Virus record (IMG/VR): IMGVR_UViG_3300005611_000007
Location: 32,001-96,000 of that record
Length of the DNA stretch: 64,000 nt
Strand: one strand, 5' to 3'
Source of the DNA: a virus
Taxonomy: Duplodnaviria; Caudoviricetes
The number at the start of each line of letters is the position of its first letter. Positions within the stretch are counted from its first letter, which is position 1. The notes beneath the pieces are model-generated. The model worked only from the letters and a program-made list of their open reading frames with translations, searched no databases and had not been told where the DNA came from. The position numbers were made by a program, and so were the translations under genes. Shown here in pieces: positions 1-64,000 of the stretch.

Positions 1-4
1 TCAT

Positions 5-457
5 TTAAACATCTTTCTTCTCCACCATTTCACCGTTACGAACAACGTAGTGTTTAACTTCACACATACTTGACTTAATATAAGCACGACCTCCGTCTAT
101 CATATTGCCGTTCTCAAACCGTTTATAATCATGGCGATGTGCGCTGTACTGTAGATTGCCATCACCATCTTCAACAAGCCCAAACTCTACAGATTCAATT
201 CGATCTGCATTGGTAATCATAATTTGTGGCTTTTGTGTTACTCGTGTATCAACCATATTGTAATATAATCCAAAGTAATGGTTACCAAACTCAGGATGTG
301 GAGTCTCTCTGTAAAAGATATCCATTGCCCATGCCTCATAGCCCAGAGCACTTGTACACACATAGGTAACAGGAACACCATCTTTCTTAGTATAGTGTTC
401 ACAAATCTTGTCAGTATCAAATAGTGGTTCGTGTTTAATCATCTTCTCCTCACTCAT
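5..457 (-). CDS. conserved phage hypothetical protein
   Basis: 150-aa ORF overlapping the upstream gene; C-terminal SxHRHDY...IDGGRxY motif recalled from phage proteins. Confidence 0.7.
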   Translation of the reverse strand: MSEEKMIKHEPLFDTDKICEHYTKKDGVPVTYVCTSALGYEAWAMDIFYRETPHPEFGNHYFGLYYNMVDTRVTQKPQIMITNADRIESVEFGLVEDGDGNLQYSAHRHDYKRFENGNMIDGGRAYIKSSMCEVKHYVVRNGEMVEKKDV

Positions 458-665
458 CTACTACCCACGCATAATTGGTTGTAATCCAGTCCTCTAGGCA
501 GTCTTCAAACGACCAGTTTTTGTCCACTTCTTCTTTACCAAACTTTTTACACATCTTCTCATACCACCAAGGATAGTATTCTTTTCTGATATCATCCTCT
601 GATACTGTTACAATAGACGTTCCTTCTCCTGGGTATGCCAGTTCATCATAAGAAAAATATCTCAT
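450..665 (-). CDS. hypothetical protein
   Basis: 71-aa ORF; ATGA overlap with the upstream ORF. Confidence 0.65.
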   Translation of the reverse strand: MRYFSYDELAYPGEGTSIVTVSEDDIRKEYYPWWYEKMCKKFGKEEVDKNWSFEDCLEDWITTNYAWVVDE

Positions 666-1051
666 CCTCGCCTCTTTCCAGTGGTTGGATCATTAGCGTC
701 TTCTTTAGATAGTACCTGTAGACCACCTTTGTTATACGCTTGACCGACAACATATTGAGAACTATACATCAGTTTTGTCTCTCTGTCAACTGATTTATTC
801 GTTTGAATCGGTACAATTTTGTTACTGAGAGGAATTTGGTCGGGGATGCTGGATTCGAACCAACGACCTGACGCTCCCAAAGCGCCCGCTCTACCAGACT
901 GAGCCAATCCCCGTTTATCTGCATGAACACCCATCTTACGAAGCCATTTATCATGTTCGATATCGGCTTGTAATTGACGTTTGGTCTTTTTAGATTTACG
1001 TTTACGAGTGGATGTTGTTGTCATCCACGGTCCCACAAGATGCATACTCAT
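662..1051 (-). CDS. basic hypothetical protein with a tRNA-Pro gene nested in frame
   Basis: GGAG SD, ATGA coupling to next gene, MHLVGPWMTT and AYNKGGLQV ends resemble a T4-like phage family. Confidence 0.7.
   Translation of the reverse strand: MSMHLVGPWMTTTSTRKRKSKKTKRQLQADIEHDKWLRKMGVHADKRGLAQSGRAGALGASGRWFESSIPDQIPLSNKIVPIQTNKSVDRETKLMYSSQYVVGQAYNKGGLQVLSKEDANDPTTGKRRG
837..913 (-). tRNA. tRNA-Pro(TGG)
   Basis: CGGGGAT/ATCCCCG acceptor, GCTC/GAGC D-stem, loop TTTGGGA, TTCGAAT T-loop, encoded CCA. Confidence 0.95.
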
Positions 1052-1065
1052 ATCATCTCCAAAAA

Positions 1066-1139
1066 TGGTGCTCCCACACAGAATCGAACTGCGAATTGAT
1101 GATTACAAATCAACTGTTATACCGTTTAACTATAGGAGC
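1066..1139 (-). tRNA. tRNA-Thr(TGT)
   Basis: GCTCCTA/TGGGAGC acceptor, loop TTTGTAA, TTCGATT, CCA; one U-U mismatch in the anticodon stem. Confidence 0.9.
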
Positions 1140-1143
1140 GTAT

Positions 1144-1218
1144 TGGCTCCTGGAGAGGGATTCGAACCCCCGACCGGGCGGTTAACAGCCGCCAGCTCTA
1201 CCACTGAGCTATCCAGGA
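1144..1218 (-). tRNA. tRNA-Asn(GTT)
   Basis: TCCTGGA/TCCAGGA acceptor, GGCGG-CTGTTAA-CCGCC anticodon arm, TTCGAAT, CCA. Confidence 0.95.
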
Positions 1219-1227
1219 ATAAATTCA

Positions 1228-1317
1228 TTAAGAGAACGCTACCATGTACATTAGGATAAGTGCCATCAGACAAGAGAAAGCAGTAAACTCGACCAACATC
1301 TTCAGAGCATTCAACAT
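1228..1317 (-). CDS. 29-aa hydrophobic peptide (MLNALKMLVEFTAFSCLMALILMYMVAFS)
   Basis: translated by hand; AAGGAG SD directly behind an early promoter. Confidence 0.5.
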   Translation of the reverse strand: MLNALKMLVEFTAFSCLMALILMYMVAFS

Positions 1318-1375
1318 CGTTTCTCTCCTTCGTTCATCATGTTTATATCATACCAAAAGAATTAATTTTTGTCAA
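1318..1375 (-). promoter_or_regulatory. early sigma70-type promoter cassette, family B
   Basis: TTGACA-17-TATGAT then ATAAACATGATGAACGAAGGAG. Confidence 0.85.
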
Positions 1376-1592
1376 CCAATATCTCAAAATCTGGATCATT
1401 TTTTAAAGCGATCCAACGATGGTCACCCGTGGGGCTAAACACCATTGCAAAAGGTCCTGGCAGCGAACGGTGTTTGGTTGTTTGAATACGGTCGCGAATC
1501 TCGCTGATCCAAAACTCCGTACCAAATTGCTGGATGCGATTCTTACCGTGTTTGCTCTTACCTTTGAGCTGGATTTGATCACCTATTTGCAT
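1362..1592 (-). CDS. hypothetical early protein
   Basis: start MQIGD after AAGGAG SD; own promoter. Confidence 0.7.
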   Translation of the reverse strand: MQIGDQIQLKGKSKHGKNRIQQFGTEFWISEIRDRIQTTKHRSLPGPFAMVFSPTGDHRWIALKNDPDFEILVDKN

Positions 1593-1618
1593 AGTATCTC
1601 TCCTTTGCTTGTTCCGTT

Positions 1619-1665
1619 GTCTCACTCACTATAATCATTATCTTACAGTGGAGATTAAATGTCAA
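1619..1665 (-). promoter_or_regulatory. early promoter cassette, family A
   Basis: TTGACATTTAATC..-GATAAT then GATTATAGTGAGTGAGAC. Confidence 0.85.
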
Positions 1666-1671
1666 GCAAAA

Positions 1672-1950
1672 TTATTCATATTCCCGAAAATTTTTGATAG
1701 ACCATTTTTGAACGACCGGCGATCCATCGGCGCCTTCATCTACGACCACATACGCTACAGTCTTCTTAACAAGACCAATACGAGTTTCATCGTTACCAAC
1801 GAAAATCTTGTGGGGATATTCATCAGCAAACCAATCATCATTCTCAGCAAACTCAAACAAGTGATCATACTCCTTTTCTCGGAACTGACCCAGAACTTTG
1901 GAGTCAATTCCAATCGTGCGACGGTCGTTGGTATAAGGAGCAAACGCCAT
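1672..1950 (-). CDS. hypothetical protein
   Basis: start MAFAPY after GGAGG SD. Confidence 0.7.
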   Translation of the reverse strand: MAFAPYTNDRRTIGIDSKVLGQFREKEYDHLFEFAENDDWFADEYPHKIFVGNDETRIGLVKKTVAYVVVDEGADGSPVVQKWSIKNFREYE

Positions 1951-1951
1951 A

Positions 1952-2167
1952 TCAATCCTCCCACTTGACAGTGAAACCAACCTTCGCCTCAGCATTCCGC
2001 TTGGCGATGTCGAAGGTTTCGTACATCTCTACGAAATTTTTGCCAATCCAAAGTTCGTATTCATCATTAATATTTTCAATGATGTCAACTTCACTTACGG
2101 CATTGGTAGCCATCCAAGCGGTCTTGATATCGATGGCTTTGGTGTCGTATTTGGCAAACTTCATCAT
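1952..2167 (-). CDS. hypothetical early protein
   Basis: ORF directly behind a family A promoter. Confidence 0.65.
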   Translation of the reverse strand: MMKFAKYDTKAIDIKTAWMATNAVSEVDIIENINDEYELWIGKNFVEMYETFDIAKRNAEAKVGFTVKWED

Positions 2168-2229
2168 GTTTCTGTCTCTCTCTGTCTCACTCACTATAAT
2201 CATTATACTCGATGGAGATTAAAAGTCAA
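2168..2229 (-). promoter_or_regulatory. early promoter cassette, family A
   Basis: TTGACT-16-TATAAT plus GATTATAGTGAGTGAGACAGAGAGAGACAGAAAC leader. Confidence 0.85.
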
Positions 2230-2237
2230 CAGTTTTT

Positions 2238-2618
2238 TTATGCAATCTTCAAATTAAGTTCGTCCACCTCATCAAAACCAAAACTTGCAACCATGTGGTA
2301 CATGCCGTTCTCATCCATGATCACATCACCAACACTCAGGCTGTGCATGGGAAGAAACCGTTCGATGTTCTCTTCTGGACCCATATTACCAACATGGAAC
2401 ACACCATCAAGGCTATTAGCGGTGATGTTGCTGACATGCTCATAGTAACCTTTCTCAAAGGCTTCCTTGACCAGATGTCCAACAGGTTTACCAAACGACA
2501 TATCAATCTTCATACGCAGCACGTTCTTAGGAACAGCGCCGTGATCACCGGCGGCGTTGATGGTGTCAACTTCTGCATCGGTGAGGTTGATCTGGAAAAC
2601 TTTGTAAATGCCTGTCAT
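2238..2618 (-). CDS. YodL-like domain protein
   Basis: YKVFQI...HSLSVGDVI motif; paralog of 18383..18733. Confidence 0.6.
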   Translation of the reverse strand: MTGIYKVFQINLTDAEVDTINAAGDHGAVPKNVLRMKIDMSFGKPVGHLVKEAFEKGYYEHVSNITANSLDGVFHVGNMGPEENIERFLPMHSLSVGDVIMDENGMYHMVASFGFDEVDELNLKIA

Positions 2619-2680
2619 GTTTCTGTCTCTCTCTGTCTCATTCACTATAATCATTATATACGGTAGAGATTAAATGTCAA
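2619..2680 (-). promoter_or_regulatory. early promoter cassette, family A
   Basis: TTGACA-16-TATAAT; leader almost identical to 2168..2229. Confidence 0.85.
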
Positions 2681-2688
2681 CAGTTTTT

Positions 2689-3015
2689 TTACGATTTTGG
2701 AGATTTTTTTTCGGGCTTGGGCTGTACTGTTACCTCATGGAACCCTTCACCAGCAATCGTGGCACAAATCGTTTTTTGCCCTTCTATATAACCAATACGA
2801 ACAATGGTAAATGAACCCGTTTCAACATTTGCCCATATTTCCACCATAAATCTGCTATTGTCCGTAATTCCTCTATATAAAACTTTTTCTTCATATGTCT
2901 CAATAAGAGGTGTGATACCATCATCATAAGGAATACAGGTAACTCGTTGAGCGTCAGCGGTATTACTGAAACCTACCGAAAAGAGCAGGGTTAGGATGAA
3001 CAAGATTCTTTTCAT
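2689..3015 (-). CDS. secreted/periplasmic protein
   Basis: signal peptide MKRILFILTLLF..ADA; two Cys. Confidence 0.65.
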   Translation of the reverse strand: MKRILFILTLLFSVGFSNTADAQRVTCIPYDDGITPLIETYEEKVLYRGITDNSRFMVEIWANVETGSFTIVRIGYIEGQKTICATIAGEGFHEVTVQPKPEKKSPKS

Positions 3016-3661
3016 CGTAGAATCCTCTAATAGCATCGACCAGCGGAGAGATATAATCGTCTCTCTTGCCGAGAAAAATTTGTGGTTCCGATTCCTGATC
3101 TACTGCTATTAAAACGACAAATCGGTCCACTGGCGTACCTGTTAGTTCTTCAAACATCACACAATATGCGGTACATTGCATAAAATAATTATCGATCCAA
3201 TCACGTTTCTTTAATTTACGAGAAGTCTTGAAATCAACGATTGACGCTTTACCATTCCATTTACAGACAAGATCTACTCTACCCGCTATACCAAGATACT
3301 CAGAATATAACGGAACCTCTTGCCCATAAACCTCTTCTATCATACTATCTAGTGTATTTTGAACACTTAAAAACATCTCCTTATCTAAAGGAGACTTGAA
3401 AACAGGTTCAACATTATTTATATAGTCTTCACAAATTTTATGAAGCCTAGTACCTCTGGAAGATGCTTGTCCTGAAATTCGATTTGCCTCTTCTTCACCA
3501 ACTTTTTTTCGCCATGCCATAATACCGTCACGAGACAACCGACCAAGAACAGTGGTGATAGAAGGTAAGTCACCGGCAGGAGTATGATACATCCTGCCGG
3601 TTTCCTTATTCGTTGTTGCCTTGATATCAGGTAAACTTATTTGGCGATGTTGAAAAATCAT
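2963..3661 (-). CDS. PD-(D/E)xK exonuclease (Cas4-like fold, T4-like phage type)
   Basis: PSITT, RGTxLH, AGRVD, IVDFKT, YFMQ motifs. Confidence 0.85.
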   Translation of the reverse strand: MIFQHRQISLPDIKATTNKETGRMYHTPAGDLPSITTVLGRLSRDGIMAWRKKVGEEEANRISGQASSRGTRLHKICEDYINNVEPVFKSPLDKEMFLSVQNTLDSMIEEVYGQEVPLYSEYLGIAGRVDLVCKWNGKASIVDFKTSRKLKKRDWIDNYFMQCTAYCVMFEELTGTPVDRFVVLIAVDQESEPQIFLGKRDDYISPLVDAIRGFYDEKNLVHPNPALFGRFQ

Positions 3662-3971
3662 CTAATCCACTCACAATCATGTCTTCTGCTTCATATCCAG
3701 CAACATTGTCTGGAGCACCAATATCAGGAAACAAAGGGTCTACATCGCCGTAACCATATAAAAAATCATTATTCATTAGATGAACTCCGACCTTTTCTCG
3801 CCAACGAGTACCGTGAACTACATTCATATAACAATCTAATTGTTTTTCAATCAGTTCCAATAGATACTCATTTGTATACTTTCGAAGTTCATCTGCTTTA
3901 TATGGAATGTCCCAATCTTCTTCATTACGTACACAGTAATCTAAAACAAGTTCAATCAACTTTTCGCGCAT
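3627..3971 (-). CDS. hypothetical protein
   Basis: 114-aa ORF packed in the operon. Confidence 0.6.
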   Translation of the reverse strand: MREKLIELVLDYCVRNEEDWDIPYKADELRKYTNEYLLELIEKQLDCYMNVVHGTRWREKVGVHLMNNDFLYGYGDVDPLFPDIGAPDNVAGYEAEDMIVSGLDDFSTSPNKFT

Positions 3972-3973
3972 AT

Positions 3974-4714
3974 CTACAAAACTCCATGCTTTGCTTTTGA
4001 GATTATATAATCTTTCACGATACTGCTTCGCACAATATCGTCTTCCTCAAACTCTACTGTTTGAAACTCTTCTATTGTATCAAGAATTTTCATAAATGTC
4101 AATAATCCTTTTCTTTCTTCATCTCTAATAAGATCACTCTGTCTAAAGTCACCACAGAACATAATACGACTATTTTCACCAAGTCTGGTAATGATAGAAT
4201 CCAACTCATGGAAGTTTAAATTTTGAGCCTCATCAACTATTACAATCGTATCATCTAATGTTAGTCCACGAATATAAGATGTTGTAACAAAGTTGATAAG
4301 ATTCTTTGTTTTCAGAATCTCGTATGCATCGCCTCTTCCAAATAATTCACTACAGATGCTAGAGTATGGCGCTTCGTATACTTTGGATTTTTCTTTTTCG
4401 CTTCCTGGTAGAAATCCCATATCTCTTGTTGGGACTACCGAGCGAACAATGGTAACATTATGTTGGTCGCAGTCTTGGCTTAAAACGTCAGACAGTGCTA
4501 AGTAGAGTGATATGAAGGTCTTTCCTGTTCCTGCAAGACCATGCAGTAGAAGATTATATTCTTCGTCATAGTGATCAAAGGCTCGTTTTTGATTTTGTGT
4601 TTTCGGTTGAATAGATCGTATTCTAAGCGAATTACTCTGTTGTTTTCTCAGTTCTCTTTTTTGCCTTTTTGTAAGTTTACCTACGCCATAATCTTCTAGG
4701 TTAATAAGGGACAT
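3974..4714 (-). CDS. phoH: PhoH family ATPase
   Basis: GLAGTGKT, MGFLPG, RGLT, DEAQN, GDxxQSDL, DIVRS. Confidence 0.95.
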   Translation of the reverse strand: MSLINLEDYGVGKLTKRQKRELRKQQSNSLRIRSIQPKTQNQKRAFDHYDEEYNLLLHGLAGTGKTFISLYLALSDVLSQDCDQHNVTIVRSVVPTRDMGFLPGSEKEKSKVYEAPYSSICSELFGRGDAYEILKTKNLINFVTTSYIRGLTLDDTIVIVDEAQNLNFHELDSIITRLGENSRIMFCGDFRQSDLIRDEERKGLLTFMKILDTIEEFQTVEFEEDDIVRSSIVKDYIISKAKHGVL

Positions 4715-4735
4715 TTATTAGTTCCTTTGTGCGAG

Positions 4736-5059
4736 TTAAAGTTTTACAGAATCTCCACGTATAGCTCGCTGTTTTCTCCACTTCTCTACGGCTTGTCTTG
4801 TTTTAACCTCCTTTGTTGACTTTGTTGACCCTCTAGAAGCGGCCAGTTCGCTGGTTGGATGAGCATCAGAGATTTTACTCATTATATCATTCCAACCACC
4901 ATCATTACGCAAACCTCCAACTCCAGAAACAATGTTCATAGAGTTAAAGACTTGTTTAATTTGAGGATTTTTTTTAAGGTAACTTTCTTTTTCTGAGATT
5001 GACATAATGTCATCCCATTCCATGCCTGATTGTTCATTAAAAAATGTATAAGTTGGCAT
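4736..5059 (-). CDS. FmdB-like conserved phage protein (no Cys)
   Basis: MPTYTF start; typical neighbour of phoH in T4-like phages. Confidence 0.65.
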   Translation of the reverse strand: MPTYTFFNEQSGMEWDDIMSISEKESYLKKNPQIKQVFNSMNIVSGVGGLRNDGGWNDIMSKISDAHPTSELAASRGSTKSTKEVKTRQAVEKWRKQRAIRGDSVKL

Positions 5060-5081
5060 TAGTCCTCCTTATCTCTATTTA

Positions 5082-5903
5082 TCAAATAGTGTCTTTTGTT
5101 TCATCAAAATCTCTAGAAAACACGCTTTTGAAATTTTCTTTCCAAAGATCAGAATATTCGCTATCCTGATATAATCTAAAAACAGGTGAACCTAAAGTAT
5201 GATGAATGTTAGATGGAAGTTCATCTTTTTCTAATCCGTAATAATCTCGATCCATTGGTTCGTCTACTAGATAATTCCATTTTAAAGGAAGTTCTCCAAT
5301 ATCATTATCATCGAACCCTTGAAATCTATGAAGATATGCCGGATCTTTTGTATCAGCTAATTTAAAGGTCATCTGTTTGCTTTTATCATGAAGACAATTC
5401 CACAGTGTAACAGAAGACCAGTTCTTTCTAGGATAATTCTCTTGGGGAGTACCATGCATCTTATAACGAGATGCAGAAGAATAATCGTGTTTACAAACAG
5501 AAACTGGTTTGGACAAGTCCGCCACTTTTAATAAATTCCAAACAGATTCAGTAAACATCATATCACAATCTAAAAATAAAGAATATCTTTCTAATAAACC
5601 TTTATATTTATTTTCTATACTTTCAGGATATTGCATATGTAATCTTGTGATAGGAACACAAAGAAATCTAGTCATAGAAAATTCTGTAGATCCTCTTTTA
5701 TCTAATTTTCTTGATGTATATTCATTGGCATAAAGTTGATTGTAGATCAAAGGAATAATTACAAAATCTTTTCTATGATTACTATATTTTCTAATTGTAT
5801 GCGCTAGTATTTTAGCGCAGAAATCTTCTTTAGAATCATATCCTATGAATATGGTTAAAGTAGTGCTTCCTGCTTTTTCTAGTGGATCAAAAAGAAATGT
5901 CAT
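5082..5903 (-). CDS. GT-A (GT8-like) glycosyltransferase
   Basis: IFIGYD, STEFSxTRF, DCD, YPRKNWSS, WNYL. Confidence 0.8.
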   Translation of the reverse strand: MTFLFDPLEKAGSTTLTIFIGYDSKEDFCAKILAHTIRKYSNHRKDFVIIPLIYNQLYANEYTSRKLDKRGSTEFSMTRFLCVPITRLHMQYPESIENKYKGLLERYSLFLDCDMMFTESVWNLLKVADLSKPVSVCKHDYSSASRYKMHGTPQENYPRKNWSSVTLWNCLHDKSKQMTFKLADTKDPAYLHRFQGFDDNDIGELPLKWNYLVDEPMDRDYYGLEKDELPSNIHHTLGSPVFRLYQDSEYSDLWKENFKSVFSRDFDETKDTI

Positions 5904-6525
5904 CTGTTAACATCTGCTCAAACATTGAATAAGACAAACCATGCATATTATTGGATTGACATCTGTAAAACTCATATTGTTTATCAAAAACAAATATAAA
6001 GTCTACAAGATGATTATGCGACATAAACCAATCTAGATATCTAATTCTATTTGGATTATCCGCAGCTCTTGTTCTTGTTTCAGCCTTTCCTTTAAACATA
6101 TTGCTGATAGATTGAGTCTCGTCGTTTTTAATTAAAGAGTCGAATCCTAATATATATAACACCGAACAACCTGTTCTTATAGCACATTTCATAGCAAACA
6201 TACCAGTATTAGAACGAGGACGAGGACCAGCGTGTCCATGATAAAACATAGACTCTACATGGTCCTCAATATCTTCTGGATAAATTATAGGGGACTGGTC
6301 TTCTTTTTCTAACTGGTCTCTCCTATACTCTTCAATGGTAACATGATAATCTACTTTATTAGGATCGTCAAATCCTTTGTAAGCAACGCCACACGAGTAG
6401 ATTAAAAGATTTTCTTTATTAACAAGATTATTTAAATTGAAATTTTGTCTTGTAGTACCATTACCTATAATAACAGCCGATTTACGATTTATGAATGGTA
6501 TCTTCTGAAACATCTTCACCTTCAT
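5887..6525 (-). CDS. Maf/sialyltransferase-like Rossmann-fold protein
   Basis: VIIGNG...NTG..A...YILGFD. Confidence 0.55.
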   Translation of the reverse strand: MKVKMFQKIPFINRKSAVIIGNGTTRQNFNLNNLVNKENLLIYSCGVAYKGFDDPNKVDYHVTIEEYRRDQLEKEDQSPIIYPEDIEDHVESMFYHGHAGPRPRSNTGMFAMKCAIRTGCSVLYILGFDSLIKNDETQSISNMFKGKAETRTRAADNPNRIRYLDWFMSHNHLVDFIFVFDKQYEFYRCQSNNMHGLSYSMFEQMLTDDISF

Positions 6526-6661
6526 TTAAATTAAATTTATTTTTTAAAGATTCTTGGCGTTCTTCTCTCATTTTTCGAAATTTTTTTACTCGTCGTGGAT
6601 TATCATAATCATCGTAATCTTCATCCCACTTGTTACGGCGAGCCCGAAAAGTCTTAGACAT
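6482..6661 (-). CDS. small charged hypothetical protein
   Basis: MSKTFR start, packed between neighbours. Confidence 0.55.
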   Translation of the reverse strand: MSKTFRARRNKWDEDYDDYDNPRRVKKFRKMREERQESLKNKFNLNEGEDVSEDTIHKS

Positions 6662-6666
6662 AACTA

Positions 6667-7092
6667 TTACCAATCCTTTGCTTCTGTGAAAGTTTTCTTA
6701 ATAAGCGCCTTAGTGATTCCTTTATAAGGACTCTTTTTATTTTTGATGGACAACATCATTAGAGCATCGTCTGGATCCATAGATTCCAGAAATTCGATAA
6801 ACATCGTTTCCCGTTTAATCGGTTTGATGTTTTCATACTGACCTTTAATAAAATACTTTATTCTACGAAAATCGTGATATAGGTAATTTTGTAAATCAGA
6901 CTCTTTTGGTTGTGGTTTGTATGGTGGATCACCCTCTGGGAGATCAAATAATACTTTCGGATCAAACATTAGTCTGAACATAAGTATCAATGGTATACAG
7001 GTCTTTGACGATTCTTGTAAATACGCAATTTTCTCATTTTCTGTCTTTAACTTAGACGCCTTTTCAATAATTTCAGCAATACCATCTTTCAT
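6667..7092 (-). CDS. conserved T4-like phage protein
   Basis: FDP..LPEGDPPY, KRE.MFI..LE motifs; usual neighbour of rnh. Confidence 0.75.
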   Translation of the reverse strand: MKDGIAEIIEKASKLKTENEKIAYLQESSKTCIPLILMFRLMFDPKVLFDLPEGDPPYKPQPKESDLQNYLYHDFRRIKYFIKGQYENIKPIKRETMFIEFLESMDPDDALMMLSIKNKKSPYKGITKALIKKTFTEAKDW

Positions 7093-7935
7093 TTAAAACT
7101 CCTGAATATCAGACATTAGATTTTTCAACCTCTTCTTAATAAAATAGTTCAACAACTTTGATTTATCCTTTTTTTCATAGTTCTTATATGTATCTATAAC
7201 TTGTGTACGGATTGTTTCTGGTATACGAGATAGATCAATCAACTGAATGTTTCTCATATAGTTTCGATGTACTTCACCATCAAAAGGAGTGATACCACGA
7301 TTCATATCATCAATCATTGCAGCAACCTTTTTCTTTGTTAATGGCCGCTGTCTAGCACCAACGACGAAAACATCATCACGAGAAAGAATATTAGGTACTC
7401 CGTCGCCGGCATCGCCCCTGATAACATGTTCGTAAAGGTAAGCCATAGGATCTTCAACTCTAATAAACTTCTTCGTAATAGGGGAATACTGTTCAACATT
7501 CTTATACCTTTGCAATTGTGAAAAGTCTTTATCGCCAGAGACAATCATGATCTTTTCACCATTACCACCAAATCGTTCGACCATTGTAGCAATGATGTCA
7601 TCAGCCTCGGCAGATTCGATTTGAATTACGACATATGGAAAATTATCTCGAATCTCTTCTTTGATTGAATTCAGCGTATCAAAGATAAGATTCCAGTCGA
7701 GTGGTGATTCTTCTCGACTCTTCTTACGATTTGCCTTATAGTAAGGAAAGATTTGACGACGCCAATAGTTCTTGTCATCGCAACAGAGTATCATTTCTCC
7801 GTATTCAGAGAACCGTGTCTTAAAGCTACGGATTGAGTTTAGTACCATGTGACGAATAAGATCTTCACTAAAATCTTTATTGCCACTCGCCAGAATGCCT
7901 GATAGACATACCTGTGAAAAATCTAACAAAATCAT
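7093..7935 (-). CDS. rnh: T4-type RNase H / 5'-3' exonuclease
   Basis: YWRR..FPYYK.NR, EADD, SGDKDFxQL, GDxxDGVPN. Confidence 0.92.
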   Translation of the reverse strand: MILLDFSQVCLSGILASGNKDFSEDLIRHMVLNSIRSFKTRFSEYGEMILCCDDKNYWRRQIFPYYKANRKKSREESPLDWNLIFDTLNSIKEEIRDNFPYVVIQIESAEADDIIATMVERFGGNGEKIMIVSGDKDFSQLQRYKNVEQYSPITKKFIRVEDPMAYLYEHVIRGDAGDGVPNILSRDDVFVVGARQRPLTKKKVAAMIDDMNRGITPFDGEVHRNYMRNIQLIDLSRIPETIRTQVIDTYKNYEKKDKSKLLNYFIKKRLKNLMSDIQEF

Positions 7936-7943
7936 ATCACACC

Positions 7944-8321
7944 TTATTCTTCGTCATCTTCCTCTTCGTCACCAAATACAATATCGCCATTCTCAATCAT
8001 CTTCTTGAGACGGTCACGATTGTTTAAGATGACATCATATAAAGGATGTTCGATATCCACACTATTATATAGTATGGCTCTCATCATCTCTCCAACAAGA
8101 ATATAATCCTTGAAGAATCCAGAATCTTCTATAGGAAACCCTTGCATCATCATTTTCGTAGCAAGACGGCTAAATTCTGTGTTGACTACTTCGTCTACCA
8201 ACATCATTCGATTGATTGTGATAGCCTTTATTGTCTCTTCTTCAGATTGTGGAAGATTCCTTTCTTTTACAATGGGCGATACACCCATTCGTTCCAAAGG
8301 AAACTGAATCACATTGCTCAT
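7944..8321 (-). CDS. hypothetical protein
   Basis: 125-aa ORF with an NVIQFP start motif. Confidence 0.7.
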   Translation of the reverse strand: MSNVIQFPLERMGVSPIVKERNLPQSEEETIKAITINRMMLVDEVVNTEFSRLATKMMMQGFPIEDSGFFKDYILVGEMMRAILYNSVDIEHPLYDVILNNRDRLKKMIENGDIVFGDEEEDDEE

Positions 8322-9355
8322 AATACTCTCACTAATAGTGTATCTTTATTGATACGACCTGTAAACGTTGATGGTTTGGTTGTTAGTTTATCCATGAAAG
8401 TCCTGAGTTTGACCTTTCCCGATTTTAGCAACTCACCTAGTTGCTCTTGAGGTTTACGTAATGTCTTACACATACTTGTTTCCATATCAAAGTTTTGAAG
8501 TGTGGTTCCTTTCATCTTAAAACCACCCTCCAAAGAGTTATAACAAGTCAATTTCTTATACTTGACATTATATACCCACAATTGTTTCATGTCAACAATT
8601 GTTTCTGGACTTATCGACACAACTTTCAACTCATTCGATTCTTTGAGATATTGAATATTTTTTACGAGTTGTGCGGCAGACTTTACCTTTGGTTTACGTG
8701 GACGACGTATTACCTTTCTATTATTTATATGCTTGTCTAGTTCAGTCAATAGACGTTCAAAAAATGCAATACGATTTGTCAAACCTTTACGTTTTAGATA
8801 TCCCCAGGCTTCTTTAAGATCCTCATTCTTACCTTTCTTTGCTTCCAAGAGTTCTTCATATTCTCTTTTATAATATTGAGTAATTTTCTCAATTTGTGTT
8901 TTGTTCATATTTTTGATTCTAGCAAACTGATAGAAGTCAAACTTGTCATCTTGTCGGTCTACTACCTCTTCTAATTCGCCAATCCATTCTTTTACTGGAT
9001 CAATCTTATCTTTTTGTGTCGTATTCTTATTAGGGGATTTTACGACTTTCACTTCTTCCTCTGCCAGTTGAGAAATTCTATTTCGAAGATAGTCCATACG
9101 AGAGGAATCGTTTGTGTGAATAATACATGCCCAGTGTGGAAACATAAATTTCCAGTCTGGTTGTTTTAGAATAGATGTGGCAATTTTCTTAGGAAACTCA
9201 GTACGAATCCAAGATTTGACCAATTCTATAATCTGCTTATTCTCAACTTCGTATTGAAAATAAAAATCAGCCGCCCGTCCAGGAGTCTTAGGGGCACCAC
9301 TAAGACCTGTTACTCGGTGAGCACGTACACGTTTCTTACGAGGTTTAAGAGACAT
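8318..9355 (-). CDS. conserved T4-like phage protein
   Basis: C-terminal KGTTL..KTLRKP..GRIN motif. Confidence 0.75.
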   Translation of the reverse strand: MSLKPRKKRVRAHRVTGLSGAPKTPGRAADFYFQYEVENKQIIELVKSWIRTEFPKKIATSILKQPDWKFMFPHWACIIHTNDSSRMDYLRNRISQLAEEEVKVVKSPNKNTTQKDKIDPVKEWIGELEEVVDRQDDKFDFYQFARIKNMNKTQIEKITQYYKREYEELLEAKKGKNEDLKEAWGYLKRKGLTNRIAFFERLLTELDKHINNRKVIRRPRKPKVKSAAQLVKNIQYLKESNELKVVSISPETIVDMKQLWVYNVKYKKLTCYNSLEGGFKMKGTTLQNFDMETSMCKTLRKPQEQLGELLKSGKVKLRTFMDKLTTKPSTFTGRINKDTLLVRVL

Positions 9356-9368
9356 TTAGACTTTTCCT

Positions 9369-9830
9369 TCATTCATTACCAGACACCATAGCGTTACCAG
9401 ACACCTCAGCGTCACCAGTCACCACGGCGTCATTAGACACCATAGCGTTACCAGACACCACAGCGTAACCAGTCACCACAGCGTAACCAGACACCCGAGC
9501 GTTACCAGACACCATAGCGCGACCAGACACCACAGCGCGACCAGACACCACAGCGCGACCAGACACCACAGCATTATCAGACACCATAGCGTAACCAGTC
9601 ACCCGAGCGTTATCATACACCCGAGCGTTATCAAACACCCTAGCGTTATCATACACCACAGCGCGACCAGATACCACAGCGCGACCATACACCCTAGCGT
9701 TACCAGTCACCCGAGCGTTAGGCCCAACATAGGCGGTCTCAAAAACAGTAGCGGTATCAGCAACCCATCCACCACCATTAGGATGTTGGTGAGCAGGAAC
9801 TGGATCAGTACCAAAATCAAAAGTAGTCAT
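9369..9830 (-). CDS. hexapeptide-repeat (left-handed beta-helix) protein
   Basis: AHQHPNGGGWV head then about 19 [VSG]NA[R/V]V hexads. Confidence 0.85.
   Translation of the reverse strand: MTTFDFGTDPVPAHQHPNGGGWVADTATVFETAYVGPNARVTGNARVYGRAVVSGRAVVYDNARVFDNARVYDNARVTGYAMVSDNAVVSGRAVVSGRAVVSGRAMVSGNARVSGYAVVTGYAVVSGNAMVSNDAVVTGDAEVSGNAMVSGNE
9372..9720. repeat. 18-bp coding tandem repeat
   Basis: recurrent accagacaccacagcgcg-type units. Confidence 0.85.
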
Positions 9831-9889
9831 CTTGTTCACTCCTTCATTCATCATAGGTATATCCTACCAGGAATTTTATTTTTTGTCAA
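9831..9889 (-). promoter_or_regulatory. early promoter cassette, family B
   Basis: TTGACA-17-TAGGAT then ATGATGAATGAAGGAG. Confidence 0.8.
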
Positions 9890-10112
9890 CAACTTTTTTT
9901 GTTGTGATATAAAATTTTTGGTCTTTGTCAAAATCGTAGGTCCATCTCAATCCGGGCCCCCATGGTGTATCTGTTCCCTTCCAATCCATATCTTTGAGAA
10001 ACTGCTGTAACTCAACACGACCACCATATCTCGTATCGATATAATCTATAAACTCATCACACCAGGGATCGTCTGGTTTAACGTATCCTGCATGGTCAGG
10101 TGGTTTTCTCAT
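9876..10112 (-). CDS. hypothetical protein
   Basis: likely start MRKPP via ATGA overlap. Confidence 0.55.
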   Translation of the reverse strand: MRKPPDHAGYVKPDDPWCDEFIDYIDTRYGGRVELQQFLKDMDWKGTDTPWGPGLRWTYDFDKDQKFYITTKKVVDKK

Positions 10113-10561
10113 CGTGCTCGGCCATCTCCCATCAATCCAGGACAACTCATTGCCCCAAGAACCCACAATGGACTTAAATATTCCCAGATATTTTTGTCTT
10201 GTTGATCCAGCCACTCTTTCTGAATCATTATAGCATGATATTCTCTTCGTTGTGGACATTCGTATAAATCCTCAATGTCATTATATTCTTGATAATGATG
10301 AATGAGTTCGTGTAATAAAATGCTTTGATCCCATATATCATTCACATCAAAATCATTTGGTAGATATATCGTATCAGATACATACACTCCCATCACATTT
10401 ACTGATTTCTCAGGACCTTCATATTTCACTCCTGGATAAACCATATGAAATAACTGTTCTTTATCTTTTAACATTATATCTGGTAAATGAGGTATTGTCA
10501 ACCCTGTATGAACATTCATCCATATCATAAAAGATGCTAATAAAGTTTTTATTGTGAGCAT
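10109..10561 (-). CDS. putative exported HExxH metallopeptidase-like protein
   Basis: hydrophobic N-terminus; LLHELIHHYQ...REYHA. Confidence 0.7.
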   Translation of the reverse strand: MLTIKTLLASFMIWMNVHTGLTIPHLPDIMLKDKEQLFHMVYPGVKYEGPEKSVNVMGVYVSDTIYLPNDFDVNDIWDQSILLHELIHHYQEYNDIEDLYECPQRREYHAIMIQKEWLDQQDKNIWEYLSPLWVLGAMSCPGLMGDGRAR

Positions 10562-10577
10562 TTTAAATATCCTTAAA

Positions 10578-10585
10578 TATAAATA
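10578..10585 (+). promoter_or_regulatory. T4 late promoter
   Basis: TATAAATA upstream of AAGGAGG SD and the plus-strand operon. Confidence 0.75.
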
Positions 10586-10622
10586 AACCGTATAGACAAT
10601 AATAAGGAGGTGTAAGGCAAAA

Positions 10623-11222
10623 ATGAAAACCGCAATACCGTTTTTGGTATTTATCGTGGTTTTTATGTTTTCATCTTCTGTGTTTGCTCAAAGCACTATT
10701 ACTACAAATAACAATAACAATAACAATAATGTGAATACGAGTAATAGTAGCAGTACTAGTAATGTCGTTACTGACACTGATACAAAAACGATAGTGATTA
10801 ATCCACCACCCAGCGCTATTTCTCCAAGTATTAATAGTAATAATATGGATCTTTGCACTACGGGTGCGAGTACTGCTGTACAAACACAGATTTTGGGTCT
10901 CAGTAAAGGGACCACTGTTCGTGACCCAAATTGTGAGAGATTGAAGTTGAGTAAAACTCTTTATGATATGGGCATGAAAGTCGCCGCTGTTAGTGTTCTC
11001 TGTCAAGATAGAAGAGTGTTTGATGCCATGAAAATGGCAGGTACACCCTGTCCTTATCTTGGTCAAATTGGACAACCAGCCGCTGACCAGTGGGATGCAA
11101 ACCCCGAAATGGTTCCAGATGCAGAATCAAAAGATCTAGATGGAGACAAAGTAGATGACGATGAAGCTAAAGTATTTGGCGTCGGCATTCTTGGCATTCT
11201 TGGTTTGCTTTTGCTCCTATAA
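10623..11222 (+). CDS. exported Cys-containing protein with C-terminal membrane anchor
   Basis: signal peptide (VFA|Q), Asn run, 4 Cys, terminal GILGILGLLLLL. Confidence 0.85.
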   Translation: MKTAIPFLVFIVVFMFSSSVFAQSTITTNNNNNNNNVNTSNSSSTSNVVTDTDTKTIVINPPPSAISPSINSNNMDLCTTGASTAVQTQILGLSKGTTVRDPNCERLKLSKTLYDMGMKVAAVSVLCQDRRVFDAMKMAGTPCPYLGQIGQPAADQWDANPEMVPDAESKDLDGDKVDDDEAKVFGVGILGILGLLLLL

Positions 11223-13302
11223 CGCTAGTGCTCAAACATTTGACACCTCTACCGGTGCACCTACAATCGTTGAACATAATATCAGCGACGATGGTTACAC
11301 ACAGGTAAATCTAGGATTTTCATTTCCTTTCTATGGAAATACTTATACCACGTCCTATATGCATAGCAATGGTGTTGTTCAATTTGTAAACCCAACGACG
11401 AGTTGGTGTTGTAGTGGTATTAATTTAGACACCAATTCAACTCTTAGTTCGTCTTATAACTATGCAATTGCTGTATTATGGACAGACTTGATAGACAATT
11501 CAACAGAAGGAAGATTTTACACACAGGGTAATGAAAATTACCAAAGATATCAATGGAATAATATAAGTGAATATTATAACAGCAATCGAAATACAGTAGG
11601 TCTAGAAATTCGTCCAGATGGTAGTTTTGATATGTATCATCAAATGATCAACATACAAAACCATGCTTTCACTATTGGTGTTATAGGCGATGCTACACAA
11701 GGCGAATGGACACAATATCAATATACAAATCCAGGTGGTACATTATATAATTTTGGATCTTCTACAGCCGATGATAGAGTAACTGGTTGGTCAGCGACAA
11801 ATAACGTGTATAGTTATAGTGATGGAACTGCTGGTACTGCATCTGCTTCTGATCCTTGTGATAGTGATCCATTATACTCAGAGAATTGTTCTGGTTACGC
11901 TCAAGCATACTATAATCAACAGTGTGAACTAGACGCTCTGTATGATAGTGGATGTTCAGGATATGCTGATGCCTACTTTAGTCAACAGTGTTCTTTAGAC
12001 CCTTTATATGATATTGAATGTACTGGTTATGCAGAAGCTTATTTCGATCAACAATGTTCTTTAGACCCTTTATATGATACTGACTGCACTGATTATAATG
12101 AAACATATTTCAACCAACAGTGTTCTTTAGATCCTCTTTATAATAGTGAATGTCCTGGATACACACAGGCATACTACGATCAACAATGTTCTTTAGACCC
12201 TTTATATGATTCTAGTTGTTCGGGATATAAGACCGCTTATTATAATCAGCAATGTAGTCTTGACGCTCTCTATGATACAGAATGCCCAGGTTACGCAACT
12301 GCTTACTACAATCAACAGTGTTCTTTAGATCCATTATATGATACAAGATGTCCGGGTTACGAACAGGCGGTTATCGCTAGAAACTGTAATATAGATCCTT
12401 TGTTTAGTCCTACATGTGATGGATATTCAGCAGCACTAGCAGCGCAACAAGAGAAACAAGCAGAAGAAACAAAAACCACTGAAGACGAACAACAAGTAGA
12501 GACAGTAGCAGAAGCAAATCCAACAGAAGAGACTATAGTTGTTGCAGTCACAGAAACAAATAAAGAAGAGATTACAACATCAGTAGTTGAAGTTGAAGGT
12601 ATTCCTAATGTAACTGTAGTTATACCAGAAGTATCACAACTAGATACAGCAACAGCGGCGTTTACCGCACGAGTAGAAACTTTACAAGCAGAAACTAGAC
12701 AAGAGGTTCAACAAGCTGTAGCAGCAGAACAACAAGCGGTAGTCGCAGAGATTGAGTCTGAGGTAGAACAAGAAATTGAACAACAGATAGCAGCAGAAGT
12801 AGAGACTAATACTGAAGAAGTCAAAGAAGAAACTAAGGAAGAAACAAAAGAAGAAATTAAAGTTGCCGCTGTAGAAGAAAAGAAAGAAGAGAAGAAGGAG
12901 GAAAAGAAAGAGGAGACTAAAGAAGAAGTAAAAGAAGAGAAAAAAGAAGAACCCAAAAAGAAAGAAGCAAAGAAGGAAAAAGAAAAACCTTCTAAAGAAG
13001 TACGAATTAAACAAGCTATACAGGAACGTATTGAGTCATTAGCAGAAAAGATGGGTGAGTCAGCAGCACTTGAAACACAAGTAGCAGCACAGGCATCAAT
13101 CGTCGCTATGATGGGATATGTTCCGGGATTTAAAGATTATACTGGCGTGCAGTTACAGGATAAACCTTTTTATGAACAAACACAGATTCCTAGTGGAAGT
13201 ATACAGGATAACAGATTTATTAGTCGATTCTTGATGAATGATCAGAAGTTTAATGAGTTAGAAAGATCACAATTCAATAATAGGGTAATAGGTACAAGGT
13301 AA
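11155..13302 (+). CDS. secreted protein: NIDO-like domain, 9 Cys repeats, Glu/Lys-rich stalk
   Basis: signal peptide (ASA|Q); LGFSFPFYG..SNG..WTDL; 22-aa repeats. Confidence 0.85.
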   Translation: MTMKLKYLASAFLAFLVCFCSYNASAQTFDTSTGAPTIVEHNISDDGYTQVNLGFSFPFYGNTYTTSYMHSNGVVQFVNPTTSWCCSGINLDTNSTLSSSYNYAIAVLWTDLIDNSTEGRFYTQGNENYQRYQWNNISEYYNSNRNTVGLEIRPDGSFDMYHQMINIQNHAFTIGVIGDATQGEWTQYQYTNPGGTLYNFGSSTADDRVTGWSATNNVYSYSDGTAGTASASDPCDSDPLYSENCSGYAQAYYNQQCELDALYDSGCSGYADAYFSQQCSLDPLYDIECTGYAEAYFDQQCSLDPLYDTDCTDYNETYFNQQCSLDPLYNSECPGYTQAYYDQQCSLDPLYDSSCSGYKTAYYNQQCSLDALYDTECPGYATAYYNQQCSLDPLYDTRCPGYEQAVIARNCNIDPLFSPTCDGYSAALAAQQEKQAEETKTTEDEQQVETVAEANPTEETIVVAVTETNKEEITTSVVEVEGIPNVTVVIPEVSQLDTATAAFTARVETLQAETRQEVQQAVAAEQQAVVAEIESEVEQEIEQQIAAEVETNTEEVKEETKEETKEEIKVAAVEEKKEEKKEEKKEETKEEVKEEKKEEPKKKEAKKEKEKPSKEVRIKQAIQERIESLAEKMGESAALETQVAAQASIVAMMGYVPGFKDYTGVQLQDKPFYEQTQIPSGSIQDNRFISRFLMNDQKFNELERSQFNNRVIGTR
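11851..12435 (+). repeat. 66-bp coding tandem repeat (YYxQQCSLDPLYDxxCxGYxxA x9)
   Basis: visible in protein and DNA (caacartgttctttagayccwttatat). Confidence 0.9.
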
Positions 13303-13303
13303 A

Positions 13304-13816
13304 ATGGCAGAGATAGAATTTGCTGGAGTTAAATTCAAGGGTGGCAAGATGGTTGCTGTCGCAATGGCGCTATCCACTTTAATTGGTGGTTTGTACGGCA
13401 CCTTTGAGGTCTATAAAGATTATACGACAATGAAACAAAAGATTACAACATATGTTGCTCCTGATCTTTCTGGCTTCGATAAAAGAGTAGAATTATTGAA
13501 ACAGAAGGTCGAAGAGTCATATGTACTAGTAGGTGAGGCTCAAGAAACCGCGCGAGATATGCGTACCGATCTAAAGAACGATATGAATCAATTATCAGAC
13601 ACGATATACGAACTAGAGAAAAAGAATACTGCTACAGAACGCGAAATCAGAGAACTTATGAGATCTACTGAAAAAGATATGAGAGAGATGATTAACTCTG
13701 CGGATGATAGAATGGATGCATCGCGAAGAAAAGTGGAATCTGATATTCGCGAACTAGAAGATAGGGTAAACAAGACTATAGAAAAAGCCTTGAATAACCC
13801 TCTAAACAAACTATAA
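13304..13816 (+). CDS. N-terminal TM plus long coiled-coil protein
   Basis: hydrophobic segment at aa 17-33, then heptads. Confidence 0.8.
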   Translation: MAEIEFAGVKFKGGKMVAVAMALSTLIGGLYGTFEVYKDYTTMKQKITTYVAPDLSGFDKRVELLKQKVEESYVLVGEAQETARDMRTDLKNDMNQLSDTIYELEKKNTATEREIRELMRSTEKDMREMINSADDRMDASRRKVESDIRELEDRVNKTIEKALNNPLNKL

Positions 13817-14806
13817 TTACTTTTCGTGATCTAATAGGGATTTTAATAATCCCTCCCATTCTTGTGCTCGTAGATCCCAGCTATAGAATGTGTTTGTGTA
13901 GAGTTTCTGAAACTGCAATTTTGTTTGCATGTCTTCTTCCCAATATGATTCTATAGCCGCATTTAGAACTTGGTAGAACATATGAGCGTGTTGATTCTTA
14001 TCCTCATCAAATGGATACATAAGAGAAAAGTTAGAAGTAGTTTCTGGAAGTGCCGCTAGAGATGGACAAACTACGCAACAACCAGCACTCATCGCTTCAA
14101 TCGCAGCAATACAAGAAGTTTCTTGCCATGTGCTGGGGTATGCAAAAATATGTGCTTTTTGTAATGCTTCTCTTACTTCTTGATTGGATACAGTTCCATG
14201 GTATGTGATATGTTCATGATCACGACAAATTTGAAATAATTGTTCAAATGGTTCATCTCTCTGTGGCCATCCATAGATATTAAAAGATGAATATACATCT
14301 AGATGAACTCTATCGCCCCATTTTTCAGATAGTTTCTGATAAACAGCTAACAACACATCAAGACCACGGTGTGGTGTAGTGTGATAGATAAGTCTCAATG
14401 GACCTTCTTTTGATTTTTCGTGAGTAGGAATAGGTTCAATAGCGTTTCTAATAACAATAGAATCGCTGTAGGGGACACCTAAAACTTTATGATAAGTTGT
14501 AAATTGCCAGTGGGATACAAAAACAAGTCGTCTGAATCTGCTCCGATTTCCACTATCACTGAGGTGCCTGGATTCAGGGTCTTCCGCCAAATCGTGCAAC
14601 CAGAGAATAGGAAGACGATTAGGATCAATATTCCTAACTCTAGATGGAATAATTTGGAATCTATCTAACAACTCCTTTGATAACTTTGAATATAATGCAT
14701 GTTGCATCATCTCTGTGCCACCCATAGCATTTCTATTCAATTCGTTTGTCTCAATACCAATAGAATTGTTTAACTCGTTTTCATTCATAACTACTTTCAA
14801 CGACAT
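13817..14806 (-). CDS. GT4 glycosyltransferase
   Basis: GGTE, WLHD, PHRGL, ETSCIAAIEAM. Confidence 0.88.
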   Translation of the reverse strand: MSLKVVMNENELNNSIGIETNELNRNAMGGTEMMQHALYSKLSKELLDRFQIIPSRVRNIDPNRLPILWLHDLAEDPESRHLSDSGNRSRFRRLVFVSHWQFTTYHKVLGVPYSDSIVIRNAIEPIPTHEKSKEGPLRLIYHTTPHRGLDVLLAVYQKLSEKWGDRVHLDVYSSFNIYGWPQRDEPFEQLFQICRDHEHITYHGTVSNQEVREALQKAHIFAYPSTWQETSCIAAIEAMSAGCCVVCPSLAALPETTSNFSLMYPFDEDKNQHAHMFYQVLNAAIESYWEEDMQTKLQFQKLYTNTFYSWDLRAQEWEGLLKSLLDHEK

Positions 14807-14818
14807 TCTTAAAAACCT

Positions 14819-14980
14819 TTAATCAGTATAATAATCTTTGTTATATGGACAATTTAATCTATGACAATTATCTAATGTAGATGTAATAGCAGGTCTTTGA
14901 CATTCTTCACAGATTTCGTTTTTTCTTGGTACATAAATTTCATCTATAAAATCTGGGTAATCATCTTTTCTATGCGACAT
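14819..14980 (-). CDS. small Cys-containing protein (53 aa)
   Basis: translated by hand; GGAGG SD; CEEC...CxxxxC. Confidence 0.55.
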   Translation of the reverse strand: MSHRKDDYPDFIDEIYVPRKNEICEECQRPAITSTLDNCHRLNCPYNKDYYTD

Positions 14981-14996
14981 AATATCCTCCATTATG

Positions 14997-15025
14997 ATTA
15001 TAGGGGGAATTTCACCCCCTATAAT
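14997..15025. terminator. hairpin, probable terminator
   Basis: attataggggg-7-ccccctataat. Confidence 0.6.
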
Positions 15026-15028
15026 ATA

Positions 15029-15421
15029 TTAAAACCTTTTTGAGATTTTAACACCAACTGTTGTTTCTTGATGTTCTAAATTTCTGTCCATGATAACGTC
15101 TGCGTGTGGAGATAGTTGAAACCATTCGGCATCAAGATCCCAAGTAATCTCTGCTTTGTATTCAGATGCATCTTGTGAATCCCAATGTACTAAAGGATAC
15201 AATCCCACGAGAATACCTAAATTAGTAGCTTCCGCTTCTATACCAAATTCAGTCTTAAAATTTGCTGATTCAACAGAATACATATTGTCTGCGCTAATAA
15301 TAAAATCAAGACCAGGAACAAGTTCTGGCGCCTTTGTCGTTGATTCTTCCGCCTTTGCTACCGAAACTGTTGTTAAAAATAACAAAGTAACTACAGGTAG
15401 ATATTTAATATATTTAAACAT
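15029..15421 (-). CDS. small outer-membrane beta-barrel-like protein
   Basis: signal peptide AKA|EE, amphipathic strands, terminal GVKISKRF. Confidence 0.6.
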   Translation of the reverse strand: MFKYIKYLPVVTLLFLTTVSVAKAEESTTKAPELVPGLDFIISADNMYSVESANFKTEFGIEAEATNLGILVGLYPLVHWDSQDASEYKAEITWDLDAEWFQLSPHADVIMDRNLEHQETTVGVKISKRF

Positions 15422-15469
15422 AGTTTTACCTTTTTGTTGTTAATAATATCTCCTTCAAAATTATCATAT

Positions 15470-15477
15470 TATTTATA
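15470..15477 (-). promoter_or_regulatory. T4 late promoter
   Basis: TATAAATA. Confidence 0.65.
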
Positions 15478-15745
15478 CTTCAAATTTCTCCCAATCCGCC
15501 CAACTTTTTAGACTATCCCAACGAAAGGATCGCCAACCCATATTATCTAGGTCATATACAGGGCGTACTTCTGCTGTCTTTAAAACACCTTCGCCTGAAG
15601 GTTGATGTTCTGATGGAATCATATCTTCCTTTAGAGTAGCCTTCATTACACGATATTCACCACTCTTCTTAGTAAACTCAAGACGAACTACACTTGTACG
15701 TAAAGCATGAACCAACAAATCACGATCAAATTCTTGCATTCTCAA
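15473..15745 (-). CDS. WYL_2/SH3-fold protein
   Basis: FTKKSGEYRVMKATL...YDLD..GWRSFR. Confidence 0.8.
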   Translation of the reverse strand: MRMQEFDRDLLVHALRTSVVRLEFTKKSGEYRVMKATLKEDMIPSEHQPSGEGVLKTAEVRPVYDLDNMGWRSFRWDSLKSWADWEKFEV

Positions 15746-15996
15746 CTCCCACTATAATGATTATCAATCCAATCACAGAACTCATCATATCCGCCAATAT
15801 GTTTATCGTTAATGAAGATCTGTGGAACAGTTTTTACATCTGGCACTCTATTTTTCAATCCGTTTTTCCAAACCTCGCTTTCAGAAATATTATACTCAAC
15901 ATATTCAGGAAACATTTCCTGTTTACTTAGATAAAGAGTTTTTGCTCTTGTACAATAAGAACATCCATTTTGTGTATATATTTCTAGCTTTGTCAT
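15742..15996 (-). CDS. glutaredoxin
   Basis: CSYC, TVPQIFI, IGGY. Confidence 0.92.
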   Translation of the reverse strand: MTKLEIYTQNGCSYCTRAKTLYLSKQEMFPEYVEYNISESEVWKNGLKNRVPDVKTVPQIFINDKHIGGYDEFCDWIDNHYSGS

Positions 15997-16265
15997 GTCG
16001 TACTAACCGCCATTCGAAACTCTCCCTTTGGATCTCCAAACAAGTCATTAGTGCGAACACGAATATGGCGTTTGTTTGTTTCCTTCGTATTTGGATTAGG
16101 AATCGTAATCCAAGGATTCTCTAAACGTCGCCACGCCTTCATAATATCATCCAATCGGTCCACTCGCGTAATATTACGTCTGACCGACTTTACAGTAGAC
16201 CTGTTAACGTTTGGACGTTCACCATTAGATACGTAATGTTTGCCTGAAGCCTTCTTCTTACCCAA
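15993..16265 (-). CDS. basic conserved phage protein
   Basis: YVSNGER...TIPNPN..ETNKRHI. Confidence 0.65.
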   Translation of the reverse strand: MGKKKASGKHYVSNGERPNVNRSTVKSVRRNITRVDRLDDIMKAWRRLENPWITIPNPNTKETNKRHIRVRTNDLFGDPKGEFRMAVSTT

Positions 16266-16277
16266 CTCAGTTTCCTT

Positions 16278-16532
16278 TCATAAATGATTTAGTTGTCGTA
16301 AAATGAGTTCTTTGTTTAGTACTCTTAGTTTCTCTTCCCACTTTGCTGCTTGTTCTCTGTAGTATATATGGGCGTATCTCCATGAAGAGTTTGGAGCTTC
16401 TAACAGACATTTAGCTTGCATTGGTTCAAGCCATTGTACGTCTGTTTCATCATGATTTATAAGAGGGATCGTTCCACCATTGAGGTACGGATCTGTTTGT
16501 CCACTTTGCGAAACTTGCTTTTTCACCGACAT
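16278..16532 (-). CDS. hypothetical protein (start uncertain)
   Basis: fills the gap; 83-nt overlap with the upstream gene. Confidence 0.4.
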   Translation of the reverse strand: MSVKKQVSQSGQTDPYLNGGTIPLINHDETDVQWLEPMQAKCLLEAPNSSWRYAHIYYREQAAKWEEKLRVLNKELILRQLNHL

Positions 16533-17004
16533 AATAACTCCTATAGGCGTCTACGAAATGAGAACTTTTGTATTTATCTGGCATTGCTTGTGGAATGGGT
16601 GTAAACTTGGCTCGTTGAATATTATTTGGTACATGAGACAGTATATCAACAAGTTTCTCTTCTGTCAAATGTTTTTTGTGATATCGATATGTATATTCAC
16701 TACACAAGGCTTCAAAATGACATTGTAACCAAATGTAATTATTGTTACATTCCCGCGCCCATACCGCAGAAGGATGATTGACATGTGATGCTTTGTAGAG
16801 ACTAGATTCTAAATTATGATTAGGATGTCGCCATCGTTTGATAGACCTACCGTTAGCAGTCTTATCGGTATATTGTTCGCCATCTAGAATACGATGTGCT
16901 GTTGATAGAAGTTGTGCAGTTTCCACAATCATCTTGACAACATGTTTATCACACATCATCTGTGCAGATTCTTCTGGACACGTTGATAGAGCAAAAATAT
17001 TCAT
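16450..17004 (-). CDS. pyrimidine-dimer DNA glycosylase (DenV-like)
   Basis: MNIF..CDKHVVKM..E.AQLLSTAH, HxNHPS.VW, AMP, AYR.YY. Confidence 0.8.
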   Translation of the reverse strand: MNIFALSTCPEESAQMMCDKHVVKMIVETAQLLSTAHRILDGEQYTDKTANGRSIKRWRHPNHNLESSLYKASHVNHPSAVWARECNNNYIWLQCHFEALCSEYTYRYHKKHLTEEKLVDILSHVPNNIQRAKFTPIPQAMPDKYKSSHFVDAYRSYYVGEKASFAKWTNRSVPQWWNDPSYKS

Positions 17005-17192
17005 CGGTATTCACACCATGCATCAATATGGTTATAGGTATACTCTTCAAGATTACGATAGAACTTACCGGGATTGTTCTTGATAGATTCAGCAGCAATA
17101 GCACAATCTCGGTAAGAAGATGTTTCTTGTTCGTATCTAATATCACCGGCAAGACCGCCAAATGAGGTTAGAATGATCAGAAAAACTTTCAT
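17001..17192 (-). CDS. small exported protein
   Basis: hydrophobic N-terminus, 2 Cys, AGGAG SD. Confidence 0.6.
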   Translation of the reverse strand: MKVFLIILTSFGGLAGDIRYEQETSSYRDCAIAAESIKNNPGKFYRNLEEYTYNHIDAWCEYR

Positions 17193-17207
17193 TGGTCAAC
17201 TCCTTTA

Positions 17208-17459
17208 CTAATGTAACGTTTTGTTAGTTGTAGTAGGAACATTGAACTTCTTTACATGACGTTTGCTTGCCACGATACCTTCTACTATATCATCAAATCC
17301 GTCTTCTGTCAACATTGTTTTGTATATACTCAATGCTTGAGCCAACAATACACCTGCAACTATAAGACCATTACCATTACAATTATCAATGTGTTTTACT
17401 GTATTATCAAGTACCTCGTCGTATATTTGTTTCAGTAATTTTTCATCAATATCAGTCAT
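17208..17459 (-). CDS. hypothetical protein
   Basis: likely start MTDID; ends TLH. Confidence 0.6.
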   Translation of the reverse strand: MTDIDEKLLKQIYDEVLDNTVKHIDNCNGNGLIVAGVLLAQALSIYKTMLTEDGFDDIVEGIVASKRHVKKFNVPTTTNKTLH

Positions 17460-18048
17460 ATGATAAACTCCACACCCTTTCATAAATTTCTTTCCAGTTT
17501 TTGACGATTGGATATGAAAGATTCTCTTCATTCATATTGAAACCGTGTTCTACTAGAAGAGGTTTCATACCAACAGCTAGACCATCGTCTGCATTCTCTA
17601 CCTTATCTTCAATCCAGATGTATCCTGAATCTTCGTAGTGTTCTTTAAGATACTTATCTTTTCGAGCACCAGTAGCAAGACAGATGATATTACGAAAAGT
17701 GTTCTCGCCGAAAACCTTCTTAAGATTCCGTTCACGTAGCATTGCAGCATGTTTATCAGTAGAGAGACTGGTTACAACATCAAAGACATATCCATGTTCT
17801 TCATGGAGTCGCTTGACGTACCAAACGGCATCTCGGAGGGCTGGTAGAAAACCAATTGCAGCAGATTGATTGAATTCTGCTATAAAACTCTTACCTTGTT
17901 GTTTTGTGAGACCATATCGAGATCCAATCTCATAATAGAGATCAGACTCTGGACCTTTGAAGAATCCACGTTCATTCATCCAACAATCAAAAGCGTACTC
18001 CCAATTCAGAAGTACACCGTCGCAATCAGCGACAATTATCTTTTCCAT
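17452..18048 (-). CDS. HAD-family phosphatase (T4 30.2-like)
   Basis: DCDGVL, WIEDK motifs. Confidence 0.85.
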   Translation of the reverse strand: MEKIIVADCDGVLLNWEYAFDCWMNERGFFKGPESDLYYEIGSRYGLTKQQGKSFIAEFNQSAAIGFLPALRDAVWYVKRLHEEHGYVFDVVTSLSTDKHAAMLRERNLKKVFGENTFRNIICLATGARKDKYLKEHYEDSGYIWIEDKVENADDGLAVGMKPLLVEHGFNMNEENLSYPIVKNWKEIYERVWSLSYD

Positions 18049-18332
18049 TATACTACCTTTATATATTTCCCAAACAGTCGTTTCATAAGACATAGGTCTC
18101 CATAGAAACTGAACTCATTTACATTAATACAAGGATTTGCCAAATATTCGTAAGAACCTTTGAAATCCCAGATTCCAATCTCATACATATCACATTTAAA
18201 CCCCCAAGACTTTACATAACTATTGCCCGGTGCTGCTGGGCGATAATCGATATTAGGTTCTAAACCAAGAATCTCAGTAATCTTTTCAATCGTGATATCA
18301 CGAAGAATACCTGAAACCCCTTGTTTCATCAT
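18048..18332 (-). CDS. hypothetical protein
   Basis: ORF with WGF..IWDFK; start uncertain. Confidence 0.55.
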   Translation of the reverse strand: MMKQGVSGILRDITIEKITEILGLEPNIDYRPAAPGNSYVKSWGFKCDMYEIGIWDFKGSYEYLANPCINVNEFSFYGDLCLMKRLFGKYIKVV

Positions 18333-18382
18333 TTTTAAACCAAGACAATTTAGACTTGATTTGTCTATCGATTTAATCCTCA

Positions 18383-18733
18383 CTACCAAACCTCTTCGAA
18401 TATCGCCCAACCGAACGAGGCGACATAGTATTCCTTACCATCTTCAGTGACAACAATATCACCAACACTCACACTGTGCATTGGTGCGAGGCGCGTAATC
18501 GCAGTTTTATCGCCCATACCGTTTCCAATCTTAAACACCTCTTCAAGATCGTATGCATCAATCTTAGCGACAACTTTATAATCATCATACGCGGCTTGAA
18601 TCACTTTCGCAGACTTCGGAAACATTGTAGCGTCAAGATAACGTTTATAGAAATCGGGAATCACATCAGGATTCGTGTTGACCTGATTGATTTGATCGTC
18701 GGTCAAATGGATTTGTTTCACGGTGTATTGCAT
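18383..18733 (-). CDS. YodL-like domain protein
   Basis: HSVSVGDIV; paralog of 2238..2618. Confidence 0.6.
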   Translation of the reverse strand: MQYTVKQIHLTDDQINQVNTNPDVIPDFYKRYLDATMFPKSAKVIQAAYDDYKVVAKIDAYDLEEVFKIGNGMGDKTAITRLAPMHSVSVGDIVVTEDGKEYYVASFGWAIFEEVW

Positions 18734-18748
18734 TTCAAAAACCCTCTT

Positions 18749-18796
18749 TGTCTCACTCACTTTAATCATTATAGTACCATGCTGATTAAATGTCAA
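18749..18796 (-). promoter_or_regulatory. early promoter cassette, family A
   Basis: TTGACA-17-TATAAT then GATTAAAGTGAGTGAGAC. Confidence 0.85.
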
Positions 18797-19761
18797 CAGA
18801 AATTTTTTAATTTTTTAAAACTTTCTGGATTGGTATAATCGTAATGAGTCTCATACCAAGTGTGAATGAATTTATTGTATCTTTCAAAATTAATCCAATC
18901 AGTGTTATAAGCATTAGATAAAGAATCACGATATTCTTTAGGATATATCTTCCATGTGACGGTATCATAATCTGCCCTACCAAATGTGACAACTTTCTTG
19001 CCGGCTAAGATAGATTCTAACCCCACACCACTGTTTACAGTCACAACCATCTCACTATTTTTTATCAAATCAAAGATGTTGAAATTATCTACCCAAACGC
19101 AATTATAACGATTAGCAACTTTTTTTATAGATTCCATAGAACCTGGATTGACAGGATGACCTTTGATAACAACCTTCTTAGCAGTTGTTGAAGCCCAATC
19201 TAGGGTCATCTCCAAAGCTTCTTCTACTTTCACGTCACTATGATATATGATAGTCTCATCGTGTGGTATCTGACAAGGAAAAAACACATATGGTTTGAAA
19301 GATAAAGCTGTATCGTTTGAACTAGGTTGATCAAACTTTGTCTCACCAGAATCAACTCTATCAAATAGATGGTGTCTTTCAGTATTCTTACTAAGATTTT
19401 CCATAGGATAAGATGAAGCAGTAGCGCACCAACCTTTACTATCAATAGAAAAGATATGTGGTATAACCATCTGCATATAATATCTAACACGATTATCTAA
19501 CCACCAAGTTTGTTCCATCTTGTGTGGTATATAATAAACATCAGCGTCTTTGCTGTGTTCTTTTACAAATTCAGTCGTAATCTGCCACAAAGGAACTTCA
19601 ATGACTCTTACGTCGTCTTTTAAAACGTCATGAGCATTATATAGTTGTTCAATAAACTTTATCCAATGGACTCGTATTGGAGCGATTGGTCCTCTTTGTT
19701 CTGGAACAGGGCCTTCTTTAAACATAACGTCTAGTCTAGGCATGTATATATCAACTTGCAC
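18793..19761 (-). CDS. capsule-polysaccharide (KpsC/KpsS-like) glycosyltransferase
   Basis: QIPHD, KGHP, TVNSGVGLE. Confidence 0.75.
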   Translation of the reverse strand: MQVDIYMPRLDVMFKEGPVPEQRGPIAPIRVHWIKFIEQLYNAHDVLKDDVRVIEVPLWQITTEFVKEHSKDADVYYIPHKMEQTWWLDNRVRYYMQMVIPHIFSIDSKGWCATASSYPMENLSKNTERHHLFDRVDSGETKFDQPSSNDTALSFKPYVFFPCQIPHDETIIYHSDVKVEEALEMTLDWASTTAKKVVIKGHPVNPGSMESIKKVANRYNCVWVDNFNIFDLIKNSEMVVTVNSGVGLESILAGKKVVTFGRADYDTVTWKIYPKEYRDSLSNAYNTDWINFERYNKFIHTWYETHYDYTNPESFKKLKNFC

Positions 19762-20434
19762 TTTTGCGTTCCTCTAGATAGTTTTTTTGATTTTTTCGAT
19801 TACCTTTGCCAGTCCAGATGATACTGTCTTCATTAAACTCCCAATCAATATACTTAGAGGGCATCTGAACAAACTTCAAGTCTTTTATATTTTGATGAAC
19901 TTTCCACAAAATGACTTGATCCATAAACCAAATACAGCCATGTTTTTTGATATTTTCCATGAGATTATGTGCCACGGTATCAATGAAACTATAACCCGAC
20001 TTTCTCAGATACATAGCACCAGCAGCTACATGGGTTCCTTCATTTTCCCATCCTACTGTTCCTGGTAACGGATCTCTTGTGAAAATTGAATAATCACAAT
20101 TTTTAAAATCGTCCCAATCAATAGGTTTTCTTAGAAATCCATCAATATCAACAATCAACATTTCAGAAACATTGTCTTGTCTAATTATATCAGAAGCAAC
20201 TATAAATCTAGAACAAGCATACATCATGCGATCTTTTGGTTCAATGTCACTAAAACTAAAATGACATCCGATATGCCAATCAAAAGAATTCTGATTCAGA
20301 ATCTCTTGTTTCGTTTCTTCGTCACAAAGAATATGAATCCAAGGTGTTTCGCCATTCTTTATCGCACTCTTAGCAAACGCCTCTCCGTGTTCTTTTAAAT
20401 AGATGGGATCACAACAGGCGAAAACAATTTTCAT
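19751..20434 (-). CDS. GT-A nucleotide-diphospho-sugar transferase
   Basis: YACSRF, DID, AAG, WFMDQ, WTGKG. Confidence 0.7.
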   Translation of the reverse strand: MKIVFACCDPIYLKEHGEAFAKSAIKNGETPWIHILCDEETKQEILNQNSFDWHIGCHFSFSDIEPKDRMMYACSRFIVASDIIRQDNVSEMLIVDIDGFLRKPIDWDDFKNCDYSIFTRDPLPGTVGWENEGTHVAAGAMYLRKSGYSFIDTVAHNLMENIKKHGCIWFMDQVILWKVHQNIKDLKFVQMPSKYIDWEFNEDSIIWTGKGNRKNQKNYLEERKSAS

Positions 20435-21396
20435 GTTTTACCCATCCAATATTCTATCATCTCTTCTAACATCAACTCAAAAGTATAGTTAGGTTTCCAA
20501 TTTAGTATCTTTCTAGTTTTTTCTGAATCACCACAGAGATATTTCAATTCTTCTGGTCTCATATACTTTGGATTTTGTACTACAAAGTCTTCATAATTTA
20601 AATCTAGTCGGCCAAAGACATATTCACACATTTGTCGGACAGTATAGGATTTACCAGTTGCTACAATCCAATCGTCTGGATCACTATGATTAATAATTTT
20701 GTGCATTGCTCTAACATAATCAGAACTATGACCCCAATCACGACTGCTATCCATATTACCCATCTCAAGTTTATTGAGTTTGTTTTTCTTGATTAGAACA
20801 GCGTTCTTCACAACTTTATTCGTTACAAAGTTTGTTCCACGTCTAGGAGATTCGTGATTGAATAAAATTCCGTTACAAGCAAGCATATTATATCCGTGTC
20901 TATAATGTCTTACAAGATTATAACCAAGAACTTTAGAACAGCCGTATGGACTGACAGGATTCATTGGTGTTGTTAGTCTTTGAAATCCGTCTTCATCTAC
21001 ACTGTTACCAAACATTTCACTAGAAGATGCTTGATAAAACTTTGCTTCTGGACAGAGTTTACTAGTAATCTCTAGCATATTTAAAACACCTAGAGAATTT
21101 GTTTTAATAGTAAAAGAGGGGATGTCAGAAGAAATTCTAACTTGACTCATAGCAGCCAAATTATAGATTTCATCTGGTTTAACTTTATTAATGATATCAT
21201 ATAATGAGTGTACATCTAATAGATCGCCGTAATGAAGACCGGCAATATTATCAGAGAATTTTTCTAATCTTGCACTTTGATTTTCTGCTACACTATGTCT
21301 ACGGACAATACCATGTACTTCGTAATCAAGACTTAAAAGATATTCTGTAAGATAAGAACCATCTTGTCCACTAATACCTGTAATTAACGCTTTCAT
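20431..21396 (-). CDS. gmd: GDP-mannose 4,6-dehydratase
   Basis: ITGISGQDGSYL, YQASSSE, SPYGCSK, LFNHESPRRG, RDWGH. Confidence 0.95.
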   Translation of the reverse strand: MKALITGISGQDGSYLTEYLLSLDYEVHGIVRRHSVAENQSARLEKFSDNIAGLHYGDLLDVHSLYDIINKVKPDEIYNLAAMSQVRISSDIPSFTIKTNSLGVLNMLEITSKLCPEAKFYQASSSEMFGNSVDEDGFQRLTTPMNPVSPYGCSKVLGYNLVRHYRHGYNMLACNGILFNHESPRRGTNFVTNKVVKNAVLIKKNKLNKLEMGNMDSSRDWGHSSDYVRAMHKIINHSDPDDWIVATGKSYTVRQMCEYVFGRLDLNYEDFVVQNPKYMRPEELKYLCGDSEKTRKILNWKPNYTFELMLEEMIEYWMGKT

Positions 21397-22093
21397 TAAA
21401 AAACCTCGCTTTTGATAAATCAGGATAATTCTTCCAATCACCACTATCGTCATTATATTCAGGAATCTGGTCCATAATAATGATACCACGAGCGGCGTCT
21501 TCTGGTGTCATATAATAATGCCATCCCAAGTATTCAAAGGAATCTTCATCATATTTACCATCTAAATCTCTACCATCGTATCTAATCTTTTTAAGATACT
21601 CGTATTCGTTCTTATTGTCAAGTAAAATCATACCACCTCTACCAATAGGTACTCGTTTCTTTAATTGAAAAGAAACGATATGAAATCCACCCATATACAT
21701 ATCTCTTTGCCAACGAGTAGCTCCATCCCATATCCTATAAGGTTTTAACTGATATATACCTGACCATTCTCTATCTTCTAATTTTACTTTAAATCCAGCA
21801 TGTATTATCTGTTGAGGTACTGAAACATATGTGTGTTTAGGAATAGTAATAGTTGATATATTTTTTCTGTGTCTTTTTATACATTGTAATGCTAGAAAGA
21901 TACCGTGCGAACAGCAGTCTACAGAAACCGCGTACTTTGATCCTGCGTATTTGGCAACTTTTTTTTCAAACATATCTACTACATCGCGTGGATCTTTCCA
22001 ATCGTAACCGAGTTCTCTAATTTGGTCTAGCTCTGGTCTTTGTAAATGTTTAGGTAGTTGTCCTATTGGCCATGCGTTATATTCTACCATCAA
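21371..22093 (-). CDS. DegT/DnrJ PLP aminotransferase (short)
   Basis: FEKKVAKYAGSKYAV, SFQLKK..GRGGM. Confidence 0.85.
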   Translation of the reverse strand: MMVEYNAWPIGQLPKHLQRPELDQIRELGYDWKDPRDVVDMFEKKVAKYAGSKYAVSVDCCSHGIFLALQCIKRHRKNISTITIPKHTYVSVPQQIIHAGFKVKLEDREWSGIYQLKPYRIWDGATRWQRDMYMGGFHIVSFQLKKRVPIGRGGMILLDNKNEYEYLKKIRYDGRDLDGKYDEDSFEYLGWHYYMTPEDAARGIIIMDQIPEYNDDSGDWKNYPDLSKARFFNESVNYRY

Positions 22094-22877
22094 TATCCTC
22101 CAGATATGTTCTTATATTATTATTCTCGTTACACCATTTTTTAGCATACTTACCTTCGCTAGGTCTAGAGAACATTGGATGATAGTACTCAGAACACCCC
22201 TCAAAGAAGTAGTGTATCGCCTGTGCTTTTCTTGTTTTATCTTTGTGTGGCGTAAATGTACCGCCATGTAGAAGATTTGCTTCCCATATAATCGCTTCAC
22301 CTTTTTTCACGGGAACAGGAGTTCTCTTTCCTTTTTTTATCAAAACAAGATGCTCTATAAACTTCTCATATTCTCTATAGTTTATCTCTTCACCATTCTC
22401 TATATCGTCTGGATGTGGAAGACCTAGAGATTCATAGTTATATATATCCCAGTCGTGACTACCTGGAACTACAGACAAAGCACCATTCTCTATAGTCGCA
22501 TCTTCTAAAGCAACCCATACACCAATCATCATTCTCTCTGGTATGGTATGAAAATGAATACAATCGCTATGTAGGGGTTGATTAGATGGACCTGTAAAAT
22601 TGATTGTAGAAAACGGAAATGCCTTCTTCATATACCAATTTTCTAGATGACGAAGTATTTTTTCATTCATACAGAGATTGGCGATATTTCTACTCTTTTT
22701 CCACGCTTCAAATAATCTAGGCCACTGTGTATATTGATAATGATCAGCTTGAATCGTCTTATTCTCTAGTGCTAGAATGTTTGTCACATCATCATTTATA
22801 CCATTAATTTCGGCATCAGTCAACTCCAAATCAATGATATCATAACCTTCACTATTCCAGAATTTATTAAAAGTCAT
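22077..22877 (-). CDS. PhyH-family 2OG-Fe(II) dioxygenase
   Basis: HSD, WVALED..ENG.L.VVPGSH, LLHGG, R. Confidence 0.88.
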   Translation of the reverse strand: MTFNKFWNSEGYDIIDLELTDAEINGINDDVTNILALENKTIQADHYQYTQWPRLFEAWKKSRNIANLCMNEKILRHLENWYMKKAFPFSTINFTGPSNQPLHSDCIHFHTIPERMMIGVWVALEDATIENGALSVVPGSHDWDIYNYESLGLPHPDDIENGEEINYREYEKFIEHLVLIKKGKRTPVPVKKGEAIIWEANLLHGGTFTPHKDKTRKAQAIHYFFEGCSEYYHPMFSRPSEGKYAKKWCNENNNIRTYLEDIDGRI

Positions 22878-23379
22878 AACCTAACTCCCTAGCATACTTA
22901 TAAGCAAGTTCGTTTGGTCTTTTCTTTATAGGTCTTGCAGGACTGCCTACATAGATTGTCCATGGTTCGGCATCTTTAGTAAGAGTCGAGTTTGAACCTA
23001 CTACTGCTCCTTCACCTAGAGTAATTCCAGGCATAACAACACTATTAACACCAATACAAGAAAATGGCTCGAATGTTACTGTAGTTATATTTGAAATTCG
23101 GTACTTACTAGGTACTTGTGGATTCATAAGAGAGCCAGAAGCAAAATCATCTCCACCACAAATAACTTTGCCGCCAGCACTGATACCACTAAAATGACCC
23201 ATAACAAGCTTGGAAGTCCTGCCACCGATAATAGCAACCTGTGGAGCAATATGAACCCAGTCACCAATATCCATAATAACAGAAGAAAATACGTTATAAT
23301 CTAGAACAACGTAATCTCCAAACGTTGATTCTGTTTTATACTTACAAAATGAACCATGATCTACTAATTCAGGATTCAT
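22867..23379 (-). CDS. LbH sugar acyltransferase
   Basis: IGVNSVVMPGITLGEGAVVG..GSPARPIK. Confidence 0.85.
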   Translation of the reverse strand: MNPELVDHGSFCKYKTESTFGDYVVLDYNVFSSVIMDIGDWVHIAPQVAIIGGRTSKLVMGHFSGISAGGKVICGGDDFASGSLMNPQVPSKYRISNITTVTFEPFSCIGVNSVVMPGITLGEGAVVGSNSTLTKDAEPWTIYVGSPARPIKKRPNELAYKYARELGYDF

Positions 23380-24014
23380 AACAGACCGCCATTAATGCGA
23401 AGTGTTTGACCAGAAACATAACTAGTATTTAATATATATTCAATTGTGTTGTACACTTCTTCAATTCTACCCCATCGTCTGGCGGGAATATTCTTCATTA
23501 TCTCTTGTTGAATATCTTCACTAATAGTTTCTGTTAGACCTTTTTCAAAGTATCCCAACTGAATAGCGTTTATATAAACATTCTTATTAAAATTTTCTGC
23601 GGCAACGGTACGAACATATGATTCTATAAATCCCTTTGTTGCTGAATATATAGAAGTTCCTACTTGAGCTTTATCCGCTAGAATAGAAGAGGCGAGAATA
23701 ATATTACCACCACGTTCTCTCATAAAATGTTTCAAACAAAGTTGAACTACATTTAGAGTACCCCAAACGTTTGTATCTACTTGATTGGCAGTATCAATGT
23801 AACCAATGCTATGTGTAAAACCATTAGCATTATACGCTGCCAAGTTTACTACAATATCAAAATGATTTGTTTTAAAATATATATCACATTCTTTACGATT
23901 TCTTACATCTAAATTTTTAGATGATAAAGATGTAACATTATATTTATCCTTCATAATTTTTGTTAAAACTTTACCGATACCACCACTGCCACCGAGTATC
24001 AAAACAGTTTTCAT
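23376..24014 (-). CDS. short-chain dehydrogenase/reductase
   Basis: GGSGGIG, YSATK, GQTLRINGG. Confidence 0.9.
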   Translation of the reverse strand: MKTVLILGGSGGIGKVLTKIMKDKYNVTSLSSKNLDVRNRKECDIYFKTNHFDIVVNLAAYNANGFTHSIGYIDTANQVDTNVWGTLNVVQLCLKHFMRERGGNIILASSILADKAQVGTSIYSATKGFIESYVRTVAAENFNKNVYINAIQLGYFEKGLTETISEDIQQEIMKNIPARRWGRIEEVYNTIEYILNTSYVSGQTLRINGGLL

Positions 24015-24032
24015 TTTTAAGACTCCATTATA

Positions 24033-24722
24033 TTATGTCCAATTAATGTTAGGGAATTTTTCTACAAATTTATGTATAATATTCCAGACATCGAATGATA
24101 CATTTGGATTTGCCAAAAGTTTATTAAAGAAATAAACATTTAGACTTGGGTTCCACATACCAGCAAGTAATGCAAAAGAAGAAAATCCTCCAATAACAGT
24201 ATGCGCTTGATATATAGTCATCCAATCTTTTATAGTATCGTTTGTTGGTGTAATACCATATCTTTTATGTACAGATTTGTCTTCAGATAATATAATAGGA
24301 TTTTTATGATATCTAATTTCTTCATCATATACTTCAATTGGTATCAAAGGTCTATCTGATTGTCTGACATGAATCACAGTTTTACCAGAATTAACATAAT
24401 CACAACCGTTCAAATTTAAACTAACTTCAGATTCATTAATATTTTCCCACCATTTAAGTAAGAGAGAAACATTAGGTTCTTTGAAAGGATTGGTTTTATT
24501 AGTACCAATCACCGTAGTAATTTCTGGTCTTTTTTTGAACGTCAAAAAGTCGTCGAAAAAGATACGATCTTCATCCATTATAATATCTGAATTTTGCCAA
24601 TAACCACCAGTGTTAAACAATATTTTATTTACTGTTGTATTATTTTCTTTAGCTATGGCATAACATGTATAAAGTGATAGTATTTGAGTGCCTAGTCCAC
24701 CACGAACGTTATACGTCCCCAT
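24033..24722 (-). CDS. GT11-like (fucosyltransferase-type) glycosyltransferase
   Basis: GGLGTQ, HVRQSD, SSF resemble GT11 GGLGNQ/HVRRGD/STF. Confidence 0.65.
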   Translation of the reverse strand: MGTYNVRGGLGTQILSLYTCYAIAKENNTTVNKILFNTGGYWQNSDIIMDEDRIFFDDFLTFKKRPEITTVIGTNKTNPFKEPNVSLLLKWWENINESEVSLNLNGCDYVNSGKTVIHVRQSDRPLIPIEVYDEEIRYHKNPIILSEDKSVHKRYGITPTNDTIKDWMTIYQAHTVIGGFSSFALLAGMWNPSLNVYFFNKLLANPNVSFDVWNIIHKFVEKFPNINWT

Positions 24723-25131
24723 TTAAAAATACCTTGTCCTTTTCTACACCTTCATATGGACCAGTTTTGTATTCATAAACTTTAGCGTTTTCTAAAATTG
24801 TGTATGTGTGACCACCTTCAAACGTAAGTGAAATATCTCCTGAATTTAAAACAATTTCTTCTAAAATAGTATCATCCACGTCATAGAAATGTGCTTTTAC
24901 TTTACCTTCCATAACACACCAAGATTCTTGAGCGACAACTTGTTTTCTAGGGGCATTTTTCCAAATGTGTCTATGTGGTCGAAACGTCTTTCCTGTTTCT
25001 AATTTTAAAGCCGAGACTTGAATAAATTGATCTTCTGGTGCAACATCTTCTCTATTCTCTGATAAATCGTCAGAACGATATACCATATGACATAACTTAT
25101 CTGGATAAACTTTTGAGTATATCTTTAACAT
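24709..25131 (-). CDS. cupin (WbuC-like)
   Basis: PHRH..QE..GGH..EYKTGPY. Confidence 0.75.
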   Translation of the reverse strand: MLKIYSKVYPDKLCHMVYRSDDLSENREDVAPEDQFIQVSALKLETGKTFRPHRHIWKNAPRKQVVAQESWCVMEGKVKAHFYDVDDTILEEIVLNSGDISLTFEGGHTYTILENAKVYEYKTGPYEGVEKDKVFLNGDV

Positions 25132-25969
25132 ATATTGTATCTCCCAATGGATTATCTAATCTTACACTGCCATGAATAGCAAATCTTCTATTCAATTCTT
25201 TTGTATTACCTCTGGAATGAAAACCACCAACATTAGCAATAACTAATGTATCTTCGTTTACGTAGATGGGTTCCATTTCATAACCCATCTCTTGTAATTC
25301 TTCTTCACTTACTCTAAACGATCCTTCATAATGATCTTTTGCTCTCCACTCTTCGTATTCTTTTTTACACGCTTTTACACTTTGTTGATAATACCACATC
25401 TGCATTTTTTCGTTTGATTTTGTACTACCCTTAGCAAACATTAATGGACCATCATCGACTTTCTTTGGAAACCACCAAAACTTGATTGCAGGAAAGTATG
25501 TATCTAGATGCATTAATTTTTGATGATCGTCATCTCCTGGTCTATTTCTTACGATTTGAGCAAATGTGTTATTTCTGAACTTGGTTTCTACTTCTCGCTC
25601 ATCTCCTCCAATAAGTTTATAAATGTGGGGATAGATTAGTAATGATATATTATATAATAATCTAGACTTATCTCTATTCATTGAAAGAATATTGTTAGAA
25701 TTTTTAGATACCGCTACCTCGAAATTTTCGAATTCTTTTAAAGCCCTTTCAACGTCAACACTAGAACCAACAAATCCTTTATGAACTATTAATCCTACAT
25801 TATAATAGTCTAAGTTCTCTTTGTCAACTTGTTTTAATCTTTGAAAGTGTTTAATTTCTGCCTGAAGTTTTCTATATAGATGAATACCTTTCTCAGTTAA
25901 ATCTACATCATTTAGAGGATACCTATCAAGAGTTTTATGAGAACTTTTATATACATCATTATACAACAT
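25097..25969 (-). CDS. PhyH-like dioxygenase
   Basis: HLDTYFP.IKFW, DGP..F..GS, GFHSRG. Confidence 0.7.
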   Translation of the reverse strand: MLYNDVYKSSHKTLDRYPLNDVDLTEKGIHLYRKLQAEIKHFQRLKQVDKENLDYYNVGLIVHKGFVGSSVDVERALKEFENFEVAVSKNSNNILSMNRDKSRLLYNISLLIYPHIYKLIGGDEREVETKFRNNTFAQIVRNRPGDDDHQKLMHLDTYFPAIKFWWFPKKVDDGPLMFAKGSTKSNEKMQMWYYQQSVKACKKEYEEWRAKDHYEGSFRVSEEELQEMGYEMEPIYVNEDTLVIANVGGFHSRGNTKELNRRFAIHGSVRLDNPLGDTIYVKDILKSLSR

Positions 25970-25971
25970 TA

Positions 25972-26532
25972 TTAACTCCTCTTAAATACTAATCCTGTTC
26001 TGGCAACAAAAGGTTTTTTCATAGTAGATTCTTCTCGAATTTGTTTAGTAAGTGTTTCATCATATTCAAATCCATATCTTTTGAAAGCATCTAGCCAGTA
26101 ATCTTCCTCTTGACAGTTAACATGGTGATGACCGGCTTGTCCTGGTACAGCATGGGTGACGATAAGATATTTTGCTTTACTATCTTGAAATGTAGACATA
26201 TAGTTGTCCATATACTTTTCTTCTACATGTTCTAAAAATTCTACACACCAAATTAAATCAACTTCATAAGTTAAAGTAGGACTTCCTTTTGTATAATCAT
26301 TTAAATGAAAATTGGATTCTTTAGGAAGGACTGTCCAATCACCATCAACGCCATAAGATTCCCATCCAAGAGATTCTGCTAATTTAACTTGACCTCCAAA
26401 TCCGCAGCCGACATCAAGCATCTTTCGGCAACCAAGATTCCACATAATATTAAGCGATCCATCATCCGTCCAACTCCTACCATTTTGACCACCCAAATGA
26501 TCTGGCAATTCATTTTGCATATTCAGCTCCAT
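25972..26532 (-). CDS. class I SAM methyltransferase
   Basis: LDVGCGFG, EFLEH, PGQ.GHHHVNCQ. Confidence 0.85.
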   Translation of the reverse strand: MELNMQNELPDHLGGQNGRSWTDDGSLNIMWNLGCRKMLDVGCGFGGQVKLAESLGWESYGVDGDWTVLPKESNFHLNDYTKGSPTLTYEVDLIWCVEFLEHVEEKYMDNYMSTFQDSKAKYLIVTHAVPGQAGHHHVNCQEEDYWLDAFKRYGFEYDETLTKQIREESTMKKPFVARTGLVFKRS

Positions 26533-26542
26533 TTCATCATCA

Positions 26543-26950
26543 TTATTCTAACCATTTCTCCACTCTCGACTTAAAATACCGGCCATTGATGTTATCATTG
26601 AGATATTCCGACGATTCTAAAACATTTCTCTGAAACTGCTCTTTAACTTCAGTATAGTTCATTTCACCTTTAGTCTTATGTAATGATAGTATCTCTCTTT
26701 GAAAATTACTTGTCTCAGATTGATTTATAAGATCTTTCACAACATCACTGGAACCATAATAATCACGCCAATCACTTTCGATACGACTACGCCGCTTCGC
26801 CCCACGAGTTTTTCTCATGAACCAAAATGTCTTTCTACCAATATATTTTCTACCATCGGGGCAAGTAATACAATAAACGAAACCATGATACCTGTCAACT
26901 AAATTCTCATCAAATACTTCTCCTTGGTACATCCAAGGATTATCATACAT
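26543..26950 (-). CDS. GIY-YIG-like nuclease, T4-like conserved
   Basis: GFVY...KYIGRK, ESDW..YYGS. Confidence 0.75.
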   Translation of the reverse strand: MYDNPWMYQGEVFDENLVDRYHGFVYCITCPDGRKYIGRKTFWFMRKTRGAKRRSRIESDWRDYYGSSDVVKDLINQSETSNFQREILSLHKTKGEMNYTEVKEQFQRNVLESSEYLNDNINGRYFKSRVEKWLE

Positions 26951-27114
26951 TATTCGTCTTCTTCATCCCAAAATTCTTGGTCTTCTGTCCATTCATCAAA
27001 ATCTTCATTTTGTTGTATGACTTCTCCGCAGAATGGGCAGTATACGACCTTATTCATTTCATTATGTTGTATATCAAATTCTGCTCCGCACTCCTCACAT
27101 GTTATCGTTTCCAT
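26950..27114 (-). CDS. zinc-ribbon protein with acidic tail (54 aa)
   Basis: translated by hand; CEEC...CPFCG; GGAG SD. Confidence 0.75.
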   Translation of the reverse strand: METITCEECGAEFDIQHNEMNKVVYCPFCGEVIQQNEDFDEWTEDQEFWDEEDE

Positions 27115-27141
27115 TTGATACTCCGAGTTACTTTTAATCTT

Positions 27142-29070
27142 TTAAATAATTTCACATCCTCCAGCGGCGCAAGCCATTTCCTGCGCTCCAAGTGTTAGAT
27201 CAGTTGTCTCATAATTCTGTAGAAGAGCCCAATCCACATTCTTTGGCATCTTCTCTAGTAGTTGTTGATATTCGTTTTCAGTACAATCTTGATATGGTGC
27301 TTGACGATATGTGTGATCAGAAAATGGTAAGAATGATACACCGGACATATAATCAAAATTTTCATAACACCACGCACCAACCTCTAACCACTCATGTTCT
27401 TTGACAGAAATAGTTACAGAAGGTTTATGTTCACACCAAGCGTCTTGATAAGTCTTCCATAGTTCCAACTGTTCAATTGCAGACATATCAGTTCGAAACA
27501 CAGAACTATCCGGTGACTTCATTGGAAATGAAAACACATAAGTATGTTCTGGTTTCATTACATCATCTTCAACAGGAAAACCAACATCTCTCATCATGAT
27601 CGCCAGAGGGTCTTTTTTATCGCCACGCACCGTCCGTATATAGTAAGGATTATGTCGTGCATGAATGCCACTGGCAGCATCAACAAGTTGACTAACAGTG
27701 CCGCTAGGCTTAACACAAGTAACCGAAACTGACTGTGGGATACCAATTTTCTTAGACCACTCTTTGTTTGTTTCGATTGCGACGGTTTTAAGTTCCTGTA
27801 GAACTTGATGAGTCTTAATGTTGCCTTTCTTCTCACTCTTTCCATTTGTAAGATCATTGTCCATAATCCCTGTTAATGAAACACCCAAAAGACGTTCTTC
27901 TTCACAATTCTCTTTCCACTTCTTTGATAGATATCTAAAGTTTGTCAATGTTGACTGAAACGTTCCAAGAATAGTAGCAAGACGTACCTTTTCCTTTAGT
28001 GTTTCTAGACTATCTGTAGAACGAATCACAACTTCTGAAAGATTACAAAACTCACGGTCTCTCAGAATAATCTCTGAACATGGATTAGTACCAAACTCAT
28101 GATCTACATCTCTACGACCTGTCTTTGCTACCTGCTTCTTTGCAGATTCACGATTGAATAGTCCACGTTCACCAGACTTAGAATTATATAGGGATAACCA
28201 TTCTTCCATAAAGATACCGATATCAGGCTTCTCTGTATAACATGCTGAGTTATTTGAAAGTGCTCTTTGTGGATTTTGTTCCCACCACTGACCGGCTTTT
28301 GCGTGTCTCATACGATCATCAGATAGATTAGATAGTGAGATAAGAGCACTACGACGAACACCGCCTACAACTACAATCTCAGCAATCTTACATACGATAT
28401 CATGACATTCAAGCGAAGATAAACGACGACCAGCAGCTCCACGGAAAATTGAGGTTACAAACTTGAAAAGATCTTCAAGTGGTTCTGGACCAGATGCGCG
28501 CCCACCAAAAGTCTTTAATGGTGCTCCAGCCGGACGTATCTTAGAGGTATCCCAAGAAGGTACTTGACCCTGATAGAGAAGAGCAATAAGTTCCTTGAGT
28601 GCCTTTGCCCAACCAATCTTAGAATCTGCTACTGTGATTACTACATCCGAATCAAAGAAATCTTCGGCAACAATGGGGAGTTTAGTAACAAACTGACGTT
28701 CTACTGAGAATCCTACACCAGTACCATTCATAAGAATATACAATAATTCATCAAACGCTTGAACACGGTCAATCGCAAGATATGAACAGTTATAACCGGC
28801 AACATTCTCTTTCTTCAATGCTGGTCCAGCAGTCATAAGGCATCGCATAGAGGGCATTACCTTTTGATCTAATACAGCATCTTCTAGTTCGTCTCTATCC
28901 TTCTTACTTAACTTAAAATTATGTTTGTCTTGTAGATCTTCTTCAAAGAAATCAAAATAACGACCTACTGTCTCGGTCCAACTCTCACGTCTACCCTGAT
29001 CCCACATAAAACGTGAATAACGTGATAGATGAATAAACTGTTGATATTCGGTTGGAAGATGATTTTGCAT
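27142..29070 (-). CDS. nrdJ: class II (B12-dependent) ribonucleotide reductase
   Basis: YNC, VGGVRRSA, TNPCSEI, FCNL, KPSGT, C-terminal CAAGGCE. Confidence 0.92.
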   Translation of the reverse strand: MQNHLPTEYQQFIHLSRYSRFMWDQGRRESWTETVGRYFDFFEEDLQDKHNFKLSKKDRDELEDAVLDQKVMPSMRCLMTAGPALKKENVAGYNCSYLAIDRVQAFDELLYILMNGTGVGFSVERQFVTKLPIVAEDFFDSDVVITVADSKIGWAKALKELIALLYQGQVPSWDTSKIRPAGAPLKTFGGRASGPEPLEDLFKFVTSIFRGAAGRRLSSLECHDIVCKIAEIVVVGGVRRSALISLSNLSDDRMRHAKAGQWWEQNPQRALSNNSACYTEKPDIGIFMEEWLSLYNSKSGERGLFNRESAKKQVAKTGRRDVDHEFGTNPCSEIILRDREFCNLSEVVIRSTDSLETLKEKVRLATILGTFQSTLTNFRYLSKKWKENCEEERLLGVSLTGIMDNDLTNGKSEKKGNIKTHQVLQELKTVAIETNKEWSKKIGIPQSVSVTCVKPSGTVSQLVDAASGIHARHNPYYIRTVRGDKKDPLAIMMRDVGFPVEDDVMKPEHTYVFSFPMKSPDSSVFRTDMSAIEQLELWKTYQDAWCEHKPSVTISVKEHEWLEVGAWCYENFDYMSGVSFLPFSDHTYRQAPYQDCTENEYQQLLEKMPKNVDWALLQNYETTDLTLGAQEMACAAGGCEII

Positions 29071-29730
29071 TTAATTTCCCTCTAAAAATACGGTTGGAAA
29101 CTTCTCGGATAGTAGTTGCCAACAACTTTCTGCGATTAATCTGTGTTCTTTTTGGGTTCCATTACCCATACGAAGATCACAATAATGAATCCATGAACGC
29201 AATGAACCTTTCATATACATCGTAGACATTGTAAGACCTTCTGGTAAAATAGACCTTGCTACTTCTTTAGCAATACCCATATTCAATGCCCATTGATAAT
29301 CTTTCTTGGCCTGAACTAAGGCATTTGTCTGTATCAATTGCCATGCATCTCTAGTGTCTTTGTCTACACCTTCTATACTATTCTGTCTATTTTTATTATC
29401 TTGTAGTCTTGGTTCTCTCCATGTAAACTCCTGTGCTTGTGCGTATCTTTGACTAAACTCTTGAAAACTAAACGATCTATGACGAAGGATTTGTCTACCA
29501 ATATCTCTTGTACATTTAATCTCAATAGTCGCATCTACCATTTCAAATACTGACCAATGCGAATTTTTCTTACAATATTGTAAAAGTTTATTCGCAGTCT
29601 CATTATTCATCTGATTTTCGGGATTTGATACTCTAGCGCAATAAGCGATTAGTTCTTCTGAAGTCTCACATTGTTCAATCACTGGTTTTGTAATAGATAC
29701 CAATTTTGTACTATAATCAAAATATTTCAT
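29071..29730 (-). CDS. thyX: flavin-dependent thymidylate synthase
   Basis: RHRSFSFQEFSQRY. Confidence 0.95.
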   Translation of the reverse strand: MKYFDYSTKLVSITKPVIEQCETSEELIAYCARVSNPENQMNNETANKLLQYCKKNSHWSVFEMVDATIEIKCTRDIGRQILRHRSFSFQEFSQRYAQAQEFTWREPRLQDNKNRQNSIEGVDKDTRDAWQLIQTNALVQAKKDYQWALNMGIAKEVARSILPEGLTMSTMYMKGSLRSWIHYCDLRMGNGTQKEHRLIAESCWQLLSEKFPTVFLEGN

Positions 29731-29736
29731 AAAACC

Positions 29737-30225
29737 TCACTTAATAAATGTTAATGTTTTATATTGTCCATTGTACCAGAAAGTGATTTCGCTATGACTA
29801 TATATTTCTTCATTTACATAATCATACCTCGTATGAGGAGTGCATTGTTGTACATTCTGATATCCAACAACATCATTACTACTACCCATGTTTTTACCAA
29901 CTTGATTACCAGCTAAAGCACCAGCAACAGCACCACCACCTATAGCAACACTCTTTCCTGTACCCTTACCTACTGTAGATCCAAGTAATCCACCTGTTAC
30001 ACCACCAATGATAGTTCCTAAAATTGAAGAACCATCAGATGATTGTTGATTATTATATATCGGAACCTGCCTATCTGTACATACAGTTTCTACTTTAGGT
30101 ATCTCTCTTTGTTGGGTTTTATATATATCTTTAATTTTGATTTCTTCTGCGTTAACATTCATAGGAATAAGAATAGCCATAATTATGGCTATTGTAGCTA
30201 TAATTATATGTTTTTCGTTAAACAT
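29737..30225 (-). CDS. exported glycine-zipper 2TM protein
   Basis: signal peptide; GTIIGGVTGGLLG..GAVAGALAG. Confidence 0.8.
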   Translation of the reverse strand: MFNEKHIIIATIAIIMAILIPMNVNAEEIKIKDIYKTQQREIPKVETVCTDRQVPIYNNQQSSDGSSILGTIIGGVTGGLLGSTVGKGTGKSVAIGGGAVAGALAGNQVGKNMGSSNDVVGYQNVQQCTPHTRYDYVNEEIYSHSEITFWYNGQYKTLTFIK

Positions 30226-30320
30226 TATTTCCTCTTACGGTTTTTACTGGCATTCTTACGTTTGGTTGATCCAATTTTTCTACGACCTTTTCTTGGTCTA
30301 TTCTTATGTGGCCATGACAT
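30225..30320 (-). CDS. 31-aa very basic peptide (MSWPHKNRPRKGRRKIGSTKRKNASKNRKRK)
   Basis: TAATG coupling at both ends; GGAG SD. Confidence 0.6.
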   Translation of the reverse strand: MSWPHKNRPRKGRRKIGSTKRKNASKNRKRK

Positions 30321-31312
30321 TACACTTTTCTCCATTCATTAAATTTTAACATAGCACTTAGATCTGAATATGAGTTATTATATATAATTTTCTCGACACT
30401 GTATCCAGTCAAAACCATATCATTGATATCTTTACCATAGAGATTATTCGGCCAGATACAAACAGTATAATTGTTTCTTATCATTCTGTCAAGTAAATTA
30501 CAAATAGTTTTATTTCTAGGTTGATTATCAAAAACGTAAATAGTGTTTTTTGGTAAAATCTCCGTGGCTTTCTTCATGTCAGCACCACTGACAGCAACTG
30601 CATTAGACAAAAATAAACTATCAATAGGACCTTCTACACATACAACTTTTTTCTTTAAATTAATCCGTTCCAATCCATATATCATAGGTTCATCTTCACG
30701 AAGTCGAATAGTTATATATCTAAGAGGATTTTTATCAATCGCTCTCATAGTAAATCCTACTATATCATTATTTTTTGAATAAAATGGTAATACGATCCTA
30801 CCTTCGTTAGTCTTAATTCGATTCTTATATTTCTCTACTACCTCTGTAATTCTTGAGACATCATCAATATAGTAGATGTATTTTAATTTATAATCTGGTA
30901 GTTTTCTACTTTTACAATATAGTACTGCCGGATGATTTACATCTAGATTTGTGATATTTTCGATAAAATCTGGAAGGTCTTCGATACTTTTTGTTTCAAA
31001 TTTAGGTTTAAAATCGAAAGATTTTTTCTCAAATTTTTTTCCAAATTTTTCTAATTTATATTGTTGATATAGAGAAGAATCAAGTTTTTCTATCAACTTA
31101 TCTAATCCCATAGAAATTCCACAGTTATGACACTTCAACATCATACTGTTTTTATGTTGAAGAAGATAACCACGGGCTTTATTAGGATTAGAAGCCGAAT
31201 CACCACAAATAGGACAACGAAAATTAGCGACAAAGGGATTTGTCTGCTTAACTTTCCATTTATCTAATTTTGGCGAAATAAGACCTGCGTATTTTGTGTC
31301 AATCCAAATCAT
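30320..31312 (-). CDS. 61: DNA primase (T4 gp61)
   Basis: NFRCPICGDS..KARG, CHNC, EGPIDS, DNQPRN, KDIND. Confidence 0.93.
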   Translation of the reverse strand: MIWIDTKYAGLISPKLDKWKVKQTNPFVANFRCPICGDSASNPNKARGYLLQHKNSMMLKCHNCGISMGLDKLIEKLDSSLYQQYKLEKFGKKFEKKSFDFKPKFETKSIEDLPDFIENITNLDVNHPAVLYCKSRKLPDYKLKYIYYIDDVSRITEVVEKYKNRIKTNEGRIVLPFYSKNNDIVGFTMRAIDKNPLRYITIRLREDEPMIYGLERINLKKKVVCVEGPIDSLFLSNAVAVSGADMKKATEILPKNTIYVFDNQPRNKTICNLLDRMIRNNYTVCIWPNNLYGKDINDMVLTGYSVEKIIYNNSYSDLSAMLKFNEWRKV

Positions 31313-31333
31313 TCGTACCTCCAATATGATAGA

Positions 31334-31404
31334 AGTATACATGATAAAATTATTACTGTCAACTACATTTTTTAGTTGACAAAACGGTTGACAGACTGTA
31401 GAAT
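31334..31404. promoter_or_regulatory. back-to-back sigma70 promoters with palindromic -35 boxes
   Basis: minus TTGACA-17-TATACT toward primase; plus TTGACA(31376)-17-TAGAAT. Confidence 0.65.
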
Positions 31405-31416
31405 TATATTGTTAGC

Positions 31417-31824
31417 CTAGAATAATGAATCAATGATATTTACTTTGCTGAGTAAGAAACCAAGAGCAACAGCACCACCCATAACAATATATCTCCATTT
31501 CTCTAGTGCATCAACTCTTTTAGACATTTCATCAGCATGTATCTTTTGTTCTACTTGTAACTCTTTAATCTTTTCCAGAATAACTTGATAATGATCTGAA
31601 AGTTCTTCGTGTATTTCGTCTTTCATATCGGTTATTCTCTTGTGTACTATTTCTATTGCTTTTTCTTGTGTATCGATACGAGAGTCTTGTACAGCAATAA
31701 CTTTATTTAAATTATTACTAACCTCAGTAAGTTTATTGATAGTAATATCAAATCTATCTAAGATATTTTGAAATGTTACTAAATCTTTTTGAAGAATTTT
31801 TACTTCTGTTTCTAGGTTTGACAT
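31417..31824 (-). CDS. coiled-coil protein with C-terminal TM
   Basis: LEKWRYIVMGGAVALGFLL. Confidence 0.75.
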   Translation of the reverse strand: MSNLETEVKILQKDLVTFQNILDRFDITINKLTEVSNNLNKVIAVQDSRIDTQEKAIEIVHKRITDMKDEIHEELSDHYQVILEKIKELQVEQKIHADEMSKRVDALEKWRYIVMGGAVALGFLLSKVNIIDSLF

Positions 31825-31946
31825 TATTTAATACCGAGATTCATGCTAATAAATGCTCTGGGAAATAAACGCCAACGACTGAAATACTCAGGAGCAGACC
31901 ATAACCAATCAATTTTAGTCTTTGGTTTCTCCTGATTCTCTTCCAT
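31824..31946 (-). pseudogene. possibly truncated holin-like gene (40 aa)
   Basis: AGGAGG SD; WRLFPRAFISM recalls the start of a phage 2-TM family but the TM part is missing. Confidence 0.4.
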
Positions 31947-32091
31947 GGTGTCCTCCTAAACAGTTGCATACTCCGCAACCGCATTTTTCTGATTTATCTT
32001 TCATGCCTATACCGACATTTTCAATGCATACAGAATCATAACAGTGACACCTATGACCGCAGTCTTCACAATATCTAATCTCACCAATCAC
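31915..32091 (-). CDS. Cys-rich metallothionein-like peptide (58 aa)
   Basis: GTG start overlapping the upstream stop; CEDCGHRCHC..C..CGCGVCNC. Confidence 0.6.
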   Translation of the reverse strand: MIGEIRYCEDCGHRCHCYDSVCIENVGIGMKDKSEKCGCGVCNCLGGHHGRESGETKD

Positions 32092-32447
32092 TTCTTTGCT
32101 TCTTCTTTCTTGGGTTGATAATAGTCTTTATATGCTTTAATTACTGCATTTTGTTGTACTATATATCTTCTCATATCTGCGACACTTAGTGACAAGGCTT
32201 TATATCCATTGTCAGTAAGTGCAAAGAAAACCATATCCTGTCCACTTTTTTCTAAGTTACTAAAAACTTCATCCACATTCTCTTTTGTAATAATAACAAA
32301 CTCTACATTCTTACTCTGTACAGGTCTTGTTTCTTGTAAAACAAGTGATGGTCTCTCAACAATCTTGGGTTTAATCATCAGACGTTCTTTTATTTGAGAA
32401 CATCCTGCTAAGAGTGTTATGAGTATGAGTGCTAGTATTGATTTCAT
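32088..32447 (-). CDS. o-spanin-like lipoprotein
   Basis: lipobox LLAG|C; Y.ALSL...DMRRYI.QQ..VI.AY..YY. Confidence 0.7.
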   Translation of the reverse strand: MKSILALILITLLAGCSQIKERLMIKPKIVERPSLVLQETRPVQSKNVEFVIITKENVDEVFSNLEKSGQDMVFFALTDNGYKALSLSVADMRRYIVQQNAVIKAYKDYYQPKKEEAKK

Positions 32448-32448
32448 T

Positions 32449-33195
32449 TTAAGATTTAGGAAACAGATTAAATGGTGAGAAGTTAGAAGTGTATCTAGCG
32501 TCTCCAATGGTTAGACGGAACATCGCAATTTTGCCTTGGAAAACTCGAAAACTTGAAAGTCCCCATAAACCAATACGAAACGCGACCCAAGGAGATGCGC
32601 CGATATCAGTACTATTAGTTCCTGTTGCTTCTTGAACACCGTCAGCAAACAAACGGTAGGTAGTTCCAGAACGACTAAAGGCCCAATGATGATAGGCCCC
32701 GCTATTCCAAGTAACCCCGCTGGCACTAGAAGCTACACTGCCATCATTACAACCCATCTCTGCCGCCGGTGGATATGCATATGGTCCTAATGTAGTATCA
32801 TAGAACCAAGGAAAGTTAAGTGTCGAACCGTGATTGGCATCGACGGACGCACCTGTCATACAATTCAAGCCTGATGTTGTCCCCGTACATAAGGCAATTG
32901 TCTCAATACAGAAGTCACCTGTTCCGGGTTTTAGTCCAGCATCGTCTGAAAAAGTTAAGTAATATACTTGAGCTTCAGTTCCGAAATCCATTGCATATCC
33001 CGTTGGACTGGCAGCGTCCGAGACAATTGATACTGGTCCAGTATTAGTTACCGTCCGTGCTTTCGATGACTTATCGAGAATAGTTGCGTCACCATCTTCT
33101 GGCATTAATAAAAGTTCTACATTATTGAAGAGTGAATCTGTCTCACCACCCGCTGGAGGAGCAGTTCCAATTCCTAAATAAGATCTTGCTGTCAT
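32449..33195 (-). CDS. LamG/concanavalin-A lectin domain protein
   Basis: GDFCIE, HHWAFSRSG..LFADG, FRLTIG.ARYTSNF. Confidence 0.8.
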   Translation of the reverse strand: MTARSYLGIGTAPPAGGETDSLFNNVELLLMPEDGDATILDKSSKARTVTNTGPVSIVSDAASPTGYAMDFGTEAQVYYLTFSDDAGLKPGTGDFCIETIALCTGTTSGLNCMTGASVDANHGSTLNFPWFYDTTLGPYAYPPAAEMGCNDGSVASSASGVTWNSGAYHHWAFSRSGTTYRLFADGVQEATGTNSTDIGASPWVAFRIGLWGLSSFRVFQGKIAMFRLTIGDARYTSNFSPFNLFPKS

Positions 33196-33689
33196 TTAAC
33201 TGTCTTCCTTATATCTACTTTTTCTTCAGTCTTTGTTGGCAAACTACCAGGAACTAAATCTGGACATTGACCATTTACTTCATCTGGTAATGGTTTTGCT
33301 CCAGTGACCAATTCATTACATCTCAGAGCATCCTTTGTAGCTCTATTTATCTTTATGCTCCATTTGACTGGATCTTCTATTGCTTTTCTACCAATGTCAC
33401 GCGCTTTGCCGCTAGAGTCTGTATCAAACTTATTATTTAGATTAACTACATTCTGTTCAGCGGCAATTATCTTGGTATTCAACTCTTGTTGAATTTCAGC
33501 CATCTTTTGAATGTCTGCTTGCATTCTCTCCATTGTTACCTTTTGTTCTTCTGCTACTTCTAATGCGCGCTGAGTTTTTTGCTCTTGTGCTTCAAGTTTA
33601 GCTTCAAGCATTTGCGTATAGAAGTAACCACCGGCGCCTAATCCACCGATGATTAACAGAAGAATTAAAGGAACTAAGATACGAGACAT
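33192..33689 (-). CDS. i-spanin-like protein
   Basis: N-terminal TM, coiled coil, RC.EL.TGA..N.QCP. Confidence 0.7.
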   Translation of the reverse strand: MSRILVPLILLLIIGGLGAGGYFYTQMLEAKLEAQEQKTQRALEVAEEQKVTMERMQADIQKMAEIQQELNTKIIAAEQNVVNLNNKFDTDSSGKARDIGRKAIEDPVKWSIKINRATKDALRCNELVTGAKPLPDEVNGQCPDLVPGSLPTKTEEKVDIRKTVK

Positions 33690-33841
33690 TACGCACCAGC
33701 GCCTTTAACTTTGTTCTTAACCCATGCGATTGAACTAGAAACCCAAGCTGGTTGTGGTAATACGTTCCAACCTACTAATAGACCTACGACTAGCCAAAAC
33801 CAGCTAATGTGATCCAATACTGCTCCGATCCATTCTAGCAT
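33689..33841 (-). CDS. small membrane protein (50 aa)
   Basis: MLEWIGAVLDHISWFWLVVGLLVGWNVLPQP; AGGAG SD. Confidence 0.6.
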   Translation of the reverse strand: MLEWIGAVLDHISWFWLVVGLLVGWNVLPQPAWVSSSIAWVKNKVKGAGA

Positions 33842-33858
33842 TTCTTTCTCCTTTTTGT

Positions 33859-35427
33859 TTAGTCTTCAATCCAAGTTAATGCTGCTGTTGCCCTACTGAT
33901 AGCAGAAGGAGCCTTAATAGATATAACCATATAATTATTCGGTGGTATAATAACTCTTAATTTCTCAACGTCTATATTTCCATGACCATCGTTTGCGATT
34001 AAGAATTTATATACTGGTGTTTGTCCTGTTGTAGTAACTGTAGTGGCTGTCGAACTATATGAAGTTGAGAAGTCACTACCATTATTAGTCCAAACTAAAG
34101 TACCAGCAGTCGGCGCATTAAACCATAAAGTAACAGTAACTGGTTGACCACCAGCAGTAGTTGCAGCCGCACTGATTGTTCTTAACAATACCTCTCGCGT
34201 ATTTATCTTAGAGTTATTTATTACATTATTTCTTACCGCTAGAAGAACATGTTCTGAAGATGTACTAGTCATTCCAGAAGTTCTCGTATTACTTGCTGAA
34301 ACTGGCATACTAGATGGTGATATCAATCCTTCAATAGCACCCATCATAGAAGCACCAGTAACTACGATATTACTTCCACTACCACCAAGACTAGCTGCTA
34401 CATAACCTATTTTTAGTGATGGATTATCTACACTAACATCACTATTTAAATTAGCAAACTTCTTTTTATGGAAAATAATCATATTTCCATCTTCAGAGTT
34501 CTCGATAGCAAACCTTATCTCACCAGCTCCTAACCAGCGAAAGTTTATCTGATACACGTTTAGTTTTGTAGGATCTATAGTCATACCACTATAACCCGTA
34601 CCATCTAACTTATCTTCGCTGAAAGAAGACTGTGCGGTCCAGGTAGATGTATGTGCTACACCAGTTTGTTGTGTGGTATTAGTAACACTTATCGTGGCAG
34701 TGCTTGACATAGAGTAAGTACCACCCTTAGCACCTACTGACTTAGCAAGAAAACGAATACTAGTTGAATCAAACTCTACTATCCATGCATCATCAAATGC
34801 ACCTATCGCTTCCAATCCAACAACAAGAGATGCTATTCTAGTTCCAAGATCTCCACCAGATACTGTAACAGCAGCATAGGCAACCGAGTTCAATGTAACA
34901 GTAACATCACCTGCATCTAATGTTGTTACAGCAAAGTTTTCTATATGAGCTTTACCACCATTCTCTATTAAAATACCAAAGTCTTCGCCATTATAACCTA
35001 TCTGTATTGCTTGTTCTTGAGCAAAGAAACCAGCACGTTGTGTATAACCAGATACACCAGTAGTGAAAGCAGCAGTAAATCTTGCCAACGCTCCCTGACC
35101 TGGACGATATCTTACAACCTGTCTTGATCGAATAACTCCATATCCATATTGACTAGTTCCAGTAGAACATTGAAATAGAGTTTCTGTAGTGGTTGCCGAA
35201 CCACCAATAGCGTTATAAGTTTCAAACTTTCTTGATGGTAGACCGTATAAAGCATCTGCTTGAATGACTGGAGTTACGGGAATTGAAATTGGTTCATCGA
35301 AAGCACTCACTGATGTAGCACCGTCGTCTATAATATTACCATATCTGTCAGATCTCATCGCTACTTCAAAAGTAGTAGTATCTTGGCCTGATCTATAGAC
35401 TTGTGTATCTCTGCGCCACTGAGCCAT
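33859..35427 (-). CDS. putative virion structural protein
   Basis: Thr/Ser/Gly-rich beta protein in the late block. Confidence 0.65.
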   Translation of the reverse strand: MAQWRRDTQVYRSGQDTTTFEVAMRSDRYGNIIDDGATSVSAFDEPISIPVTPVIQADALYGLPSRKFETYNAIGGSATTTETLFQCSTGTSQYGYGVIRSRQVVRYRPGQGALARFTAAFTTGVSGYTQRAGFFAQEQAIQIGYNGEDFGILIENGGKAHIENFAVTTLDAGDVTVTLNSVAYAAVTVSGGDLGTRIASLVVGLEAIGAFDDAWIVEFDSTSIRFLAKSVGAKGGTYSMSSTATISVTNTTQQTGVAHTSTWTAQSSFSEDKLDGTGYSGMTIDPTKLNVYQINFRWLGAGEIRFAIENSEDGNMIIFHKKKFANLNSDVSVDNPSLKIGYVAASLGGSGSNIVVTGASMMGAIEGLISPSSMPVSASNTRTSGMTSTSSEHVLLAVRNNVINNSKINTREVLLRTISAAATTAGGQPVTVTLWFNAPTAGTLVWTNNGSDFSTSYSSTATTVTTTGQTPVYKFLIANDGHGNIDVEKLRVIIPPNNYMVISIKAPSAISRATAALTWIED

Positions 35428-35948
35428 CAGGCCTTCCTTATCATCGAATAGACTTTACGACCTACAGTATTTGCTTGTGCTTTATTTTTCTTTCTATATC
35501 TATCAATAACTTTTTTTCTCATTGGTGGATCTTCACCAGGACCAGCACCAGCAATATTGCCACCACCCACAGCATTAACAGGAGCATCTTCATTCATTAA
35601 ACTCAACAAAAGTTTCTTATTTTCGTTCTTAAACTCATAAAAATCACTTTCACTAATGTAAGTCACTCTCTTATCTTTAGGTTTATTCCCTTCTTTGATA
35701 AGAAATAGTGCTGCGGCAAATGTCGTAAACTTACTTTCTACTCCAACTTTAGATAGAAGTCTTTTGAGATTGAATATCAAACGATCATAATAAGTCATTG
35801 CGTTCTTCTCTTCTGAAGAAGACGCTTTCTTTAATTTCTTTCCTTTCTCATCAATCAGTCCTAACCGAAAAGCCTTAGTTTCGTTGAAAGGTGTTGACAA
35901 TCTTTTTATGAACTGATATACTAAAAATAAATCTACTGTCTGTGACAT
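35427..35948 (-). CDS. conserved T4-like late protein
   Basis: YQFIKRL.TPF..AF.LGLID.KG; LMNE|DAP.N tail. Confidence 0.7.
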   Translation of the reverse strand: MSQTVDLFLVYQFIKRLSTPFNETKAFRLGLIDEKGKKLKKASSSEEKNAMTYYDRLIFNLKRLLSKVGVESKFTTFAAALFLIKEGNKPKDKRVTYISESDFYEFKNENKKLLLSLMNEDAPVNAVGGGNIAGAGPGEDPPMRKKVIDRYRKKNKAQANTVGRKVYSMIRKA

Positions 35949-36328
35949 TAAATATTCCTTAATTTTTCTATCACATGTTCATCTAACTTAATATTAGATG
36001 TATAATATATATTATTATTTTCATCCAATATTTTTTTAGGCATTCTTCTTATTAAAATAAGAAATGGTGCAACATAAGATAGATACTTTTTCATTTTAAA
36101 GTAAATCATTCTAGTACACGCTTCATTTTCAAACACATTGTATAAAATGACAATATGATTAAGAATCAATCTTTCTTTTAATTCACCACCTTCAGCATGT
36201 CTTTTTATAAGTCTTTTCACATATTTTAATCTATTGAAATCTTCATAAAATTCTTCCATATCTACACAATTAGGATTATTATAATACTTAGCAGCATATA
36301 ATTCTAAATTCAGATCAGTTAAATTCAT
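35948..36328 (-). CDS. conserved T4-like protein
   Basis: YNNP.C...EF.ED..R.KY.KRL, RLILNH. Confidence 0.75.
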   Translation of the reverse strand: MNLTDLNLELYAAKYYNNPNCVDMEEFYEDFNRLKYVKRLIKRHAEGGELKERLILNHIVILYNVFENEACTRMIYFKMKKYLSYVAPFLILIRRMPKKILDENNNIYYTSNIKLDEHVIEKLRNI

Positions 36329-36960
36329 GTCATATAGATTACTGTATTTGCGATAACCGTTGAGACAAACAACATTGTTCCTATATAAAATTCCACCCAT
36401 GAATGTCCTAGTTTACCTCCAAATGGTGCATGTTCAGCGGGATTTAAATCCTTTAGATAAAACTTTTTATGTTCGACAACCCATAACAATGGTGCTAATA
36501 ATGCTAAGACAACACAAGGTAAAGCCATCATTGGATTGACAAAATACCATAGTGCGGCGGGAATTAAAAATTGAGCCATTCTCATATATAGACCAGCTAA
36601 GTCTCTACTAAATGAAGATTTTTCTGTAAAGAAAATATCTCTAATCTGCCAACCTAATTCATCGTCTGGTCTGTCATTACGGCCAAGATCCATTTGTCTG
36701 CCCCATCCAGTAGTTTGGGCAGCAAAGAATGCTAAAAATCCAATAACTGCTAAACTAGAACCAACAAGACCTAAATCTTGTTTGTTACAAATTATCGCCG
36801 TCATTGATAATAAAAGAAATAAAGGTGTGCCCAATAGAGTAAGGGGTCTGGATTTACCCAGAAACCCCCAACTCTGTTGATTGGGTATTGAACCGCCTCT
36901 ATATGACCAAGTAACAAATAACGGTAAAGCTAATAATAATGATAACAAATAATATGACAT
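36325..36960 (-). CDS. multi-pass membrane protein
   Basis: about 5-6 hydrophobic segments. Confidence 0.7.
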   Translation of the reverse strand: MSYYLLSLLLALPLFVTWSYRGGSIPNQQSWGFLGKSRPLTLLGTPLFLLLSMTAIICNKQDLGLVGSSLAVIGFLAFFAAQTTGWGRQMDLGRNDRPDDELGWQIRDIFFTEKSSFSRDLAGLYMRMAQFLIPAALWYFVNPMMALPCVVLALLAPLLWVVEHKKFYLKDLNPAEHAPFGGKLGHSWVEFYIGTMLFVSTVIANTVIYMT

Positions 36961-36970
36961 TTATTTCTCC

Positions 36971-37414
36971 TTATGAGAACACTGATAAAGCTACCCTTTT
37001 AATCACCGTATTTGATGTACACAAATAGAGATAGTTTGAATCCCAGAAGATAGAACCATCATGGGGTCTATCAGTGGTAGGAGATCCAAACTCGGTTGTT
37101 GAGTTATTTGTTCCTGGTGTTTTACTTGTCTTGATTGTGATACGATTAGTAGCACCAACAATCTGAGACATTGTAGTTGTACCAGTCACTACAACGTTTG
37201 ATGTGAAATTAACATTACTACCAGTAAATGACCCATTAGCGGATACCGTCAAACTTCCTGTGATAGAAGTATTTGACGGTAACGCGCCTAGGAGAGTCTT
37301 TACGGTAATCGACTTGCTTACAGGCGTTCCATTAGGATCGTCCACAATAAGAAGAAGGTCTTCATCATTGGGACTTGTCAAAGCTGTAAGCTGTGATACC
37401 TTCTTATCTGCCAT
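36971..37414 (-). CDS. putative virion fibre/decoration protein
   Basis: MADKKVSQLTAL start; WDSNYLYLC..KRVALS end. Confidence 0.7.
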   Translation of the reverse strand: MADKKVSQLTALTSPNDEDLLLIVDDPNGTPVSKSITVKTLLGALPSNTSITGSLTVSANGSFTGSNVNFTSNVVVTGTTTMSQIVGATNRITIKTSKTPGTNNSTTEFGSPTTDRPHDGSIFWDSNYLYLCTSNTVIKRVALSVFS

Positions 37415-37425
37415 TAGTTATATCC

Positions 37426-38130
37426 TTATACGCCTTTTGGGCTAACCTGGAAGTTAGTAACACGAGTGCCGGCACCATTAGTAAGGTTATTAGCGACAGC
37501 GCCAGTAATTGTAACGTTAGCAGCATAAGCAACACCTTCTTCTGGGTTGTACAGTGGCATACCAGTTACAGATATCGCTTGTGCATTAACATGATATGTA
37601 GCCCTAGCAGAACCAGATCCACCTTGTAGAGCAGGCATTGTAAATACCAGTGTATTATTAGCACCAATTAGATTAGATGCTGTTTGTGCGGTAAATCTAG
37701 CAACACCATTATTACCACCGGCGGTGTTAGAAAGATTAATTGATAATGCGTTACCACTATTCTTAAACTTAATTGGTCCGTTGAATACAACATAAAGGTT
37801 TGCAGACACGTTAGCAGAAATAACGCCATTAGCGTTTAACTTTACATACACTTGTGCGATATCTGTTTTACCTAGATGTGTATTGGATGTGTAGTAAAAT
37901 CCTGAACCTGGAGCAGCCGCGACTAAAACTTCATCGATAGTGCGGGTACTACCATGCATATCAGTTTTATTTTGACGACGAACCCAACCTACTCTAGTTG
38001 CAATAACATTTCTCTTAGAAGCCAAATTATCGGCTTCTGGGAATGGTTGATAACCAGCAACAATACCAGCTACAGTATTAGCGCCTGATGCAACGGCTGT
38101 ACTTTCTCTTCTAAAATCCCAACTTGACAT
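37426..38130 (-). CDS. putative virion structural protein
   Basis: GWVRR..EVLVA motif; Ala/Asn/Gly-rich. Confidence 0.65.
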   Translation of the reverse strand: MSSWDFRRESTAVASGANTVAGIVAGYQPFPEADNLASKRNVIATRVGWVRRQNKTDMHGSTRTIDEVLVAAAPGSGFYYTSNTHLGKTDIAQVYVKLNANGVISANVSANLYVVFNGPIKFKNSGNALSINLSNTAGGNNGVARFTAQTASNLIGANNTLVFTMPALQGGSGSARATYHVNAQAISVTGMPLYNPEEGVAYAANVTITGAVANNLTNGAGTRVTNFQVSPKGV

Positions 38131-38187
38131 TTATTTTCCTTTCTCTTTTCGGATTTTAATCAATTATCCTACTCGGCATAATATAAA

Positions 38188-38514
38188 TTATCTAGAAGCA
38201 ATAAATCTCTGACATACTTCTAAACTTGATGATTTCTTTACTTCTCTACCATTATATTGAACAGTCCAGAATGAACCATTCTTTTCTAGAACATACTCTG
38301 AGTTAGTTGATACAGTTTCTGGTTGAACAACTGAAATTTCTTCTACAACTTCTTCTTCAGTTTCAGTTTCAGCAAAATATGCATTCGCTTCTGCTTCTAA
38401 AACCTTTTGTACTAGTTTCCACTTTGATTCGCGTCTATCTAATTCAATACCAAGAGTTCTCCCATGATCTTCTAACTCTTTTTTTGACATTTTTTTCAAT
38501 TCACTTTCTGACAT
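38188..38514 (-). CDS. hypothetical protein (Rho-N-like helical start)
   Basis: MSKKELE..GR.LGIELDRR..K. Confidence 0.65.
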   Translation of the reverse strand: MSESELKKMSKKELEDHGRTLGIELDRRESKWKLVQKVLEAEANAYFAETETEEEVVEEISVVQPETVSTNSEYVLEKNGSFWTVQYNGREVKKSSSLEVCQRFIASR

Positions 38515-38524
38515 TACTTTCTCC

Positions 38525-39610
38525 TCAATCTAAGTCTAATGGATTTTTTGGCTTTTCAATTTTACCTTGTAGAGCCATTTTAAAATGTTTCAAGCTTTTA
38601 TGGGCGCTTTTCATTAATCTACCTTTATCGATAGAAGATTTTTGTTTATTATATACTGTCATAAATTGTTGTGCATCTCTACTAGAAACTTGTGATGACG
38701 TACCGTCTAAGAAGTTTACTTTATTACCATTTAGAGAAATTGCTTTCCTCATTTGCATAACAAAGTTAGAATCAGAGGATACATCATCTTCTTTCTTTGG
38801 CCGTCCACGAGCTTCATCAATTTCTACTTCTTCTTTCATCGCTTGTTTTGTAGCAGTTGCATACATAACATCTTTCCAACGATCGCCATAACGTTTTTTC
38901 AGATCACCACTGCTTTTCTTCATACCTTTAACAATTTCTTCACGCTTCTTCATCTGAACATCAGACATTTCATGAAGCGGTGACAATGAATCTCTGACTT
39001 GCGCTTTCAATTTAGGACCAAAAGTTGTCCCCTTTTCCCATTCCGCGTATGCTTGAGAAGGACTAATTTTTCTAACTTTCATCAAAGAATGAATTTTAGA
39101 AACTGCCTTTTTTACTGCTGAATCATGAGCGAGTTTAAGTGTTTTTGGTTCTTCATCAAGGTCAACTTCTTCTTTTGCCATCATTGTACGAGCATCGTCC
39201 ATTGATGGTTTAGTGTCGATCTTGTCAGGTTTATCACTTAACTCATCATCTTTCTTTTTCTTTTTCTTTTTGTCGTTCTTACCGTCGCCATCCATATCGT
39301 TCTTTTGAGCATCGGTCATTTCATCTTCGTCATCTTCCATATCATCATCGTCATTATCATCGTTCTCTTTGACCTTGGTGGCTTCTTTCATTGCCTTCAT
39401 TACGGCTTTACGACGATTGTGTAGATACTCATCTGAACTATCTACATCACCATCGTTATCAATGTCTTTGTCTTTACGATCAGCATGAGAACCCTTTAAT
39501 GCCTTCGCATCTACAGGATCTAACGCTTCTTTCTTGCTTTTACCCGTCATAATTTCTGTGACGGCTTTAACAAGATCATCCGGGCTATTAAAGAGATTCT
39601 TAGGGAACAT
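38525..39610 (-). CDS. putative prohead core/internal head protein
   Basis: DIDNDGDVD motif, low complexity, LDEE/LHE/IDE cleavage-like sites. Confidence 0.65.
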   Translation of the reverse strand: MFPKNLFNSPDDLVKAVTEIMTGKSKKEALDPVDAKALKGSHADRKDKDIDNDGDVDSSDEYLHNRRKAVMKAMKEATKVKENDDNDDDDMEDDEDEMTDAQKNDMDGDGKNDKKKKKKKDDELSDKPDKIDTKPSMDDARTMMAKEEVDLDEEPKTLKLAHDSAVKKAVSKIHSLMKVRKISPSQAYAEWEKGTTFGPKLKAQVRDSLSPLHEMSDVQMKKREEIVKGMKKSSGDLKKRYGDRWKDVMYATATKQAMKEEVEIDEARGRPKKEDDVSSDSNFVMQMRKAISLNGNKVNFLDGTSSQVSSRDAQQFMTVYNKQKSSIDKGRLMKSAHKSLKHFKMALQGKIEKPKNPLDLD

Positions 39611-39611
39611 T

Positions 39612-39905
39612 TTATTTCTTCTTTTTACTATGCATGTGGGATTCGGATTTGGTGATTTCAATGTCTTTAGTAGAAACCTTCTCTGTTAGACCATTGCGAA
39701 AAGCAACTGTATACCACTCAATTTGACCATTATCATCTGGATCCGCATGTTGTTCAGAGATAGTAATACCCTCGCCATATTCTTCATGTACTACATGAGT
39801 AGCACAATCATGCATGGTATCTTTAACATCTTCGCCGTCTTTTTTCTCTTCTATGGTTTCTTCACCAAGAAAACGACGACCTGTGGGAGTTAGAATATAA
39901 GACAT
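39612..39905 (-). CDS. conserved late protein
   Basis: HDCATHV.H..YG.G; TATAAATA at 39931..39938. Confidence 0.65.
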   Translation of the reverse strand: MSYILTPTGRRFLGEETIEEKKDGEDVKDTMHDCATHVVHEEYGEGITISEQHADPDDNGQIEWYTVAFRNGLTEKVSTKDIEITKSESHMHSKKKK

Positions 39906-39916
39906 TTTTATTTCCT

Positions 39917-40195
39917 CTATGTTTTTCTATTATTTATATTATCCTCACTCTGATTGACTAGATAGTCTCTAGCAGAGTTTAGATGGTCTCCTGCTACTGC
40001 AATTTTGTTTGTTAACCAAGTTGGTAGTGAACTCTCTTTGTCCATAGCCTGTAGTACTTCTTGTAGTTGTTGAGCATCTTCAGCGAGAGACTGTAGTTTA
40101 GTAATCATACTAGCAACATCAGTATGTCCGTCTTCTTGTAGATAACTGTACCCATCCCTAAACAGACTTCTTATAGTGTTTTCCAGACTTTTCAT
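39917..40195 (-). CDS. putative internal head protein
   Basis: MKSLE...LQE|DGH; LP.W..NKI. Confidence 0.6.
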   Translation of the reverse strand: MKSLENTIRSLFRDGYSYLQEDGHTDVASMITKLQSLAEDAQQLQEVLQAMDKESSLPTWLTNKIAVAGDHLNSARDYLVNQSEDNINNRKT

Positions 40196-40502
40196 ATTTT
40201 TCTAACCTTAATACTAGTTTTGTTGAACCTTTTATCAATCTGTGAAATACCATTTCTGGTATATAAAATTCATCACCTACATGCATTTCAGTTGGTAACT
40301 CATCTTCATATTGTAATGACCAACCTTCACCTTCTAATACATCTATGTGTCTATTCTCTTTGTCACGGTGCCAAACTAAATCATCTTCATTTGGGTTATC
40401 AAATGTTCTAATATCACCATTATCAGTATATATTACCAAAAGAAGGATCCTCCGCCACTTAACCCAAGGCTCTTTGCATAATAAGGAAGACGACAAGCCC
40501 AA
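40158..40502 (-). CDS. cupin-like protein (true start probably near 40440)
   Basis: LVWHRD..R..WxLQ..LP..IP..FHRLIKG. Confidence 0.7.
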   Translation of the reverse strand: MGLSSSLLCKEPWVKWRRILLLVIYTDNGDIRTFDNPNEDDLVWHRDKENRHIDVLEGEGWSLQYEDELPTEMHVGDEFYIPEMVFHRLIKGSTKLVLRLEKYEKSGKHYKKSV

Positions 40503-40966
40503 TACGCCGCTGTTGTTTTATCATTTTGCATATGACATCTATGTCTTGCTGCAAATGACTTTCGTGCTCCAGGATCATTGAGTTTTACCTTTAGCCCTGT
40601 TGTATCTCCCCAAGTCACTTTCTTAATATTCTTAGTTGATGGATCTCTCACATAAACATAATACTTCTTAGGTCCACCTCTTTTTGGTTTGTTTAATTCT
40701 GGTGTCTCTTCTTCATCTATCATAGGAAAGTCTAGAGGAACATCAACACCATCTACTTCAGCAAAATTTCCAATATCACTATTAAGAAAATCTTCGTCAA
40801 GAGGTGTAAGTTCTAGACCCTCTTCTTCATATCTTCTACGAACTTCATTAATTACTTCAAAGTATTTTTCTGAACCATATCTAAAAATAGATTCGGCAAA
40901 AGGAATATCTTTTGCAATATGATACTTAATAGATTCTGAAATTAAATGATTCTTAAACTTCACCAT
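40433..40966 (-). CDS. putative internal head protein
   Basis: MVKFKNHLISE; RKSFAARH.C..YWAC. Confidence 0.7.
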   Translation of the reverse strand: MVKFKNHLISESIKYHIAKDIPFAESIFRYGSEKYFEVINEVRRRYEEEGLELTPLDEDFLNSDIGNFAEVDGVDVPLDFPMIDEEETPELNKPKRGGPKKYYVYVRDPSTKNIKKVTWGDTTGLKVKLNDPGARKSFAARHRCHMQNDKTTAAYWACRLPYYAKSLGLSGGGSFFW

Positions 40967-43900
40967 CTTCCTCCTCCTCATCTACTAAAACTGAAGGATG
41001 CAAAGCAAATCCTGCTTGAGTCTTAATACCTAGATCTTTAGCGAAATAGGTAACACCAATACCAGAAGTCGTTGCCATCTCAAAAGATTCATTTAAGTCT
41101 TTTTTAAATAAGTTTTCAAACTCTTCATTTCTACTTGTCATTCTATTCTTTGTACGGGCATCTCTAAGTCTTGCTGCATCCATTTCGCGATCATGTTTAG
41201 TTTTCAGTGCCTCTTTCTCGCTAGTGTGCCGTTGTTTAACCGTATCCATTGCATCACCTTCTTTTATTCTCTTACCTTCATCATCATACTTACCAGATTT
41301 CTTTTTAGCAATAGCAATAGCAGCTTGTTGCGCCCATGACTTTGCTTCGTTCTGTATAGAGAACTTCTCATCAATGGATAGTTCTTCTTTACGAACATTC
41401 TTCCACAAATCTGCATCAGCAGTTGTTCTTGTCTTGCCGCCGGTGATAAATGAATTCACACGAGCATATGCCCATTGTTGTGGTGTAGTACCTGGACGAT
41501 GACCTGTACGCCACGCCGCCATACCTCTATCATATACTTTCTTTAGAATACTATAAGAGATACCAGACTTCTCTGCTTTCTTTTTCAACCCTTCTAAAGA
41601 TTTCTCTTCAAGATACATATATTGCACAAACTCTTCATTGATGCCTCTAACAGACTTAGCTTGACTAATCCAGTTTTGTGCAAATTTATTACGTGGTTCT
41701 TGTTTCATCCATGCAGATATTTTTTTGTAAACAGAGGTAGAAGCGGCTTCAAAATTAGAACCTTCTGAATTATCTACAATAAAGAATTTGGATTTAAAAC
41801 TATTCTGAAACTTACCTAAATTGTTCTGTACAGACTTCCACATTTTTGTCACTTTTTCATCAGGAAGACTTCTATCTCGTTCACGATTTCTTTTAAGTGC
41901 TGTATCTTCATCTGTGTTGACAAAAATCATAGCAGTTTCATAACCTATAGCTTCTAGTTGTTCTTTTTGTTTTTGAATTTTTTGATAATCTTTACCAGTA
42001 CCATCAATTACTAAACCAAGTCTACCATTTAGATATAAAGATTGTTGTTTTTTAGTAAGAGCCTTAGCGCGATCTCGTATAGTTTGTCCTTTTGTTGAGT
42101 AGATATCTTCTGGAGTTGTATTCAATCCAGCATTTTTTAAACCTAATTCAAAAATTGGATCCGAGTTTACTAATTTGAAACCTAACCCTACTAAACCAGT
42201 TCTACCTACAATAAACGATTTACCAGAACCAGGACCACCTGCTAAAAATACTGCTTTGAATATACCAGGATCGTTTAAACCTTCATCAAGTTCATATGAT
42301 TCGTATTTAATCACGGGGCTTGTTGTAGTGAAATTTTTCTTTCTCATAATAGTTTTATGAACTACATCTAGTGTGCCATCTTTATCTACTTTAATAGCAA
42401 TAGGTAAATTCAAATCTTTTTGAATATCTTTTAATACTACTTCAGCATTAGGATATTTTTTTATATTGACTGCTTTCTTTTTAGCAATCTTTTTAAATAA
42501 CCCCTGTAGTTCAGACACTTTTATTTCAGGTTTATTTCTATCATCGTTCATTCTATCAGCGAAGTGACGTGAAAATGAAATGTCTACACCAAACTTATCT
42601 AACAATCTATCACCAAATTTTTCTAAGTCAGAAAGCTGATTGGCTGTGACCGTTTCACCAAACATCTGCTTATACTTCTTAGTATGCTTAGATGGTTTGG
42701 TTTCAGCACCAAAATCGCCGGGAGCTGGCTTATATGCCGCTGGATTATCATCATCCATTTTAGCACTTTTTTTGAAATGCGTATCTCTAGCATCCTTTGT
42801 AGACTTTTTCAAACCAGAATAATATTTCTTAGGTTGAGTTCCTTCTTTGTCTTTAACATCAGGATCTTGGGCGACTTCTTCCCATTTAACTTCTTTCTTC
42901 TTAAAGTCAGATAGTTTCTTTAATTGTTTCTTTCCAACATGAGCAATTTTCCATCCACTTTTAGCTAGACTATTTGCATAATCTCTAACTTCAGGTGCTT
43001 TTAACATTTTAACTTGGTCAGTTTTTGGTCCTGCTTTTATCTTTACTGTCATGTAATTTGGTTTATTGGTTACAGGACGAATTTCTACAGTATCTGCACC
43101 TTTCTTTAACATAATAGAACTTATTTCATCTAATTGTTCTAGAATGTCTAAATCGATTTGTTCTTCTAATGGCGCACCAGGATTTTGCGCTCTTAGACGG
43201 AACGCTTTTACAATATCTGCCCTTTCTACTCTCTCAATATCATGAATGTTTTCTTCTGGATTTCTAATAACTTTACGAAGCTTGCTACGAATAGTAGAGG
43301 CACTAGGTGCATCCATATAGACCGTAGGCATACCTTCTACGTCTACTTTGAAATAAAGTTCATTGATATAGTTATCAAACTGTTCATTTTTGTTAAGATT
43401 ACGAAATCTTTCTTGTTCTTTTTTTACAATTTTTGGAAGCAGTCTTTTTGCTATTGTAGAAACTAATGGTAGTTTCTTTGCTACTAATCTATCAATACCA
43501 ATCTTTTCTGAAGGTGATAGTGTTCTATATTGTTTGCCTTTCTCACCAGCAACTCTTTTCTTTAATAATAAGATTGCTGCTTTTCTTGATCTTTTAACTA
43601 ACTGCGCTCTTCTTGCCATTCTACGTAGAGCAATTTTTCTTTTTCTTGCAATAATAGGTGCAAGTCGTCTCATCTGTAAACGTTTTTTCATTCTTTGTTG
43701 TAATGTTAAAGGTTTTCTTTCCTCTGACATTAAATCGTCATTACATGTAATAGGACCTTCTACGGACCAATCAATATCATCTTGCCAATCGTCATCCATT
43801 ATTTCATCAAATAATTCATCCAGTTCTTCATCGGAAATATCTTCCCATTCTTCTTCAACAGACTCCATTACAGACCTAATAGTGTCATAAACTTTCTTCT

Positions 43901-44402
43901 TATCAGTTTCTTTTAGTTTGGATGGCATCCCTTGTTTGAATGTGTCATAATCGCCTGCTTGTGCAATACCTCGAAGTTTAGAAGCAGACATACCAGCAAC
44001 ACCTTCAGCGTCTGGATCTCGTTCTCCAGCAGACACAACTTCAATCTTATCAAAGTTGTAATCTTTACCGTTATATTTTGCTAAAAATGATTTGAACTCA
44101 GGAACACGATCACTACCAGCAACCAGAATAACTTCTGTGTGTCCCATCTTCTCTAGTTCTTGCATCACCTGGATGATAGTCTTGGCAGAAGACTTAGTGA
44201 CGGCTTTGCCAAACGACTTCTTGGCAATATCAATTTTCGTATTGTATGGAAGAGGATCTTTCTTAGCGTTCTGTGTGTGGCTAAGAAATATATGTGGCAT
44301 CGCCCCACGACGTTTAGCCTCGCTGTAAACTTTATCAGCAAGTTTTTCATGTCCGATTGTTGGGGGATTCATGCGCCCAAAAGCGAAAACTGTCTTACTC
44401 AT
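40953..44402 (-). CDS. multidomain protein: HIGH nucleotidyltransferase, HFxDR domain, P-loop kinase, C-terminal helical domain
   Basis: FGRMNPPTIGH, AGSDR, MSASK; FSRHFADR; AGGPGSGKS..DGTG..RN.ER; VYDRG.AAW..WA.ARVNSF. Confidence 0.85.
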   Translation of the reverse strand: MSKTVFAFGRMNPPTIGHEKLADKVYSEAKRRGAMPHIFLSHTQNAKKDPLPYNTKIDIAKKSFGKAVTKSSAKTIIQVMQELEKMGHTEVILVAGSDRVPEFKSFLAKYNGKDYNFDKIEVVSAGERDPDAEGVAGMSASKLRGIAQAGDYDTFKQGMPSKLKETDKKKVYDTIRSVMESVEEEWEDISDEELDELFDEIMDDDWQDDIDWSVEGPITCNDDLMSEERKPLTLQQRMKKRLQMRRLAPIIARKRKIALRRMARRAQLVKRSRKAAILLLKKRVAGEKGKQYRTLSPSEKIGIDRLVAKKLPLVSTIAKRLLPKIVKKEQERFRNLNKNEQFDNYINELYFKVDVEGMPTVYMDAPSASTIRSKLRKVIRNPEENIHDIERVERADIVKAFRLRAQNPGAPLEEQIDLDILEQLDEISSIMLKKGADTVEIRPVTNKPNYMTVKIKAGPKTDQVKMLKAPEVRDYANSLAKSGWKIAHVGKKQLKKLSDFKKKEVKWEEVAQDPDVKDKEGTQPKKYYSGLKKSTKDARDTHFKKSAKMDDDNPAAYKPAPGDFGAETKPSKHTKKYKQMFGETVTANQLSDLEKFGDRLLDKFGVDISFSRHFADRMNDDRNKPEIKVSELQGLFKKIAKKKAVNIKKYPNAEVVLKDIQKDLNLPIAIKVDKDGTLDVVHKTIMRKKNFTTTSPVIKYESYELDEGLNDPGIFKAVFLAGGPGSGKSFIVGRTGLVGLGFKLVNSDPIFELGLKNAGLNTTPEDIYSTKGQTIRDRAKALTKKQQSLYLNGRLGLVIDGTGKDYQKIQKQKEQLEAIGYETAMIFVNTDEDTALKRNRERDRSLPDEKVTKMWKSVQNNLGKFQNSFKSKFFIVDNSEGSNFEAASTSVYKKISAWMKQEPRNKFAQNWISQAKSVRGINEEFVQYMYLEEKSLEGLKKKAEKSGISYSILKKVYDRGMAAWRTGHRPGTTPQQWAYARVNSFITGGKTRTTADADLWKNVRKEELSIDEKFSIQNEAKSWAQQAAIAIAKKKSGKYDDEGKRIKEGDAMDTVKQRHTSEKEALKTKHDREMDAARLRDARTKNRMTSRNEEFENLFKKDLNESFEMATTSGIGVTYFAKDLGIKTQAGFALHPSVLVDEEEEDGEV

Positions 44403-44438
44403 TTTATCTCCAGGGTTTTCCTTAGACTTACCTGAACA

Positions 44439-44446
44439 TATTTATA
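44439..44446 (-). promoter_or_regulatory. T4 late promoter
   Basis: TATAAATA 36 nt before the 1149-aa gene. Confidence 0.75.
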
Positions 44447-44450
44447 AAAA

Positions 44451-44762
44451 TCAGACGTTGAAACTTTCTCCACATCCACACTGGGCTTTACTATTCGGAT
44501 TGACCACCTTTAGATAAGAACCACCGAGTTCTGTTACATAATCTACAGTAGAACCAATAACGTAAAACTCAGCCAGATTGTCAAGTACAATAATGTCATC
44601 TATCAACACGCCTTCTTCTACAGTATCAGCGAAGTCCCATTTGTATTGAAACCCACTACAACCGCCGCTGTCTACCGATAAATGAATGTACTTTTTATTG
44701 TGTGTCTTTTTCATGTTCGTCAGATACGTCTTCGCTGACTCTGTTATCTGAACTGGGTACAT
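44451..44762 (-). CDS. iscA: A-type Fe-S carrier (IscA/HesB)
   Basis: GGCSG, NPN...CGCGESF. Confidence 0.92.
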   Translation of the reverse strand: MYPVQITESAKTYLTNMKKTHNKKYIHLSVDSGGCSGFQYKWDFADTVEEGVLIDDIIVLDNLAEFYVIGSTVDYVTELGGSYLKVVNPNSKAQCGCGESFNV

Positions 44763-44834
44763 ACTTATACTCCTCCGGTACTGAACCCCAACCTACAATA
44801 CGAAACTATTCTCTTTCTGTGTATCCTCTATTGT

Positions 44835-46076
44835 TTACTTCTGCCATCCTTTTATCACATCCGCTGAAAAGTTTGCTCTACTAAACTCCATACGATCTAC
44901 AAGTTTCACGGCACCACCTTCTAATCGATCAATTGCAACATAACCTTCTTGATTGGTCACTTTAAATCCTGTGGATGTTCGTAAAAATGTTGCCAGTGAA
45001 CTTGTTTGATTCAGTTTATTGACAACCATTTCCTTTGCCTTTGTCAGAAGAATCACAACATCATAGATAGTATACAGATTTTTTTGATGGTTGTCAAAAT
45101 AAATCATCAACTTTTTCATCTTTTCCAATTGATCTTGTTGACCTTTTGGTGACTTTTTCTTTGATGCTTCTTTCTCATAGTATTCTCTAAAATATTTTAC
45201 TAATTCGTTTACATGAGCCCGAGAACTAACAATAGATTTGCCAGCACGTACCTTGGAGTTATTGAATGCTTTGAGACGAATTAGAAACTCGTCCTCTCCA
45301 GCAATATCGTTTAGTGCAGCCGCTGGTAATTTTTGGAATAATTTACCAGCCTGAGATAGAATACTGGTCAGTTGTTTTGTCTCTGTCTCTGTGAAAGTGG
45401 CGGTACCAGATACGTCTTTATATGTAGCATCGTCCATCCACACTGAAGGCACAGATTTCATCTTATTGACAATACCTTTACCAAAAGAAGATTTCATACT
45501 CTGGATTGTCTTGCCAGTATATGTAGTATGCCAGACAATACCAATCTTTGCTCTACGAATTGTCTTTGCTAGAGGAGTGCCCATAGGAACTGCATAGACG
45601 ATAGTGTTTGGTTGGAATGTAAGATAGTCTTGACCTTCAATCTTTTCTTTTGATAGGTCTTCACTGGTAAACATCAAATCGCCTTGATAGACACCAGACT
45701 TGATACCTAACTTGGAGAATTCTGTAAAGGCGACAACGAACTTACTGGTAAGTTCAGCAGACATGCCTTCTTTCTTGATATCGTCAACAGACTTAAACAT
45801 CTGCGGATTGATATTGAATAGACCTTTTTTCGCTACAAAGAACTTACCATCTTCTGGATCCACACCTGCAAAAATGGCAGGAGCTCCATCCCACTTAGTT
45901 GTAATGTTAATAGATTTAGAAGAGGAACCACTAAGCATATCACGAACGCTACGGAGAAAAAGAATAGCTCGACGTGTTCCAGTAACCCCTTCATTAAAGA
46001 CGAGATCTTCGATATGCTCCAAGTGAACATTTTTGCCCTCTTTGGATTCTGTTAGATATTGTTTAAAATTAATCAT
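44835..46076 (-). CDS. conserved T4-like protein (DUF6267-like) with ligase-type motifs
   Basis: MINFKQYLTE; KNxHLEH; TKWDG; QGDL; EGYV; VKL. Confidence 0.75.
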   Translation of the reverse strand: MINFKQYLTESKEGKNVHLEHIEDLVFNEGVTGTRRAILFLRSVRDMLSGSSSKSINITTKWDGAPAIFAGVDPEDGKFFVAKKGLFNINPQMFKSVDDIKKEGMSAELTSKFVVAFTEFSKLGIKSGVYQGDLMFTSEDLSKEKIEGQDYLTFQPNTIVYAVPMGTPLAKTIRRAKIGIVWHTTYTGKTIQSMKSSFGKGIVNKMKSVPSVWMDDATYKDVSGTATFTETETKQLTSILSQAGKLFQKLPAAALNDIAGEDEFLIRLKAFNNSKVRAGKSIVSSRAHVNELVKYFREYYEKEASKKKSPKGQQDQLEKMKKLMIYFDNHQKNLYTIYDVVILLTKAKEMVVNKLNQTSSLATFLRTSTGFKVTNQEGYVAIDRLEGGAVKLVDRMEFSRANFSADVIKGWQK

Positions 46077-46826
46077 TTAAAAAACAATCATATCTCTAGA
46101 TTTAGTAGGTTTATCAGTAACTACAAGTCTACCAGCAGAATCTCCTTTTGAAGGAGATTTACCATAAATTTTAGGTATCCCATTTTTGTCAGAGGCTTCT
46201 GGATCAAACATTTGATCCACGCGTCTTGCCCTCAATCTAAAGAATAAATCTTTACTTTCAGAGTATTTGTTAGCCTCTATTGCTTTTCCGTTTATTGTTA
46301 ATTTGCCATTTTTAAAGGAACCTTTAACATCCATAGGACCTATATACATATAGTCTATAGGACCTCCCATAGCTTCATTACCTATAACAAGTAATTTCTT
46401 ATCTTTGTCGTTTAACTTAGCAAAAGTATCAGGAACCTTATCACCAACTTTTAAACCTTTTTTCTTATGATTATCATAAGCCGCTCTAAAAAATCTAGCT
46501 CCAATACCAGGAATAATTTCTTCAATTCCTCGAAGACCACCTCCCGCTAAAGATGGTGCTGAAGGACCTTTCATAGAAAAATTTAACACTCCTGAAGAAG
46601 TATATACCTTTACATCCGTATAAGGTTCTGAACCAGATCTTTGTCTACCAGAAAACTTTTCCGCTTTTATGACATTTTTAACAGTATCTTCTTTTGTTAT
46701 TAAATCAAAAGGTTTTTCATTATTTTGTTTGAAAGACGTATTTATTAATTCTACAAATGCGTTTTCTTGTCTCTCAGCAGATTGTCCTGCTTCTTGTAGG
46801 TCTAGAAACTGCTTAAATCTAATCAT
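46077..46826 (-). CDS. putative PD-(D/E)xK nuclease-like head protein
   Basis: MIRFKQFLDLQE; PYTD...FSMK; TATAAATA at 46883..46890. Confidence 0.55.
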   Translation of the reverse strand: MIRFKQFLDLQEAGQSAERQENAFVELINTSFKQNNEKPFDLITKEDTVKNVIKAEKFSGRQRSGSEPYTDVKVYTSSGVLNFSMKGPSAPSLAGGGLRGIEEIIPGIGARFFRAAYDNHKKKGLKVGDKVPDTFAKLNDKDKKLLVIGNEAMGGPIDYMYIGPMDVKGSFKNGKLTINGKAIEANKYSESKDLFFRLRARRVDQMFDPEASDKNGIPKIYGKSPSKGDSAGRLVVTDKPTKSRDMIVF

Positions 46827-47271
46827 TGATAACCCCGTAGTGTCCTGTTTCGTCCATTGAATAGACAATTCGCTTTATACCATATTTATAAAGACAAGAC
46901 ATACAACCAATGCAAGGCTTACTATTACCCCAAATCCATCCTTCACTATTACCAGATGGACGCTTTGCTCTTGCAACATAAAGAGTCATTCCAGCCAATT
47001 CTTTCTTTGTAGGATCTAAATCACTACCAACCGCCTTCAAACCATTATATACAGCATTCGTTTCAGCGTGCCAATAGATCGCTTCATCGTTCTTAGCATG
47101 ATTTGCTTGAAACGTGTGGGACTTGTACATATTCATACCATAAGAGATAATTTTGTTCTTATAAACAAGAGAGGCAGCCAAACGACTGCCTCCCGTTGCA
47201 TCTAGATCCCTAGCCATAATGAACAAGTTGTTCAGAAACTTTAGGTCACGATCGCTCATTCTCACTCTCAT
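46819..47271 (-). CDS. zinc-dependent cytidine/dCMP deaminase-like protein
   Basis: HAE...SKPCIGC. Confidence 0.85.
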   Translation of the reverse strand: MRVRMSDRDLKFLNNLFIMARDLDATGGSRLAASLVYKNKIISYGMNMYKSHTFQANHAKNDEAIYWHAETNAVYNGLKAVGSDLDPTKKELAGMTLYVARAKRPSGNSEGWIWGNSKPCIGCMSCLYKYGIKRIVYSMDETGHYGVIND

Positions 47272-47428
47272 CAGTCTCTAGTTGATTCGAATTATCAGAC
47301 ATAGAAAGTTGTCCCTGTGCCTCGTTAAACAACTTTTGAATTAATTGATTAACTTCATTGTATGGTCGGTTTCCAAGATACTGTAAAACTGCATTAATTG
47401 TTTCCACTTCAATTTCTAACTTTTTCAT
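47246..47428 (-). CDS. hypothetical protein
   Basis: LQYL..RPY.EV motif; AGGAG SD. Confidence 0.65.
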   Translation of the reverse strand: MKKLEIEVETINAVLQYLGNRPYNEVNQLIQKLFNEAQGQLSMSDNSNQLETDESENERS

Positions 47429-47607
47429 TAGATCTTCTCCTTCCAATATAATTCTACTGCCTTCTTATAAGGCACAGTTCTATTTGTTTTCACCGACTCA
47501 ACGTCATCAAACACCAATACCTTTCCATCCTTAGCGAGCCACTGATGCATATCTTCTAGAACCATTCGTTCTAGATTACCCATCATATGAAAATCTGCTG
47601 CAATCAT
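47428..47607 (-). CDS. hypothetical protein (59 aa)
   Basis: translated by hand (MIAADFH...); AGGAG SD; coupled at both ends. Confidence 0.55.
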   Translation of the reverse strand: MIAADFHMMGNLERMVLEDMHQWLAKDGKVLVFDDVESVKTNRTVPYKKAVELYWKEKI

Positions 47608-47789
47608 GCTCTATACTCCTTGTTTTTGATGAACAGTCTACGAAACCATTCATGTTTCTCTGAGTTCTTTTCAAAGATATTCTGTGATCCATCATTCCAC
47701 TTGACCATGATAGAGTCTTCAGACTCTCTTACAGTGACGAGTTGGGGGAGAGTCCGATAGAACTCTCCCTCTGAAAACCCGTTACTCAT
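47604..47789 (-). CDS. hypothetical protein
   Basis: start MSNGF via ATGA overlap. Confidence 0.5.
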   Translation of the reverse strand: MSNGFSEGEFYRTLPQLVTVRESEDSIMVKWNDGSQNIFEKNSEKHEWFRRLFIKNKEYRA

Positions 47790-48715
47790 GCCATCTCGAC
47801 AGCAAGGGCGAGAGCCTCTTGCTTCTTCTTGACACCACCACCGAACCAAGCGGAGTTCATCCGATTGTCCGAGTTACGACCCATCTGATGGTCAACATGG
47901 TAGGTAACACCGTTGTACAACTGCCAGAACGTTCCTTCACCCATCTCAGCACCAGGCTGAGTGTCAAGGATGTCTAGGACTGCGGTAGCAGACTTCGACC
48001 GTTCCTTACGCTTGGCTTCACCAAGAACAGGAAACAGACGCTCAAGATATTCTACCTTTGACTCTTCAGTGAACCGTTTCGAAGCGATAAACTCAGCTTG
48101 CTTCTTATACTCGGTCAACTTGAACGAGGCGATACCCATCGTTTCCTTAACCTCTTCAGCGTTGAACTGAGTCCGATGGGAAACCTTGACACCATTTTTA
48201 CTACCCTCACTAAGAGAAAGTGTCAGAGTGTTGTTACAAACCACTCGAATCGGAGTGAACCGAACATCAATGCTCTTACCATACATATGAGGGTTAGAGA
48301 ACAGCAGATAAGAATCAACACGATCCTTACCAAACAGTTCAAACGACTCATCCTTTACCTTAGCAAGAGCCCACACCATCTGACCACCACGAAGTGAACC
48401 AGCAGTATGCATCTCCATGTTACCTTCACTAACGAAGTCGGCGAAGAAACCAAACGCTTCAGCGTTCTGAGTCTCACACCAATCGTCACCAACGACATCG
48501 AGAATCTTGTTGTCACTGGAACGAACCAGAGCAGACTTACCAACAGCGACCTTTTCGCCATTGACTTCAGCAAACGCCGGAATCTTCTCTACGGTCCAGT
48601 CAAGACCAGCTTCGTAAAGCATTTGTTCTGGAGTCAGGTCGGGAAGAACCTTCTTACCCAGACCATGCCACGGAACTTCACCAGCGTAAGCCATCGTTTC
48701 AACCATATGAGCCAT
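47786..48715 (-). CDS. DUF932/DUF945-family protein
   Basis: PWHGLG, AGLDW.V, TAGSL.GG, TPIRVVCNNTL. Confidence 0.9.
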   Translation of the reverse strand: MAHMVETMAYAGEVPWHGLGKKVLPDLTPEQMLYEAGLDWTVEKIPAFAEVNGEKVAVGKSALVRSSDNKILDVVGDDWCETQNAEAFGFFADFVSEGNMEMHTAGSLRGGQMVWALAKVKDESFELFGKDRVDSYLLFSNPHMYGKSIDVRFTPIRVVCNNTLTLSLSEGSKNGVKVSHRTQFNAEEVKETMGIASFKLTEYKKQAEFIASKRFTEESKVEYLERLFPVLGEAKRKERSKSATAVLDILDTQPGAEMGEGTFWQLYNGVTYHVDHQMGRNSDNRMNSAWFGGGVKKKQEALALAVEMA

Positions 48716-48754
48716 GATGTATCTCCTTGTTAGCTCGTTTCATTCAGTATAGTT

Positions 48755-48783
48755 ATCATAACAAAGGTTGGTATTTTTGTCAA
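48755..48783 (-). promoter_or_regulatory. early promoter
   Basis: TTGACA-17-TATGAT. Confidence 0.8.
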
Positions 48784-48971
48784 CACTTATTTTCAATGAT
48801 TTGCAACTTTTCGATCCATTGCATCTCTTCAATCTTGCTTTCAAGACTACCCCACAAAGAGGGCATATCAAGATCCTTCAAATGCTTCTGATAACAATCA
48901 ACTGCATCCTTCGGATTGTCAAAGATACGATTGTCAGTTCCATTGTACTTCAACTTCACTACGTACTTCAT
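48780..48971 (-). CDS. hypothetical protein
   Basis: 63-aa ORF in the operon. Confidence 0.55.
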   Translation of the reverse strand: MKYVVKLKYNGTDNRIFDNPKDAVDCYQKHLKDLDMPSLWGSLESKIEEMQWIEKLQIIENKC

Positions 48972-49095
48972 TGGGTATTTCCCTTCACTAGAGTTCCAGC
49001 AGATTGAAGCAAATCACCAGCGTGATTTGCTATTTCAGGATTAGTCGCTACAACGTATCCAACGATACAACCTACTACAAACGACACAATTGAGT

Positions 49096-49206
49096 TCATG
49101 ATAACTCACCTTTATGTTTGAGTTTACGGCTGTAGTGTTTTTTGGAAGACACTACACGTTTACGGTACTTTGGAGTCCGTAAATCTTTCGCGATGTAGTT
49201 ATGCAT
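49096..49206 (-). CDS. 36-aa basic peptide, ArfA-like pattern
   Basis: MHNYIAKDLRTPKYRKRVVSSKKHYSRKLKH; GAGG SD. Confidence 0.65.
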   Translation of the reverse strand: MHNYIAKDLRTPKYRKRVVSSKKHYSRKLKHKGELS

Positions 49207-49213
49207 CTCATCC

Positions 49214-49522
49214 TCACAAATCCAGATCGAGATAATCGAAATCCTTGTCGATAATCTCTTCACACTTTCCAAGACTACCATCAGTCTTGACCTTCCGATA
49301 CGAAGCAGTAAGAAACCGCATATCAGTATCGTTACCCAACCAAACATCAATCAGAGTCTTGGAATGTTCCACCGAGTCGGTATCCAACTCAACCAGATTA
49401 CCAGTCTCAGCCAACTCAAACCAGACAACATACTTAGCGCCAGATTCGCCAATCCGAGTCTTCCGCATTTCAGAAAACTTGACACTGGTCAATTCACCGA
49501 TACTATGACCTACTAGAGACAT
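49214..49522 (-). CDS. hypothetical early protein
   Basis: behind a family B leader (extended -10 TG-n-TATGAT). Confidence 0.65.
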   Translation of the reverse strand: MSLVGHSIGELTSVKFSEMRKTRIGESGAKYVVWFELAETGNLVELDTDSVEHSKTLIDVWLGNDTDMRFLTASYRKVKTDGSLGKCEEIIDKDFDYLDLDL

Positions 49523-49563
49523 TTCATTCACTCCTTCTTTCATCATGTTTATATCATATCAAT

Positions 49564-49992
49564 TTAAGCAACAAGTTCATAACCTTTGTCCCACTGTCCA
49601 ACGTTGATATCAATGTAATAAGCAATGTCAAACCAGTCAGTCATTGAGTCACTGTTGTTATACCAACCTTTACCTTTCATCGCAGCAACTAGTTCATCGT
49701 AGAAGTCAGCAATCTTGTCTTCACCGACTTGACGTGCCCATTCTGCGGCATAGTGTTCGTTCACTTGAAGATAGTTACCAACATCACCACCATAGTTGAA
49801 CCCACGTTTTTCGTTTTCCAAATCAACGTGTTTCTGAGCAGCACCCAAAAAGTCTAGAACACCACTTTTGATGTTCACAACAAGACTGTTGTGATGACGA
49901 ACCGCAATAGTTCCCTTCACACCGTATTTCTTTAAGACCACCTTGATAACAGGGGCCAGTTCTTTTTTCTTTTCTTGACTTACAAACGCCAT
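49564..49992 (-). CDS. conserved early protein (LPD29-like)
   Basis: NSDSMTDWFD..YY; own promoter TTGACA-17-TATAAT at 50024..50052. Confidence 0.7.
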   Translation of the reverse strand: MAFVSQEKKKELAPVIKVVLKKYGVKGTIAVRHHNSLVVNIKSGVLDFLGAAQKHVDLENEKRGFNYGGDVGNYLQVNEHYAAEWARQVGEDKIADFYDELVAAMKGKGWYNNSDSMTDWFDIAYYIDINVGQWDKGYELVA

Positions 49993-50060
49993 GTTTTCTC
50001 TCCTTTTCTCAACTTACATATACATTATATGTTATCAGAACATTTTTGTCAAGAGAAAAA

Positions 50061-50405
50061 TTACGACGCCCCCGTCCAAGAAATCCTATCAAACTTTCCT
50101 TCGAAGATATTTCCACGAGCAAAATTCTTAGCCGGTGCACTATAACTAGCCGCCTTGAGAATGTCTCCAAATTTGAATTTTGGATCATCGTAAGAGTTTA
50201 CGATGAAACTGTGGACACTTCCCTTCTCGACAACCTTTACATACTTCTTACCCATCTTGAAGTCTAGGCCGCGGATGAAATCTTCAAGCATCTTAGCCTG
50301 TATTTCGGTCCTACCGTTTCGACCAACATTCTGCCAGATTTCGTAATCATCTACGATGTGGTCGAGATACCCACGGAGAGCAGTCTTGATCTCGTTCTTA
50401 GTCAT
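50061..50405 (-). CDS. conserved early protein
   Basis: GKKY.KV..GDILKAASY.APAKN.ARGNI. Confidence 0.75.
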   Translation of the reverse strand: MTKNEIKTALRGYLDHIVDDYEIWQNVGRNGRTEIQAKMLEDFIRGLDFKMGKKYVKVVEKGSVHSFIVNSYDDPKFKFGDILKAASYSAPAKNFARGNIFEGKFDRISWTGAS

Positions 50406-50464
50406 GTCATTCACTCCTTCGTTCATCATGTTTATATCATAACAAAGTTTGATATTTTTGTCAA
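50406..50464 (-). promoter_or_regulatory. early promoter cassette, family B
   Basis: TTGACA-17-TATGAT then ATAAACATGATGAACGAAGGAG. Confidence 0.85.
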
Positions 50465-50484
50465 GGGAAAAATGTACGGTTTTC

Positions 50485-50527
50485 AAAAAAAATGCCCAGC
50501 TAGAGCGATGAAACTAGCTGGGCATTT
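50485..50527 (-). terminator. intrinsic terminator
   Basis: 14-bp stem AAATGCCCAGCTAG/CTAGCTGGGCATTT ending in a U8 run. Confidence 0.85.
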
Positions 50528-50546
50528 CCGAGACTATCGATAGTGT

Positions 50547-50711
50547 TTACGATGCCCCTCGTTTCTTATCCTCATATACCATACGGTCATAGATTTCCTT
50601 GACCTTAATACGAGGAGACATAGAACGAATCGATGCCCGTTCTACGATATCGAAGTCATCTCCACCACGAAGAAGTGACTCCCTTAGTGCTTTGAGAATA
50701 TCTTCGTACAT
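50547..50711 (-). CDS. hypothetical protein (54 aa)
   Basis: translated by hand (MYEDILKA...); AGGAG SD. Confidence 0.55.
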   Translation of the reverse strand: MYEDILKALRESLLRGGDDFDIVERASIRSMSPRIKVKEIYDRMVYEDKKRGAS

Positions 50712-50723
50712 TCTCGATCTCCT

Positions 50724-51035
50724 TTAGATATATATATCACTCTTTTCCAATCGTTTCGCAACGGTCAGAAACTCACCATCATGTCCACCATCGTATCCAT
50801 TCTGGATCTGCCAGACATGAGTCATTTCATGAGCAAGGAGACAAATGAACTGATGCTCATCGTCGTATTCCTTACACATGCCAATGACAATCTCACCATC
50901 CACTTCATCTACGCCACAGAAATCGTCGTCTGATTCATCAATCCAGAACTCGTCTACGTGCAATTCACCATCAAAATGCATGGCATTCAACATGGCAAAA
51001 TGTGCTTGGACGGTGGTCTGATCGATACGAAACAT
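50724..51035 (-). CDS. SprT-like zinc metallopeptidase
   Basis: LN..HF.G, LAHEMTHVWQ, H...F. Confidence 0.8.
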   Translation of the reverse strand: MFRIDQTTVQAHFAMLNAMHFDGELHVDEFWIDESDDDFCGVDEVDGEIVIGMCKEYDDEHQFICLLAHEMTHVWQIQNGYDGGHDGEFLTVAKRLEKSDIYI

Positions 51036-51094
51036 CTGACTGACTCCCTCGTTCATCATGTTTATATAATACCAAAGATTTTATTTTTTGTCAA
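51036..51094 (-). promoter_or_regulatory. early promoter cassette, family B
   Basis: TTGACA-17-TATTAT then ATAAACATGATGAACGAGGGAG. Confidence 0.85.
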
Positions 51095-51308
51095 CAAAAA
51101 AATTCACGGTTTTGAAAAATTCTGGTGTCATAGTTTCGAATCCACCACCTCGTTTCAAATTTCGAAACACCCTCTTTAATTTGTTCTCATCAGTTCCATA
51201 AGCAATAATTTTGTCTTCACCCAAGATCCCATCGAATTCACGAATTCCATATTGTGGTTCTTTATCGTCTTCTACAGGATAACCCTCAAAAATATACATC
51301 TCTCTCAC
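51081..51308 (-). CDS. hypothetical protein
   Basis: GGGF..TP.FF motif; follows gp41. Confidence 0.6.
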   Translation of the reverse strand: MREMYIFEGYPVEDDKEPQYGIREFDGILGEDKIIAYGTDENKLKRVFRNLKRGGGFETMTPEFFKTVNFFVDKK

Positions 51309-52681
51309 CTCAATGTTGCGAATTTTTTCTTAAAATCGTTTTCGTATCTATCACCAAAGTCAGTATTATCCATTATAGGTCGATCATCAACCATTTCCTC
51401 CTGTGCTGATTGTTCTACATCATATAATCTCATCTTACCTCTGTCAACCCCCACGACGAATCTTTTTTTATCGGTTGGGTCGTTAAAACGATTCTTCAAC
51501 TGTTTGACCATAATCTGATTGAGATTTTCTAACTCTTCACTAGTGACCAAAGCAAACATCAAATCTACAGTAGCAGGTAGACCAAAAGACTCAGATGTAT
51601 CTTCAAGCCCAGGATCAGAGTTTGTGTAACCAGACCGTGTAGTTTGAGTCGCTGTGACGATTGGAATATTTTTCTCAACAGCTAATCCTCTCATCTCTTC
51701 AGCGATTGCTTTAATGTAAGTGTAACTGTTGACATTAGCACCATACCTCAATCGCATAGAAGCACAGATATTGAGATAATCAACATACACGATATCTGGA
51801 ACAAAGTTTCTTTTCAAACGAAGTTCATTCAGTAGATGTCTAAAATGCCCGACACCAGCAGTGGCAGTAGGATATTCTTTGATAATCAATCTACCTTCTG
51901 TCTTATCTCTAACTCTATCAACCTTCTTCATATATGCTGCTTTAGGTAGTTCTTCTAGTTCTTTCAATGGAACATCTAGGAGGTTAGCATCGATGCGTTC
52001 AGCAATCCGTTCTTCTGCCATCTCCATTGTGATATAGAGAACCTTACGATTATCCATTAAATTAGCAGCCGCAAAGTGACACATAGCAAGAGATTTTCCG
52101 ACACCAGTGCCAGCCAGAATACAAGTTAAAGTTTTCTGTGGAAGCCCACCTTTAGTGATGCTATTAAGATAGTCTAGATCAAACGCAATACGATTTTCTA
52201 TTTTATGATAGAAGTCATAACGATCAGAGAAGTCTTCTAACCAATCATGACCAATGTGATTATCAAAACTAATAGAGAGTGCTTCAGAAAGAATCTCTGG
52301 AATCGCACCCTTTGTCTCCTTCTCTTTACCATCCATAATGTGAATGGATTTCATGATAGCATTATGAATAGCACGTTCCTGACAGAACTCTTCTGTCCTG
52401 TCAGTCAACCACTGTTCATCAATCTCACGATCTGTGAGTTGAGAAAGATATTTGATGCATGGCTCAAAGTCATTTTCATCTACATCGTCATTGTCAAGAG
52501 TGATACCAAGAATCTCTACAGTCGGTAGAGTGTTATATTCTTCAACGTGTTTCTTGATATATCGATACAGAGTTTTTTCTGTGAAATCGTTGAAATACTC
52601 ATCTTTAAGAAATGGAAGAACTTTCCTCGAATAATTCTCGTTGTGAATGAGATGACTCAGTATCTGTGTTTCCAGCCTCAT
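51305..52681 (-). CDS. 41: replicative helicase (T4 gp41)
   Basis: AGTGVGKS, IKEYPT, DYLN, TATQT.R, SESFGLP, KQLKNR. Confidence 0.95.
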   Translation of the reverse strand: MRLETQILSHLIHNENYSRKVLPFLKDEYFNDFTEKTLYRYIKKHVEEYNTLPTVEILGITLDNDDVDENDFEPCIKYLSQLTDREIDEQWLTDRTEEFCQERAIHNAIMKSIHIMDGKEKETKGAIPEILSEALSISFDNHIGHDWLEDFSDRYDFYHKIENRIAFDLDYLNSITKGGLPQKTLTCILAGTGVGKSLAMCHFAAANLMDNRKVLYITMEMAEERIAERIDANLLDVPLKELEELPKAAYMKKVDRVRDKTEGRLIIKEYPTATAGVGHFRHLLNELRLKRNFVPDIVYVDYLNICASMRLRYGANVNSYTYIKAIAEEMRGLAVEKNIPIVTATQTTRSGYTNSDPGLEDTSESFGLPATVDLMFALVTSEELENLNQIMVKQLKNRFNDPTDKKRFVVGVDRGKMRLYDVEQSAQEEMVDDRPIMDNTDFGDRYENDFKKKFATLR

Positions 52682-53048
52682 TTTCTTCCTTTTCATTCAA
52701 AGCAGTGATGATAATATGTACTAGAATTCCACCAATATGATCATTGAAATGAATATTATTTTCAGTCAATTCGTGTGGATTTTTTACGAAATCAAAATCA
52801 AATTTCAAAGTTGCTTCGTCTTTTTCATCGATTTCTTTTACAGATATTGTATTGTATCTAATGATTGTACCATTATAACGTTCGTCAGTCAACCTAATAG
52901 GTACAGTTGATTTACCATCATCTAGTTTATCTACTATTTCATAAGTATCGTCATACTGTGAAAATTTTTCAAGATCAATCTTCGGCACTATCCGTCTCAC
53001 TCTGATCTGTTTCTCCATAACCGCCAACGAGCTCTCTTTCTTCTCCAT
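52605..53048 (-). CDS. gp40-like protein
   Basis: between uvsX and 41 as in T4; start uncertain. Confidence 0.5.
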   Translation of the reverse strand: MEKKESSLAVMEKQIRVRRIVPKIDLEKFSQYDDTYEIVDKLDDGKSTVPIRLTDERYNGTIIRYNTISVKEIDEKDEATLKFDFDFVKNPHELTENNIHFNDHIGGILVHIIITALNEKEENEAGNTDTESSHSQRELFEESSSIS

Positions 53049-54051
53049 ATTTGAATTCCTTTGCAGCAGCCTGTTCTAGTCTTTCCATGACATCTTCTGT
53101 AAAAAACTTTTCCGGTTCTGCGTTGATTGCTTTAGCAAAATGTTTAGATCCATCAGGAAACTCATAACGAGTTGATACCTTCTTGATAACATCGTACTTC
53201 TCGGCAAGGTCAAGAAGACCATAATAACGATCCAAACCAGTCGTATAGTTTAGACGTACTTCAATCGTCTTATTTGGCTTGGTAAAACGTGACTTTTGTG
53301 TGCTAACTTTGATTAGATTACCCTCATCCTTTTCAGTATCTTTATCTCTTTTCTTTGAAAGAAAAAGAATTGTAGAAGCGGTATACTTTAGACCAGAACC
53401 GCCAGACATTACTTTCGTTGGTATATAAGAACCAACTGCATCATATGTATGGTTTGTAATAACCATCGGAACCTGCGCTTTAGATAAACGTAGACCTAGA
53501 GTACGAAACGCAGCCTTAATTACTTGCGCCTTGGTCATATCCCGAGTTTCTTTACCCTCGGTACTATCTTCCATTTCTTTTGTTGTAGATAATTGACCGA
53601 GAGAATCAAGAACCATCATCATTGGTGGTCTATTATTTTTGTGTTCTGTGTATCTTTCTAAAACTTGTAACGCATTATGTCGAAACTGCTGAATTGTTTG
53701 TGGTTCAGATACAACAATACGATGAATGTCAATACCACGAGTAGACATCATTTCCTGTGTTACTGCTGCTTCAGTATCATAATAGATAACGCCACCATGA
53801 TCGTTTTGTTGTAAAAAGTTATTGACCATTCCTAATGCAAAGAAAGTCTTTCCCGTTGCTTCTTCACCAGCGAGAGCAGTGATTTTGTTATTTGACACAC
53901 CGCCGTAAAGACTGCCACTGATAAGAGCATTAAGAATGAAACACCCAGTATCAACCCACCCAGAAAACTCAGAAGAATTACCACCATCGGATAAAAGATG
54001 TGTGTTTTCATCGTTGAGTTCCTTTACCATATCTTTAAAAAAATTAGACAT
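52975..54051 (-). CDS. uvsX: UvsX RecA-like recombinase
   Basis: AGEEATGKT, DTE, LDSLG, SGGSGLKY. Confidence 0.93.
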   Translation of the reverse strand: MSNFFKDMVKELNDENTHLLSDGGNSSEFSGWVDTGCFILNALISGSLYGGVSNNKITALAGEEATGKTFFALGMVNNFLQQNDHGGVIYYDTEAAVTQEMMSTRGIDIHRIVVSEPQTIQQFRHNALQVLERYTEHKNNRPPMMMVLDSLGQLSTTKEMEDSTEGKETRDMTKAQVIKAAFRTLGLRLSKAQVPMVITNHTYDAVGSYIPTKVMSGGSGLKYTASTILFLSKKRDKDTEKDEGNLIKVSTQKSRFTKPNKTIEVRLNYTTGLDRYYGLLDLAEKYDVIKKVSTRYEFPDGSKHFAKAINAEPEKFFTEDVMERLEQAAAKEFKYGEERELVGGYGETDQSETDSAED

Positions 54052-54085
54052 TATTTCTCCTTTTCAATCAAAGTTTTATTAGCAT

Positions 54086-54114
54086 TATCATATAACATTT
54101 CTGCCAACTTGTCA
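54086..54114 (-). promoter_or_regulatory. sigma70-type promoter for uvsX (approximate limits)
   Basis: TTGACA-17-TATGAT. Confidence 0.65.
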
Positions 54115-54178
54115 ACAACTTTTTTCATTTTACTGTTATCTTTCTGCTCATAAATACGAGAGCAGAAGGATTAGCAGT

Positions 54179-54964
54179 ATGGTTCATTACCAGAGCATTT
54201 TTATATCAGACATCCATCTAGGCACAAGAGGATGTAAAGCAGACGAACTATGTGCCTTCCTTAAAACAAATACCTGTGAAAATCTATTTCTTGTGGGCGA
54301 CATACTAGACGGTTGGCGTTTAAAGAAACGTTGGTACTTTCCGCAAAGCCACGCAAACGTAATACGCAGAATCCTTACAGCAGCCAAGCGCGGCACTAAA
54401 GTCTATTATATACTTGGCAACCACGACGAAGCACTTCGTCCATACGTTTCTTACAATATAGACATTGGTCGCATTAAAGTCTTAAATCGTTATACATACA
54501 ATGCTGTTAATGGTAAGCGTTATCTTGTTATCCACGGTGACTTCTTTGACAAGATAATGACAGACAACAAATGGCTAATGTTTGTTGGCGATAACATCTA
54601 TGATTTCCTCATCTGGACGAACACTAAACTAAACATAATTCGTGGCTGGTTAGGGATGGACTACTGGAGTCTATCCAAGTTCCTAAAAGCAAAGACAAAA
54701 CAGGCACTAAACTTCATACATAAGTTTGAAGAACACGTAGCAAAATACTGTGAAGAAAAAGGTTATGACGGTATTGTCTGCGGACACATACACACAGCGG
54801 CAATGAAGAATGTAAACGGCATTGAATATATGAATGATGGAGATTGGGTAGAAAGTCTAACTGCACTTGTAGAACACGAAGACGGTCGCTGGGAGATTAT
54901 CTATTGGGAGGGCAAAGATGGAATAGATCTTATTGATAACAGCGATGCACGTGAACAATCCTGA
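54179..54964 (+). CDS. metallophosphoesterase, PlcP-like phospholipase C (LpxH-like annotation family)
   Basis: FISDIHLG.RGC, GDILDGW, GNHDE, HGD, CGHIH, NDGDWVES.TA. Confidence 0.85.
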   Translation: MVHYQSIFISDIHLGTRGCKADELCAFLKTNTCENLFLVGDILDGWRLKKRWYFPQSHANVIRRILTAAKRGTKVYYILGNHDEALRPYVSYNIDIGRIKVLNRYTYNAVNGKRYLVIHGDFFDKIMTDNKWLMFVGDNIYDFLIWTNTKLNIIRGWLGMDYWSLSKFLKAKTKQALNFIHKFEEHVAKYCEEKGYDGIVCGHIHTAAMKNVNGIEYMNDGDWVESLTALVEHEDGRWEIIYWEGKDGIDLIDNSDAREQS

Positions 54965-55035
54965 CGATGTTCCTGTACGTATTGGATAAAGTTCAAACAG
55001 TTTAAGTTGGAGACAAAATGTCAAAAAAAATCCTC
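54918..55035 (+). pseudogene. possible decayed small gene
   Basis: GGGAGG SD then M-E-stop-ILLITAMHVNNPDDVP; a shifted frame reads WIKFKQFKLETKC. Confidence 0.35.
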
Positions 55036-56019
55036 ATTATAACAGATAACATACCGGAGCAGATAAATGGAGTTGTCACTACCTACAAAAACATTGAACC
55101 GTATGCGTTACGCGATGGTTATACTATTGATTATATCCATCCCGGCCGGTACCGCTACATTGATCTCCCTTTCTATAACGAAGTCAAAGTTGCCATTCCG
55201 AGAGATATGGGACAAGAGATTCAGAAGATACGTCCAGATTATATCCACATCGCCACGGAAGGTCCTATCGGTGTGTTTGCTAGAAGGCATCTTGCAGTAT
55301 CTGGTCTTAGGTACAATACTGCTTACCATACTAAATTTCCTGAAGCTCTAAAGAAAATGCTACACATACCAGAGTTTATTACTTGGCCATTAATACGCTG
55401 GTTCCACGCAAAGTCAAACAAGGTATTAACAACTACGCCAAGCATGGTAAAACAACTACGAAGCAAAGGATTTGGCGATAATGTTGTACCTTGGACACGA
55501 GGCGTTGATAGAGATCAGTTCTTCCCCCTACAATATCGTTCAGAGCGTAAGGTGCCTGTGCTGTTATGTGTAAGCCGTGTAAGCGAAGAAAAGAACCTAG
55601 AAGAGTTTTATGAGATGGACTTTGGAGAGTGTGTAAAGGTACAGGTAGGTGATGGTACTATGCTTGAAACACACAAGAAAAAATATCCTGATGTTCAGTT
55701 CGTAGGAGCCAAGCGAGGAGCAGGACTTGTCCGCCATTATCAAGAAGCAGATGTATTTGTATTCCCAAGTCGCTGGGATACATTTGGTATTGTAATGATT
55801 GAAGCAATGGCGTGTGGTACACCTGTTGCGGCATATCCTACACAAGGACCTGTTGATGTTATTGAACAAGGTGTTACTGGATACATGGATGAAGATTTAG
55901 TAACAGCAACAAAACAAGCACTTACACTGGATCGCAACGCAGTTTATAATAACAGCACAAACTGGAGTTGGGAAGAAGCCTGGCATATTTTTAGAGATAA
56001 CTTGGTTAAGATAGTATAA
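55018..56019 (+). CDS. GT4 glycosyltransferase, Agt-like glycolipid synthase
   Basis: TD..P.Q.NGVVTT, HIATEGP.G, YHT.FPE, W.RGVD, DTFG.V..EA.ACGTPV. Confidence 0.85.
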   Translation: MSKKILIITDNIPEQINGVVTTYKNIEPYALRDGYTIDYIHPGRYRYIDLPFYNEVKVAIPRDMGQEIQKIRPDYIHIATEGPIGVFARRHLAVSGLRYNTAYHTKFPEALKKMLHIPEFITWPLIRWFHAKSNKVLTTTPSMVKQLRSKGFGDNVVPWTRGVDRDQFFPLQYRSERKVPVLLCVSRVSEEKNLEEFYEMDFGECVKVQVGDGTMLETHKKKYPDVQFVGAKRGAGLVRHYQEADVFVFPSRWDTFGIVMIEAMACGTPVAAYPTQGPVDVIEQGVTGYMDEDLVTATKQALTLDRNAVYNNSTNWSWEEAWHIFRDNLVKIV

Positions 56020-56081
56020 TGGTTAAAGAAAAGAAAGTATTAAACACAGCGTTGTTAGATGGCACGGTGATAGTTGTAAAT

Positions 56082-56537
56082 CTATTTCTCGTTAAAAAAC
56101 TCTCCTGACAAGATCTTCTCAACTTTTTCCATTTGTTTTTCAATGATAGGACCACGACCAGGCCAATGGATATACTCCTGGTTTTGTGTCCTATACAAAC
56201 TTGAAAGCAGCGGCATAACAATCTTTGCCATCTCATTCACTTTCTGATTGGCAACACTGTCTGCTAGTTGCTTTCGTTCTTCTACGATGGTATCATTATC
56301 ATATATCAAACTAAGTAATGTGTCAACTTTTTTTTCCATATTTCTTAAACTATCTAACTTTCTTTCAAGTCGTTGTTCAAGCGATGCCAAATCATCTTTA
56401 GCAGCAAGAGCGGGTTTATCTGCTCTGACCAAGTCTTCTTCTTCAATGACCTTCTTACGATATGTGTCCTCATCAACGGCTGTAAGACCAGAAGTCCATC
56501 CGGTCATATCCATATCGTCCCAAATATTCTTACTCAT
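56082..56537 (-). CDS. conserved T4-like protein downstream of gp43
   Basis: G.TAVDE, PLL..L...EYI.WP.R. Confidence 0.75.
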   Translation of the reverse strand: MSKNIWDDMDMTGWTSGLTAVDEDTYRKKVIEEEDLVRADKPALAAKDDLASLEQRLERKLDSLRNMEKKVDTLLSLIYDNDTIVEERKQLADSVANQKVNEMAKIVMPLLSSLYRTQNQEYIHWPGRGPIIEKQMEKVEKILSGEFFNEK

Positions 56538-59019
56538 GAAAGAAGTCCTCCAAGTTGTTTTGTTTCTCAGCATTCCAACCCATAGCATCAAGAATAATTT
56601 TGACTGGATCTAGAAAAGTTTTCTCAAGCTGAGTATCATAGTCAATATATTGTGCCAACTCAAACTCTTTTGGCAGGACGGTTACAAATCCCATAACATT
56701 TTCCATAATGGGATTTGGCATTTTCATATATAGAAACTTCATCTTGTTACCAGATTGGATCTGCTCATACTTACTAGTTAACTTATGTTTCTTCAATTGG
56801 TCATTGTATAATAGTGCAGCACGAACATGTATTGGCGTACCGGATTTATATAGACTTGAGCTATCTTCAAACTTTCGAACATCTGATACACCACGAGGGA
56901 AGGCGATTTCTTCTGGTGTTAGATCCATCCACTTTTCTCGTAACTCTTCAATCCATTTCTGAACTTCATCTTCACTTTGAGTTACCACCTTCTTCAGTGT
57001 ATCCATAATCAATTCTTTGACTATCTGCGGAGTAGAAGAACGAACGGCTTCAATACCAGTCACTTTCAACTTTGGTTCAGCAAATCTCACACCTTCACTG
57101 TCCCAAACATGTGCAATGTATCGTTTCTTCGCTGTCCAGATGGCTTTATCGGCGATGATTTCACGTTTCATCACCATCTTCTGTTGTGGTGCTTTCATAT
57201 AGTCAGCAAGTTGTTGATACCCTTTATCTAGATGTTTCTCAATTTCTCCTGATGCTTTGTTTAGAAAGTCTACGATCTTTGTCTTGTTTGTCTCATTTGG
57301 TAGTATCTTCTGTACCAATGGACTCATGTTGAGATACACAGAATCGGTATCAATCGCAATAACATAGTCTTCGTTAGTCTTCAGTATATTGTTTAGATAT
57401 TCATTAAGAATCTTCTCAGCCCATCTAATAGTAAACTGACCTGATACAGTTATTGCCTCTGCAACACGTTGATCAAAATATCTGAAATATTTATTTGCTA
57501 ACGCTCCATAGAAAGAGTTCATTGCAATCTTGATAGCCATCTGGTTGTTGTCGAGAATGGATATCTCTCGTTCAATACTTTTAGATTTTTCCTTCTCATA
57601 TCTCTGTTTTGCGTCTATCATATTTTGTTTGATAACAACTCTTTCATTGTAATATGATTGAATAACCTGTGGGATGATACCTTCTATGTCATTACGAAAC
57701 AACTGACCTGTAGCAGTAAGACACATTCCATTTGGTATATCTAAATCAGGCATCTCTAGTAGTTTATCAACGTTTACTCCAGATACAATATCATTTACTA
57801 CAGTCTCTGGACTCATATTGTATTGCATAATGAGATGTGGATAAAGTGAATTCAAATCAAAAGAAACTACCCAATTATGAAGACCTACCTGCGGATTTTT
57901 AACGTAACCACCTTCAATTGTATCATACCGTGAATCGGTCTTAGGTGGAACTACAATTTTTCTAGATTTGAACTCGTTATACAGTATAGCATCCCATATA
58001 CCAACAGTACCAAGAGTTTCTCCTAAAGAACATTTAGCGCGATAAGCCATGGTAAGTACTAAGTCAATCAGTCCTAACTTATCTTCAATCTTATCAACCA
58101 ACTCAACGTCTTTTACATTATACTCTACGAACTTTTGATAGTCATGCTTATATAGCATATGCAAAGAACCATACTCACTATAGTCTAATTTCTTCTCACC
58201 TAAAACTACATTAGCGATATGATCTAGTTTATAAGATTCTTGTTGTCCTAATGTATTAATTGTAAATTTTTTGAATAAATCAATATAGTCTAATTGCGTA
58301 ACACCAACTATGTTGAAACCAACATGTTGAACTCCGGCGATATATACGTTGTTTTCACGAACAAGTTTCCATGGTGACAGAGACTTCACCATATCCTCAC
58401 CAAAGATTCTTGCAATACGATTGACAAGATAAGGCACATCAAAAAACTCTGAATACCATCCAGTAAGAATATCTGGAACATGATCAGCCCAATAATCAAT
58501 GAAATCTAATAGCAGTTCTCTCTCGTTTTTGCATTTACGATAGAGAACAGACATTCCGCTTTTGTCTGGATTGAAGTCATATAATCCCCATGTGTGGTAG
58601 ATAGTACCATTATTATTTTTGATAGTAATGGTAATGATCTCATGTTTAGCATCACGTGGTTCTGGAAATCCGTCTTCTGATGCTACCTCAATATCGATTG
58701 TACAGATATTGATACGAGTACGATCATACTTGATTGTCTTAGGAAATGCGTCTGAAATGAATTGATGGACATAGTTGGTTGTTCCATACACCGTGAAGTT
58801 ATCTACATCGGCATACTTGTCCATAAACTCTTTACAATCTCTCATAGATCCAGGTTGTACAGAATCTACAGTACGTCCATCGAGAGTATTCCATGTACCC
58901 TTTGGTGATGGAATGTAAAGTGTTGGTTCAAACTTGACCTTCTTAGTAATCTGTGTCTTGTTATTGTAACCACGAAACAGAATCTGATTACCGTATCGAT
59001 CTACATTAGTGTAAAAAAT
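56530..59019 (-). CDS. 43: family B DNA polymerase (T4 gp43); probable ATT start
   Basis: DIEV, SFDLNSLYP, KIAMNSFYG, DTDS; start reassigned from SD spacing. Confidence 0.95.
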   Translation of the reverse strand: MFYTNVDRYGNQILFRGYNNKTQITKKVKFEPTLYIPSPKGTWNTLDGRTVDSVQPGSMRDCKEFMDKYADVDNFTVYGTTNYVHQFISDAFPKTIKYDRTRINICTIDIEVASEDGFPEPRDAKHEIITITIKNNNGTIYHTWGLYDFNPDKSGMSVLYRKCKNERELLLDFIDYWADHVPDILTGWYSEFFDVPYLVNRIARIFGEDMVKSLSPWKLVRENNVYIAGVQHVGFNIVGVTQLDYIDLFKKFTINTLGQQESYKLDHIANVVLGEKKLDYSEYGSLHMLYKHDYQKFVEYNVKDVELVDKIEDKLGLIDLVLTMAYRAKCSLGETLGTVGIWDAILYNEFKSRKIVVPPKTDSRYDTIEGGYVKNPQVGLHNWVVSFDLNSLYPHLIMQYNMSPETVVNDIVSGVNVDKLLEMPDLDIPNGMCLTATGQLFRNDIEGIIPQVIQSYYNERVVIKQNMIDAKQRYEKEKSKSIEREISILDNNQMAIKIAMNSFYGALANKYFRYFDQRVAEAITVSGQFTIRWAEKILNEYLNNILKTNEDYVIAIDTDSVYLNMSPLVQKILPNETNKTKIVDFLNKASGEIEKHLDKGYQQLADYMKAPQQKMVMKREIIADKAIWTAKKRYIAHVWDSEGVRFAEPKLKVTGIEAVRSSTPQIVKELIMDTLKKVVTQSEDEVQKWIEELREKWMDLTPEEIAFPRGVSDVRKFEDSSSLYKSGTPIHVRAALLYNDQLKKHKLTSKYEQIQSGNKMKFLYMKMPNPIMENVMGFVTVLPKEFELAQYIDYDTQLEKTFLDPVKIILDAMGWNAEKQNNLEDFFHE

Positions 59020-59032
59020 GATAAACCTCCTT

Positions 59033-59065
59033 AAAAAAATGGGAGAGCATTGATACTCTCCCATT
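59033..59065 (-). terminator. hairpin plus U-run overlapping the gp43 promoter
   Basis: AATGGGAGAG-8-CTCTCCCATT then more T. Confidence 0.7.
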
Positions 59066-59091
59066 ATAGTCTATGGAGTTATAGATGTCAA
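59063..59091 (-). promoter_or_regulatory. consensus sigma70 promoter for gp43
   Basis: TTGACA-17-TATAAT. Confidence 0.85.
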
Positions 59092-59180
59092 CTGAAAACT
59101 TTATTGACCCAACTTGCTCCGACGAAATAACCGAGTGCCATTACAAGCACTCCTACTGAGAAGATTAGTTGACCTTCCAT
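59088..59180 (-). CDS. 30-aa membrane peptide
   Basis: MEGQLIFSVGVLVMALGYFVGASW; TAATG coupling. Confidence 0.45.
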   Translation of the reverse strand: MEGQLIFSVGVLVMALGYFVGASWVNKVFS

Positions 59181-59344
59181 TAGATATATCCCTTCCTAGT
59201 ATAGATTGAGTAGTGTTGAGTATATCCGTTAGCGATAAGTTTCTGTCGTCTTTCGAGTTCAGCGTGATCCTTAGCGCCGCTTAGAAAATCTTCTTCCCAA
59301 CTGTATGAGAAAAACTTTTTTACCTTTGAAAATAACTTACTCAT
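59180..59344 (-). CDS. DUF3563-like small protein (54 aa)
   Basis: FLSGAKDHAELERRQK; translated by hand. Confidence 0.55.
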   Translation of the reverse strand: MSKLFSKVKKFFSYSWEEDFLSGAKDHAELERRQKLIANGYTQHYSIYTRKGYI

Positions 59345-59801
59345 TTAGTAACTGTGTTGCCTCCTTTGTCTCTTCTTTAGCCGTGTTAATGCTAACTTTC
59401 CTCGGCTTCTTATGGTCTGGAATGATGTTTTCGAGGAAGACCTTGAGCATTCCGTTGACAAGAGACGCATCCTTAACTTCGATTGTGTCAGCGAGGTTGA
59501 ACGTCCGTGAGAAGGCACGATTAGCAATCCCCTTATGTAAGAAGTTATCGTTATCGTCAGATGTCTTACCTGCAATCTTCAAGACATCGCCATCAATCTC
59601 AATTTCGATATCAGACTTAGAGAAACCAGCAACAGCAATCTCAACGATATATTTGTTCTCTTCGACCTTACGAATATTATAAGGCGGATACGATGGAACG
59701 TTCTTTGATAATGTATCGTTGAATTCATGAAGACGATCATGGATTCGATCGAAACCAACAAAGAATGGTGAATTTAATAGGGAAAGAATGTCTTTAGTCA
59801 T
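59337..59801 (-). CDS. small heat-shock protein (IbpA/Hsp20)
   Basis: VGFD, YPPYNI, AVAGF, HKGIA.R.F, NGML. Confidence 0.93.
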   Translation of the reverse strand: MTKDILSLLNSPFFVGFDRIHDRLHEFNDTLSKNVPSYPPYNIRKVEENKYIVEIAVAGFSKSDIEIEIDGDVLKIAGKTSDDNDNFLHKGIANRAFSRTFNLADTIEVKDASLVNGMLKVFLENIIPDHKKPRKVSINTAKEETKEATQLLNE

Positions 59802-59859
59802 CTTTTGACCTCCTAGTTTAGCAAGGTTATGTTGTGTGATACCCATTCGGCGTATCACA
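59799..59859 (-). ncRNA. ROSE-like RNA thermometer in the hsp20 5' UTR
   Basis: 8-bp 5' hairpin then CCUUGCU-AAACU-AGGAGG anti-SD hairpin. Confidence 0.65.
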
Positions 59860-59935
59860 ATTTTATTTAGTTTGGACTCTCCCAAAAGTCACACCACTTT
59901 ACCGTAACTCAGGTATGCAGGTGTCGCATATCTAT

Positions 59936-60397
59936 TCAATTTGAATTGCAGTTCACGTAGTTATTAACAACCTTACAATTGTAATTACTACTATTATTCT
60001 GTTGTCCAGTTTGACCATTAATAATGATAGGAGTCATCGTACCATCATAATTCCTCTGATACTGCCGACCATTCAATTCGTAGATCTTGTTAGAATTTTG
60101 ATCAATACGTTGACCATTACTATTAATCATATATGCATTGTTGTTAATGGCAGATCGATTGTCATATGGCATTCCTAGAGAATTACCAAACAAACCACCA
60201 AGCAACCCACCACCAAGTACACCACCGGCAGTAGCGAGCTTCTTGCCATTACCCTTGCCGATAAACTTGTTCGCAGCAAATCCACCACCAGCAGCTCCTA
60301 GAAGCCCACCAACGGTAGTACCAACTTGTGAAGTCTGACAAGCACTCACACTCAAACCTAGAACCGCAACAGCGGCAATCATTGACTTACGCATCAT
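59936..60397 (-). CDS. glycine-zipper lipoprotein
   Basis: lipobox VSA|C; G.G.GK.LATA.G..GG..G. Confidence 0.8.
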   Translation of the reverse strand: MMRKSMIAAVAVLGLSVSACQTSQVGTTVGGLLGAAGGGFAANKFIGKGNGKKLATAGGVLGGGLLGGLFGNSLGMPYDNRSAINNNAYMINSNGQRIDQNSNKIYELNGRQYQRNYDGTMTPIIINGQTGQQNNSSNYNCKVVNNYVNCNSN

Positions 60398-60439
60398 ATT
60401 TCTCCTTGTTTGCATCGTCACAAAGTCAACTTACTTTAC

Positions 60440-60481
60440 TAATATAATATCAGTCGTATTAAATGTCAACCCTTTTTTTCA
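60440..60481. repeat. 42-bp direct repeat copy 1 (contains a promoter)
   Basis: 40/42 identical to 61228..61269. Confidence 0.9.
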
Positions 60482-61171
60482 AAAATCGATATTTTCCTTT
60501 ACGAACAATTGTTCCATGTCATCATGATTAATACGAAATGCGGTGCCACGATTACGAATACCCTTACCAATCAAATTCTGTGTTCGCATACGAGTATCGA
60601 TGGAAATAAGATTATCTTCGATGGCAGTACGAAACCGATTCTTATCCGTCCCTACTAGATGGAATGCTTCATTATAATGAAAGTATTCCACACCTTTTCG
60701 CCACTCTACATCTGCAATTACTGACACACATGCAGGAAACTTCTTTGCAAACTGGTCAACTAGAGTATTCCAGCTCCACTTAACGATGACAGTATCATCA
60801 TGCACAACACTACAGTAGTCATCAGTGGTCTTGATAGATAGATCACGATTGTTAACAGTCTTAGTGATAGTGCAGTTTCCACTCATCTCTCCATCATGAG
60901 AGTTGCAAGGAAGACCATAGTTTGCAATATAATTTTCCTTAGATACAACCCATTCGCCTTCGAGACTGTATAGAGTTTGCTTTCCACCTGCACCACGTCG
61001 CCGCGCTTTCAACTCCTCTTCGTCAAGATCGGGAGCAGAAATACAATTCTCTTCTAGTCCCAACTCTTGCTCTAGCGTATGACCCACACCAGTGTTGCCT
61101 GCGCGCCGAGTCTTAATAAATCCCCGGTCACGAATTTTTGCTAAACTTCGTTTGAATGTTGAAAAATCCAT
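60479..61171 (-). CDS. MvaI/BcnI-family restriction-endonuclease-like protein
   Basis: GNTGVG.TLE..LG..EN....PD...ELKA; RNRGTAFR. Confidence 0.85.
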   Translation of the reverse strand: MDFSTFKRSLAKIRDRGFIKTRRAGNTGVGHTLEQELGLEENCISAPDLDEEELKARRRGAGGKQTLYSLEGEWVVSKENYIANYGLPCNSHDGEMSGNCTITKTVNNRDLSIKTTDDYCSVVHDDTVIVKWSWNTLVDQFAKKFPACVSVIADVEWRKGVEYFHYNEAFHLVGTDKNRFRTAIEDNLISIDTRMRTQNLIGKGIRNRGTAFRINHDDMEQLFVKENIDF

Positions 61172-61227
61172 CGATAACCTCGTTTCACATTAGAGAAAAA
61201 AAACCATCTCTTTCTCTTTCATATTTT

Positions 61228-61269
61228 TAATATAGTATCAGTTGTATTAAATGTCAACCCTTTTTTTCA
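61228..61269. repeat. 42-bp direct repeat copy 2 (contains a promoter)
   Basis: TTGACATTTAATAC..TATATT on the minus strand. Confidence 0.9.
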
Positions 61270-61541
61270 CTAATTTTGAGATTTTTTAACTTTTCTTCAA
61301 AAAGGTCCAATTGTAGACGTAGAAAGGAAATTTGCTTATGGGCCGAAAAAATCCCTTCTTCGTCATAACTTCCGTCGTGAAGATATTTGTGGGCATCCAA
61401 ATCTTGTTCTAATAGTTTCAATAACGATACAGCGGGAAATTCAATATCATTGCCATCAAGTCCAAACCAAACAGTGGTTTGAATATCACCAGTATCGTTT
61501 AACCACAAATCTGAATTAACTGTTAAAGATTTTGTATTCAT
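61254..61541 (-). CDS. hypothetical protein
   Basis: AAGGAG SD; 95 aa. Confidence 0.6.
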   Translation of the reverse strand: MNTKSLTVNSDLWLNDTGDIQTTVWFGLDGNDIEFPAVSLLKLLEQDLDAHKYLHDGSYDEEGIFSAHKQISFLRLQLDLFEEKLKNLKISEKKG

Positions 61542-61564
61542 AACAAAACACTCCTTTCAAGTTA

Positions 61565-61966
61565 TCACTTCTTTCTACCAATACTATACTTTGCCACTAA
61601 CTCCCATTCTTTTTTCTCTTTATAGGGGAGAATTTTAATCTGATTTAAAGGAGCTAGTGGATTTGTAGTCTTTGTAGAATCTACGAGTGTCACTAGGTCC
61701 CATTGTTCTAATAGATTGGCAATCGCATTACGTCTACCGATGTCTGACTCATTTTCGTTGAAGTCAGAAGGCTTACCGTCAAGTGCGAATAGTTCTTTGA
61801 AATGTACGATGAAGTATCTGCCTTGCTTGTGCAGAATATGACAGGACTGATATAACTTCTTATCTTTACGAGATGCTACACCAATACGTGTGAGTGTCTC
61901 TTTTACTTTTAGAAAGTCATCTTCATTTTTTAGATGTACTTCTATCATATTACTTAATTCGGTCAT
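61565..61966 (-). CDS. regA: translational repressor RegA
   Basis: DDFLKV.ETLTRIGVAS, LYQSCHILHK.G.Y.IVHFKELF. Confidence 0.95.
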   Translation of the reverse strand: MTELSNMIEVHLKNEDDFLKVKETLTRIGVASRKDKKLYQSCHILHKQGRYFIVHFKELFALDGKPSDFNENESDIGRRNAIANLLEQWDLVTLVDSTKTTNPLAPLNQIKILPYKEKKEWELVAKYSIGRKK

Positions 61967-62354
61967 TACTCATTCCACCTCTCATCAATTTTGTTTTTAT
62001 TGTTACTAGTTGTTCATTATCTAGAATTTTGAGTGCTTCCTTCGCCTTATTGACCGAGTATCCATAATAATCGATCACCGCTTGTAAGTCCTCGTCACCA
62101 GTATTCTTATGCCATTTCGAAAAGCGTTTACGTTTTCTCACAATATTTATTAGAAACGAATATTGTAGTAAATGATCTAGATGAGAGTTCATATTCATCA
62201 TATTAGCATACTGTACCGTATCTGGAAAGTATGATAGTGACTTATTAGTTAGATAAGGATTATAAGTTTTCTCCGCTAGTTCTGGGTTATCAGAATTGGT
62301 AATGATATCTTTCTTACCTAGATTGATATCGTTTACAAAATCAAATGGTTTCAT
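61950..62354 (-). CDS. 62: clamp loader small subunit (gp62)
   Basis: Y.PY..N..LS, RKRKRFSKW, YYGYS. Confidence 0.9.
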   Translation of the reverse strand: MKPFDFVNDINLGKKDIITNSDNPELAEKTYNPYLTNKSLSYFPDTVQYANMMNMNSHLDHLLQYSFLINIVRKRKRFSKWHKNTGDEDLQAVIDYYGYSVNKAKEALKILDNEQLVTIKTKLMRGGMSNDRIK

Positions 62355-63292
62355 GACCATTCGCAATCTGTCATGATTTCTAGTAGACAAGCAACGTTAT
62401 TGATTTCATGGTCAACAACAAAGGCTGCTTGATATTGATACTTAGCGAGTATCAACACCATCTGAGCAACACTCATTGGTTTCATCTTCTTGTTTGCATA
62501 ATCATATAGTTTACGAAACAGTGTAGAAGATTCGATGTCAGCATTATCAACAACCCATTTACGAATACCTGTGAAGTCTTGATTTTTCATCATAGAAACA
62601 AGAGAATCAAAAGATTCGTCACTTAGTGTAGTGAGAATGCCGACATCAATCTTACCTGTAACAGAGTATCGCTGAAGTTCGTTTAGAACACGTCGCCAAT
62701 CTGGCATATGTTTCATAATAAGTTCAGCGATAACTTTCTGATCAAACTCAACCCCCTTCATCTTGAGGATATTCTCAACACGCTTCATAAACTGAGAAGC
62801 AAGACCTGCTTTCTCTTTATTTGTCATAGTGAAGTCTACTACACTACACCGAGAATGAAGAGGTTCGATGATACGATTCTTGAAGTTACAGGTTAGAATG
62901 AACCCACAATTATTAGAGAACTCTTCCATAAAGTTACGAAGAGCAGGTTGAGTAGATTGTGGATTAAGATAGTCAGCCTCGTCTAGAATAACATATTTAC
63001 GACCACCTGTAAACGATACGGTAGAGGCAAACTGGCTGATTTCAGTTCTAAGAGTATCGATGTTACCCTTCATTGAACCATTGATGATGATGTAATCAAG
63101 ATCTAGTTCGTTCAGGAGTGCCCTAGCGACGGTTGTTTTACCGACGCCAGGACCACCTGTGAGAAGAAGATTTGGAACTTGATTTTTATCTACGAACGCT
63201 TGAAATACACTCTTCAAACGCTCTGGTAGAATACACTCTTTGATGCTGGGTGGACGATACTGTTCCACCCATAGATAATCACCCATTGACAT
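62351..63292 (-). CDS. 44: clamp loader large subunit (gp44)
   Basis: WVEQYRP, GPGVGKTT, DEAD, SRC. Confidence 0.95.
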   Translation of the reverse strand: MSMGDYLWVEQYRPPSIKECILPERLKSVFQAFVDKNQVPNLLLTGGPGVGKTTVARALLNELDLDYIIINGSMKGNIDTLRTEISQFASTVSFTGGRKYVILDEADYLNPQSTQPALRNFMEEFSNNCGFILTCNFKNRIIEPLHSRCSVVDFTMTNKEKAGLASQFMKRVENILKMKGVEFDQKVIAELIMKHMPDWRRVLNELQRYSVTGKIDVGILTTLSDESFDSLVSMMKNQDFTGIRKWVVDNADIESSTLFRKLYDYANKKMKPMSVAQMVLILAKYQYQAAFVVDHEINNVACLLEIMTDCEWS

Positions 63293-63307
63293 AATATAGA
63301 CCTTTCA

Positions 63308-63964
63308 TTAAGAGCGGGATTCAGTAGCAATAAAGTAAGTTACCCTCCCATCTCTTGTGCTAAACTTAGAGATTCCCTTACTAGAAATCTCTACATTGTA
63401 GTCTAACATCATCATCTTCATGTTGTCAACCTTAAAGACGTGTCGGAACTCACTTTCTGTCTTTCCAACCTTCTTAGTATAACGATTCATTGAAGAGTTC
63501 TTTGAGTCTCCAGCACCAACAACAATATTACCATCAACGCCTTCTACAATCACTTCTGGTAGACCAAGAACACGGGCTGCTTGAAGAACATCCTTTAGAT
63601 TGTCTTCGGTGAAAATAAAACTGGCATCTACGTCAGGTAGAGTCAATTCCTTTTCTGGCGGTGTTACAATCATCGATGGATCGGCATAACGATAATCAAT
63701 CGAAGTACCATTACCATCATTGATATTTGCAGAGTTATCGTTTAGTTCCAACTCTGGTTCTTCCATTAATGATACGGCAGAAAGGAACTGCCCAAGATCA
63801 TAGATACCAAATTGTCGTTCAAAGGTATCTTCGACCATTACTTCAGCAAGAACAGTCTTTTGTGGTGAGACTGTCTTGAGAACATTACCTTCCTTAAATA
63901 GAAGAGATTGGTTGATACTCGAAAAATTCTGTAGTACTTCAAGAGTCTGTTCAGATAGTTTCAT
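63308..63964 (-). CDS. 45: sliding clamp (gp45)
   Basis: MKLS..T..L.NFSSINQS, FGIYDL..FL. Confidence 0.93.
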   Translation of the reverse strand: MKLSEQTLEVLQNFSSINQSLLFKEGNVLKTVSPQKTVLAEVMVEDTFERQFGIYDLGQFLSAVSLMEEPELELNDNSANINDGNGTSIDYRYADPSMIVTPPEKELTLPDVDASFIFTEDNLKDVLQAARVLGLPEVIVEGVDGNIVVGAGDSKNSSMNRYTKKVGKTESEFRHVFKVDNMKMMMLDYNVEISSKGISKFSTRDGRVTYFIATESRS

Positions 63965-64000
63965 AATTTACCTCACTTTTTTGCATATTTAGAGAGTAAT

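What the first reader, a model, noticed from the sequence alone, without database searches (positions are those of the whole stretch)
662..1051. Intact tRNA-Pro gene nested in frame, same strand, within a protein-coding gene
Seen: a 77-nt cloverleaf with CCA starts exactly at codon 47 and reads RGLAQSGRAGALGASGRWFESSIPD without a stop. The ORF has its own SD and an ATGA overlap with the next gene. Both flanks resemble a T4-like protein family (from memory). Inference: dual-coding DNA in which tRNA maturation destroys the mRNA, so translation and tRNA release compete. This could be a regulatory switch or a tolerated insertion in a variable linker.
Basis: partly seen in the sequence, partly recalled or inferred. 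Interest (0 to 1): 0.75.

Follow-up and report, generated by a model that had tools for sequence, protein, structure and literature searches.

The report
Working tRNA gene nested inside phage gene
An intact proline tRNA gene lies in frame inside the flexible middle of a small conserved gene of a marine T4-like phage; relatives carry other, swappable tRNAs at the same spot with the reading frame always open, so the same DNA appears to be kept both as tRNA and as protein code.

Summary
A 129-codon ORF (662-1051, minus strand) contains a complete tRNA-Pro(UGG) with encoded CCA (837-913). It starts at codon 47 and has no stop.

It is not a chance ORF. The two flanks are the N and C blocks of a large unnamed family of small proteins in aquatic T4-like phages (Melnitz gp124, Mosig_00174; 359 clusters at 50% identity).

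- In 216 loci, 160 of them seeded on the C block alone, both blocks always share one open frame.
- 99 of these loci carry one or two same-strand tRNAs between the blocks (Pro, Trp, Ala, Arg, Arg+Pro, Arg+Ala, Cys+Pro).
- The flanks evolve as protein (pN/pS about 0.3). The tRNA evolves as RNA (all stem positions paired, 12 of 21 pairs compensatory).
- The tRNA-coded residues fall in a predicted disordered linker.
- tRNA content changed at least 17 times on the family tree.
- Close relatives carry an HNH endonuclease plus this same tRNA-Pro allele inside stubs of an older allele, still in frame. The window's tRNA therefore looks like a homing-cassette replacement.

A regulatory switch is untested. 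No RNA or protein data could be obtained.

This scan noted nested tRNAs in small phage genes, at least once in this family, and HNH-plus-tRNA cassettes before on other DNA. The only published parallel I found is selC inside selB.

The parts
1347..1375 (-). Sigma-70-like promoter (TTGACA, 17 nt, TG-TATGAT) upstream of the RNA/protein gene string
   Evidence: 11 of 12 matches, with extended -10 TG; sequence. This is a consensus match only. Its function is inferred.
1228..1317 (-). 29-codon hydrophobic small ORF with an AAGGAG Shine-Dalgarno. In relatives its stop overlaps the start of the nested-tRNA gene.
   Evidence: Read. It is conserved in L086 and L012.
1144..1218 (-). tRNA-Asn(GUU), free-standing
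   Evidence: 67.2 bits. It is part of an insertion of about 176 nt that is absent from L086 and L012.
1066..1139 (-). tRNA-Thr(UGU), free-standing, ending 14 nt before the ATG of the ORF
   Evidence: 60.7 bits.
1057..1060 (-). Shine-Dalgarno GGAG, 5 nt before the start codon
   Evidence: Sequence.
914..1051 (-). N block of the host protein (codons 1-46): conserved MHL..TTT..basic run, then a helix ending in ..KWLRKMG
   Evidence: Codon-position diversity is 0.18/0.15/0.42 and pN/pS is 0.30. AF2 predicts a helix at residues 24-39 with pLDDT about 85.
837..913 (-). tRNA-Pro(UGG), 77 nt with encoded CCA ('allele B'). It is read in phase 0 as codons 47-71 plus two bases of codon 72.
   Evidence: Covariation. 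Flat codon-position diversity. The coded residues have pLDDT below 50. Allele comparison.
662..836 (-). C part of the host protein (..IPLSNKI.. to ..GQAYNKGGLQVLS..DP.TGKRRG) with its stop codon
   Evidence: pN/pS is 0.30. There is no conserved internal start.
662..665 (-). ATGA stop/start overlap with the next ORF (450-665, 71 aa)

Best explanation
The stretch is a real protein gene whose disordered middle is a working tRNA-Pro gene on the same strand. The gene belongs to a large, unnamed family of small proteins (about 110-150 aa) of aquatic T4-like phages. These have a basic, helical N block and a conserved C block joined by a variable linker.

Shown by comparison:
- Selection keeps the N and C blocks as protein.
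- Selection keeps the tRNA as a cloverleaf RNA.
- The frame through the tRNA stays open.

The C block generally has no start codon of its own. It can therefore only be made by ribosomes that read through the tRNA sequence on an uncut transcript. The tRNA can only be released by cutting that transcript (inferred: RNase P at the 5' end and 3' trimming to the encoded CCA). Each RNA molecule therefore ends as one product or the other.

The linker acts as a permissive docking site. tRNAs there are exchanged precisely between co-infecting relatives. In the window's lineage, the present tRNA-Pro allele most likely arrived with an HNH homing-endonuclease cassette that overwrote an older tRNA-Pro allele. 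The nuclease gene and the leftover stubs were then lost, with the frame open at every observed stage. Whether the competition between processing and translation is used for regulation is not known.
For: Anatomy.

Family:
- 224 near-length homologs.
- 359 representatives at 50% identity.
- Cultured members are Melnitz gp124, which carries a nested tRNA-Trp, and Mosig_00174, which has none.

Sample unbiased for continuity: 160 loci were seeded on the C block alone. Among the 86 unique sequences with both blocks, none was broken. Over all loci, 216 of 216 were continuous, 99 carried tRNAs, and all 114 nested tRNAs were on the sense strand.

Control with free-standing tRNAs from the same loci:
- They are open in about 21% of phases, and 18 of 42 are closed in all three.
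- 11 of 16 free tRNA-Arg(UCU) have no open phase, against 7 of 7 nested ones open.

Protein selection on the flanks: third-position diversity is 0.42 against 0.13-0.23 at positions 1 and 2, and pN/pS is 0.24-0.30.

RNA selection on the tRNA:
- Codon-position diversity is flat, and pS is far lower than in the flanks.
- All 294 stem cells are paired, 12 of 21 pairs show compensatory change, and the covariation score is 0.517 against 0.176 when shuffled.

No independent start for the C block: 15 of 57 unique genes have no in-frame ATG, GTG or TTG after the tRNA. Only 11 have one with an SD-like motif before the conserved core.

Disordered linker: AF2 gives pLDDT below 50 for residues 48-72.

Exchange:
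- At least 17 changes of tRNA content on a 68-row tree, and three sets of identical flanks with different content.
- L099 (Trp) and L102 (Pro) differ by an exact swap of 77 nt for 77 nt at the tRNA borders.

HNH cassette:
- L086, L088 and P0124, and in another clade P0125, have this layout, all in one frame: 5' stub of allele A, then TATAAATA, SD and a 139-codon HNH ORF, then complete allele B, then the 3' stub of allele A.
- L085 has allele B with an 18-nt 3' stub and no HNH. The window has clean allele B, and the 18 nt lie between CCGACCAA direct repeats.
- The same 77-nt allele B is identical in L024, whose flanks are strongly diverged.
- A 70%-identical HNH sits directly 5' of a free tRNA-Pro in an ordinary tRNA array (L244).
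Against: - There is no direct evidence that the tRNA is matured or charged, or that the full-length protein exists.
- The protein has no known function or fold, and the AF2 model is weak overall (mean pLDDT 61.6).
- The order of events in the HNH series is inferred from present-day variants. The window's allele could instead be an older endonuclease-resistant allele that the cassette picked up.
- The tree rests on only 78 columns, so the count of 17 changes is approximate.
- Why tRNAs keep landing in this one gene is not explained. In many clades the nested tRNA is the only tRNA within 3-6 kb.
Confidence: 0.75

Rival explanations
1. Evolved regulatory switch. The nesting is adaptive in itself. 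Ribosome traffic through the tRNA blocks its folding, and tRNA excision destroys the mRNA, so the phage sets the ratio of tRNA to protein (and to the coupled downstream genes) by translation rate. The non-stop N fragments are cleared by the phage's own tmRNA.
For: The two fates of one transcript exclude each other, which follows from the anatomy. The stop/start ATGA coupling to the next gene resembles the selB-selC model of Mukai 2021. Same-strand nesting holds in 114 of 114 cases.
Against: The identity of the tRNA is freely exchanged. More than half of the sampled loci and most family clusters have no tRNA at all. The tRNA can be delivered by a selfish HNH cassette. Nothing links the protein to any particular tRNA. 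All neighbouring genes run in the same direction, so same-strand nesting is not diagnostic.
Confidence: 0.18
2. Chance or annotation artefact. The ORF is not a gene, or the real gene starts after the tRNA, and the open frame across the tRNA is accidental.
For: tRNAs are GC-rich and sometimes lack stops in one phase. This tRNA is open in two phases. Gene callers often extend ORFs over tRNAs.
Against: N and C blocks share one frame in 216 of 216 loci, including tRNA-free members where they are simply contiguous. Both blocks show purifying selection at the codon level. The C block usually has no start of its own. The chance expectation is about 0.07 per insertion (one third times 0.21), set against at least eight distinct insert types.
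Confidence: 0.02
3. The tRNA is a decaying relic, a pseudogene frozen inside a coding region. Only the protein is functional.
For: Some relatives carry damaged nested tRNAs that are still in frame: L095 has a 12-nt deletion, and P0020 has lost almost all of it. No expression data exist.
Against: The window's tRNA scores 61.9 bits. Across 14 distinct nested tRNA-Pro sequences every stem position pairs, and 12 of 21 pairs show compensatory change. The anticodon loop, the T loop and the CCA end are kept. Synonymous-site divergence is suppressed relative to the flanks, which is the opposite of a relic evolving only as a linker.
Confidence: 0.05

Closest known systems
selC (tRNA-Sec) nested inside the selB ORF of Alphaproteobacteria (Mukai 2021, Int J Mol Sci 22:4605, PMC8124441; read)
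   Same: A complete tRNA gene lies on the coding strand inside an uninterrupted ORF. The tRNA sequence is translated into amino acids. The ORF stop overlaps the next start codon. The proposed consequence is that folding and processing of the tRNA lowers the yield of full-length protein. Both cases are bioinformatic predictions only.
   Different: In selB the tRNA forms a C-terminal extension. It is always tRNA-Sec, the very tRNA that SelB binds, and the host is a bacterium. Here the tRNA is internal, between two conserved blocks that both need read-through. At least five tRNA identities, including tandem pairs, are exchanged, and there is no known link between the protein and any tRNA. The host is a phage, and a homing-endonuclease cassette takes part.
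Free-standing homing endonucleases in phage tRNA gene clusters (T4 SegB, 'intronless homing'). This comparison rests on my own knowledge and on earlier notes of this scan (which cite PMC2330249). I did not read the paper here.
   Same: In relatives (L086, L088, P0124, P0125) an HNH endonuclease gene sits next to a tRNA gene. It is flanked by remnants of the allele it replaced. The same cassette occurs in diverged genetic backgrounds.
   Different: The window itself has no endonuclease gene, only the cassette-type tRNA allele. The cassette sits inside a protein ORF and keeps that ORF open. The HNH ORF has no stop of its own there and runs on through the tRNA into the host C block, whereas in the ordinary array L244 it stops inside the tRNA. 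Cleavage specificity is untested.
Methylophilales phage Melnitz gp124 / tRNA-Trp (MZ577097; Buchholz et al. 2022, PMC9004378)
   Same: It is the same protein family, with a nested same-strand tRNA in the same linker, in a cultured phage.
   Different: The tRNA is Trp(CCA), read in phase 2. It follows an extra ..LDEYIDY..GK.K.PK linker motif that the window's protein lacks. The passages of the paper that I searched list the tRNA-Trp but do not mention that it lies inside a CDS.

Membership tests
tRNA gene nested in a protein ORF (selC-in-selB type, Mukai 2021) | Complete tRNA on the coding strand inside an uninterrupted ORF | tested here: met
tRNA gene nested in a protein ORF (selC-in-selB type, Mukai 2021) | [quoted passage not shown] | tested here: met
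   ATGA at 662-665.
tRNA gene nested in a protein ORF (selC-in-selB type, Mukai 2021) | The tRNA forms a C-terminal extension of a protein that works with that same tRNA | tested here: not met
   The tRNA is internal, at codons 47-72 of 129. Its identity varies among Pro, Trp, Ala, Arg and Cys, and many members have none.
tRNA gene nested in a protein ORF (selC-in-selB type, Mukai 2021) | Both the mature tRNA and the full-length protein are made | not testable with these tools
Support comes only from comparative signatures of selection.
Bacterial-type elongator tRNA-Pro(UGG) | Cloverleaf that passes the Rfam tRNA model | tested here: met
   61.9 bits against a gathering score of 29. ARAGORN places anticodon UGG at position 35.
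Bacterial-type elongator tRNA-Pro(UGG) | Stems maintained by compensatory change among homologs | tested here: met
   All 294 cells are paired and 12 of 21 pairs change on both sides. None of 500 shuffles reaches the covariation score.
Bacterial-type elongator tRNA-Pro(UGG) | Acceptor and anticodon features expected for ProRS (C1-G72, A73, G35, G36; from my own knowledge of E. coli ProRS) and an encoded CCA | tested here: met
   Read directly from the sequence. Charging itself is not testable here.
Homing-endonuclease plus replacement-tRNA cassette | An endonuclease gene next to the tRNA in the window | tested here: not met
   The window ORF is 129 aa with no HNH. Only relatives carry it.
Homing-endonuclease plus replacement-tRNA cassette | The same tRNA allele is found next to an HNH gene, between stubs of a replaced allele, in close relatives and in diverged backgrounds | tested here: met
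   PHROG 1271 HNH at E 1.4e-13. Junctions. P0125 is in another clade. L024 carries an identical 77-nt allele.
Homing-endonuclease plus replacement-tRNA cassette | The enzyme cuts the cassette-free allele and spares its own | not testable with these tools
   This needs an in vitro cleavage assay or phage crosses.
Host protein family (unnamed; Melnitz gp124 / Mosig_00174 type) | N block and C block both present, in this order, in one ORF | tested here: met
Host protein family (unnamed; Melnitz gp124 / Mosig_00174 type) | Assignment to a curated family or a known fold | tested here: not met
   No hit in Pfam, PHROGs, NCBIfam, PDB sequences or the ESM Atlas.

The most novel reading that the evidence does not exclude
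The linker of this phage protein family is a dedicated docking and expression site for mobile tRNA cassettes, where ribosome passage gates tRNA release. While the message is heavily translated the tRNA stays unfolded. When translation falters, for example for lack of that tRNA, the tRNA folds and is cut out. This would give a self-correcting supply of tRNA, with the phage's own tmRNA clearing the stop-less N fragments.
Probability: 0.15. Interest if true: 0.9.

Novelty: new variant of a known kind. Interest (0 to 1): 0.72.

Why it matters
- **Dual coding.** The same 77 bases serve as a structured RNA gene and as protein code. This is rare, and so far the only published case I found is one bioinformatic report in bacteria (selC in selB).
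- **Recurrence under selection.** Here the arrangement recurs across hundreds of abundant ocean and freshwater phage sequences, with interchangeable tRNAs. That gives a natural series for asking how two unrelated constraints share one sequence, and how translation and RNA processing compete on one transcript.
- **Route of tRNA spread.** It also shows how phage tRNA genes can move: precise cassette exchange, in one lineage driven by a homing endonuclease, into a site that supplies a promoter and tolerates the insert.
- **Annotation.** Pipelines that forbid tRNA-CDS overlaps would wrongly delete one of the two genes.
- **Testability.** One family member (Melnitz gp124) is in a cultured phage-host pair, so the question can be tested directly.

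Tried and rejected
- **RNA evidence.** There are no expression data.
- **Contigs of the long HNH-bearing proteins.** P0125 could therefore be read only as protein, and its DNA junctions are inferred.
- **Protein function.** PHROGs, Pfam and NCBIfam gave no hits. A PDB profile search gave only noise at E 0.15 or worse. The best ESM Atlas score was 0.84, against unnamed clusters. AF2 reached a mean pLDDT of 61.6, too low for a meaningful fold search, so none was run.
- **Literature.** Searches found no description of tRNAs nested in phage ORFs. One search failed on a term that was too short and was not repeated.
- **Chance ORF.** Rejected, see the rival explanations.
- **C block started independently.** Rejected.
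- **Nesting as a side effect of lying in a tRNA array.** Rejected. In many clades the nested tRNA is the only tRNA within 3-6 kb. In this genome only tRNA-Pro, of five tRNAs, lies in a long ORF.
- **Biased protein search.** The first protein search could only return continuous ORFs. This was corrected by the DNA samples seeded on the C block.

Full report
**1. The observation**

On the minus strand, ARAGORN finds tRNA-Pro(UGG) at 837-913, tRNA-Thr at 1066-1139 and tRNA-Asn at 1144-1218. Rfam's tRNA model scores them 61.9, 60.7 and 67.2 bits against a gathering score of 29.

The ORF 662-1051 (minus strand, 129 aa) starts at 1051, so base 913 is the first base of codon 47. Codons 47-71 and two bases of codon 72 are the tRNA, including an encoded CCA, and there is no stop. 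A GGAG lies five bases before the ATG. The stop overlaps the next ORF's ATG as ATGA.

A sigma-70-like promoter (1375-1347) and a 29-codon hydrophobic ORF precede the two free tRNAs. The likely transcript is therefore: promoter, small ORF, tRNA-Asn, tRNA-Thr, nested gene, coupled downstream genes. This order of transcription is inferred.

The window is bases 32001-96000 of a 126.9-kb IMG/VR virus record. Of that record's five tRNAs, only tRNA-Pro lies in a long open frame.

**2. The ORF is a real gene of a large family**

- tblastn links the C part to Melnitz gp124 (58% identity, E 5e-11) and weakly to Mosig_00174. Both phages are Kyanoviridae.
- Melnitz gp124 itself contains a same-strand tRNA, but it is tRNA-Trp. 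Mosig's homolog has none.
- The protein database holds 224 near-length homologs.
- A profile built from tRNA-free members finds 359 representatives at 50% identity, all small proteins.
- The alignment shows a conserved N block, a conserved C block, and a middle that differs by clade and often reads like a translated tRNA.
- No curated family or solved structure matches.

**3. Removing the sampling bias**

Protein databases can only hold continuous ORFs. I therefore fetched DNA seeded on the C block alone: 80 metagenome loci and 80 IMG/VR loci. I then searched all three forward frames with separate HMMs for the N and C blocks.

- Wherever both blocks were present they lay in one open frame: 86 unique sequences, none broken.
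- With the first set of loci added, 216 of 216 were continuous. Of these, 99 carried one or two tRNAs between the blocks, and all 114 tRNAs were on the sense strand.
- By unique sequence, the types were: Pro(UGG) read in phase 0; Ala(UGC) in phase 1; Trp(CCA) in phase 2 and once in phase 0; Arg(UCU) in phase 1; and the tandem pairs Arg+Pro, Arg+Ala and Cys+Pro.
- Loci where the N-block HMM failed but upstream sequence was available had diverged N blocks in the same ORF and no tRNA.

As a control, I took the free-standing tRNAs of the same loci. They are open in about 21% of phases, and 18 of 42 are closed in all three. Of the free tRNA-Arg(UCU), 11 of 16 have no open phase, while 7 of 7 nested ones are open. 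A random insert would keep the gene whole about 7% of the time.

**4. Two kinds of selection on one stretch**

| Measure | N and C blocks | tRNA segment |
|---|---|---|
| Diversity by codon position, Pro set | about 0.15-0.23 at positions 1-2, 0.42 at position 3 | 0.17 / 0.14 / 0.20 (flat) |
| pN/pS | 0.24-0.30 (Pro and Ala sets) | not informative |
| pS, Ala set | 0.36-0.44 | 0.05 |
| pS, Pro set | 0.56-0.58 | 0.26 |

- Across 14 distinct nested tRNA-Pro sequences, all 294 stem cells are standard pairs and 12 of 21 pairs change on both sides. The covariation score is 0.517 against 0.176 for shuffles, and sliding the partner columns destroys the signal.
- All nested tRNAs encode CCA.
- The C block cannot in general be started independently. 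Of 57 unique tRNA-bearing genes, 15 have no in-frame ATG, GTG or TTG after the tRNA. Only 11 have one with an SD-like motif before the conserved core.
- AlphaFold2, run on a 20-sequence alignment, is weak overall (mean pLDDT 61.6). It gives a confident helix at residues 24-39 and a moderately confident hairpin at 100-115. It puts residues 48-72, the tRNA-coded part, below pLDDT 50.

The tRNA-coded peptide thus behaves as a passive, disordered linker.

**5. The tRNAs are exchanged**

- On a tree of the joined N and C blocks (68 rows, only 78 columns, so the resolution is coarse), tRNA content changes at least 17 times. Three sets of identical flanks carry different content: Trp against Pro, Arg+Pro against Arg, and Pro against a deleted Pro.
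- L099 and L102 are identical up to the tRNA borders and differ by an exact replacement of 77 nt with 77 nt.
- In many clades the nested tRNA is the only tRNA within 3-6 kb. The gene is therefore not simply caught inside an array.

**6. A homing-endonuclease cassette delivers the window's allele**

The closest relatives carry a different tRNA-Pro(UGG), which I call allele A. The window carries allele B, and the two differ by compensatory changes in all stems.

- **Cassette-bearing forms.** In L086, L088 and P0124 the gene reads, all in one 296-299-codon frame: N block; 12 nt of allele A; a TATAAATA late-promoter-like box, an SD and a 139-codon HNH ORF (PHROG 1271, E 1.4e-13); complete allele B; 11 nt; the 3' end of allele A; C block. 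P0125 shows the same cassette in a different clade, with a different break point in the resident tRNA and a different C-block type.
- **Allele B without the nuclease.** L024 carries a 77-nt allele B identical to that of L086, plus a 3' stub, in strongly diverged flanks. L085 is nearly identical to the window in the compared stretches and has allele B with an 18-nt stub and no HNH. The window lacks exactly those 18 nt, which lie between CCGACCAA direct repeats.
- **Shared junction.** All allele-B contexts share AAA directly before the tRNA.
- **Related nuclease elsewhere.** A 70%-identical HNH sits directly 5' of a free tRNA-Pro in an ordinary tRNA array of another phage. There its ORF stops inside the tRNA (L244).

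The simplest series is: allele A, then cassette insertion, then loss of the HNH gene, then loss of the stub. The host frame is open at every observed stage. The direction of this series is an inference.

**7. How it most likely works**

Shown by comparison: protein-level selection on both blocks, RNA-level selection on the tRNA, and an obligatorily open frame.

Inferred:
- One transcript serves as mRNA and as pre-tRNA.
- Full-length protein needs an uncut RNA, and the tRNA needs cutting at 913 and 837, so the two fates exclude each other on any one molecule.
- The linker is a permissive site where mobile or recombining tRNA cassettes gain a promoter at no cost.

A purpose-built switch is possible but not favoured (about 0.15-0.2). 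The tRNAs are interchangeable, they are often absent, and they are partly selfish in origin.

**8. Comparison with what is known**

- The only published parallel I found is selC nested in selB (Mukai 2021, read). That paper calls itself the first report of a tRNA gene nested in a protein ORF in bacteria.
- Text searches found no report of the phage case.
- The passages of the Melnitz paper that I searched list its tRNA-Trp without noting the overlap.
- The cassette part resembles free-standing homing endonucleases of phage tRNA clusters such as T4 SegB. This comparison rests on my own knowledge and on earlier notes of this scan.

This scan had already noted nested tRNAs in small phage genes on other genomes. 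At least one of those notes (e1-5876011) probably concerns the same family. It had also noted HNH-plus-tRNA cassettes. I treated these notes as leads and re-derived everything here. What this window adds is that the two phenomena meet in one gene.

**9. Verdict**

The finding is a new variant of a known kind. Interest is 0.72.

Noticed in passing
window 1052-1227 (minus strand): tRNA-Asn, tRNA-Thr and a fresh Shine-Dalgarno form an insertion of about 176 nt relative to L086 and L012. In those relatives the stop of the small upstream ORF overlaps the ATG of the nested-tRNA gene (TAATG). The insert sits exactly at that junction, between short ATGA repeats, and restores a start context.
   Followed up: partly
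window 1228-1317 (minus strand): A 29-codon, very hydrophobic ORF with an AAGGAG SD lies directly behind the promoter-like site. It is conserved in L086 and L012, and its function is unknown.
   Followed up: no
window 761-789 (minus strand): A second sigma-70-like site (TTGACA, 17 nt, TATAGT; 11 of 12 matches) lies inside the C-block coding region, downstream of the tRNA. It could drive the downstream genes once the tRNA has been cut out, or it could be chance: 6 sites were found against 5.3 expected.
   Followed up: no
L086:988-1404 and P0125: In the nested context the HNH ORF has no stop of its own. It runs on through tRNA-Pro into the host C block, so the nuclease would carry the C block as a tail. 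In the ordinary tRNA array L244, its 70%-identical relative stops inside the tRNA.
   Followed up: partly
P0102 (157 aa family member): One homolog has an extra segment after its nested tRNA that matches the tRNA isopentenyltransferase family (PF01715, precomputed). It could be a chimeric assembly or another tRNA-related insert in the same linker.
   Followed up: no
L095:893-1258 and P0020: These are damaged nested tRNAs that are still in frame. L095 has a 12-nt deletion in tRNA-Pro with flanks identical to L015. P0020 (100 aa) keeps only the first and last few codons of the tRNA.
   Followed up: partly
Family representatives P0126-P0273: The superfamily shares the N block but has at least three alternative C-terminal cores: ..GQAYNKGG..TGKRR, ..GIATMHKSNAVPV..MRR and ..APAYNKG.Y.V..GKK. 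By a motif heuristic, nested tRNA-like stretches occur in only a few percent of the 50%-identity clusters.
   Followed up: partly
Genome G000, about 1.3-2.3 kb beyond the window start (minus strand): Earlier notes of this scan report a two-piece tmRNA and a tRNA-Ile(UAU) with an oversized extra arm in the same RNA-gene cluster. My ARAGORN run confirms tRNA-Ile (96 nt) and tRNA-Arg at 31040-31217 of the record. A link between the tmRNA and the stop-less fragments left by tRNA excision is pure speculation.
   Followed up: no

Follow-up and report, generated by a model that had tools for sequence, protein, structure and literature searches.

The window analysed here, a stretch of 64,000 nucleotides, derives from a marine T4-like phage of the Kyanoviridae, and the locus of interest comprises five genes, A to E, all on the minus strand. 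Genes A (46077..46826; 249 amino acids) and B (44835..46076; 413 amino acids) each combine a short N-terminal leader with an enzyme-like domain; gene C (44451..44762) encodes a HesB/IscA-type Fe-S assembly protein of 103 amino acids (PF01521, E 1.8e-11); gene D (40953..44402) encodes a modular polyprotein of 1149 amino acids, delineated by Pfam and PHROG domains, with no N-terminal leader; and gene E (40433..40966; 177 amino acids), the start of which overlaps the end of gene D, consists of a leader and a domain matching phrog_7595. In Melnitz gene 18 and approximately 15 related loci this last domain is found instead at the C-terminal end of a D-type polyprotein, with the remnant of its leader in an internal position. 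Gene C lacks a leader and, unlike in most relatives, sits between B and D; homologues were found in only two of 80 related loci. In 62 of the 80 the gene after B encodes a nucleotidyltransferase, and the co-occurrence on which a preliminary description of this locus depended is thus conserved.

Pfam and PHROG searches gave no match for gene A, which belongs to a family of approximately 907 members. Its AF2 model (pLDDT 82.4) points to an MspI/HinP1I-like PD-(D/E)xK endonuclease, with structural matches to MspI (Z 7.9), HinP1I (7.2), I-Ssp6803I (7.0) and HhaI (6.8) and HinP1I as the top Foldseek match; at Z-scores of about 8, for A as for B below, the tool cautions about common folds, and the Foldseek E-values are weak. 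Residues E21, D71, S84 and K86 are invariant in the family, in keeping with the nuclease assignment first proposed for this gene. Gene A has the same fold, over the whole protein, as the monomeric type IIP enzymes MspI, HinP1I and HhaI (151–168 residues aligned, Z 6.8–7.9), although identity in the structural alignments is only 5–9%. Gene A and MspI/HinP1I alike have a D...x-K catalytic signature with another residue in place of the usual acidic one: serine in A (S84-x-K86), N or Q in MspI and HinP1I. Unlike type IIP enzymes, gene A has no methyltransferase partner and carries a putative head-targeting leader. The phage genome shows no avoidance of GCGC or CCGG.

Gene B consists of a leader and a DUF6267 domain (PF19782, E 1.5e-103), a family for which we found no fold assignment in the literature, and is predicted to be a previously unrecognised RNA-ligase-like polynucleotide ligase of the covalent nucleotidyltransferase type. 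Its AF2 model is confident (pLDDT 93.6, pTM 0.90) and the top eight structural matches are RNA ligases, as the preliminary description had anticipated; NgrRnl, TbREL1, Trl1, T4 Rnl2 and T4 Rnl1 match at Z 7.2–8.6 and DNA ligases lower, at 5.6–6.7. The TKWDG, QGDL, EGYV and VKL motifs reported earlier are all present, motifs I, IV and V are conserved, and K61, D63, G64, Q131, G132, D133, E377, G378 and K391 are invariant or nearly so in 113 relatives with 33–52% identity to B. With T4 Rnl1 and Rnl2, Trl1, kinetoplastid REL1 and NgrRnl the protein has in common the nucleotidyltransferase-domain fold (181–208 residues aligned); with ATP-dependent RNA ligases it shares K-x-D-G, E-G-Y-V and K in the right order and the lack of a C-terminal OB domain, and the motif IV–V stretch has 42% identity to T4 Rnl1 over 19 residues. 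Sequence similarity to these ligases is, however, not significant, and B gave no sequence-level match to Pfam ligase families, which counts against the reading developed below. It further differs from them in a 130-residue helical insert between motifs IIIa and IV (residues 230–356), an invariant N-terminal H-x-x-H-x-E-D motif, a single Lys in motif V, the leader, and genetic coupling or fusion to a HIGH nucleotidyltransferase. In relatives DUF6267 is fused to this nucleotidyltransferase in both orders, and also to the kinase, while in two loci (L072 and L005) a leader-bearing HAD phosphatase lies directly upstream.

The three modules originally described in gene D are present, together with a DUF5824 domain. 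Residues 1–200 (43803..44402) form a HIGH (TxGH ... SASKMR) nucleotidyltransferase matching phrog_3041 'cytidyltransferase' (E 2.4e-89), with invariant G17, H18, G96, D98, R99, G126, R128, D129 and S139 and weak matches to PPAT, NMNAT and NadR. A long, highly basic segment (residues ~230–330) is followed by an 'HFxDRxNDxRN' module (residues 581–700; 42303..42662; phrog_23027, phrog_14518), the invariants of which include H33, F34, R37, N39, D40, R42 and N43 and which has no assignment in PDB, Pfam or Atlas. The P-loop (GGPGSGKS) kinase module (residues 708–916; 41655..42281) matches AAA_33 (2.7e-8) and Zeta_toxin (3.4e-7), and a profile search of the PDB matched it to adenylate kinase (4.5e-4), PSTK (5.7e-4), zeta toxin (1e-3) and, across the whole kinase domain, T4 Pnk (3.7e-3; pairwise E 0.02). 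DUF5824 (residues 916–998; 41409..41657; PF19141, E 2.9e-20) occurs in 37 of the 80 related loci, mostly fused behind the nucleotidyltransferase; the kinase occurs in only about 10. In relatives the modules of D also occur singly, as genes with a leader of their own, or fused in a different order.

Genes A, B and E begin with the capsid-targeting-like peptides noted previously: MIRFKQFLDLQE followed by AG in A (46791..46826), MINFKQYLTE in B (46047..46076) and MVKFKNHLISE in E (40934..40966, ATG at 40966); residues 1–14 of A and 1–12 of B are disordered in the models. The leader pattern, M-x-x-F-K-x-[FY]-[LI]-x-E, has aromatic residues in positions 4 and 7, L/I in position 8 and E in position 10; the T4 capsid-targeting sequence (MKTYQEFIAE in ipII and ipIII, MKTFKEF in ipI) depends on these same four positions, residues 4 and 7 determining targeting and residues 8 and 10 processing (PMC9026906). 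Across the 80 related loci the pattern has 77 matches, compared with 1.8±1.4 in shuffles; 69 of these fall at the first ATG on the same strand as DUF6267, and the opposite strand has none. In the 127-kb genome it occurs only in A, B and E, with one chance match within a head-scaffold ORF, and the leader of B has the highest PWM score (24.3) of 1018 ATG starts. Among 96 ten-residue leaders drawn from two families by the strict pattern, F occupies position 4 in 91, Y/F position 7 in 93, L/I position 8 in 93 and E position 10, but these positions are fixed by the selecting pattern and therefore describe the motif rather than test it; K at 2 (38), S/T at 3 (61) and K at 5 (59) are independent signals. 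The leader heads unrelated families, including DUF6267, the gene A family, kinases, HAD phosphatases and many unknowns. Most DUF6267 representatives begin with the same type of leader as B and 113 of the 120 gene A family members listed have an [LIVMFY]xE-(AG/SK/GG) junction. Against a role as cargo, 22 of 124 DUF6267 representatives begin directly at the domain, and D itself begins directly at its nucleotidyltransferase, as do four of 40 relatives, compared with 36 that have a leader.

Where these domains have become internal through fusion, the end of the leader tends to be retained. [LIVM]xE immediately precedes 18 of 20 internal DUF6267 domains, the whole leader being kept in two; a fusion of a Nudix domain to A keeps LFE followed by AG at the junction; and Melnitz gene 18 keeps the gene E leader internally. 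[LIV]xE and then G-x-x-DP-x-IFKA stand before every kinase module, both those that follow an N-terminal leader and those within a longer protein, with E7 and G8 (alignment numbering) invariant, and in D the predicted internal prohead-protease site is L705-D-E707 (42282..42290), immediately before the kinase. On the other side, [LI]xE sites in D as a whole do not exceed composition expectation (13 found, 11.3 expected). The genome encodes a gp21-type prohead protease (PF03420, E 1e-40), gp22 and gp23, and its head-core gene has a leader-related N-terminus, MKTLKQLRKIQE followed by AG.

Two T4-type late-promoter-like boxes (TATAAATA) lie on the minus strand where they were first reported. One (46883..46890), 56 nt before the gene A ATG at 46826, falls within the 3' end of a dCMP-deaminase-like ORF; the other (44439..44446) lies in the intergenic gap between C and D, 36 nt before the ATG at 44402. 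They suggest late production of A-B and D-E as two units. The octamer is not enriched in the whole window (seven observed, 6.8 expected), which argues against the cargo reading, although six of the seven copies are on the coding strand and most are 25–56 nt upstream of an ORF start.

Virion proteomics of relatives bears on the role of the leader. Mass spectrometry of S-CREM2 virions detected the "non-structural" proteins gp6, gp13, gp14 and gp154 (a cytidylyltransferase), all of which start with the leader, compared with none of 34 undetected neighbouring genes; the authors of that study considered that abundant proteins could co-purify with virions. The S-SM1 cytidylyltransferase has 25 peptide counts in virions. 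Ser/Thr kinases have been reported from S-CRM01 virions (PMC10665884), and gp130 of that phage, annotated as a Ser/Thr kinase and beginning MISFDQFLSE, may be one of these. By contrast, cyanophage DUF6267 (T4-GC71) has no leader, and virion proteomics of S-SM1, S-PM2 and Syn9 did not detect it, which counts against the cargo reading. Taken with the four determinant positions, the abundance in related loci and the motif at fusion junctions, the S-CREM2 proteins agree with the T4-like targeting function originally suggested for the leaders. We found no paper describing the decapeptide leader in marine T4-like phages or tying the T4-type signal to cyanophages or pelagiphages.

Given the same address tag as the T4 head-loading signal on several enzymes, these are probably injected with the DNA; packaging and injection are well backed by comparison, and for this particular phage we consider them probable from its sequence. 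We give somewhat better than even chances to the whole explanation, in which A, B and E, with D in most relatives, are head cargo for end repair at the start of infection. A-B and D-E would each be produced late, the leader decapeptide would bring the cargo into the prohead scaffolding core, and the gp21-type protease would remove the leader by cleavage behind its Glu and would separate the modules of polyproteins such as D at [LIV]xE sites. The mature enzymes would remain in the head and pass into the host with the DNA: a nuclease (A), a ligase-like protein (B) and, from D and E, a HIGH nucleotidyltransferase, a P-loop kinase and three modules without assigned function. There the kinase may heal and the ligase seal broken ends at the very start of infection, in tRNA or other RNA cut by host defence nucleases or at nicks in the entering genome, and A may attack host nucleic acid. 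The biochemical purpose, whether RNA or DNA end repair or NAD salvage, and each substrate are put forward here as candidates. No phosphatase or cyclic phosphodiesterase module is found within the window, and the RNA end-healing set is therefore incomplete here. The injected enzyme set first proposed is thus supported in part; D, leaderless in this phage, and the kinase, scarce among the related loci, count against it.

A possible though rather unlikely alternative is that DUF6267 is primarily the phage's own DNA ligase, joining Okazaki fragments or repair nicks as DNA is replicated, with the leader secondary or serving another purpose. To our knowledge gp30-type ligase is absent from marine T4-like phages, a gap that DUF6267 would fill: searches of the genome, 70% complete, found neither a DNA ligase (ATP- or NAD-dependent) nor a Pfam RNA_ligase, and HTVC008M, Melnitz and P-HM1 lack both DNA-ligase families, of which T4 has one. 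The gene lies at the end of the uvsX-gp41 replication block in this genome and in the marine phages compared, it is a cyanophage core gene (T4-GC71), its cyanophage copies are leaderless and undetected in virions, and DNA ligases are among the fold matches of B. However, B has no OB domain or motif VI after motif V, which all DNA ligases and capping enzymes known to us possess, and RNA ligases outscore DNA ligases (Z 8.0–8.6 versus 5.6–6.7). Further, the homologue match is limited to residues 16–200 in many cyanophages, S-CRM01 has a PF01068 ligase in addition to DUF6267, and the leader is common in the family.

We regard as doubtful the proposal that the nucleotidyltransferase and kinase of D provide NadR-like salvage of NAD+ or another cofactor (as NMN adenylyltransferase and ribosyl-nicotinamide kinase), delivered or made against NAD-depleting defences, with the ligase-like protein acting on a nucleotide cofactor. 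Cofactor pathways (NadR, CoA synthase, FAD synthetase) typically pair a HIGH nucleotidyltransferase with a P-loop kinase, Nudix-A fusions exist, and D has weak matches to NMNAT (TIGR00482, E 0.008), PPAT and NadR; the cyanophage enzyme has also been interpreted as an NMNAT homologue (PMC10665884). Yet all these matches are far under the family cut-offs (16 bits versus 112 for TIGR00482), which counts against the NadR-like reading suggested earlier. The kinase is also far less frequent in related loci than the nucleotidyltransferase, its best matches include the RNA-acting PSTK and T4 Pnk besides adenylate kinase, and nicotinamide phosphoribosyltransferase is absent from the window.

It is less probable still that the cargo is packaged but acts within the head, for instance in scaffolding, DNA condensation, or nick repair and end protection of the packaged genome, and is not an injected counter-defence. 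The T4 core proteins gp67, gp68 and IPIII do have head roles, and the basic segment of D and the related leader on the head-core gene would suit such a function, but the ATP that ligases and kinases require would not be expected in a filled capsid, and the SAM hydrolase and kinases among the S-CREM2 cargo have host-directed activities. That the shared N-terminus is a translation-initiation context or another location tag of late genes is very improbable: the leader is A/T-rich at the DNA level and missing from some family members, but internal junctions, at which translation initiation plays no part, retain only its [LIV]xE end, its conserved positions are exactly the four T4 determinants, and it coincides with MS-detected virion proteins in S-CREM2.

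Head cargo for end repair, the reading we prefer, has partial parallels in several known systems. phiKZ-like/SPN3US ejection proteins and P1 Dar involve many head proteins cleaved after Glu by a gp21-related protease and delivered to the host, although in other phage lineages and with other signals, and we know of no ligase, nuclease and nucleotidyltransferase set described for them. NadR (NMN adenylyltransferase plus ribosylnicotinamide kinase), like D, has a HIGH nucleotidyltransferase and a P-loop kinase on one polypeptide; unlike in NadR, the D domains are 500 residues and other modules apart, and the kinase is dispensable in most relatives. T4 Pnk and Rnl1 acting in tRNA repair against PrrC, bacterial Pnkp and fungal Trl1 join a P-loop kinase to a ligase-type enzyme by coupling or fusion, as also happens here (relative protein P0129); the D kinase aligns weakly over the whole T4 Pnk kinase domain, and a HAD phosphatase adjoins DUF6267 in some relatives. 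Unlike these heal-and-seal systems, the window has no end-healing phosphatase or phosphodiesterase, most relatives have no kinase, and the proteins probably arrive in finished form instead of being made early in infection; the constant partner here, the HIGH nucleotidyltransferase, is present in no RNA repair system known to us. A parallel in delivery is with T4 IPI, IPII, IPIII and Alt, which have an N-terminal decapeptide with the same four determinants and a gp21-type protease. As with the T4 internal proteins, there are late-promoter-like boxes and the leader is found on many unrelated, rapidly exchanged cargo genes; however, those proteins are small and basic, whereas the putative cargo here consists of enzymes of 250–1150 amino acids and polyproteins with predicted internal cuts.

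The source contig (126,920 bp) derives from a T4-like marine myovirus and is approximately 70% complete; the closest cultured relatives of this phage are Methylophilales phage Melnitz and Pelagibacter phage HTVC008M, both Kyanoviridae. Five genes, all co-oriented on the minus strand, form the cluster analysed here: gene A (46077-46826; 249 aa, counted from ATG); gene B (44835-46076; 413 aa); gene C (44451-44762), encoding a HesB/IscA-type Fe-S cluster assembly protein (PF01521, E 1.8e-11); gene D (40953-44402; 1149 aa); and gene E (40433-40966; 177 aa). A and B abut and the end of D is overlapped by E. The T4-type late-promoter-like octamer TATAAATA is present on the coding strand at both positions named in the preliminary description: 46883, 56 nt before the gene A ATG, and 44439, 36 nt before the gene D ATG. 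Across the window this box is not enriched (7 copies versus 6.8 expected); six of the seven are in the coding-strand orientation, and for most an ORF begins shortly downstream, as expected of T4-type late promoters. The box of gene A is held within the 3' end of a dCMP-deaminase-like gene (46819-47271, minus strand; PF00383), farther upstream of which a 309-aa DUF932 protein is encoded (47786-48715, minus strand). At the other end a small ORF with a WHRD motif (40158-40502, minus strand) has been kept beside the cluster in Melnitz (gene 19, 49% identity).

B is a full-length member of DUF6267 (PF19782, E 1.5e-103), its only Pfam match. This marine viral family is very abundant, with > 8,000 clusters at 90% identity among the matches listed, and is not mentioned in the literature searched. 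Single-sequence searches of A, B and D against solved structures returned nothing useful and profile searches with B returned low-complexity matches only. An AlphaFold model of B was built on 113 sequences with 33-52% identity to B and had a pLDDT of 93.6, with disorder in the N-terminal leader, a peptide of about ten residues considered below. Comparison of the model with 48,161 PDB representatives gave RNA ligases for all of the best eight matches (Naegleria NgrRnl, T. brucei REL1, fungal Trl1 in three entries, T4 Rnl2 in two, and T4 Rnl1) at moderate Z values of 7.1-8.6 over 181-208 aligned residues; DNA ligases came next with Z about 6. Foldseek again recovered mostly ligases, at weak E-values of 0.03-0.5. 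The most conserved residues of DUF6267 are the ligase motifs K61-x-D63-G64, Q131-G-D133, E377-G378 and K391. Motif I (K61-W-D63-G64) is conserved in at least 90% of the 113 sequences; within motifs IV and V, G378 and K391 do not vary and E377 hardly does. V393 stands in place of the second Lys of motif V, and R395 is nearly invariant. The ligase fold previously proposed for the 413-aa protein is thus recovered in its predicted model, through both the structural matches and the conservation of motifs I, IV and V.

B has no match above gathering score to PF09414 (RNA_ligase) or PF01068 (DNA_ligase_A_M), and hhalign comparison of the DUF6267 profile with T4 Rnl1 and Rnl2 was not significant (probability below 1%), aligning only motif IV and motifs IV-V; the sole stretch aligned with Rnl1 was EGYVA...K, which spans motifs IV-V. 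B is not filed under any named Rnl family; it is filed as a putative new RNA-ligase-like family of the covalent nucleotidyltransferase superfamily.

The main rival explanation is that DUF6267 is the DNA ligase of the phage. No other ligase family is detectable in its own contig, HTVC008M, Melnitz or P-HM1, and a profile search of its own genome (approximately 70% complete) with PF09414, PF01068 and PF01653 gave no match. The DUF6267 gene is also positioned at the end of the replication block, and cyanophage copies have no leader and are undetected in virions, a DUF6267 homologue being absent from the proteins detected in S-SM1 virions. However, S-CRM01 carries both a classical ligase and DUF6267. 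Further, the C-terminal OB domain with motif VI, as found in DNA ligases and mRNA capping enzymes, is not in the B model, which continues for about 20 residues after motif V; this, together with a helical insert at residues 230-356, makes the predicted architecture RNA-ligase-like rather than DNA-ligase-like. Part of the insert (residues 253-328) resembles YqeY/GatB-type helical domains, which bind tRNA; this likeness was set aside because helical folds call for a higher Z than the 6.3-6.8 obtained. The match of the DUF6267 homologue is confined to residues 16-200 in many cyanophages; S-PM2 (locus L089, 2526-4305) has it as an ORF of 192 aa, with a 'cytidyltransferase' of 390 aa after it. The ligase-like gene may have decayed or been rearranged in those cyanophage lineages.

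Gene A has no family match in Pfam or PHROG. Its model (pLDDT 82) matches MspI (Z 7.9, 168 residues), HinP1I (7.2, 162 residues), I-Ssp6803I (7.0) and HhaI (6.8) along most of the protein. Nucleases of the restriction-endonuclease core fold fill the top seven places, and HinP1I ranks first in Foldseek. E21, D71 and S84-x-K86 are invariant in 76 sequences. A is predicted to be a restriction-endonuclease-like nuclease of the MspI/HinP1I branch of PD-(D/E)xK, in line with the nuclease originally assigned to this gene set. All 4-bp palindromes occur in the phage genome, with GCGC and CCGG at expected frequency, and so avoidance of 4-bp sites says nothing about the specificity of this nuclease.

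D begins with a HIGH-type nucleotidyltransferase (residues 1-200; PHROG 'cytidyltransferase', E 2.4e-89), followed by a segment that is first acidic and then strongly basic; a conserved module with the motif HFxDRxNDxRN and no known fold assigned (residues 581-700); a P-loop kinase (residues 708-916); DUF5824; and a tail. T15-x-G17-H18 and S139-A-S-K-x-R144 are conserved in the nucleotidyltransferase, and PF01467 scores above cut-off in the fused relatives P0143, P0236 and P0248. As to the NadR fold raised in the preliminary description, matches of this domain to NMNAT, PPAT and NadR are all far below cut-offs (16.3 bits versus a cut-off of 112 for the NMNAT family TIGR00482; E 0.57 for NadR in the PDB) and an NCBIfam search gave sub-threshold matches only, leaving NadR-like NAD salvage as a possible but poorly supported role for D. 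The kinase profile matches T4 Pnk with E 3.7e-3 (residues 3-147); adenylate kinase, PSTK and zeta toxin have equal or better scores, and the predicted domain resembles all four weakly and alike. The HFxDR module was not assigned by PDB profile search, Pfam scans of 12 members or the protein Atlas; a DUF4258 match (one member, E 0.066) was not relied on. No phosphatase domain was found in D. Leader-bearing HAD-family phosphatases (DxDxT) are encoded directly upstream of DUF6267 in two related viral loci (L072:5608-6210 and L005:9384-10001), the former having no significant similarity to the phosphatase domain of T4 Pnk.

Among relatives, the modules of D and the phrog_7595 domain protein E are found either as genes of their own, each with a leader, or joined in fusions of several kinds; these include DUF6267 joined to the nucleotidyltransferase, in either order, and to the kinase. 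A nucleotidyltransferase gene follows B in 62 of 80 IMG/VR loci retrieved around DUF6267, bearing out the conserved co-occurrence anticipated for this set; the kinase was present in only about 10 of the 80. Gene C, which has no leader and is inserted between B and the nucleotidyltransferase gene D, has a homologue in only two of these loci.

The leader peptides noted on three genes, and the ligase and kinase motifs listed with them, were all present on re-examination. The leaders of A, B (MINFKQYLTE) and E (MVKFKNHLISE) share F4, F/Y/H at position 7, L8 and a Glu at position 10, 11 or 12, and a loose regular expression for this N-terminal peptide, run over the whole contig, picked out A, B and E and, by chance, one site within a head-scaffold ORF. 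The T4 internal proteins ipII and ipIII start MKTYQEFIAE, ipI MKTFKEF, gp24 MAKINELLRE and Alt MELITELFDE. Mutagenesis of the T4 capsid-targeting sequence (CTS) showed targeting to depend on residues 4 and 7, and processing on residues 8 and 10 (Glu) (PMC9026906). Across 96 ten-residue leaders from the DUF6267 and gene A families, selected with a strict regular expression, F4 occurs in 91, Y/F7 in 93 and L/I8 in 93, with Glu at position 10; since positions 4, 7, 8 and 10 were fixed by the selecting expression, these counts are a description of the motif and no test of it. The signals independent of the selection are K at position 2, S/T at 3 and K at 5, and the T4 peptide has, at every position, one of the residues most frequent among the 96. 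In the 80 loci the pattern was matched 77 times, versus 1.8±1.4 for shuffled N-termini; in 69 cases the match begins at the first ATG of an ORF on the same strand as DUF6267, and the opposite strand has no match.

The leader heads unrelated proteins: most DUF6267 representatives; almost all gene A family members, in which it always ends x-E then A-G; stand-alone kinases; 36 of 40 nucleotidyltransferase proteins; HAD phosphatases; and numerous proteins that belong to no family. The leader of this marine phage cargo, i.e. the leader-bearing enzymes, is real and T4-like. A subset of DUF6267 proteins (P0209, P0215, P0234, P0242 and P0265) have another N-terminus, M-[RKQ]-x-x-E-[IL] and then an Arg/Lys-rich stretch, which still ends [LIV]xE ahead of the domain and may be a targeting signal used by a different group of phages.

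The contig encodes a gp21-type prohead protease (G000:C1:110101-110745 in whole-contig coordinates; PF03420, E 1.1e-40), adjoined by gp22 and gp23. Also beside gp21, and outside the window, a 241-aa head-module protein (G000:C1:111106-111831) starts MKTLKQLRKIQE then AG, a relative of the cargo leader, and gp23 of this phage has LLGE then AAP about 60 residues in, at the place of the T4 gp23 cut. In fused cargo proteins [LIVM]xE is kept at the junction between modules. It lies 3-8 residues ahead of the conserved KNxHxxHxED in 18 of 20 internal DUF6267 domains, with a complete internal leader in two; kinase modules are all preceded by [LIV]xE then G, whether N-terminal after a leader or internal to a polyprotein, as with L705-D-E707 then G directly before the kinase module of D; Nudix-A fusions have LFE then AG; and in Melnitz gene 18 the gene E domain forms the C-terminal part of a polyprotein, with a leader remnant before it. 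The Nudix-A junction was seen in two metagenomic proteins, P0355 and P0361, each consisting of a leader, a Nudix hydrolase and a gene-A-type nuclease. [LI]xE is not enriched in D (13 sites versus 11.3 expected), and the argument for cleavage therefore rests on position and conservation, not number. This analysis of junction sequences supports the view that D-type proteins are polyproteins. A very highly charged 378-aa protein encoded nearby (38525-39661, minus strand) contains repeated EEV(D/E)(L/I)DE, that is [LI]xE sites. HTVC008M gp133 and Melnitz gene 21 share segments with it, and it could be one more internal head protein that the protease processes.

Published virion proteomes provide an indirect link to packaging. 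The cyanophage core cytidylyltransferase (T4-GC190) was detected in purified S-SM1 virions with 25 peptide counts (Sullivan et al., 2010), and the S-CREM2 virion proteome includes cytidylyltransferase gp154, SAM hydrolase gp6, kinase gp14 and the small proteins gp13 and gp15. We found leader-type starts on gp6 (MKDFDSFLEE), gp13 (MKDLHSFLTE), gp14 (VKRFDAFLTE) and gp154 (MKNFSSFLTE), and the motif after a longer N-terminus in gp12; it was found in none of 34 neighbouring S-CREM2 genes undetected in virions. Ser/Thr kinases have been reported in S-CRM01 virions (PMC10665884) and gp130 of that phage, annotated as a Ser/Thr kinase, starts MISFDQFLSE; the kinase detected is probably gp130. In the literature searched, capsid-targeting sequences had not been connected with cyanophages, save for a passing mention in a T4 review. 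That leader-bearing proteins of the A, B and E type are head cargo is well supported by comparison. Of the injected, virion-packaged set initially proposed, packaging is thus supported by leader statistics, junctions and S-CREM2 mass spectrometry; D of this phage has no leader, like four of its 40 relatives, and its packaging is the weakest point.

The biochemical purpose of the cargo we infer from its composition. The repeated fusion of ligase-like and kinase modules, the adjoining HAD phosphatase in some relatives, and the RNA-ligase-like fold of B with no OB domain would fit healing and sealing of broken nucleic acids. The fullest form of this reading, which we offer tentatively and consider rather doubtful as a whole, is that in Kyanoviridae a portable T4-type decapeptide and [LIV]xE-punctuated polyproteins would load interchangeable enzymes into the head. 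Their core would be DUF6267, as a newly recognised RNA-ligase family, together with the HIGH nucleotidyltransferase; to this core a kinase and a HAD phosphatase could be added. Jointly they would constitute a pre-made heal-and-seal kit, injected to act against anticodon-nuclease/RNase defences before phage expression.

Few marine viruses are as abundant as the T4-like phages that infect cyanobacteria, SAR11 and methylotrophs, and, to our knowledge, almost nothing is known of the non-DNA material that they inject. What is new here is the application of T4-type head targeting to a modular enzyme set in marine phages, including a candidate new ligase-like family. If this is true, the leader and the [LIV]xE junction rule would make injected proteins predictable from thousands of metagenomic contigs, and would explain the recurrence of 'non-structural' enzymes, the cytidylyltransferase among them, in virion proteomes of cyanophages. 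DUF6267, which is core in cyanophages, gains a testable identity as a polynucleotide ligase, with a bearing on either nucleic-acid sealing in ligase-less phages or the defeat of RNA-cutting defences.

As a possible tool, the leader could be used to load proteins into marine phage heads, as the CTS is in T4. The slot just upstream of DUF6267 holds a different leader-bearing gene in each of HTVC008M, Melnitz and this phage, and in this variability it resembles the variable internal-protein loci of T-even phages.

What the first reader, a model, noticed from the sequence alone, without database searches (positions are those of the whole stretch)
54122..56019. Phage-borne PlcP + Agt-like membrane lipid remodelling module
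Seen: a plus-strand two-gene insert between gp43 and uvsX encoding a metallophosphoesterase and a GT4. Upstream are 11-bp-spaced heptads TTTTCAT-n4-CTGTTAT-n4-CTGCTCA (54122..54150) and CATAAATA. Known: in SAR11, roseobacters and rhizobia, PlcP strips phospholipid head groups and Agt glycosylates the diacylglycerol under PhoB control; the Pho box is CTGTCAT-n4-CTGTCAT. Inference: the phage mines host membrane phosphate for DNA synthesis while keeping the membrane intact. This fits with phoH in the same window. The Pho box match is weak.
Basis: partly seen in the sequence, partly recalled or inferred. Interest (0 to 1): 0.8.

Follow-up and report, generated by a model that had tools for sequence, protein, structure and literature searches.

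The report
Phage-borne PlcP–Agt membrane lipid-swap cassette
An uncultured marine T4-like phage has picked up the two bacterial enzymes that replace phosphate-containing membrane lipids with sugar lipids, so it can probably take phosphorus from its host's membrane, but here the genes look wired to the phage's own late-gene switch, not to the host's phosphate-starvation switch.

Summary
The two genes are real and are a true insert. Thirteen near-identical phage contigs (UvsX 93-98%, gp43 94-98% identical) have gp43, a 151-aa gene and uvsX contiguous. This phage carries an extra 2,031 bp (54052-56082) on the opposite strand, flanked by an 8-bp repeat.

Gene 1 is a PlcP-family metallophosphoesterase, not LpxH. 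It scores 53 bits against the LpxH model (cut-off 134; true LpxH 207-328) and groups with the alphaproteobacterial genes that sit in front of agt.

Gene 2 is an Agt/GTcp-clade GT4. All 14 residues shown essential in the SAR11 enzyme are conserved.

The Pho box is not supported. It has three mismatches, a level reached about eight times by chance in this window, and it is not conserved in relatives. Two of the three "heptads" form the 5' arm of a strong hairpin (-25 kcal/mol, z = -6.6). The hairpin buries the ribosome-binding site and shows CATAAATA, the late-promoter motif of marine T4-like phages, in its loop. This is the design of T4 gene e.

phoH lies in the window and a pstS-like gene lies 6 kb outside it.

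I found no paper describing phage plcP. This scan has already noted the cassette in at least 50 other genomes. No enzyme activity has been tested.

The parts
52975..54051 (-). uvsX recombinase, left neighbour of the insert
   Evidence: Pfam RecA and PHROG 97 UvsX-like, E 3e-80
54052..56082 (.). 2,031-bp insert that is absent from 13 near-identical phage contigs. An 8-bp direct repeat GAGAAATA (- strand) flanks it at 54052-54059 and 56083-56090. Similarity to the relatives already falls from about 56119.
54087..54115 (-). sigma-70-like promoter TTGACA-17-TATGAT facing uvsX. It lies inside the insert. A near-copy at 56298-56326 lies inside the 151-aa gene's reading frame (56082-56537), downstream of its start.
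54122..54152 (+). As a Pho box this is a 3-mismatch match at chance level.
54131..54179 (+). Leader hairpin of about 19 pairs. The 5' arm is 54131-54149, the loop 54150-54159 and the 3' arm 54160-54179. The 3' arm covers the Shine-Dalgarno AAGGA (54166-54170) and reaches the A of the AUG.
   Evidence: MFE -25.3 kcal/mol, z = -6.58, 0 of 200 shuffles as stable. The same design occurs in L038/L039 with z = -5.9. Three compensatory pairs. No Rfam family matches.
54149..54156 (+). CATAAATA, which matches NATAAATA, the late-promoter motif of marine T4-like phages. It lies at the top of the hairpin, 23 nt before the ATG.
   Evidence: PMC2984593
54179..54964 (+). plcP-like gene, 261 aa. It encodes an intracellular metallophosphoesterase of the PlcP (phospholipase C) family with no signal peptide.
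55018..56019 (+). agt-like gene, 333 aa. It encodes a GT4 glycosyltransferase of the Agt/GTcp diacylglycerol glycosyltransferase clade.
56082..56537 (-). Conserved 151-aa gene of unknown function between gp43 and uvsX, the right neighbour of the insert. The listed ORF 56006-56236 is an off-frame artefact of this gene.
56530..59064 (-). gp43 family-B DNA polymerase
   Evidence: PHROG 262, 1035 bits
3974..4714 (-). phoH, in the same window
   Evidence: Pfam PhoH, 148.7 bits

Best explanation
This is a mobile two-gene auxiliary cassette that this phage lineage carries at the junction of the 151-aa gene and uvsX, a junction its closest relatives have uninterrupted.

How it most likely works:
1. 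Inferred from sequence: the phage's late transcription machinery starts at CATAAATA. The late transcript begins inside the 3' arm of the leader hairpin, so the ribosome-binding site is free. Any longer transcript entering from upstream would fold the hairpin and stay untranslated, as in T4 genes e, soc, 49 and I-TevI.
2. Family membership shown, activity inferred: the PlcP-type enzyme has no signal peptide and an LpxH-like lipid-enzyme fold. It cuts glycerophospholipids of the host inner membrane into diacylglycerol and a phosphorylated head group.
3. Family membership and active-site residues shown, activity inferred: the Agt-type GT4 transfers a sugar from a UDP-sugar to the diacylglycerol. 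This makes glucosyl-, galactosyl- or glucuronosyl-diacylglycerol, so the membrane stays a bilayer.
4. Inferred: host enzymes recover the head-group phosphorus for phage nucleotide synthesis. This complements the phage's pstS-like and phoH genes.

Control by host PhoB is unlikely in this phage.
For: Insert: 13 relatives lack it and both junctions are mapped.

Not LpxH:
- The NCBIfam LpxH models score 53 and 36 bits against cut-offs of 134 and 190.
- True LpxH in 39 of 41 Gammaproteobacteria scores 207-328 bits, and second paralogues in the same genomes score 26-52 bits.
- phmmer finds no LpxH structure at E <= 0.01.
- The tree splits LpxH from an 87-row clade that holds the window protein (SH-aLRT 100 and 99).

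PlcP family:
- 146 of 401 sampled Alphaproteobacteria have a homologue at mostly 44-54% identity.
- 19 of 20 fetched loci have the GT4 directly downstream. This is the 'type 2' plcP-agt arrangement of HTCC7211 and Erythrobacter NAP1 (PMC4796936).
- All metal-binding motifs are invariant: D11, H13, D41, N81, H82, H119, H203, H205.
- The AlphaFold model (pLDDT 83) has LpxH structures as all of its first 25 listed PDB hits, at 16-21% identity.

Agt:
- All 14 residues found essential in GTcp are conserved, including Asp in place of the usual Glu (PMC8231724).
- The GT4s adjacent to plcP form one clade against other GT4s (SH-aLRT 100).
- The model has a GT-B fold at pLDDT 92, and its best hits are MshA and BshA.

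Truly viral and recurrent: at least 110 IMG/VR contigs carry the gene, and 57 of 80 fetched loci also carry other T4-like genes of this window, at many different positions.

Regulation; PMC3014915.

Phosphorus theme: phoH and a pstS-like gene in this phage; plcP beside pstS in phage Mosig.
Against: - No activity, lipid or transcript data exist for any phage copy.
- No experimentally characterised PlcP or Agt sequence could be put in the trees. The link runs through named Kordiimonas and Erythrobacteraceae loci and through residues published for GTcp.
- The trees used a quick search under LG+G4.
- The late-promoter motif starts with C, not T, and ATAAATA is not enriched in the window as a whole (19 found, 26.8 expected).
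- No + strand gene or promoter was found upstream whose transcripts the hairpin would need to silence.
- Hairpin covariation rests on three sequences.
- Late expression fits phosphorus supply for DNA replication less well than early expression would.
- The host is unknown.
Confidence: 0.68

Rival explanations
1. The enzymes are the same, but the purpose is different. The late-made PlcP-Agt pair changes the host membrane for the phage's own ends, such as blocking superinfection, stabilising or priming the membrane before lysis, or changing surface properties. Phosphorus release would be a by-product.
For: The leader points to late expression, when most nucleotide demand has already been set. 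Work on pelagimyophages interprets phage glycosyltransferases as surface modifiers (PMC7029224).
Against: The cassette travels with pstS and phoH in this phage and sits beside pstS in Mosig. Some viral copies carry Pho-box-like repeats. In T4-type phages DNA synthesis continues through the late period.
Confidence: 0.17
2. One reading: the cassette is switched on by host PhoB through the Pho box at 54122-54150.
For: The heptads have 11-bp spacing. No sigma-70 -35 element was found on the + strand. Pho-like TGTMAY-N5-TGTMAY repeats lie upstream of plcP in 4 of 41 non-redundant viral leaders against 0.004 expected.
Against: The site is a 3-mismatch match, with 8.4 such matches expected per window. 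It does not fit the relaxed pattern found in other phages. It is not conserved in L038/L039, which keep the hairpin and TATAAATA. Two of the heptads are accounted for as a stem arm.
Confidence: 0.08
3. The database-label reading: LpxH (lipid A synthesis) plus a cell-wall or LPS glycosyltransferase that alters the host's lipopolysaccharide.
For: JGI names the homologues LpxH and 'glycosyltransferase involved in cell wall biosynthesis'. The fold is LpxH-like.
Against: Scores lie far below the LpxH cut-offs, the protein falls in a separate clade, and it co-occurs with true LpxH as a second paralogue. The GT4 carries the DAG-binding and His-Asp signature of GTcp.
Confidence: 0.03
4. A recently acquired passenger with no function in this phage, or an assembly chimera.
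For: It is present in this contig but absent from all 13 closest relatives.
Against: Both frames are intact and every catalytic residue is kept. G+C content matches the phage, 0.40-0.43 against 0.35-0.39 nearby. The insert has a phage-type leader, supplies uvsX with its own promoter and has clean junctions. The same pair occurs in many T4-like contigs.
Confidence: 0.04

Closest known systems
Bacterial PlcP-Agt lipid renovation operon: 'type 2' plcP-agt of SAR11 HTCC7211/HTCC7217 and Erythrobacter sp. NAP1, PlcP of Phaeobacter MED193 (PMC4796936), and GTcp of HTCC7211 (PMC8231724)
   Same: The gene order and spacing are the same. The phosphoesterase belongs to the same family, at 44-54% identity to alphaproteobacterial copies. 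The GT4 belongs to the same clade, at 36-43% identity, with all 14 functionally tested residues kept.
   Different: The cassette is encoded by a lytic T4-like phage, inside the replication gene block and on the opposite strand. Viral PlcP sequences fall mostly outside a well-supported alpha/gammaproteobacterial clade (SH-aLRT 96), and the viral Agt sequences form one clade of their own (SH-aLRT 94). The leader carries a late-promoter hairpin and no convincing Pho box.
Phage phosphate-stress auxiliary genes: pstS, phoA and phoH of cyanomyophages, and pstS of pelagimyophages (PMC12379486)
   Same: These are host-derived phosphorus-related genes carried as variable islands in marine T4-like phages. 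This phage also has phoH and a pstS-like gene.
   Different: Those genes act on uptake of external phosphorus. This cassette would mobilise an internal pool, the membrane phospholipid. I found no paper describing phage plcP.
LpxH (UDP-2,3-diacylglucosamine diphosphatase)
   Same: It has the same metallophosphoesterase core with a helical cap, and LpxH structures are the closest solved structures.
   Different: Identity is 16-21%. Scores lie below the family cut-offs and the protein sits in a separate clade. In Gammaproteobacteria the PlcP type occurs as a second paralogue beside the true LpxH.
T4 translational hairpins with an internal late promoter: genes e, soc, 49 and I-TevI (PMC3014915)
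   Same: The Shine-Dalgarno sequence and AUG are paired in a stable helix. The late-promoter motif is placed so that late transcripts would lack the 5' arm.
   Different: This is predicted only. The motif is CATAAATA. No upstream early transcription unit on the same strand is evident.
Pelagibacter phage Mosig EXVC030M gene Mosig_00120, annotated 'putative UDP-2,3-diacylglucosamine hydrolase'
   Same: It is a PlcP homologue (58% identity) in a cultured T4-like phage, with ATAAATA 12 nt before its start.
   Different: It has no agt partner. It lies divergent to pstS. According to PMC4796936 its host HTCC1062 lacks plcP.

Membership tests
PlcP (phospholipase C of the metallophosphoesterase superfamily) | Complete calcineurin-like metal-binding motifs (DxH, GD, GNHD/E, H, GHxH) | tested here: met
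   D11, H13, D41, N81, H82, H119, H203 and H205 are invariant in 45 sequences. Pfam Metallophos E 1e-15.
PlcP (phospholipase C of the metallophosphoesterase superfamily) | Groups with the alphaproteobacterial genes that precede agt, apart from LpxH | tested here: met
   Tree of 100 rows, with the split supported at SH-aLRT 100 and 99. 19 of 20 alphaproteobacterial loci have the GT4 downstream.
PlcP (phospholipase C of the metallophosphoesterase superfamily) | BLASTP E < 1e-40 to Phaeobacter MED193 PlcP, the criterion of PMC4796936 | not testable with these tools
   No tool gave the MED193, S. meliloti or HTCC7211 sequence. The window protein matches unnamed Alphaproteobacteria at E down to 1.8e-88, mostly 1e-66 or better.
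PlcP (phospholipase C of the metallophosphoesterase superfamily) | Phospholipase C activity that releases diacylglycerol | not testable with these tools
   Needs an enzyme assay or lipidomics.
PlcP (phospholipase C of the metallophosphoesterase superfamily) | Pho-box / PhoB control | tested here: not met
   The site is a 3-mismatch match at chance level and is not conserved.
Agt / GTcp clade of GT4 diacylglycerol glycosyltransferases | GT4 with a GT-B fold | tested here: met
   Pfam Glyco_transf_4 plus Glycos_transf_1. Model pLDDT 92, with best hits among retaining GT4 enzymes such as MshA and BshA.
Agt / GTcp clade of GT4 diacylglycerol glycosyltransferases | His-Asp catalytic dyad (Asp where other GT4s have Glu) and UDP-sugar residues G16, G82, G85, R190, K195, T257, F258, G259, E264 | tested here: met
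   The window has G18, G82, G85, H104, R187, K192, D254, T255, F256, G257 and E262. Its motifs read SRVSEEKN and FPSRWDTFG (residues from PMC8231724).
Agt / GTcp clade of GT4 diacylglycerol glycosyltransferases | Diacylglycerol-binding residues H104, T162, R163, W320 | tested here: met
   H104, T160, R161 and W318 in the window; H and W are invariant in 82 homologues.
Agt / GTcp clade of GT4 diacylglycerol glycosyltransferases | One clade with the plcP-adjacent GT4s, apart from other GT4s | tested here: met
   SH-aLRT 100 against six other GT4s. The outgroup is small.
Agt / GTcp clade of GT4 diacylglycerol glycosyltransferases | Synthesis of glucosyl-, galactosyl- or glucuronosyl-diacylglycerol | not testable with these tools
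   Needs expression and lipid analysis.
LpxH | Score above the curated equivalog cut-offs | tested here: not met
   NF003743 gives 53.3 bits against 134, and TIGR01854 gives 36.1 against 190. True LpxH scores 207-328 bits.
T4-type late-promoter translational hairpin (genes e, soc, 49, I-TevI) | SD and AUG sequestered in a stable helix, with the late promoter placed so that late transcripts lack the 5' arm | tested here: met
   -25.3 kcal/mol, z = -6.6, with CATAAATA in the loop. The same design occurs in L038/L039. This is a prediction only.
T4-type late-promoter translational hairpin (genes e, soc, 49, I-TevI) | Earlier, longer transcripts that read into the gene | tested here: inconclusive
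   No + strand gene or sigma-70-like promoter lies upstream. No transcript data are available.

The most novel reading that the evidence does not exclude
Phage-encoded lipid renovation is a widespread, unrecognised way for aquatic T4-like phages to mine the host membrane for phosphorus. It can give the ability to hosts that lack it; Mosig's host HTCC1062 has no plcP. It behaves as a presence/absence island within near-identical phage populations. It comes in at least two regulatory forms, one with a phage late promoter and one with a host Pho box. If so, part of the 'bacterial' plcP and viral 'lpxH' signal in ocean metagenomes is really phage plcP.
Probability: 0.45. Interest if true: 0.75.

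Novelty: new variant of a known kind. Interest (0 to 1): 0.6.

Why it matters
Phosphorus limits growth over large parts of the ocean, and phage particles are rich in phosphorus. The known phage responses, pstS and phoA, act on external phosphate. A phage-borne PlcP-Agt pair would tap an internal store, the host's own membrane, while keeping the cell intact until lysis.

Four consequences follow:
- It would change how plcP abundance in metagenomes is read. PMC4796936 left many metagenome sequences unassigned, and virome surveys count 'lpxH' among surface-water AMGs (PMC10653327).
- The empty site in 13 near-identical phages gives a direct test: recruit reads to the filled and empty junctions along phosphate gradients.
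- The cultured phage Mosig on HTCC1062 offers a laboratory system for the PlcP half.
- The leader suggests that the T4 gene e type of translational control is also used for acquired metabolic genes.

Tried and rejected
- LpxH identity: rejected on model cut-offs, tree position and paralogue co-occurrence.
- Mre11/gp47-type nuclease (PHROG 7339, E 1e-7): rejected because LpxH structures are the best fold matches and because of clade membership.
- Pho box at 54122: at chance level and not conserved. Another near-perfect consensus at 33189-33206 lies at a - strand gene junction with no + strand gene after it, so I took it as chance.
- Pho box in front of the phage's own pstS-like gene: none with up to 3 mismatches.
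- Known RNA family for the leader: none.
- Composition anomaly of the insert: none of note.
- Host assignment failed. No psbA in the 127-kb contig, and core proteins are only about 50-60% identical to cyanomyophages. The closest cellular PlcP (68%) lies on a genuine Verrucomicrobiota chromosome next to aspS and an lptD-like gene. The viral Agt clade is sister to three small, AT-rich alphaproteobacterial genomes, which are SAR11-like but unnamed (SH-aLRT 88).
- ORF 56006-56236 as a gene: it is an off-frame shadow of the 151-aa gene.
- The tallies each include one unpublished genome (G245, G449). No sequence from either genome was used in a tree.
Full report
WHAT IS THERE

The window is part of a 126,920-base IMG/VR viral contig, about 70% complete. 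It comes from an uncultured T4-like myovirus. Its gp43 and gp41 are only about 50-60% identical to those of cultured cyanomyophages, and the contig has no psbA.

Most of the window is transcribed on the - strand. Of about 104 called genes, only two convincing cassettes lie on the + strand. One of them is the finding:
- 54179-54964, 261 aa, Pfam Metallophos.
- 55018-56019, 333 aa, Pfam Glyco_transf_4 plus Glycos_transf_1.

Both lie between uvsX (52975-54051, -) and gp43 (56530-59064, -).

IT IS AN INSERT

A scan of IMG/VR with UvsX returned 13 contigs of near-identical phages: UvsX 93-98%, gp43 94-98% and gp41 98-99% identical. In all 13 both genes are absent. Where the contig reaches far enough, gp43, a 151-aa gene and uvsX are contiguous, and the stop of the 151-aa gene overlaps the uvsX start (TAATG).

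Alignment and translation fix the junctions:
- The window's 151-aa gene is 56082-56537 (-). The listed ORF 56006-56236 is an off-frame shadow of it.
- The extra DNA is 54052-56082, 2,031 bp.
- GAGAAATA is present at both ends (54052-54059 and 56083-56090, - strand) but only once in the relatives.
- Similarity to the relatives already falls from about 56119, and the first 25 nt or so of uvsX also differ. This suggests that the cassette came by recombination from a related phage that already had it at this site.
- The insert brings a sigma-70-like promoter (TTGACA-17-TATGAT, 54115-54087, -) that faces uvsX. A near-copy at 56326-56298 lies inside the 151-aa gene's reading frame.
- G+C content is unremarkable.

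GENE 1 IS PlcP-TYPE, NOT LpxH

Public sources call the homologues LpxH. Four results argue against that label:
- The NCBIfam LpxH equivalogs score 53.3 bits (cut-off 134) and 36.1 bits (cut-off 190).
- In 41 sampled Gammaproteobacteria, 39 have a true LpxH at 207-328 bits. About ten also have a second paralogue at 26-52 bits, the range of the phage protein.
- phmmer against all PDB sequences finds no LpxH at E <= 0.01.
- A 100-row tree separates 12 true LpxH (E. coli included) from an 87-row clade that holds the window protein, viral contigs, Alphaproteobacteria and the gammaproteobacterial paralogues. Support is SH-aLRT 100 and 99 on long branches.

The protein's own family is widespread in Alphaproteobacteria. 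In 401 sampled genomes, 146 have a homologue, mostly at 44-54% identity. In 19 of 20 loci that I fetched, and in the named Kordiimonas, Croceicoccus, Parvibaculales and Roseomonas loci, a GT4 follows directly. This is the 'type 2' plcP-agt arrangement that Sebastian et al. describe for SAR11 HTCC7211/HTCC7217 and Erythrobacter NAP1 (PMC4796936).

All metal-binding motifs are invariant. The first motif starts at residue 11, so there is no signal peptide. The AlphaFold model (pLDDT 83) has a phosphoesterase core with a helical insertion at 131-194. All of its first 25 listed PDB matches are LpxH, at 16-21% identity. So it is a lipid-enzyme fold, but a different family.

GENE 2 IS Agt/GTcp-TYPE

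Wei et al. (PMC8231724) characterised the HTCC7211 enzyme. They showed by mutagenesis that these residues are needed:
- G16, G82, G85, R190, K195, T257, F258, G259 and E264 for the UDP-sugar.
- The H104-D256 dyad, with Asp where other GT4s have Glu.
- H104, T162, R163 and W320 for diacylglycerol.

The window protein has every one: G18, G82, G85, H104, T160, R161, R187, K192, D254, T255, F256, G257, E262 and W318. Its motifs read SRVSEEKN and FPSRWDTFG.

The plcP-adjacent GT4s, viral and bacterial, form one clade against six other GT4s (SH-aLRT 100). All 26 viral sequences plus the window form one sub-clade (SH-aLRT 94). That sub-clade is sister (SH-aLRT 88) to three small (1.4 Mb), AT-rich (31-33% G+C) alphaproteobacterial genomes, which are SAR11-like although their names are withheld. 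The model (pLDDT 92) has a GT-B fold and is closest to retaining GT4s such as MshA and BshA.

THE CASSETTE IS A RECURRENT PHAGE GENE SET

A limited pattern scan found at least 110 IMG/VR contigs with a homologue at 54-77% identity. About 60% of the 80 loci fetched have an Agt-type GT4 directly downstream. In 57 of the 80, other genes of this T4-like window occur within 6 kb, next to many different phage genes. In L067, L083 and L085 the pair again lies beside gp43.

Cultured Pelagibacter phage Mosig has plcP (58% identity) without agt, divergent to pstS. According to PMC4796936 its host HTCC1062 lacks plcP.

In the PlcP tree the window sits in a mostly viral sub-clade. That sub-clade also holds a Verrucomicrobiota copy (68% identity) on a genuine chromosome next to aspS and an lptD-like gene, and a copy from a Henriciella contig with 60% G+C. 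So exchange between phages and bacteria has happened more than once.

REGULATION: NOT A Pho BOX HERE

The consensus CTGTCAT-N4-CTGTCAT with up to 3 mismatches matches 11 times in the window against 8.4 +/- 3.0 expected, and the site at 54122 is one of the 3-mismatch matches.

The region folds instead into a hairpin (54131-54179, -25.3 kcal/mol, z = -6.58, none of 200 shuffles as stable). Its 5' arm contains the second and third 'heptads'. Its 3' arm pairs the Shine-Dalgarno AAGGA and runs up to the AUG. Its loop shows ATAAATA.

CATAAATA fits NATAAATA, the late-promoter motif reported for marine T4-like phages (PMC2984593). Contigs L038/L039 (PlcP 74% identical) keep the design with a perfect TATAAATA. 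Their outer stem differs in sequence but still pairs, and they have no Pho-like heptads. Three pairs show compensatory changes, though among only three sequences.

ATAAATA lies within 45 nt of the start codon in 8 of 42 non-redundant viral plcP leaders, Mosig included. The expectation is 0.78 (P < 0.001), and the motif is found in 0 of 26 bacterial leaders. On the + strand of this window it occurs only twice, each time in front of one of the two + strand cassettes.

This is the arrangement documented for T4 genes e, soc, 49 and I-TevI. There, long early transcripts are untranslatable, and late transcripts that start inside the structure are translated (PMC3014915).

Three caveats apply:
- No upstream + strand transcription unit is evident.
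- ATAAATA is not enriched in the window overall.
- Nothing has been measured.

Pho-box-like repeats (TGTMAY-N5-TGTMAY) do occur upstream of plcP in 4 of 41 other viral leaders (expected 0.004). PhoB control is therefore plausible for some phages, but not for this one.

PHOSPHORUS CONTEXT

phoH is in the window. A pstS-like gene (127 bits) lies about 6 kb before the window's start, and it has no canonical Pho box either.

LITERATURE

The ones aimed at a phage-encoded plcP or agt found no such paper.
- The pelagimyophage survey reads phage glycosyltransferases as O-antigen modifiers (PMC7029224).
- The Mosig announcement does not mention the gene.
- A virome study lists 'lpxH' among surface-water AMGs (PMC10653327). 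This may well be plcP, but that is my inference.

The library is limited to open-access papers and preprints.

Within this scan, the same cassette has already been noted in at least 50 other genomes. Those are unchecked AI notes that agree with the gene identities found here.

VERDICT

The gene identities are well supported (about 0.9). The lipid-swap mechanism is the best reading, but it rests on inference from family membership. The phosphorus-mining purpose is plausible. The Pho-box claim fails here and is replaced by a late-promoter hairpin model (about 0.55).

LIMITS
- No characterised PlcP or Agt sequence was available for the trees.
- The trees used a quick search under LG+G4.
- The tallies each include one unpublished genome (G245, G449), and neither was used in a tree.

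Noticed in passing
window 33189-33206 (+): CTGTCATTTAACTGTCTT is a 1-mismatch match to the Pho-box consensus. It lies across a - strand gene junction (its 'CAT' is a start codon on the - strand) and no + strand gene follows. It is probably chance.
   Followed up: partly
own genome G000:C1:25883-26731 (-), about 6 kb before the window start (locus L192): A pstS-like phosphate-binding protein gene (Pfam PBP_like_2, 127 bits). Its leader has TGTAAC/TGTTAA/TGTAAC repeats at 13-bp spacing, not 11-bp, and no canonical Pho box.
   Followed up: partly
window 56298-56326 and 54087-54115 (-): Two near-identical sigma-70-like promoters (TTGACA-17-TATGAT, 11 of 12 matches). One lies inside the 151-aa gene's reading frame, downstream of its start. 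The other lies inside the insert and faces uvsX, which in relatives has no promoter of its own.
   Followed up: partly
window 56082-56537 (-): A conserved 151-aa gene between gp43 and uvsX with no Pfam or PHROG match. Its last 12 residues or so differ from those of the 13 close relatives, starting about 35 nt before the insert junction.
   Followed up: partly
L047 (IMG/VR contig of 12.7 kb), 111-6286: plcP-agt is followed by PRPP synthetase and three tetrapyrrole genes (hemB, hemE, hemC). This is either a phage with heme-pathway AMGs or a misfiled bacterial fragment.
   Followed up: partly
L004 (Coraliomargaritaceae MAG, 212-kb contig), 3887-4771: This is the closest cellular PlcP (68% identity). 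It sits on a genuine Verrucomicrobiota chromosome between aspS and an lptD-like gene, has no agt, and is nested inside the mostly viral clade. That points to phage-to-bacterium transfer or gives a hint of the host.
   Followed up: partly
L001 (Pelagibacter phage Mosig, MT647606) 4903-6738: The plcP homologue, annotated as an LpxH-type hydrolase, lies divergent to the phage's pstS. The published host HTCC1062 is reported to lack plcP.
   Followed up: partly
L076, L077, L090, L092, L100-L111 leaders (about 40 nt before the plcP start): A second conserved leader type: TATATAAT followed by a short hairpin (GACTCC...GGAGTC) whose 3' arm is the Shine-Dalgarno sequence, directly before the ATG.
   Followed up: no
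L187 (Synechococcus phage S-SRM01) 3995-4699: A distant homologue (35% identity) annotated as LpxH lies next to split psbA and homing endonuclease genes, without a GT4. It sits on a long branch in the tree.
   Followed up: no
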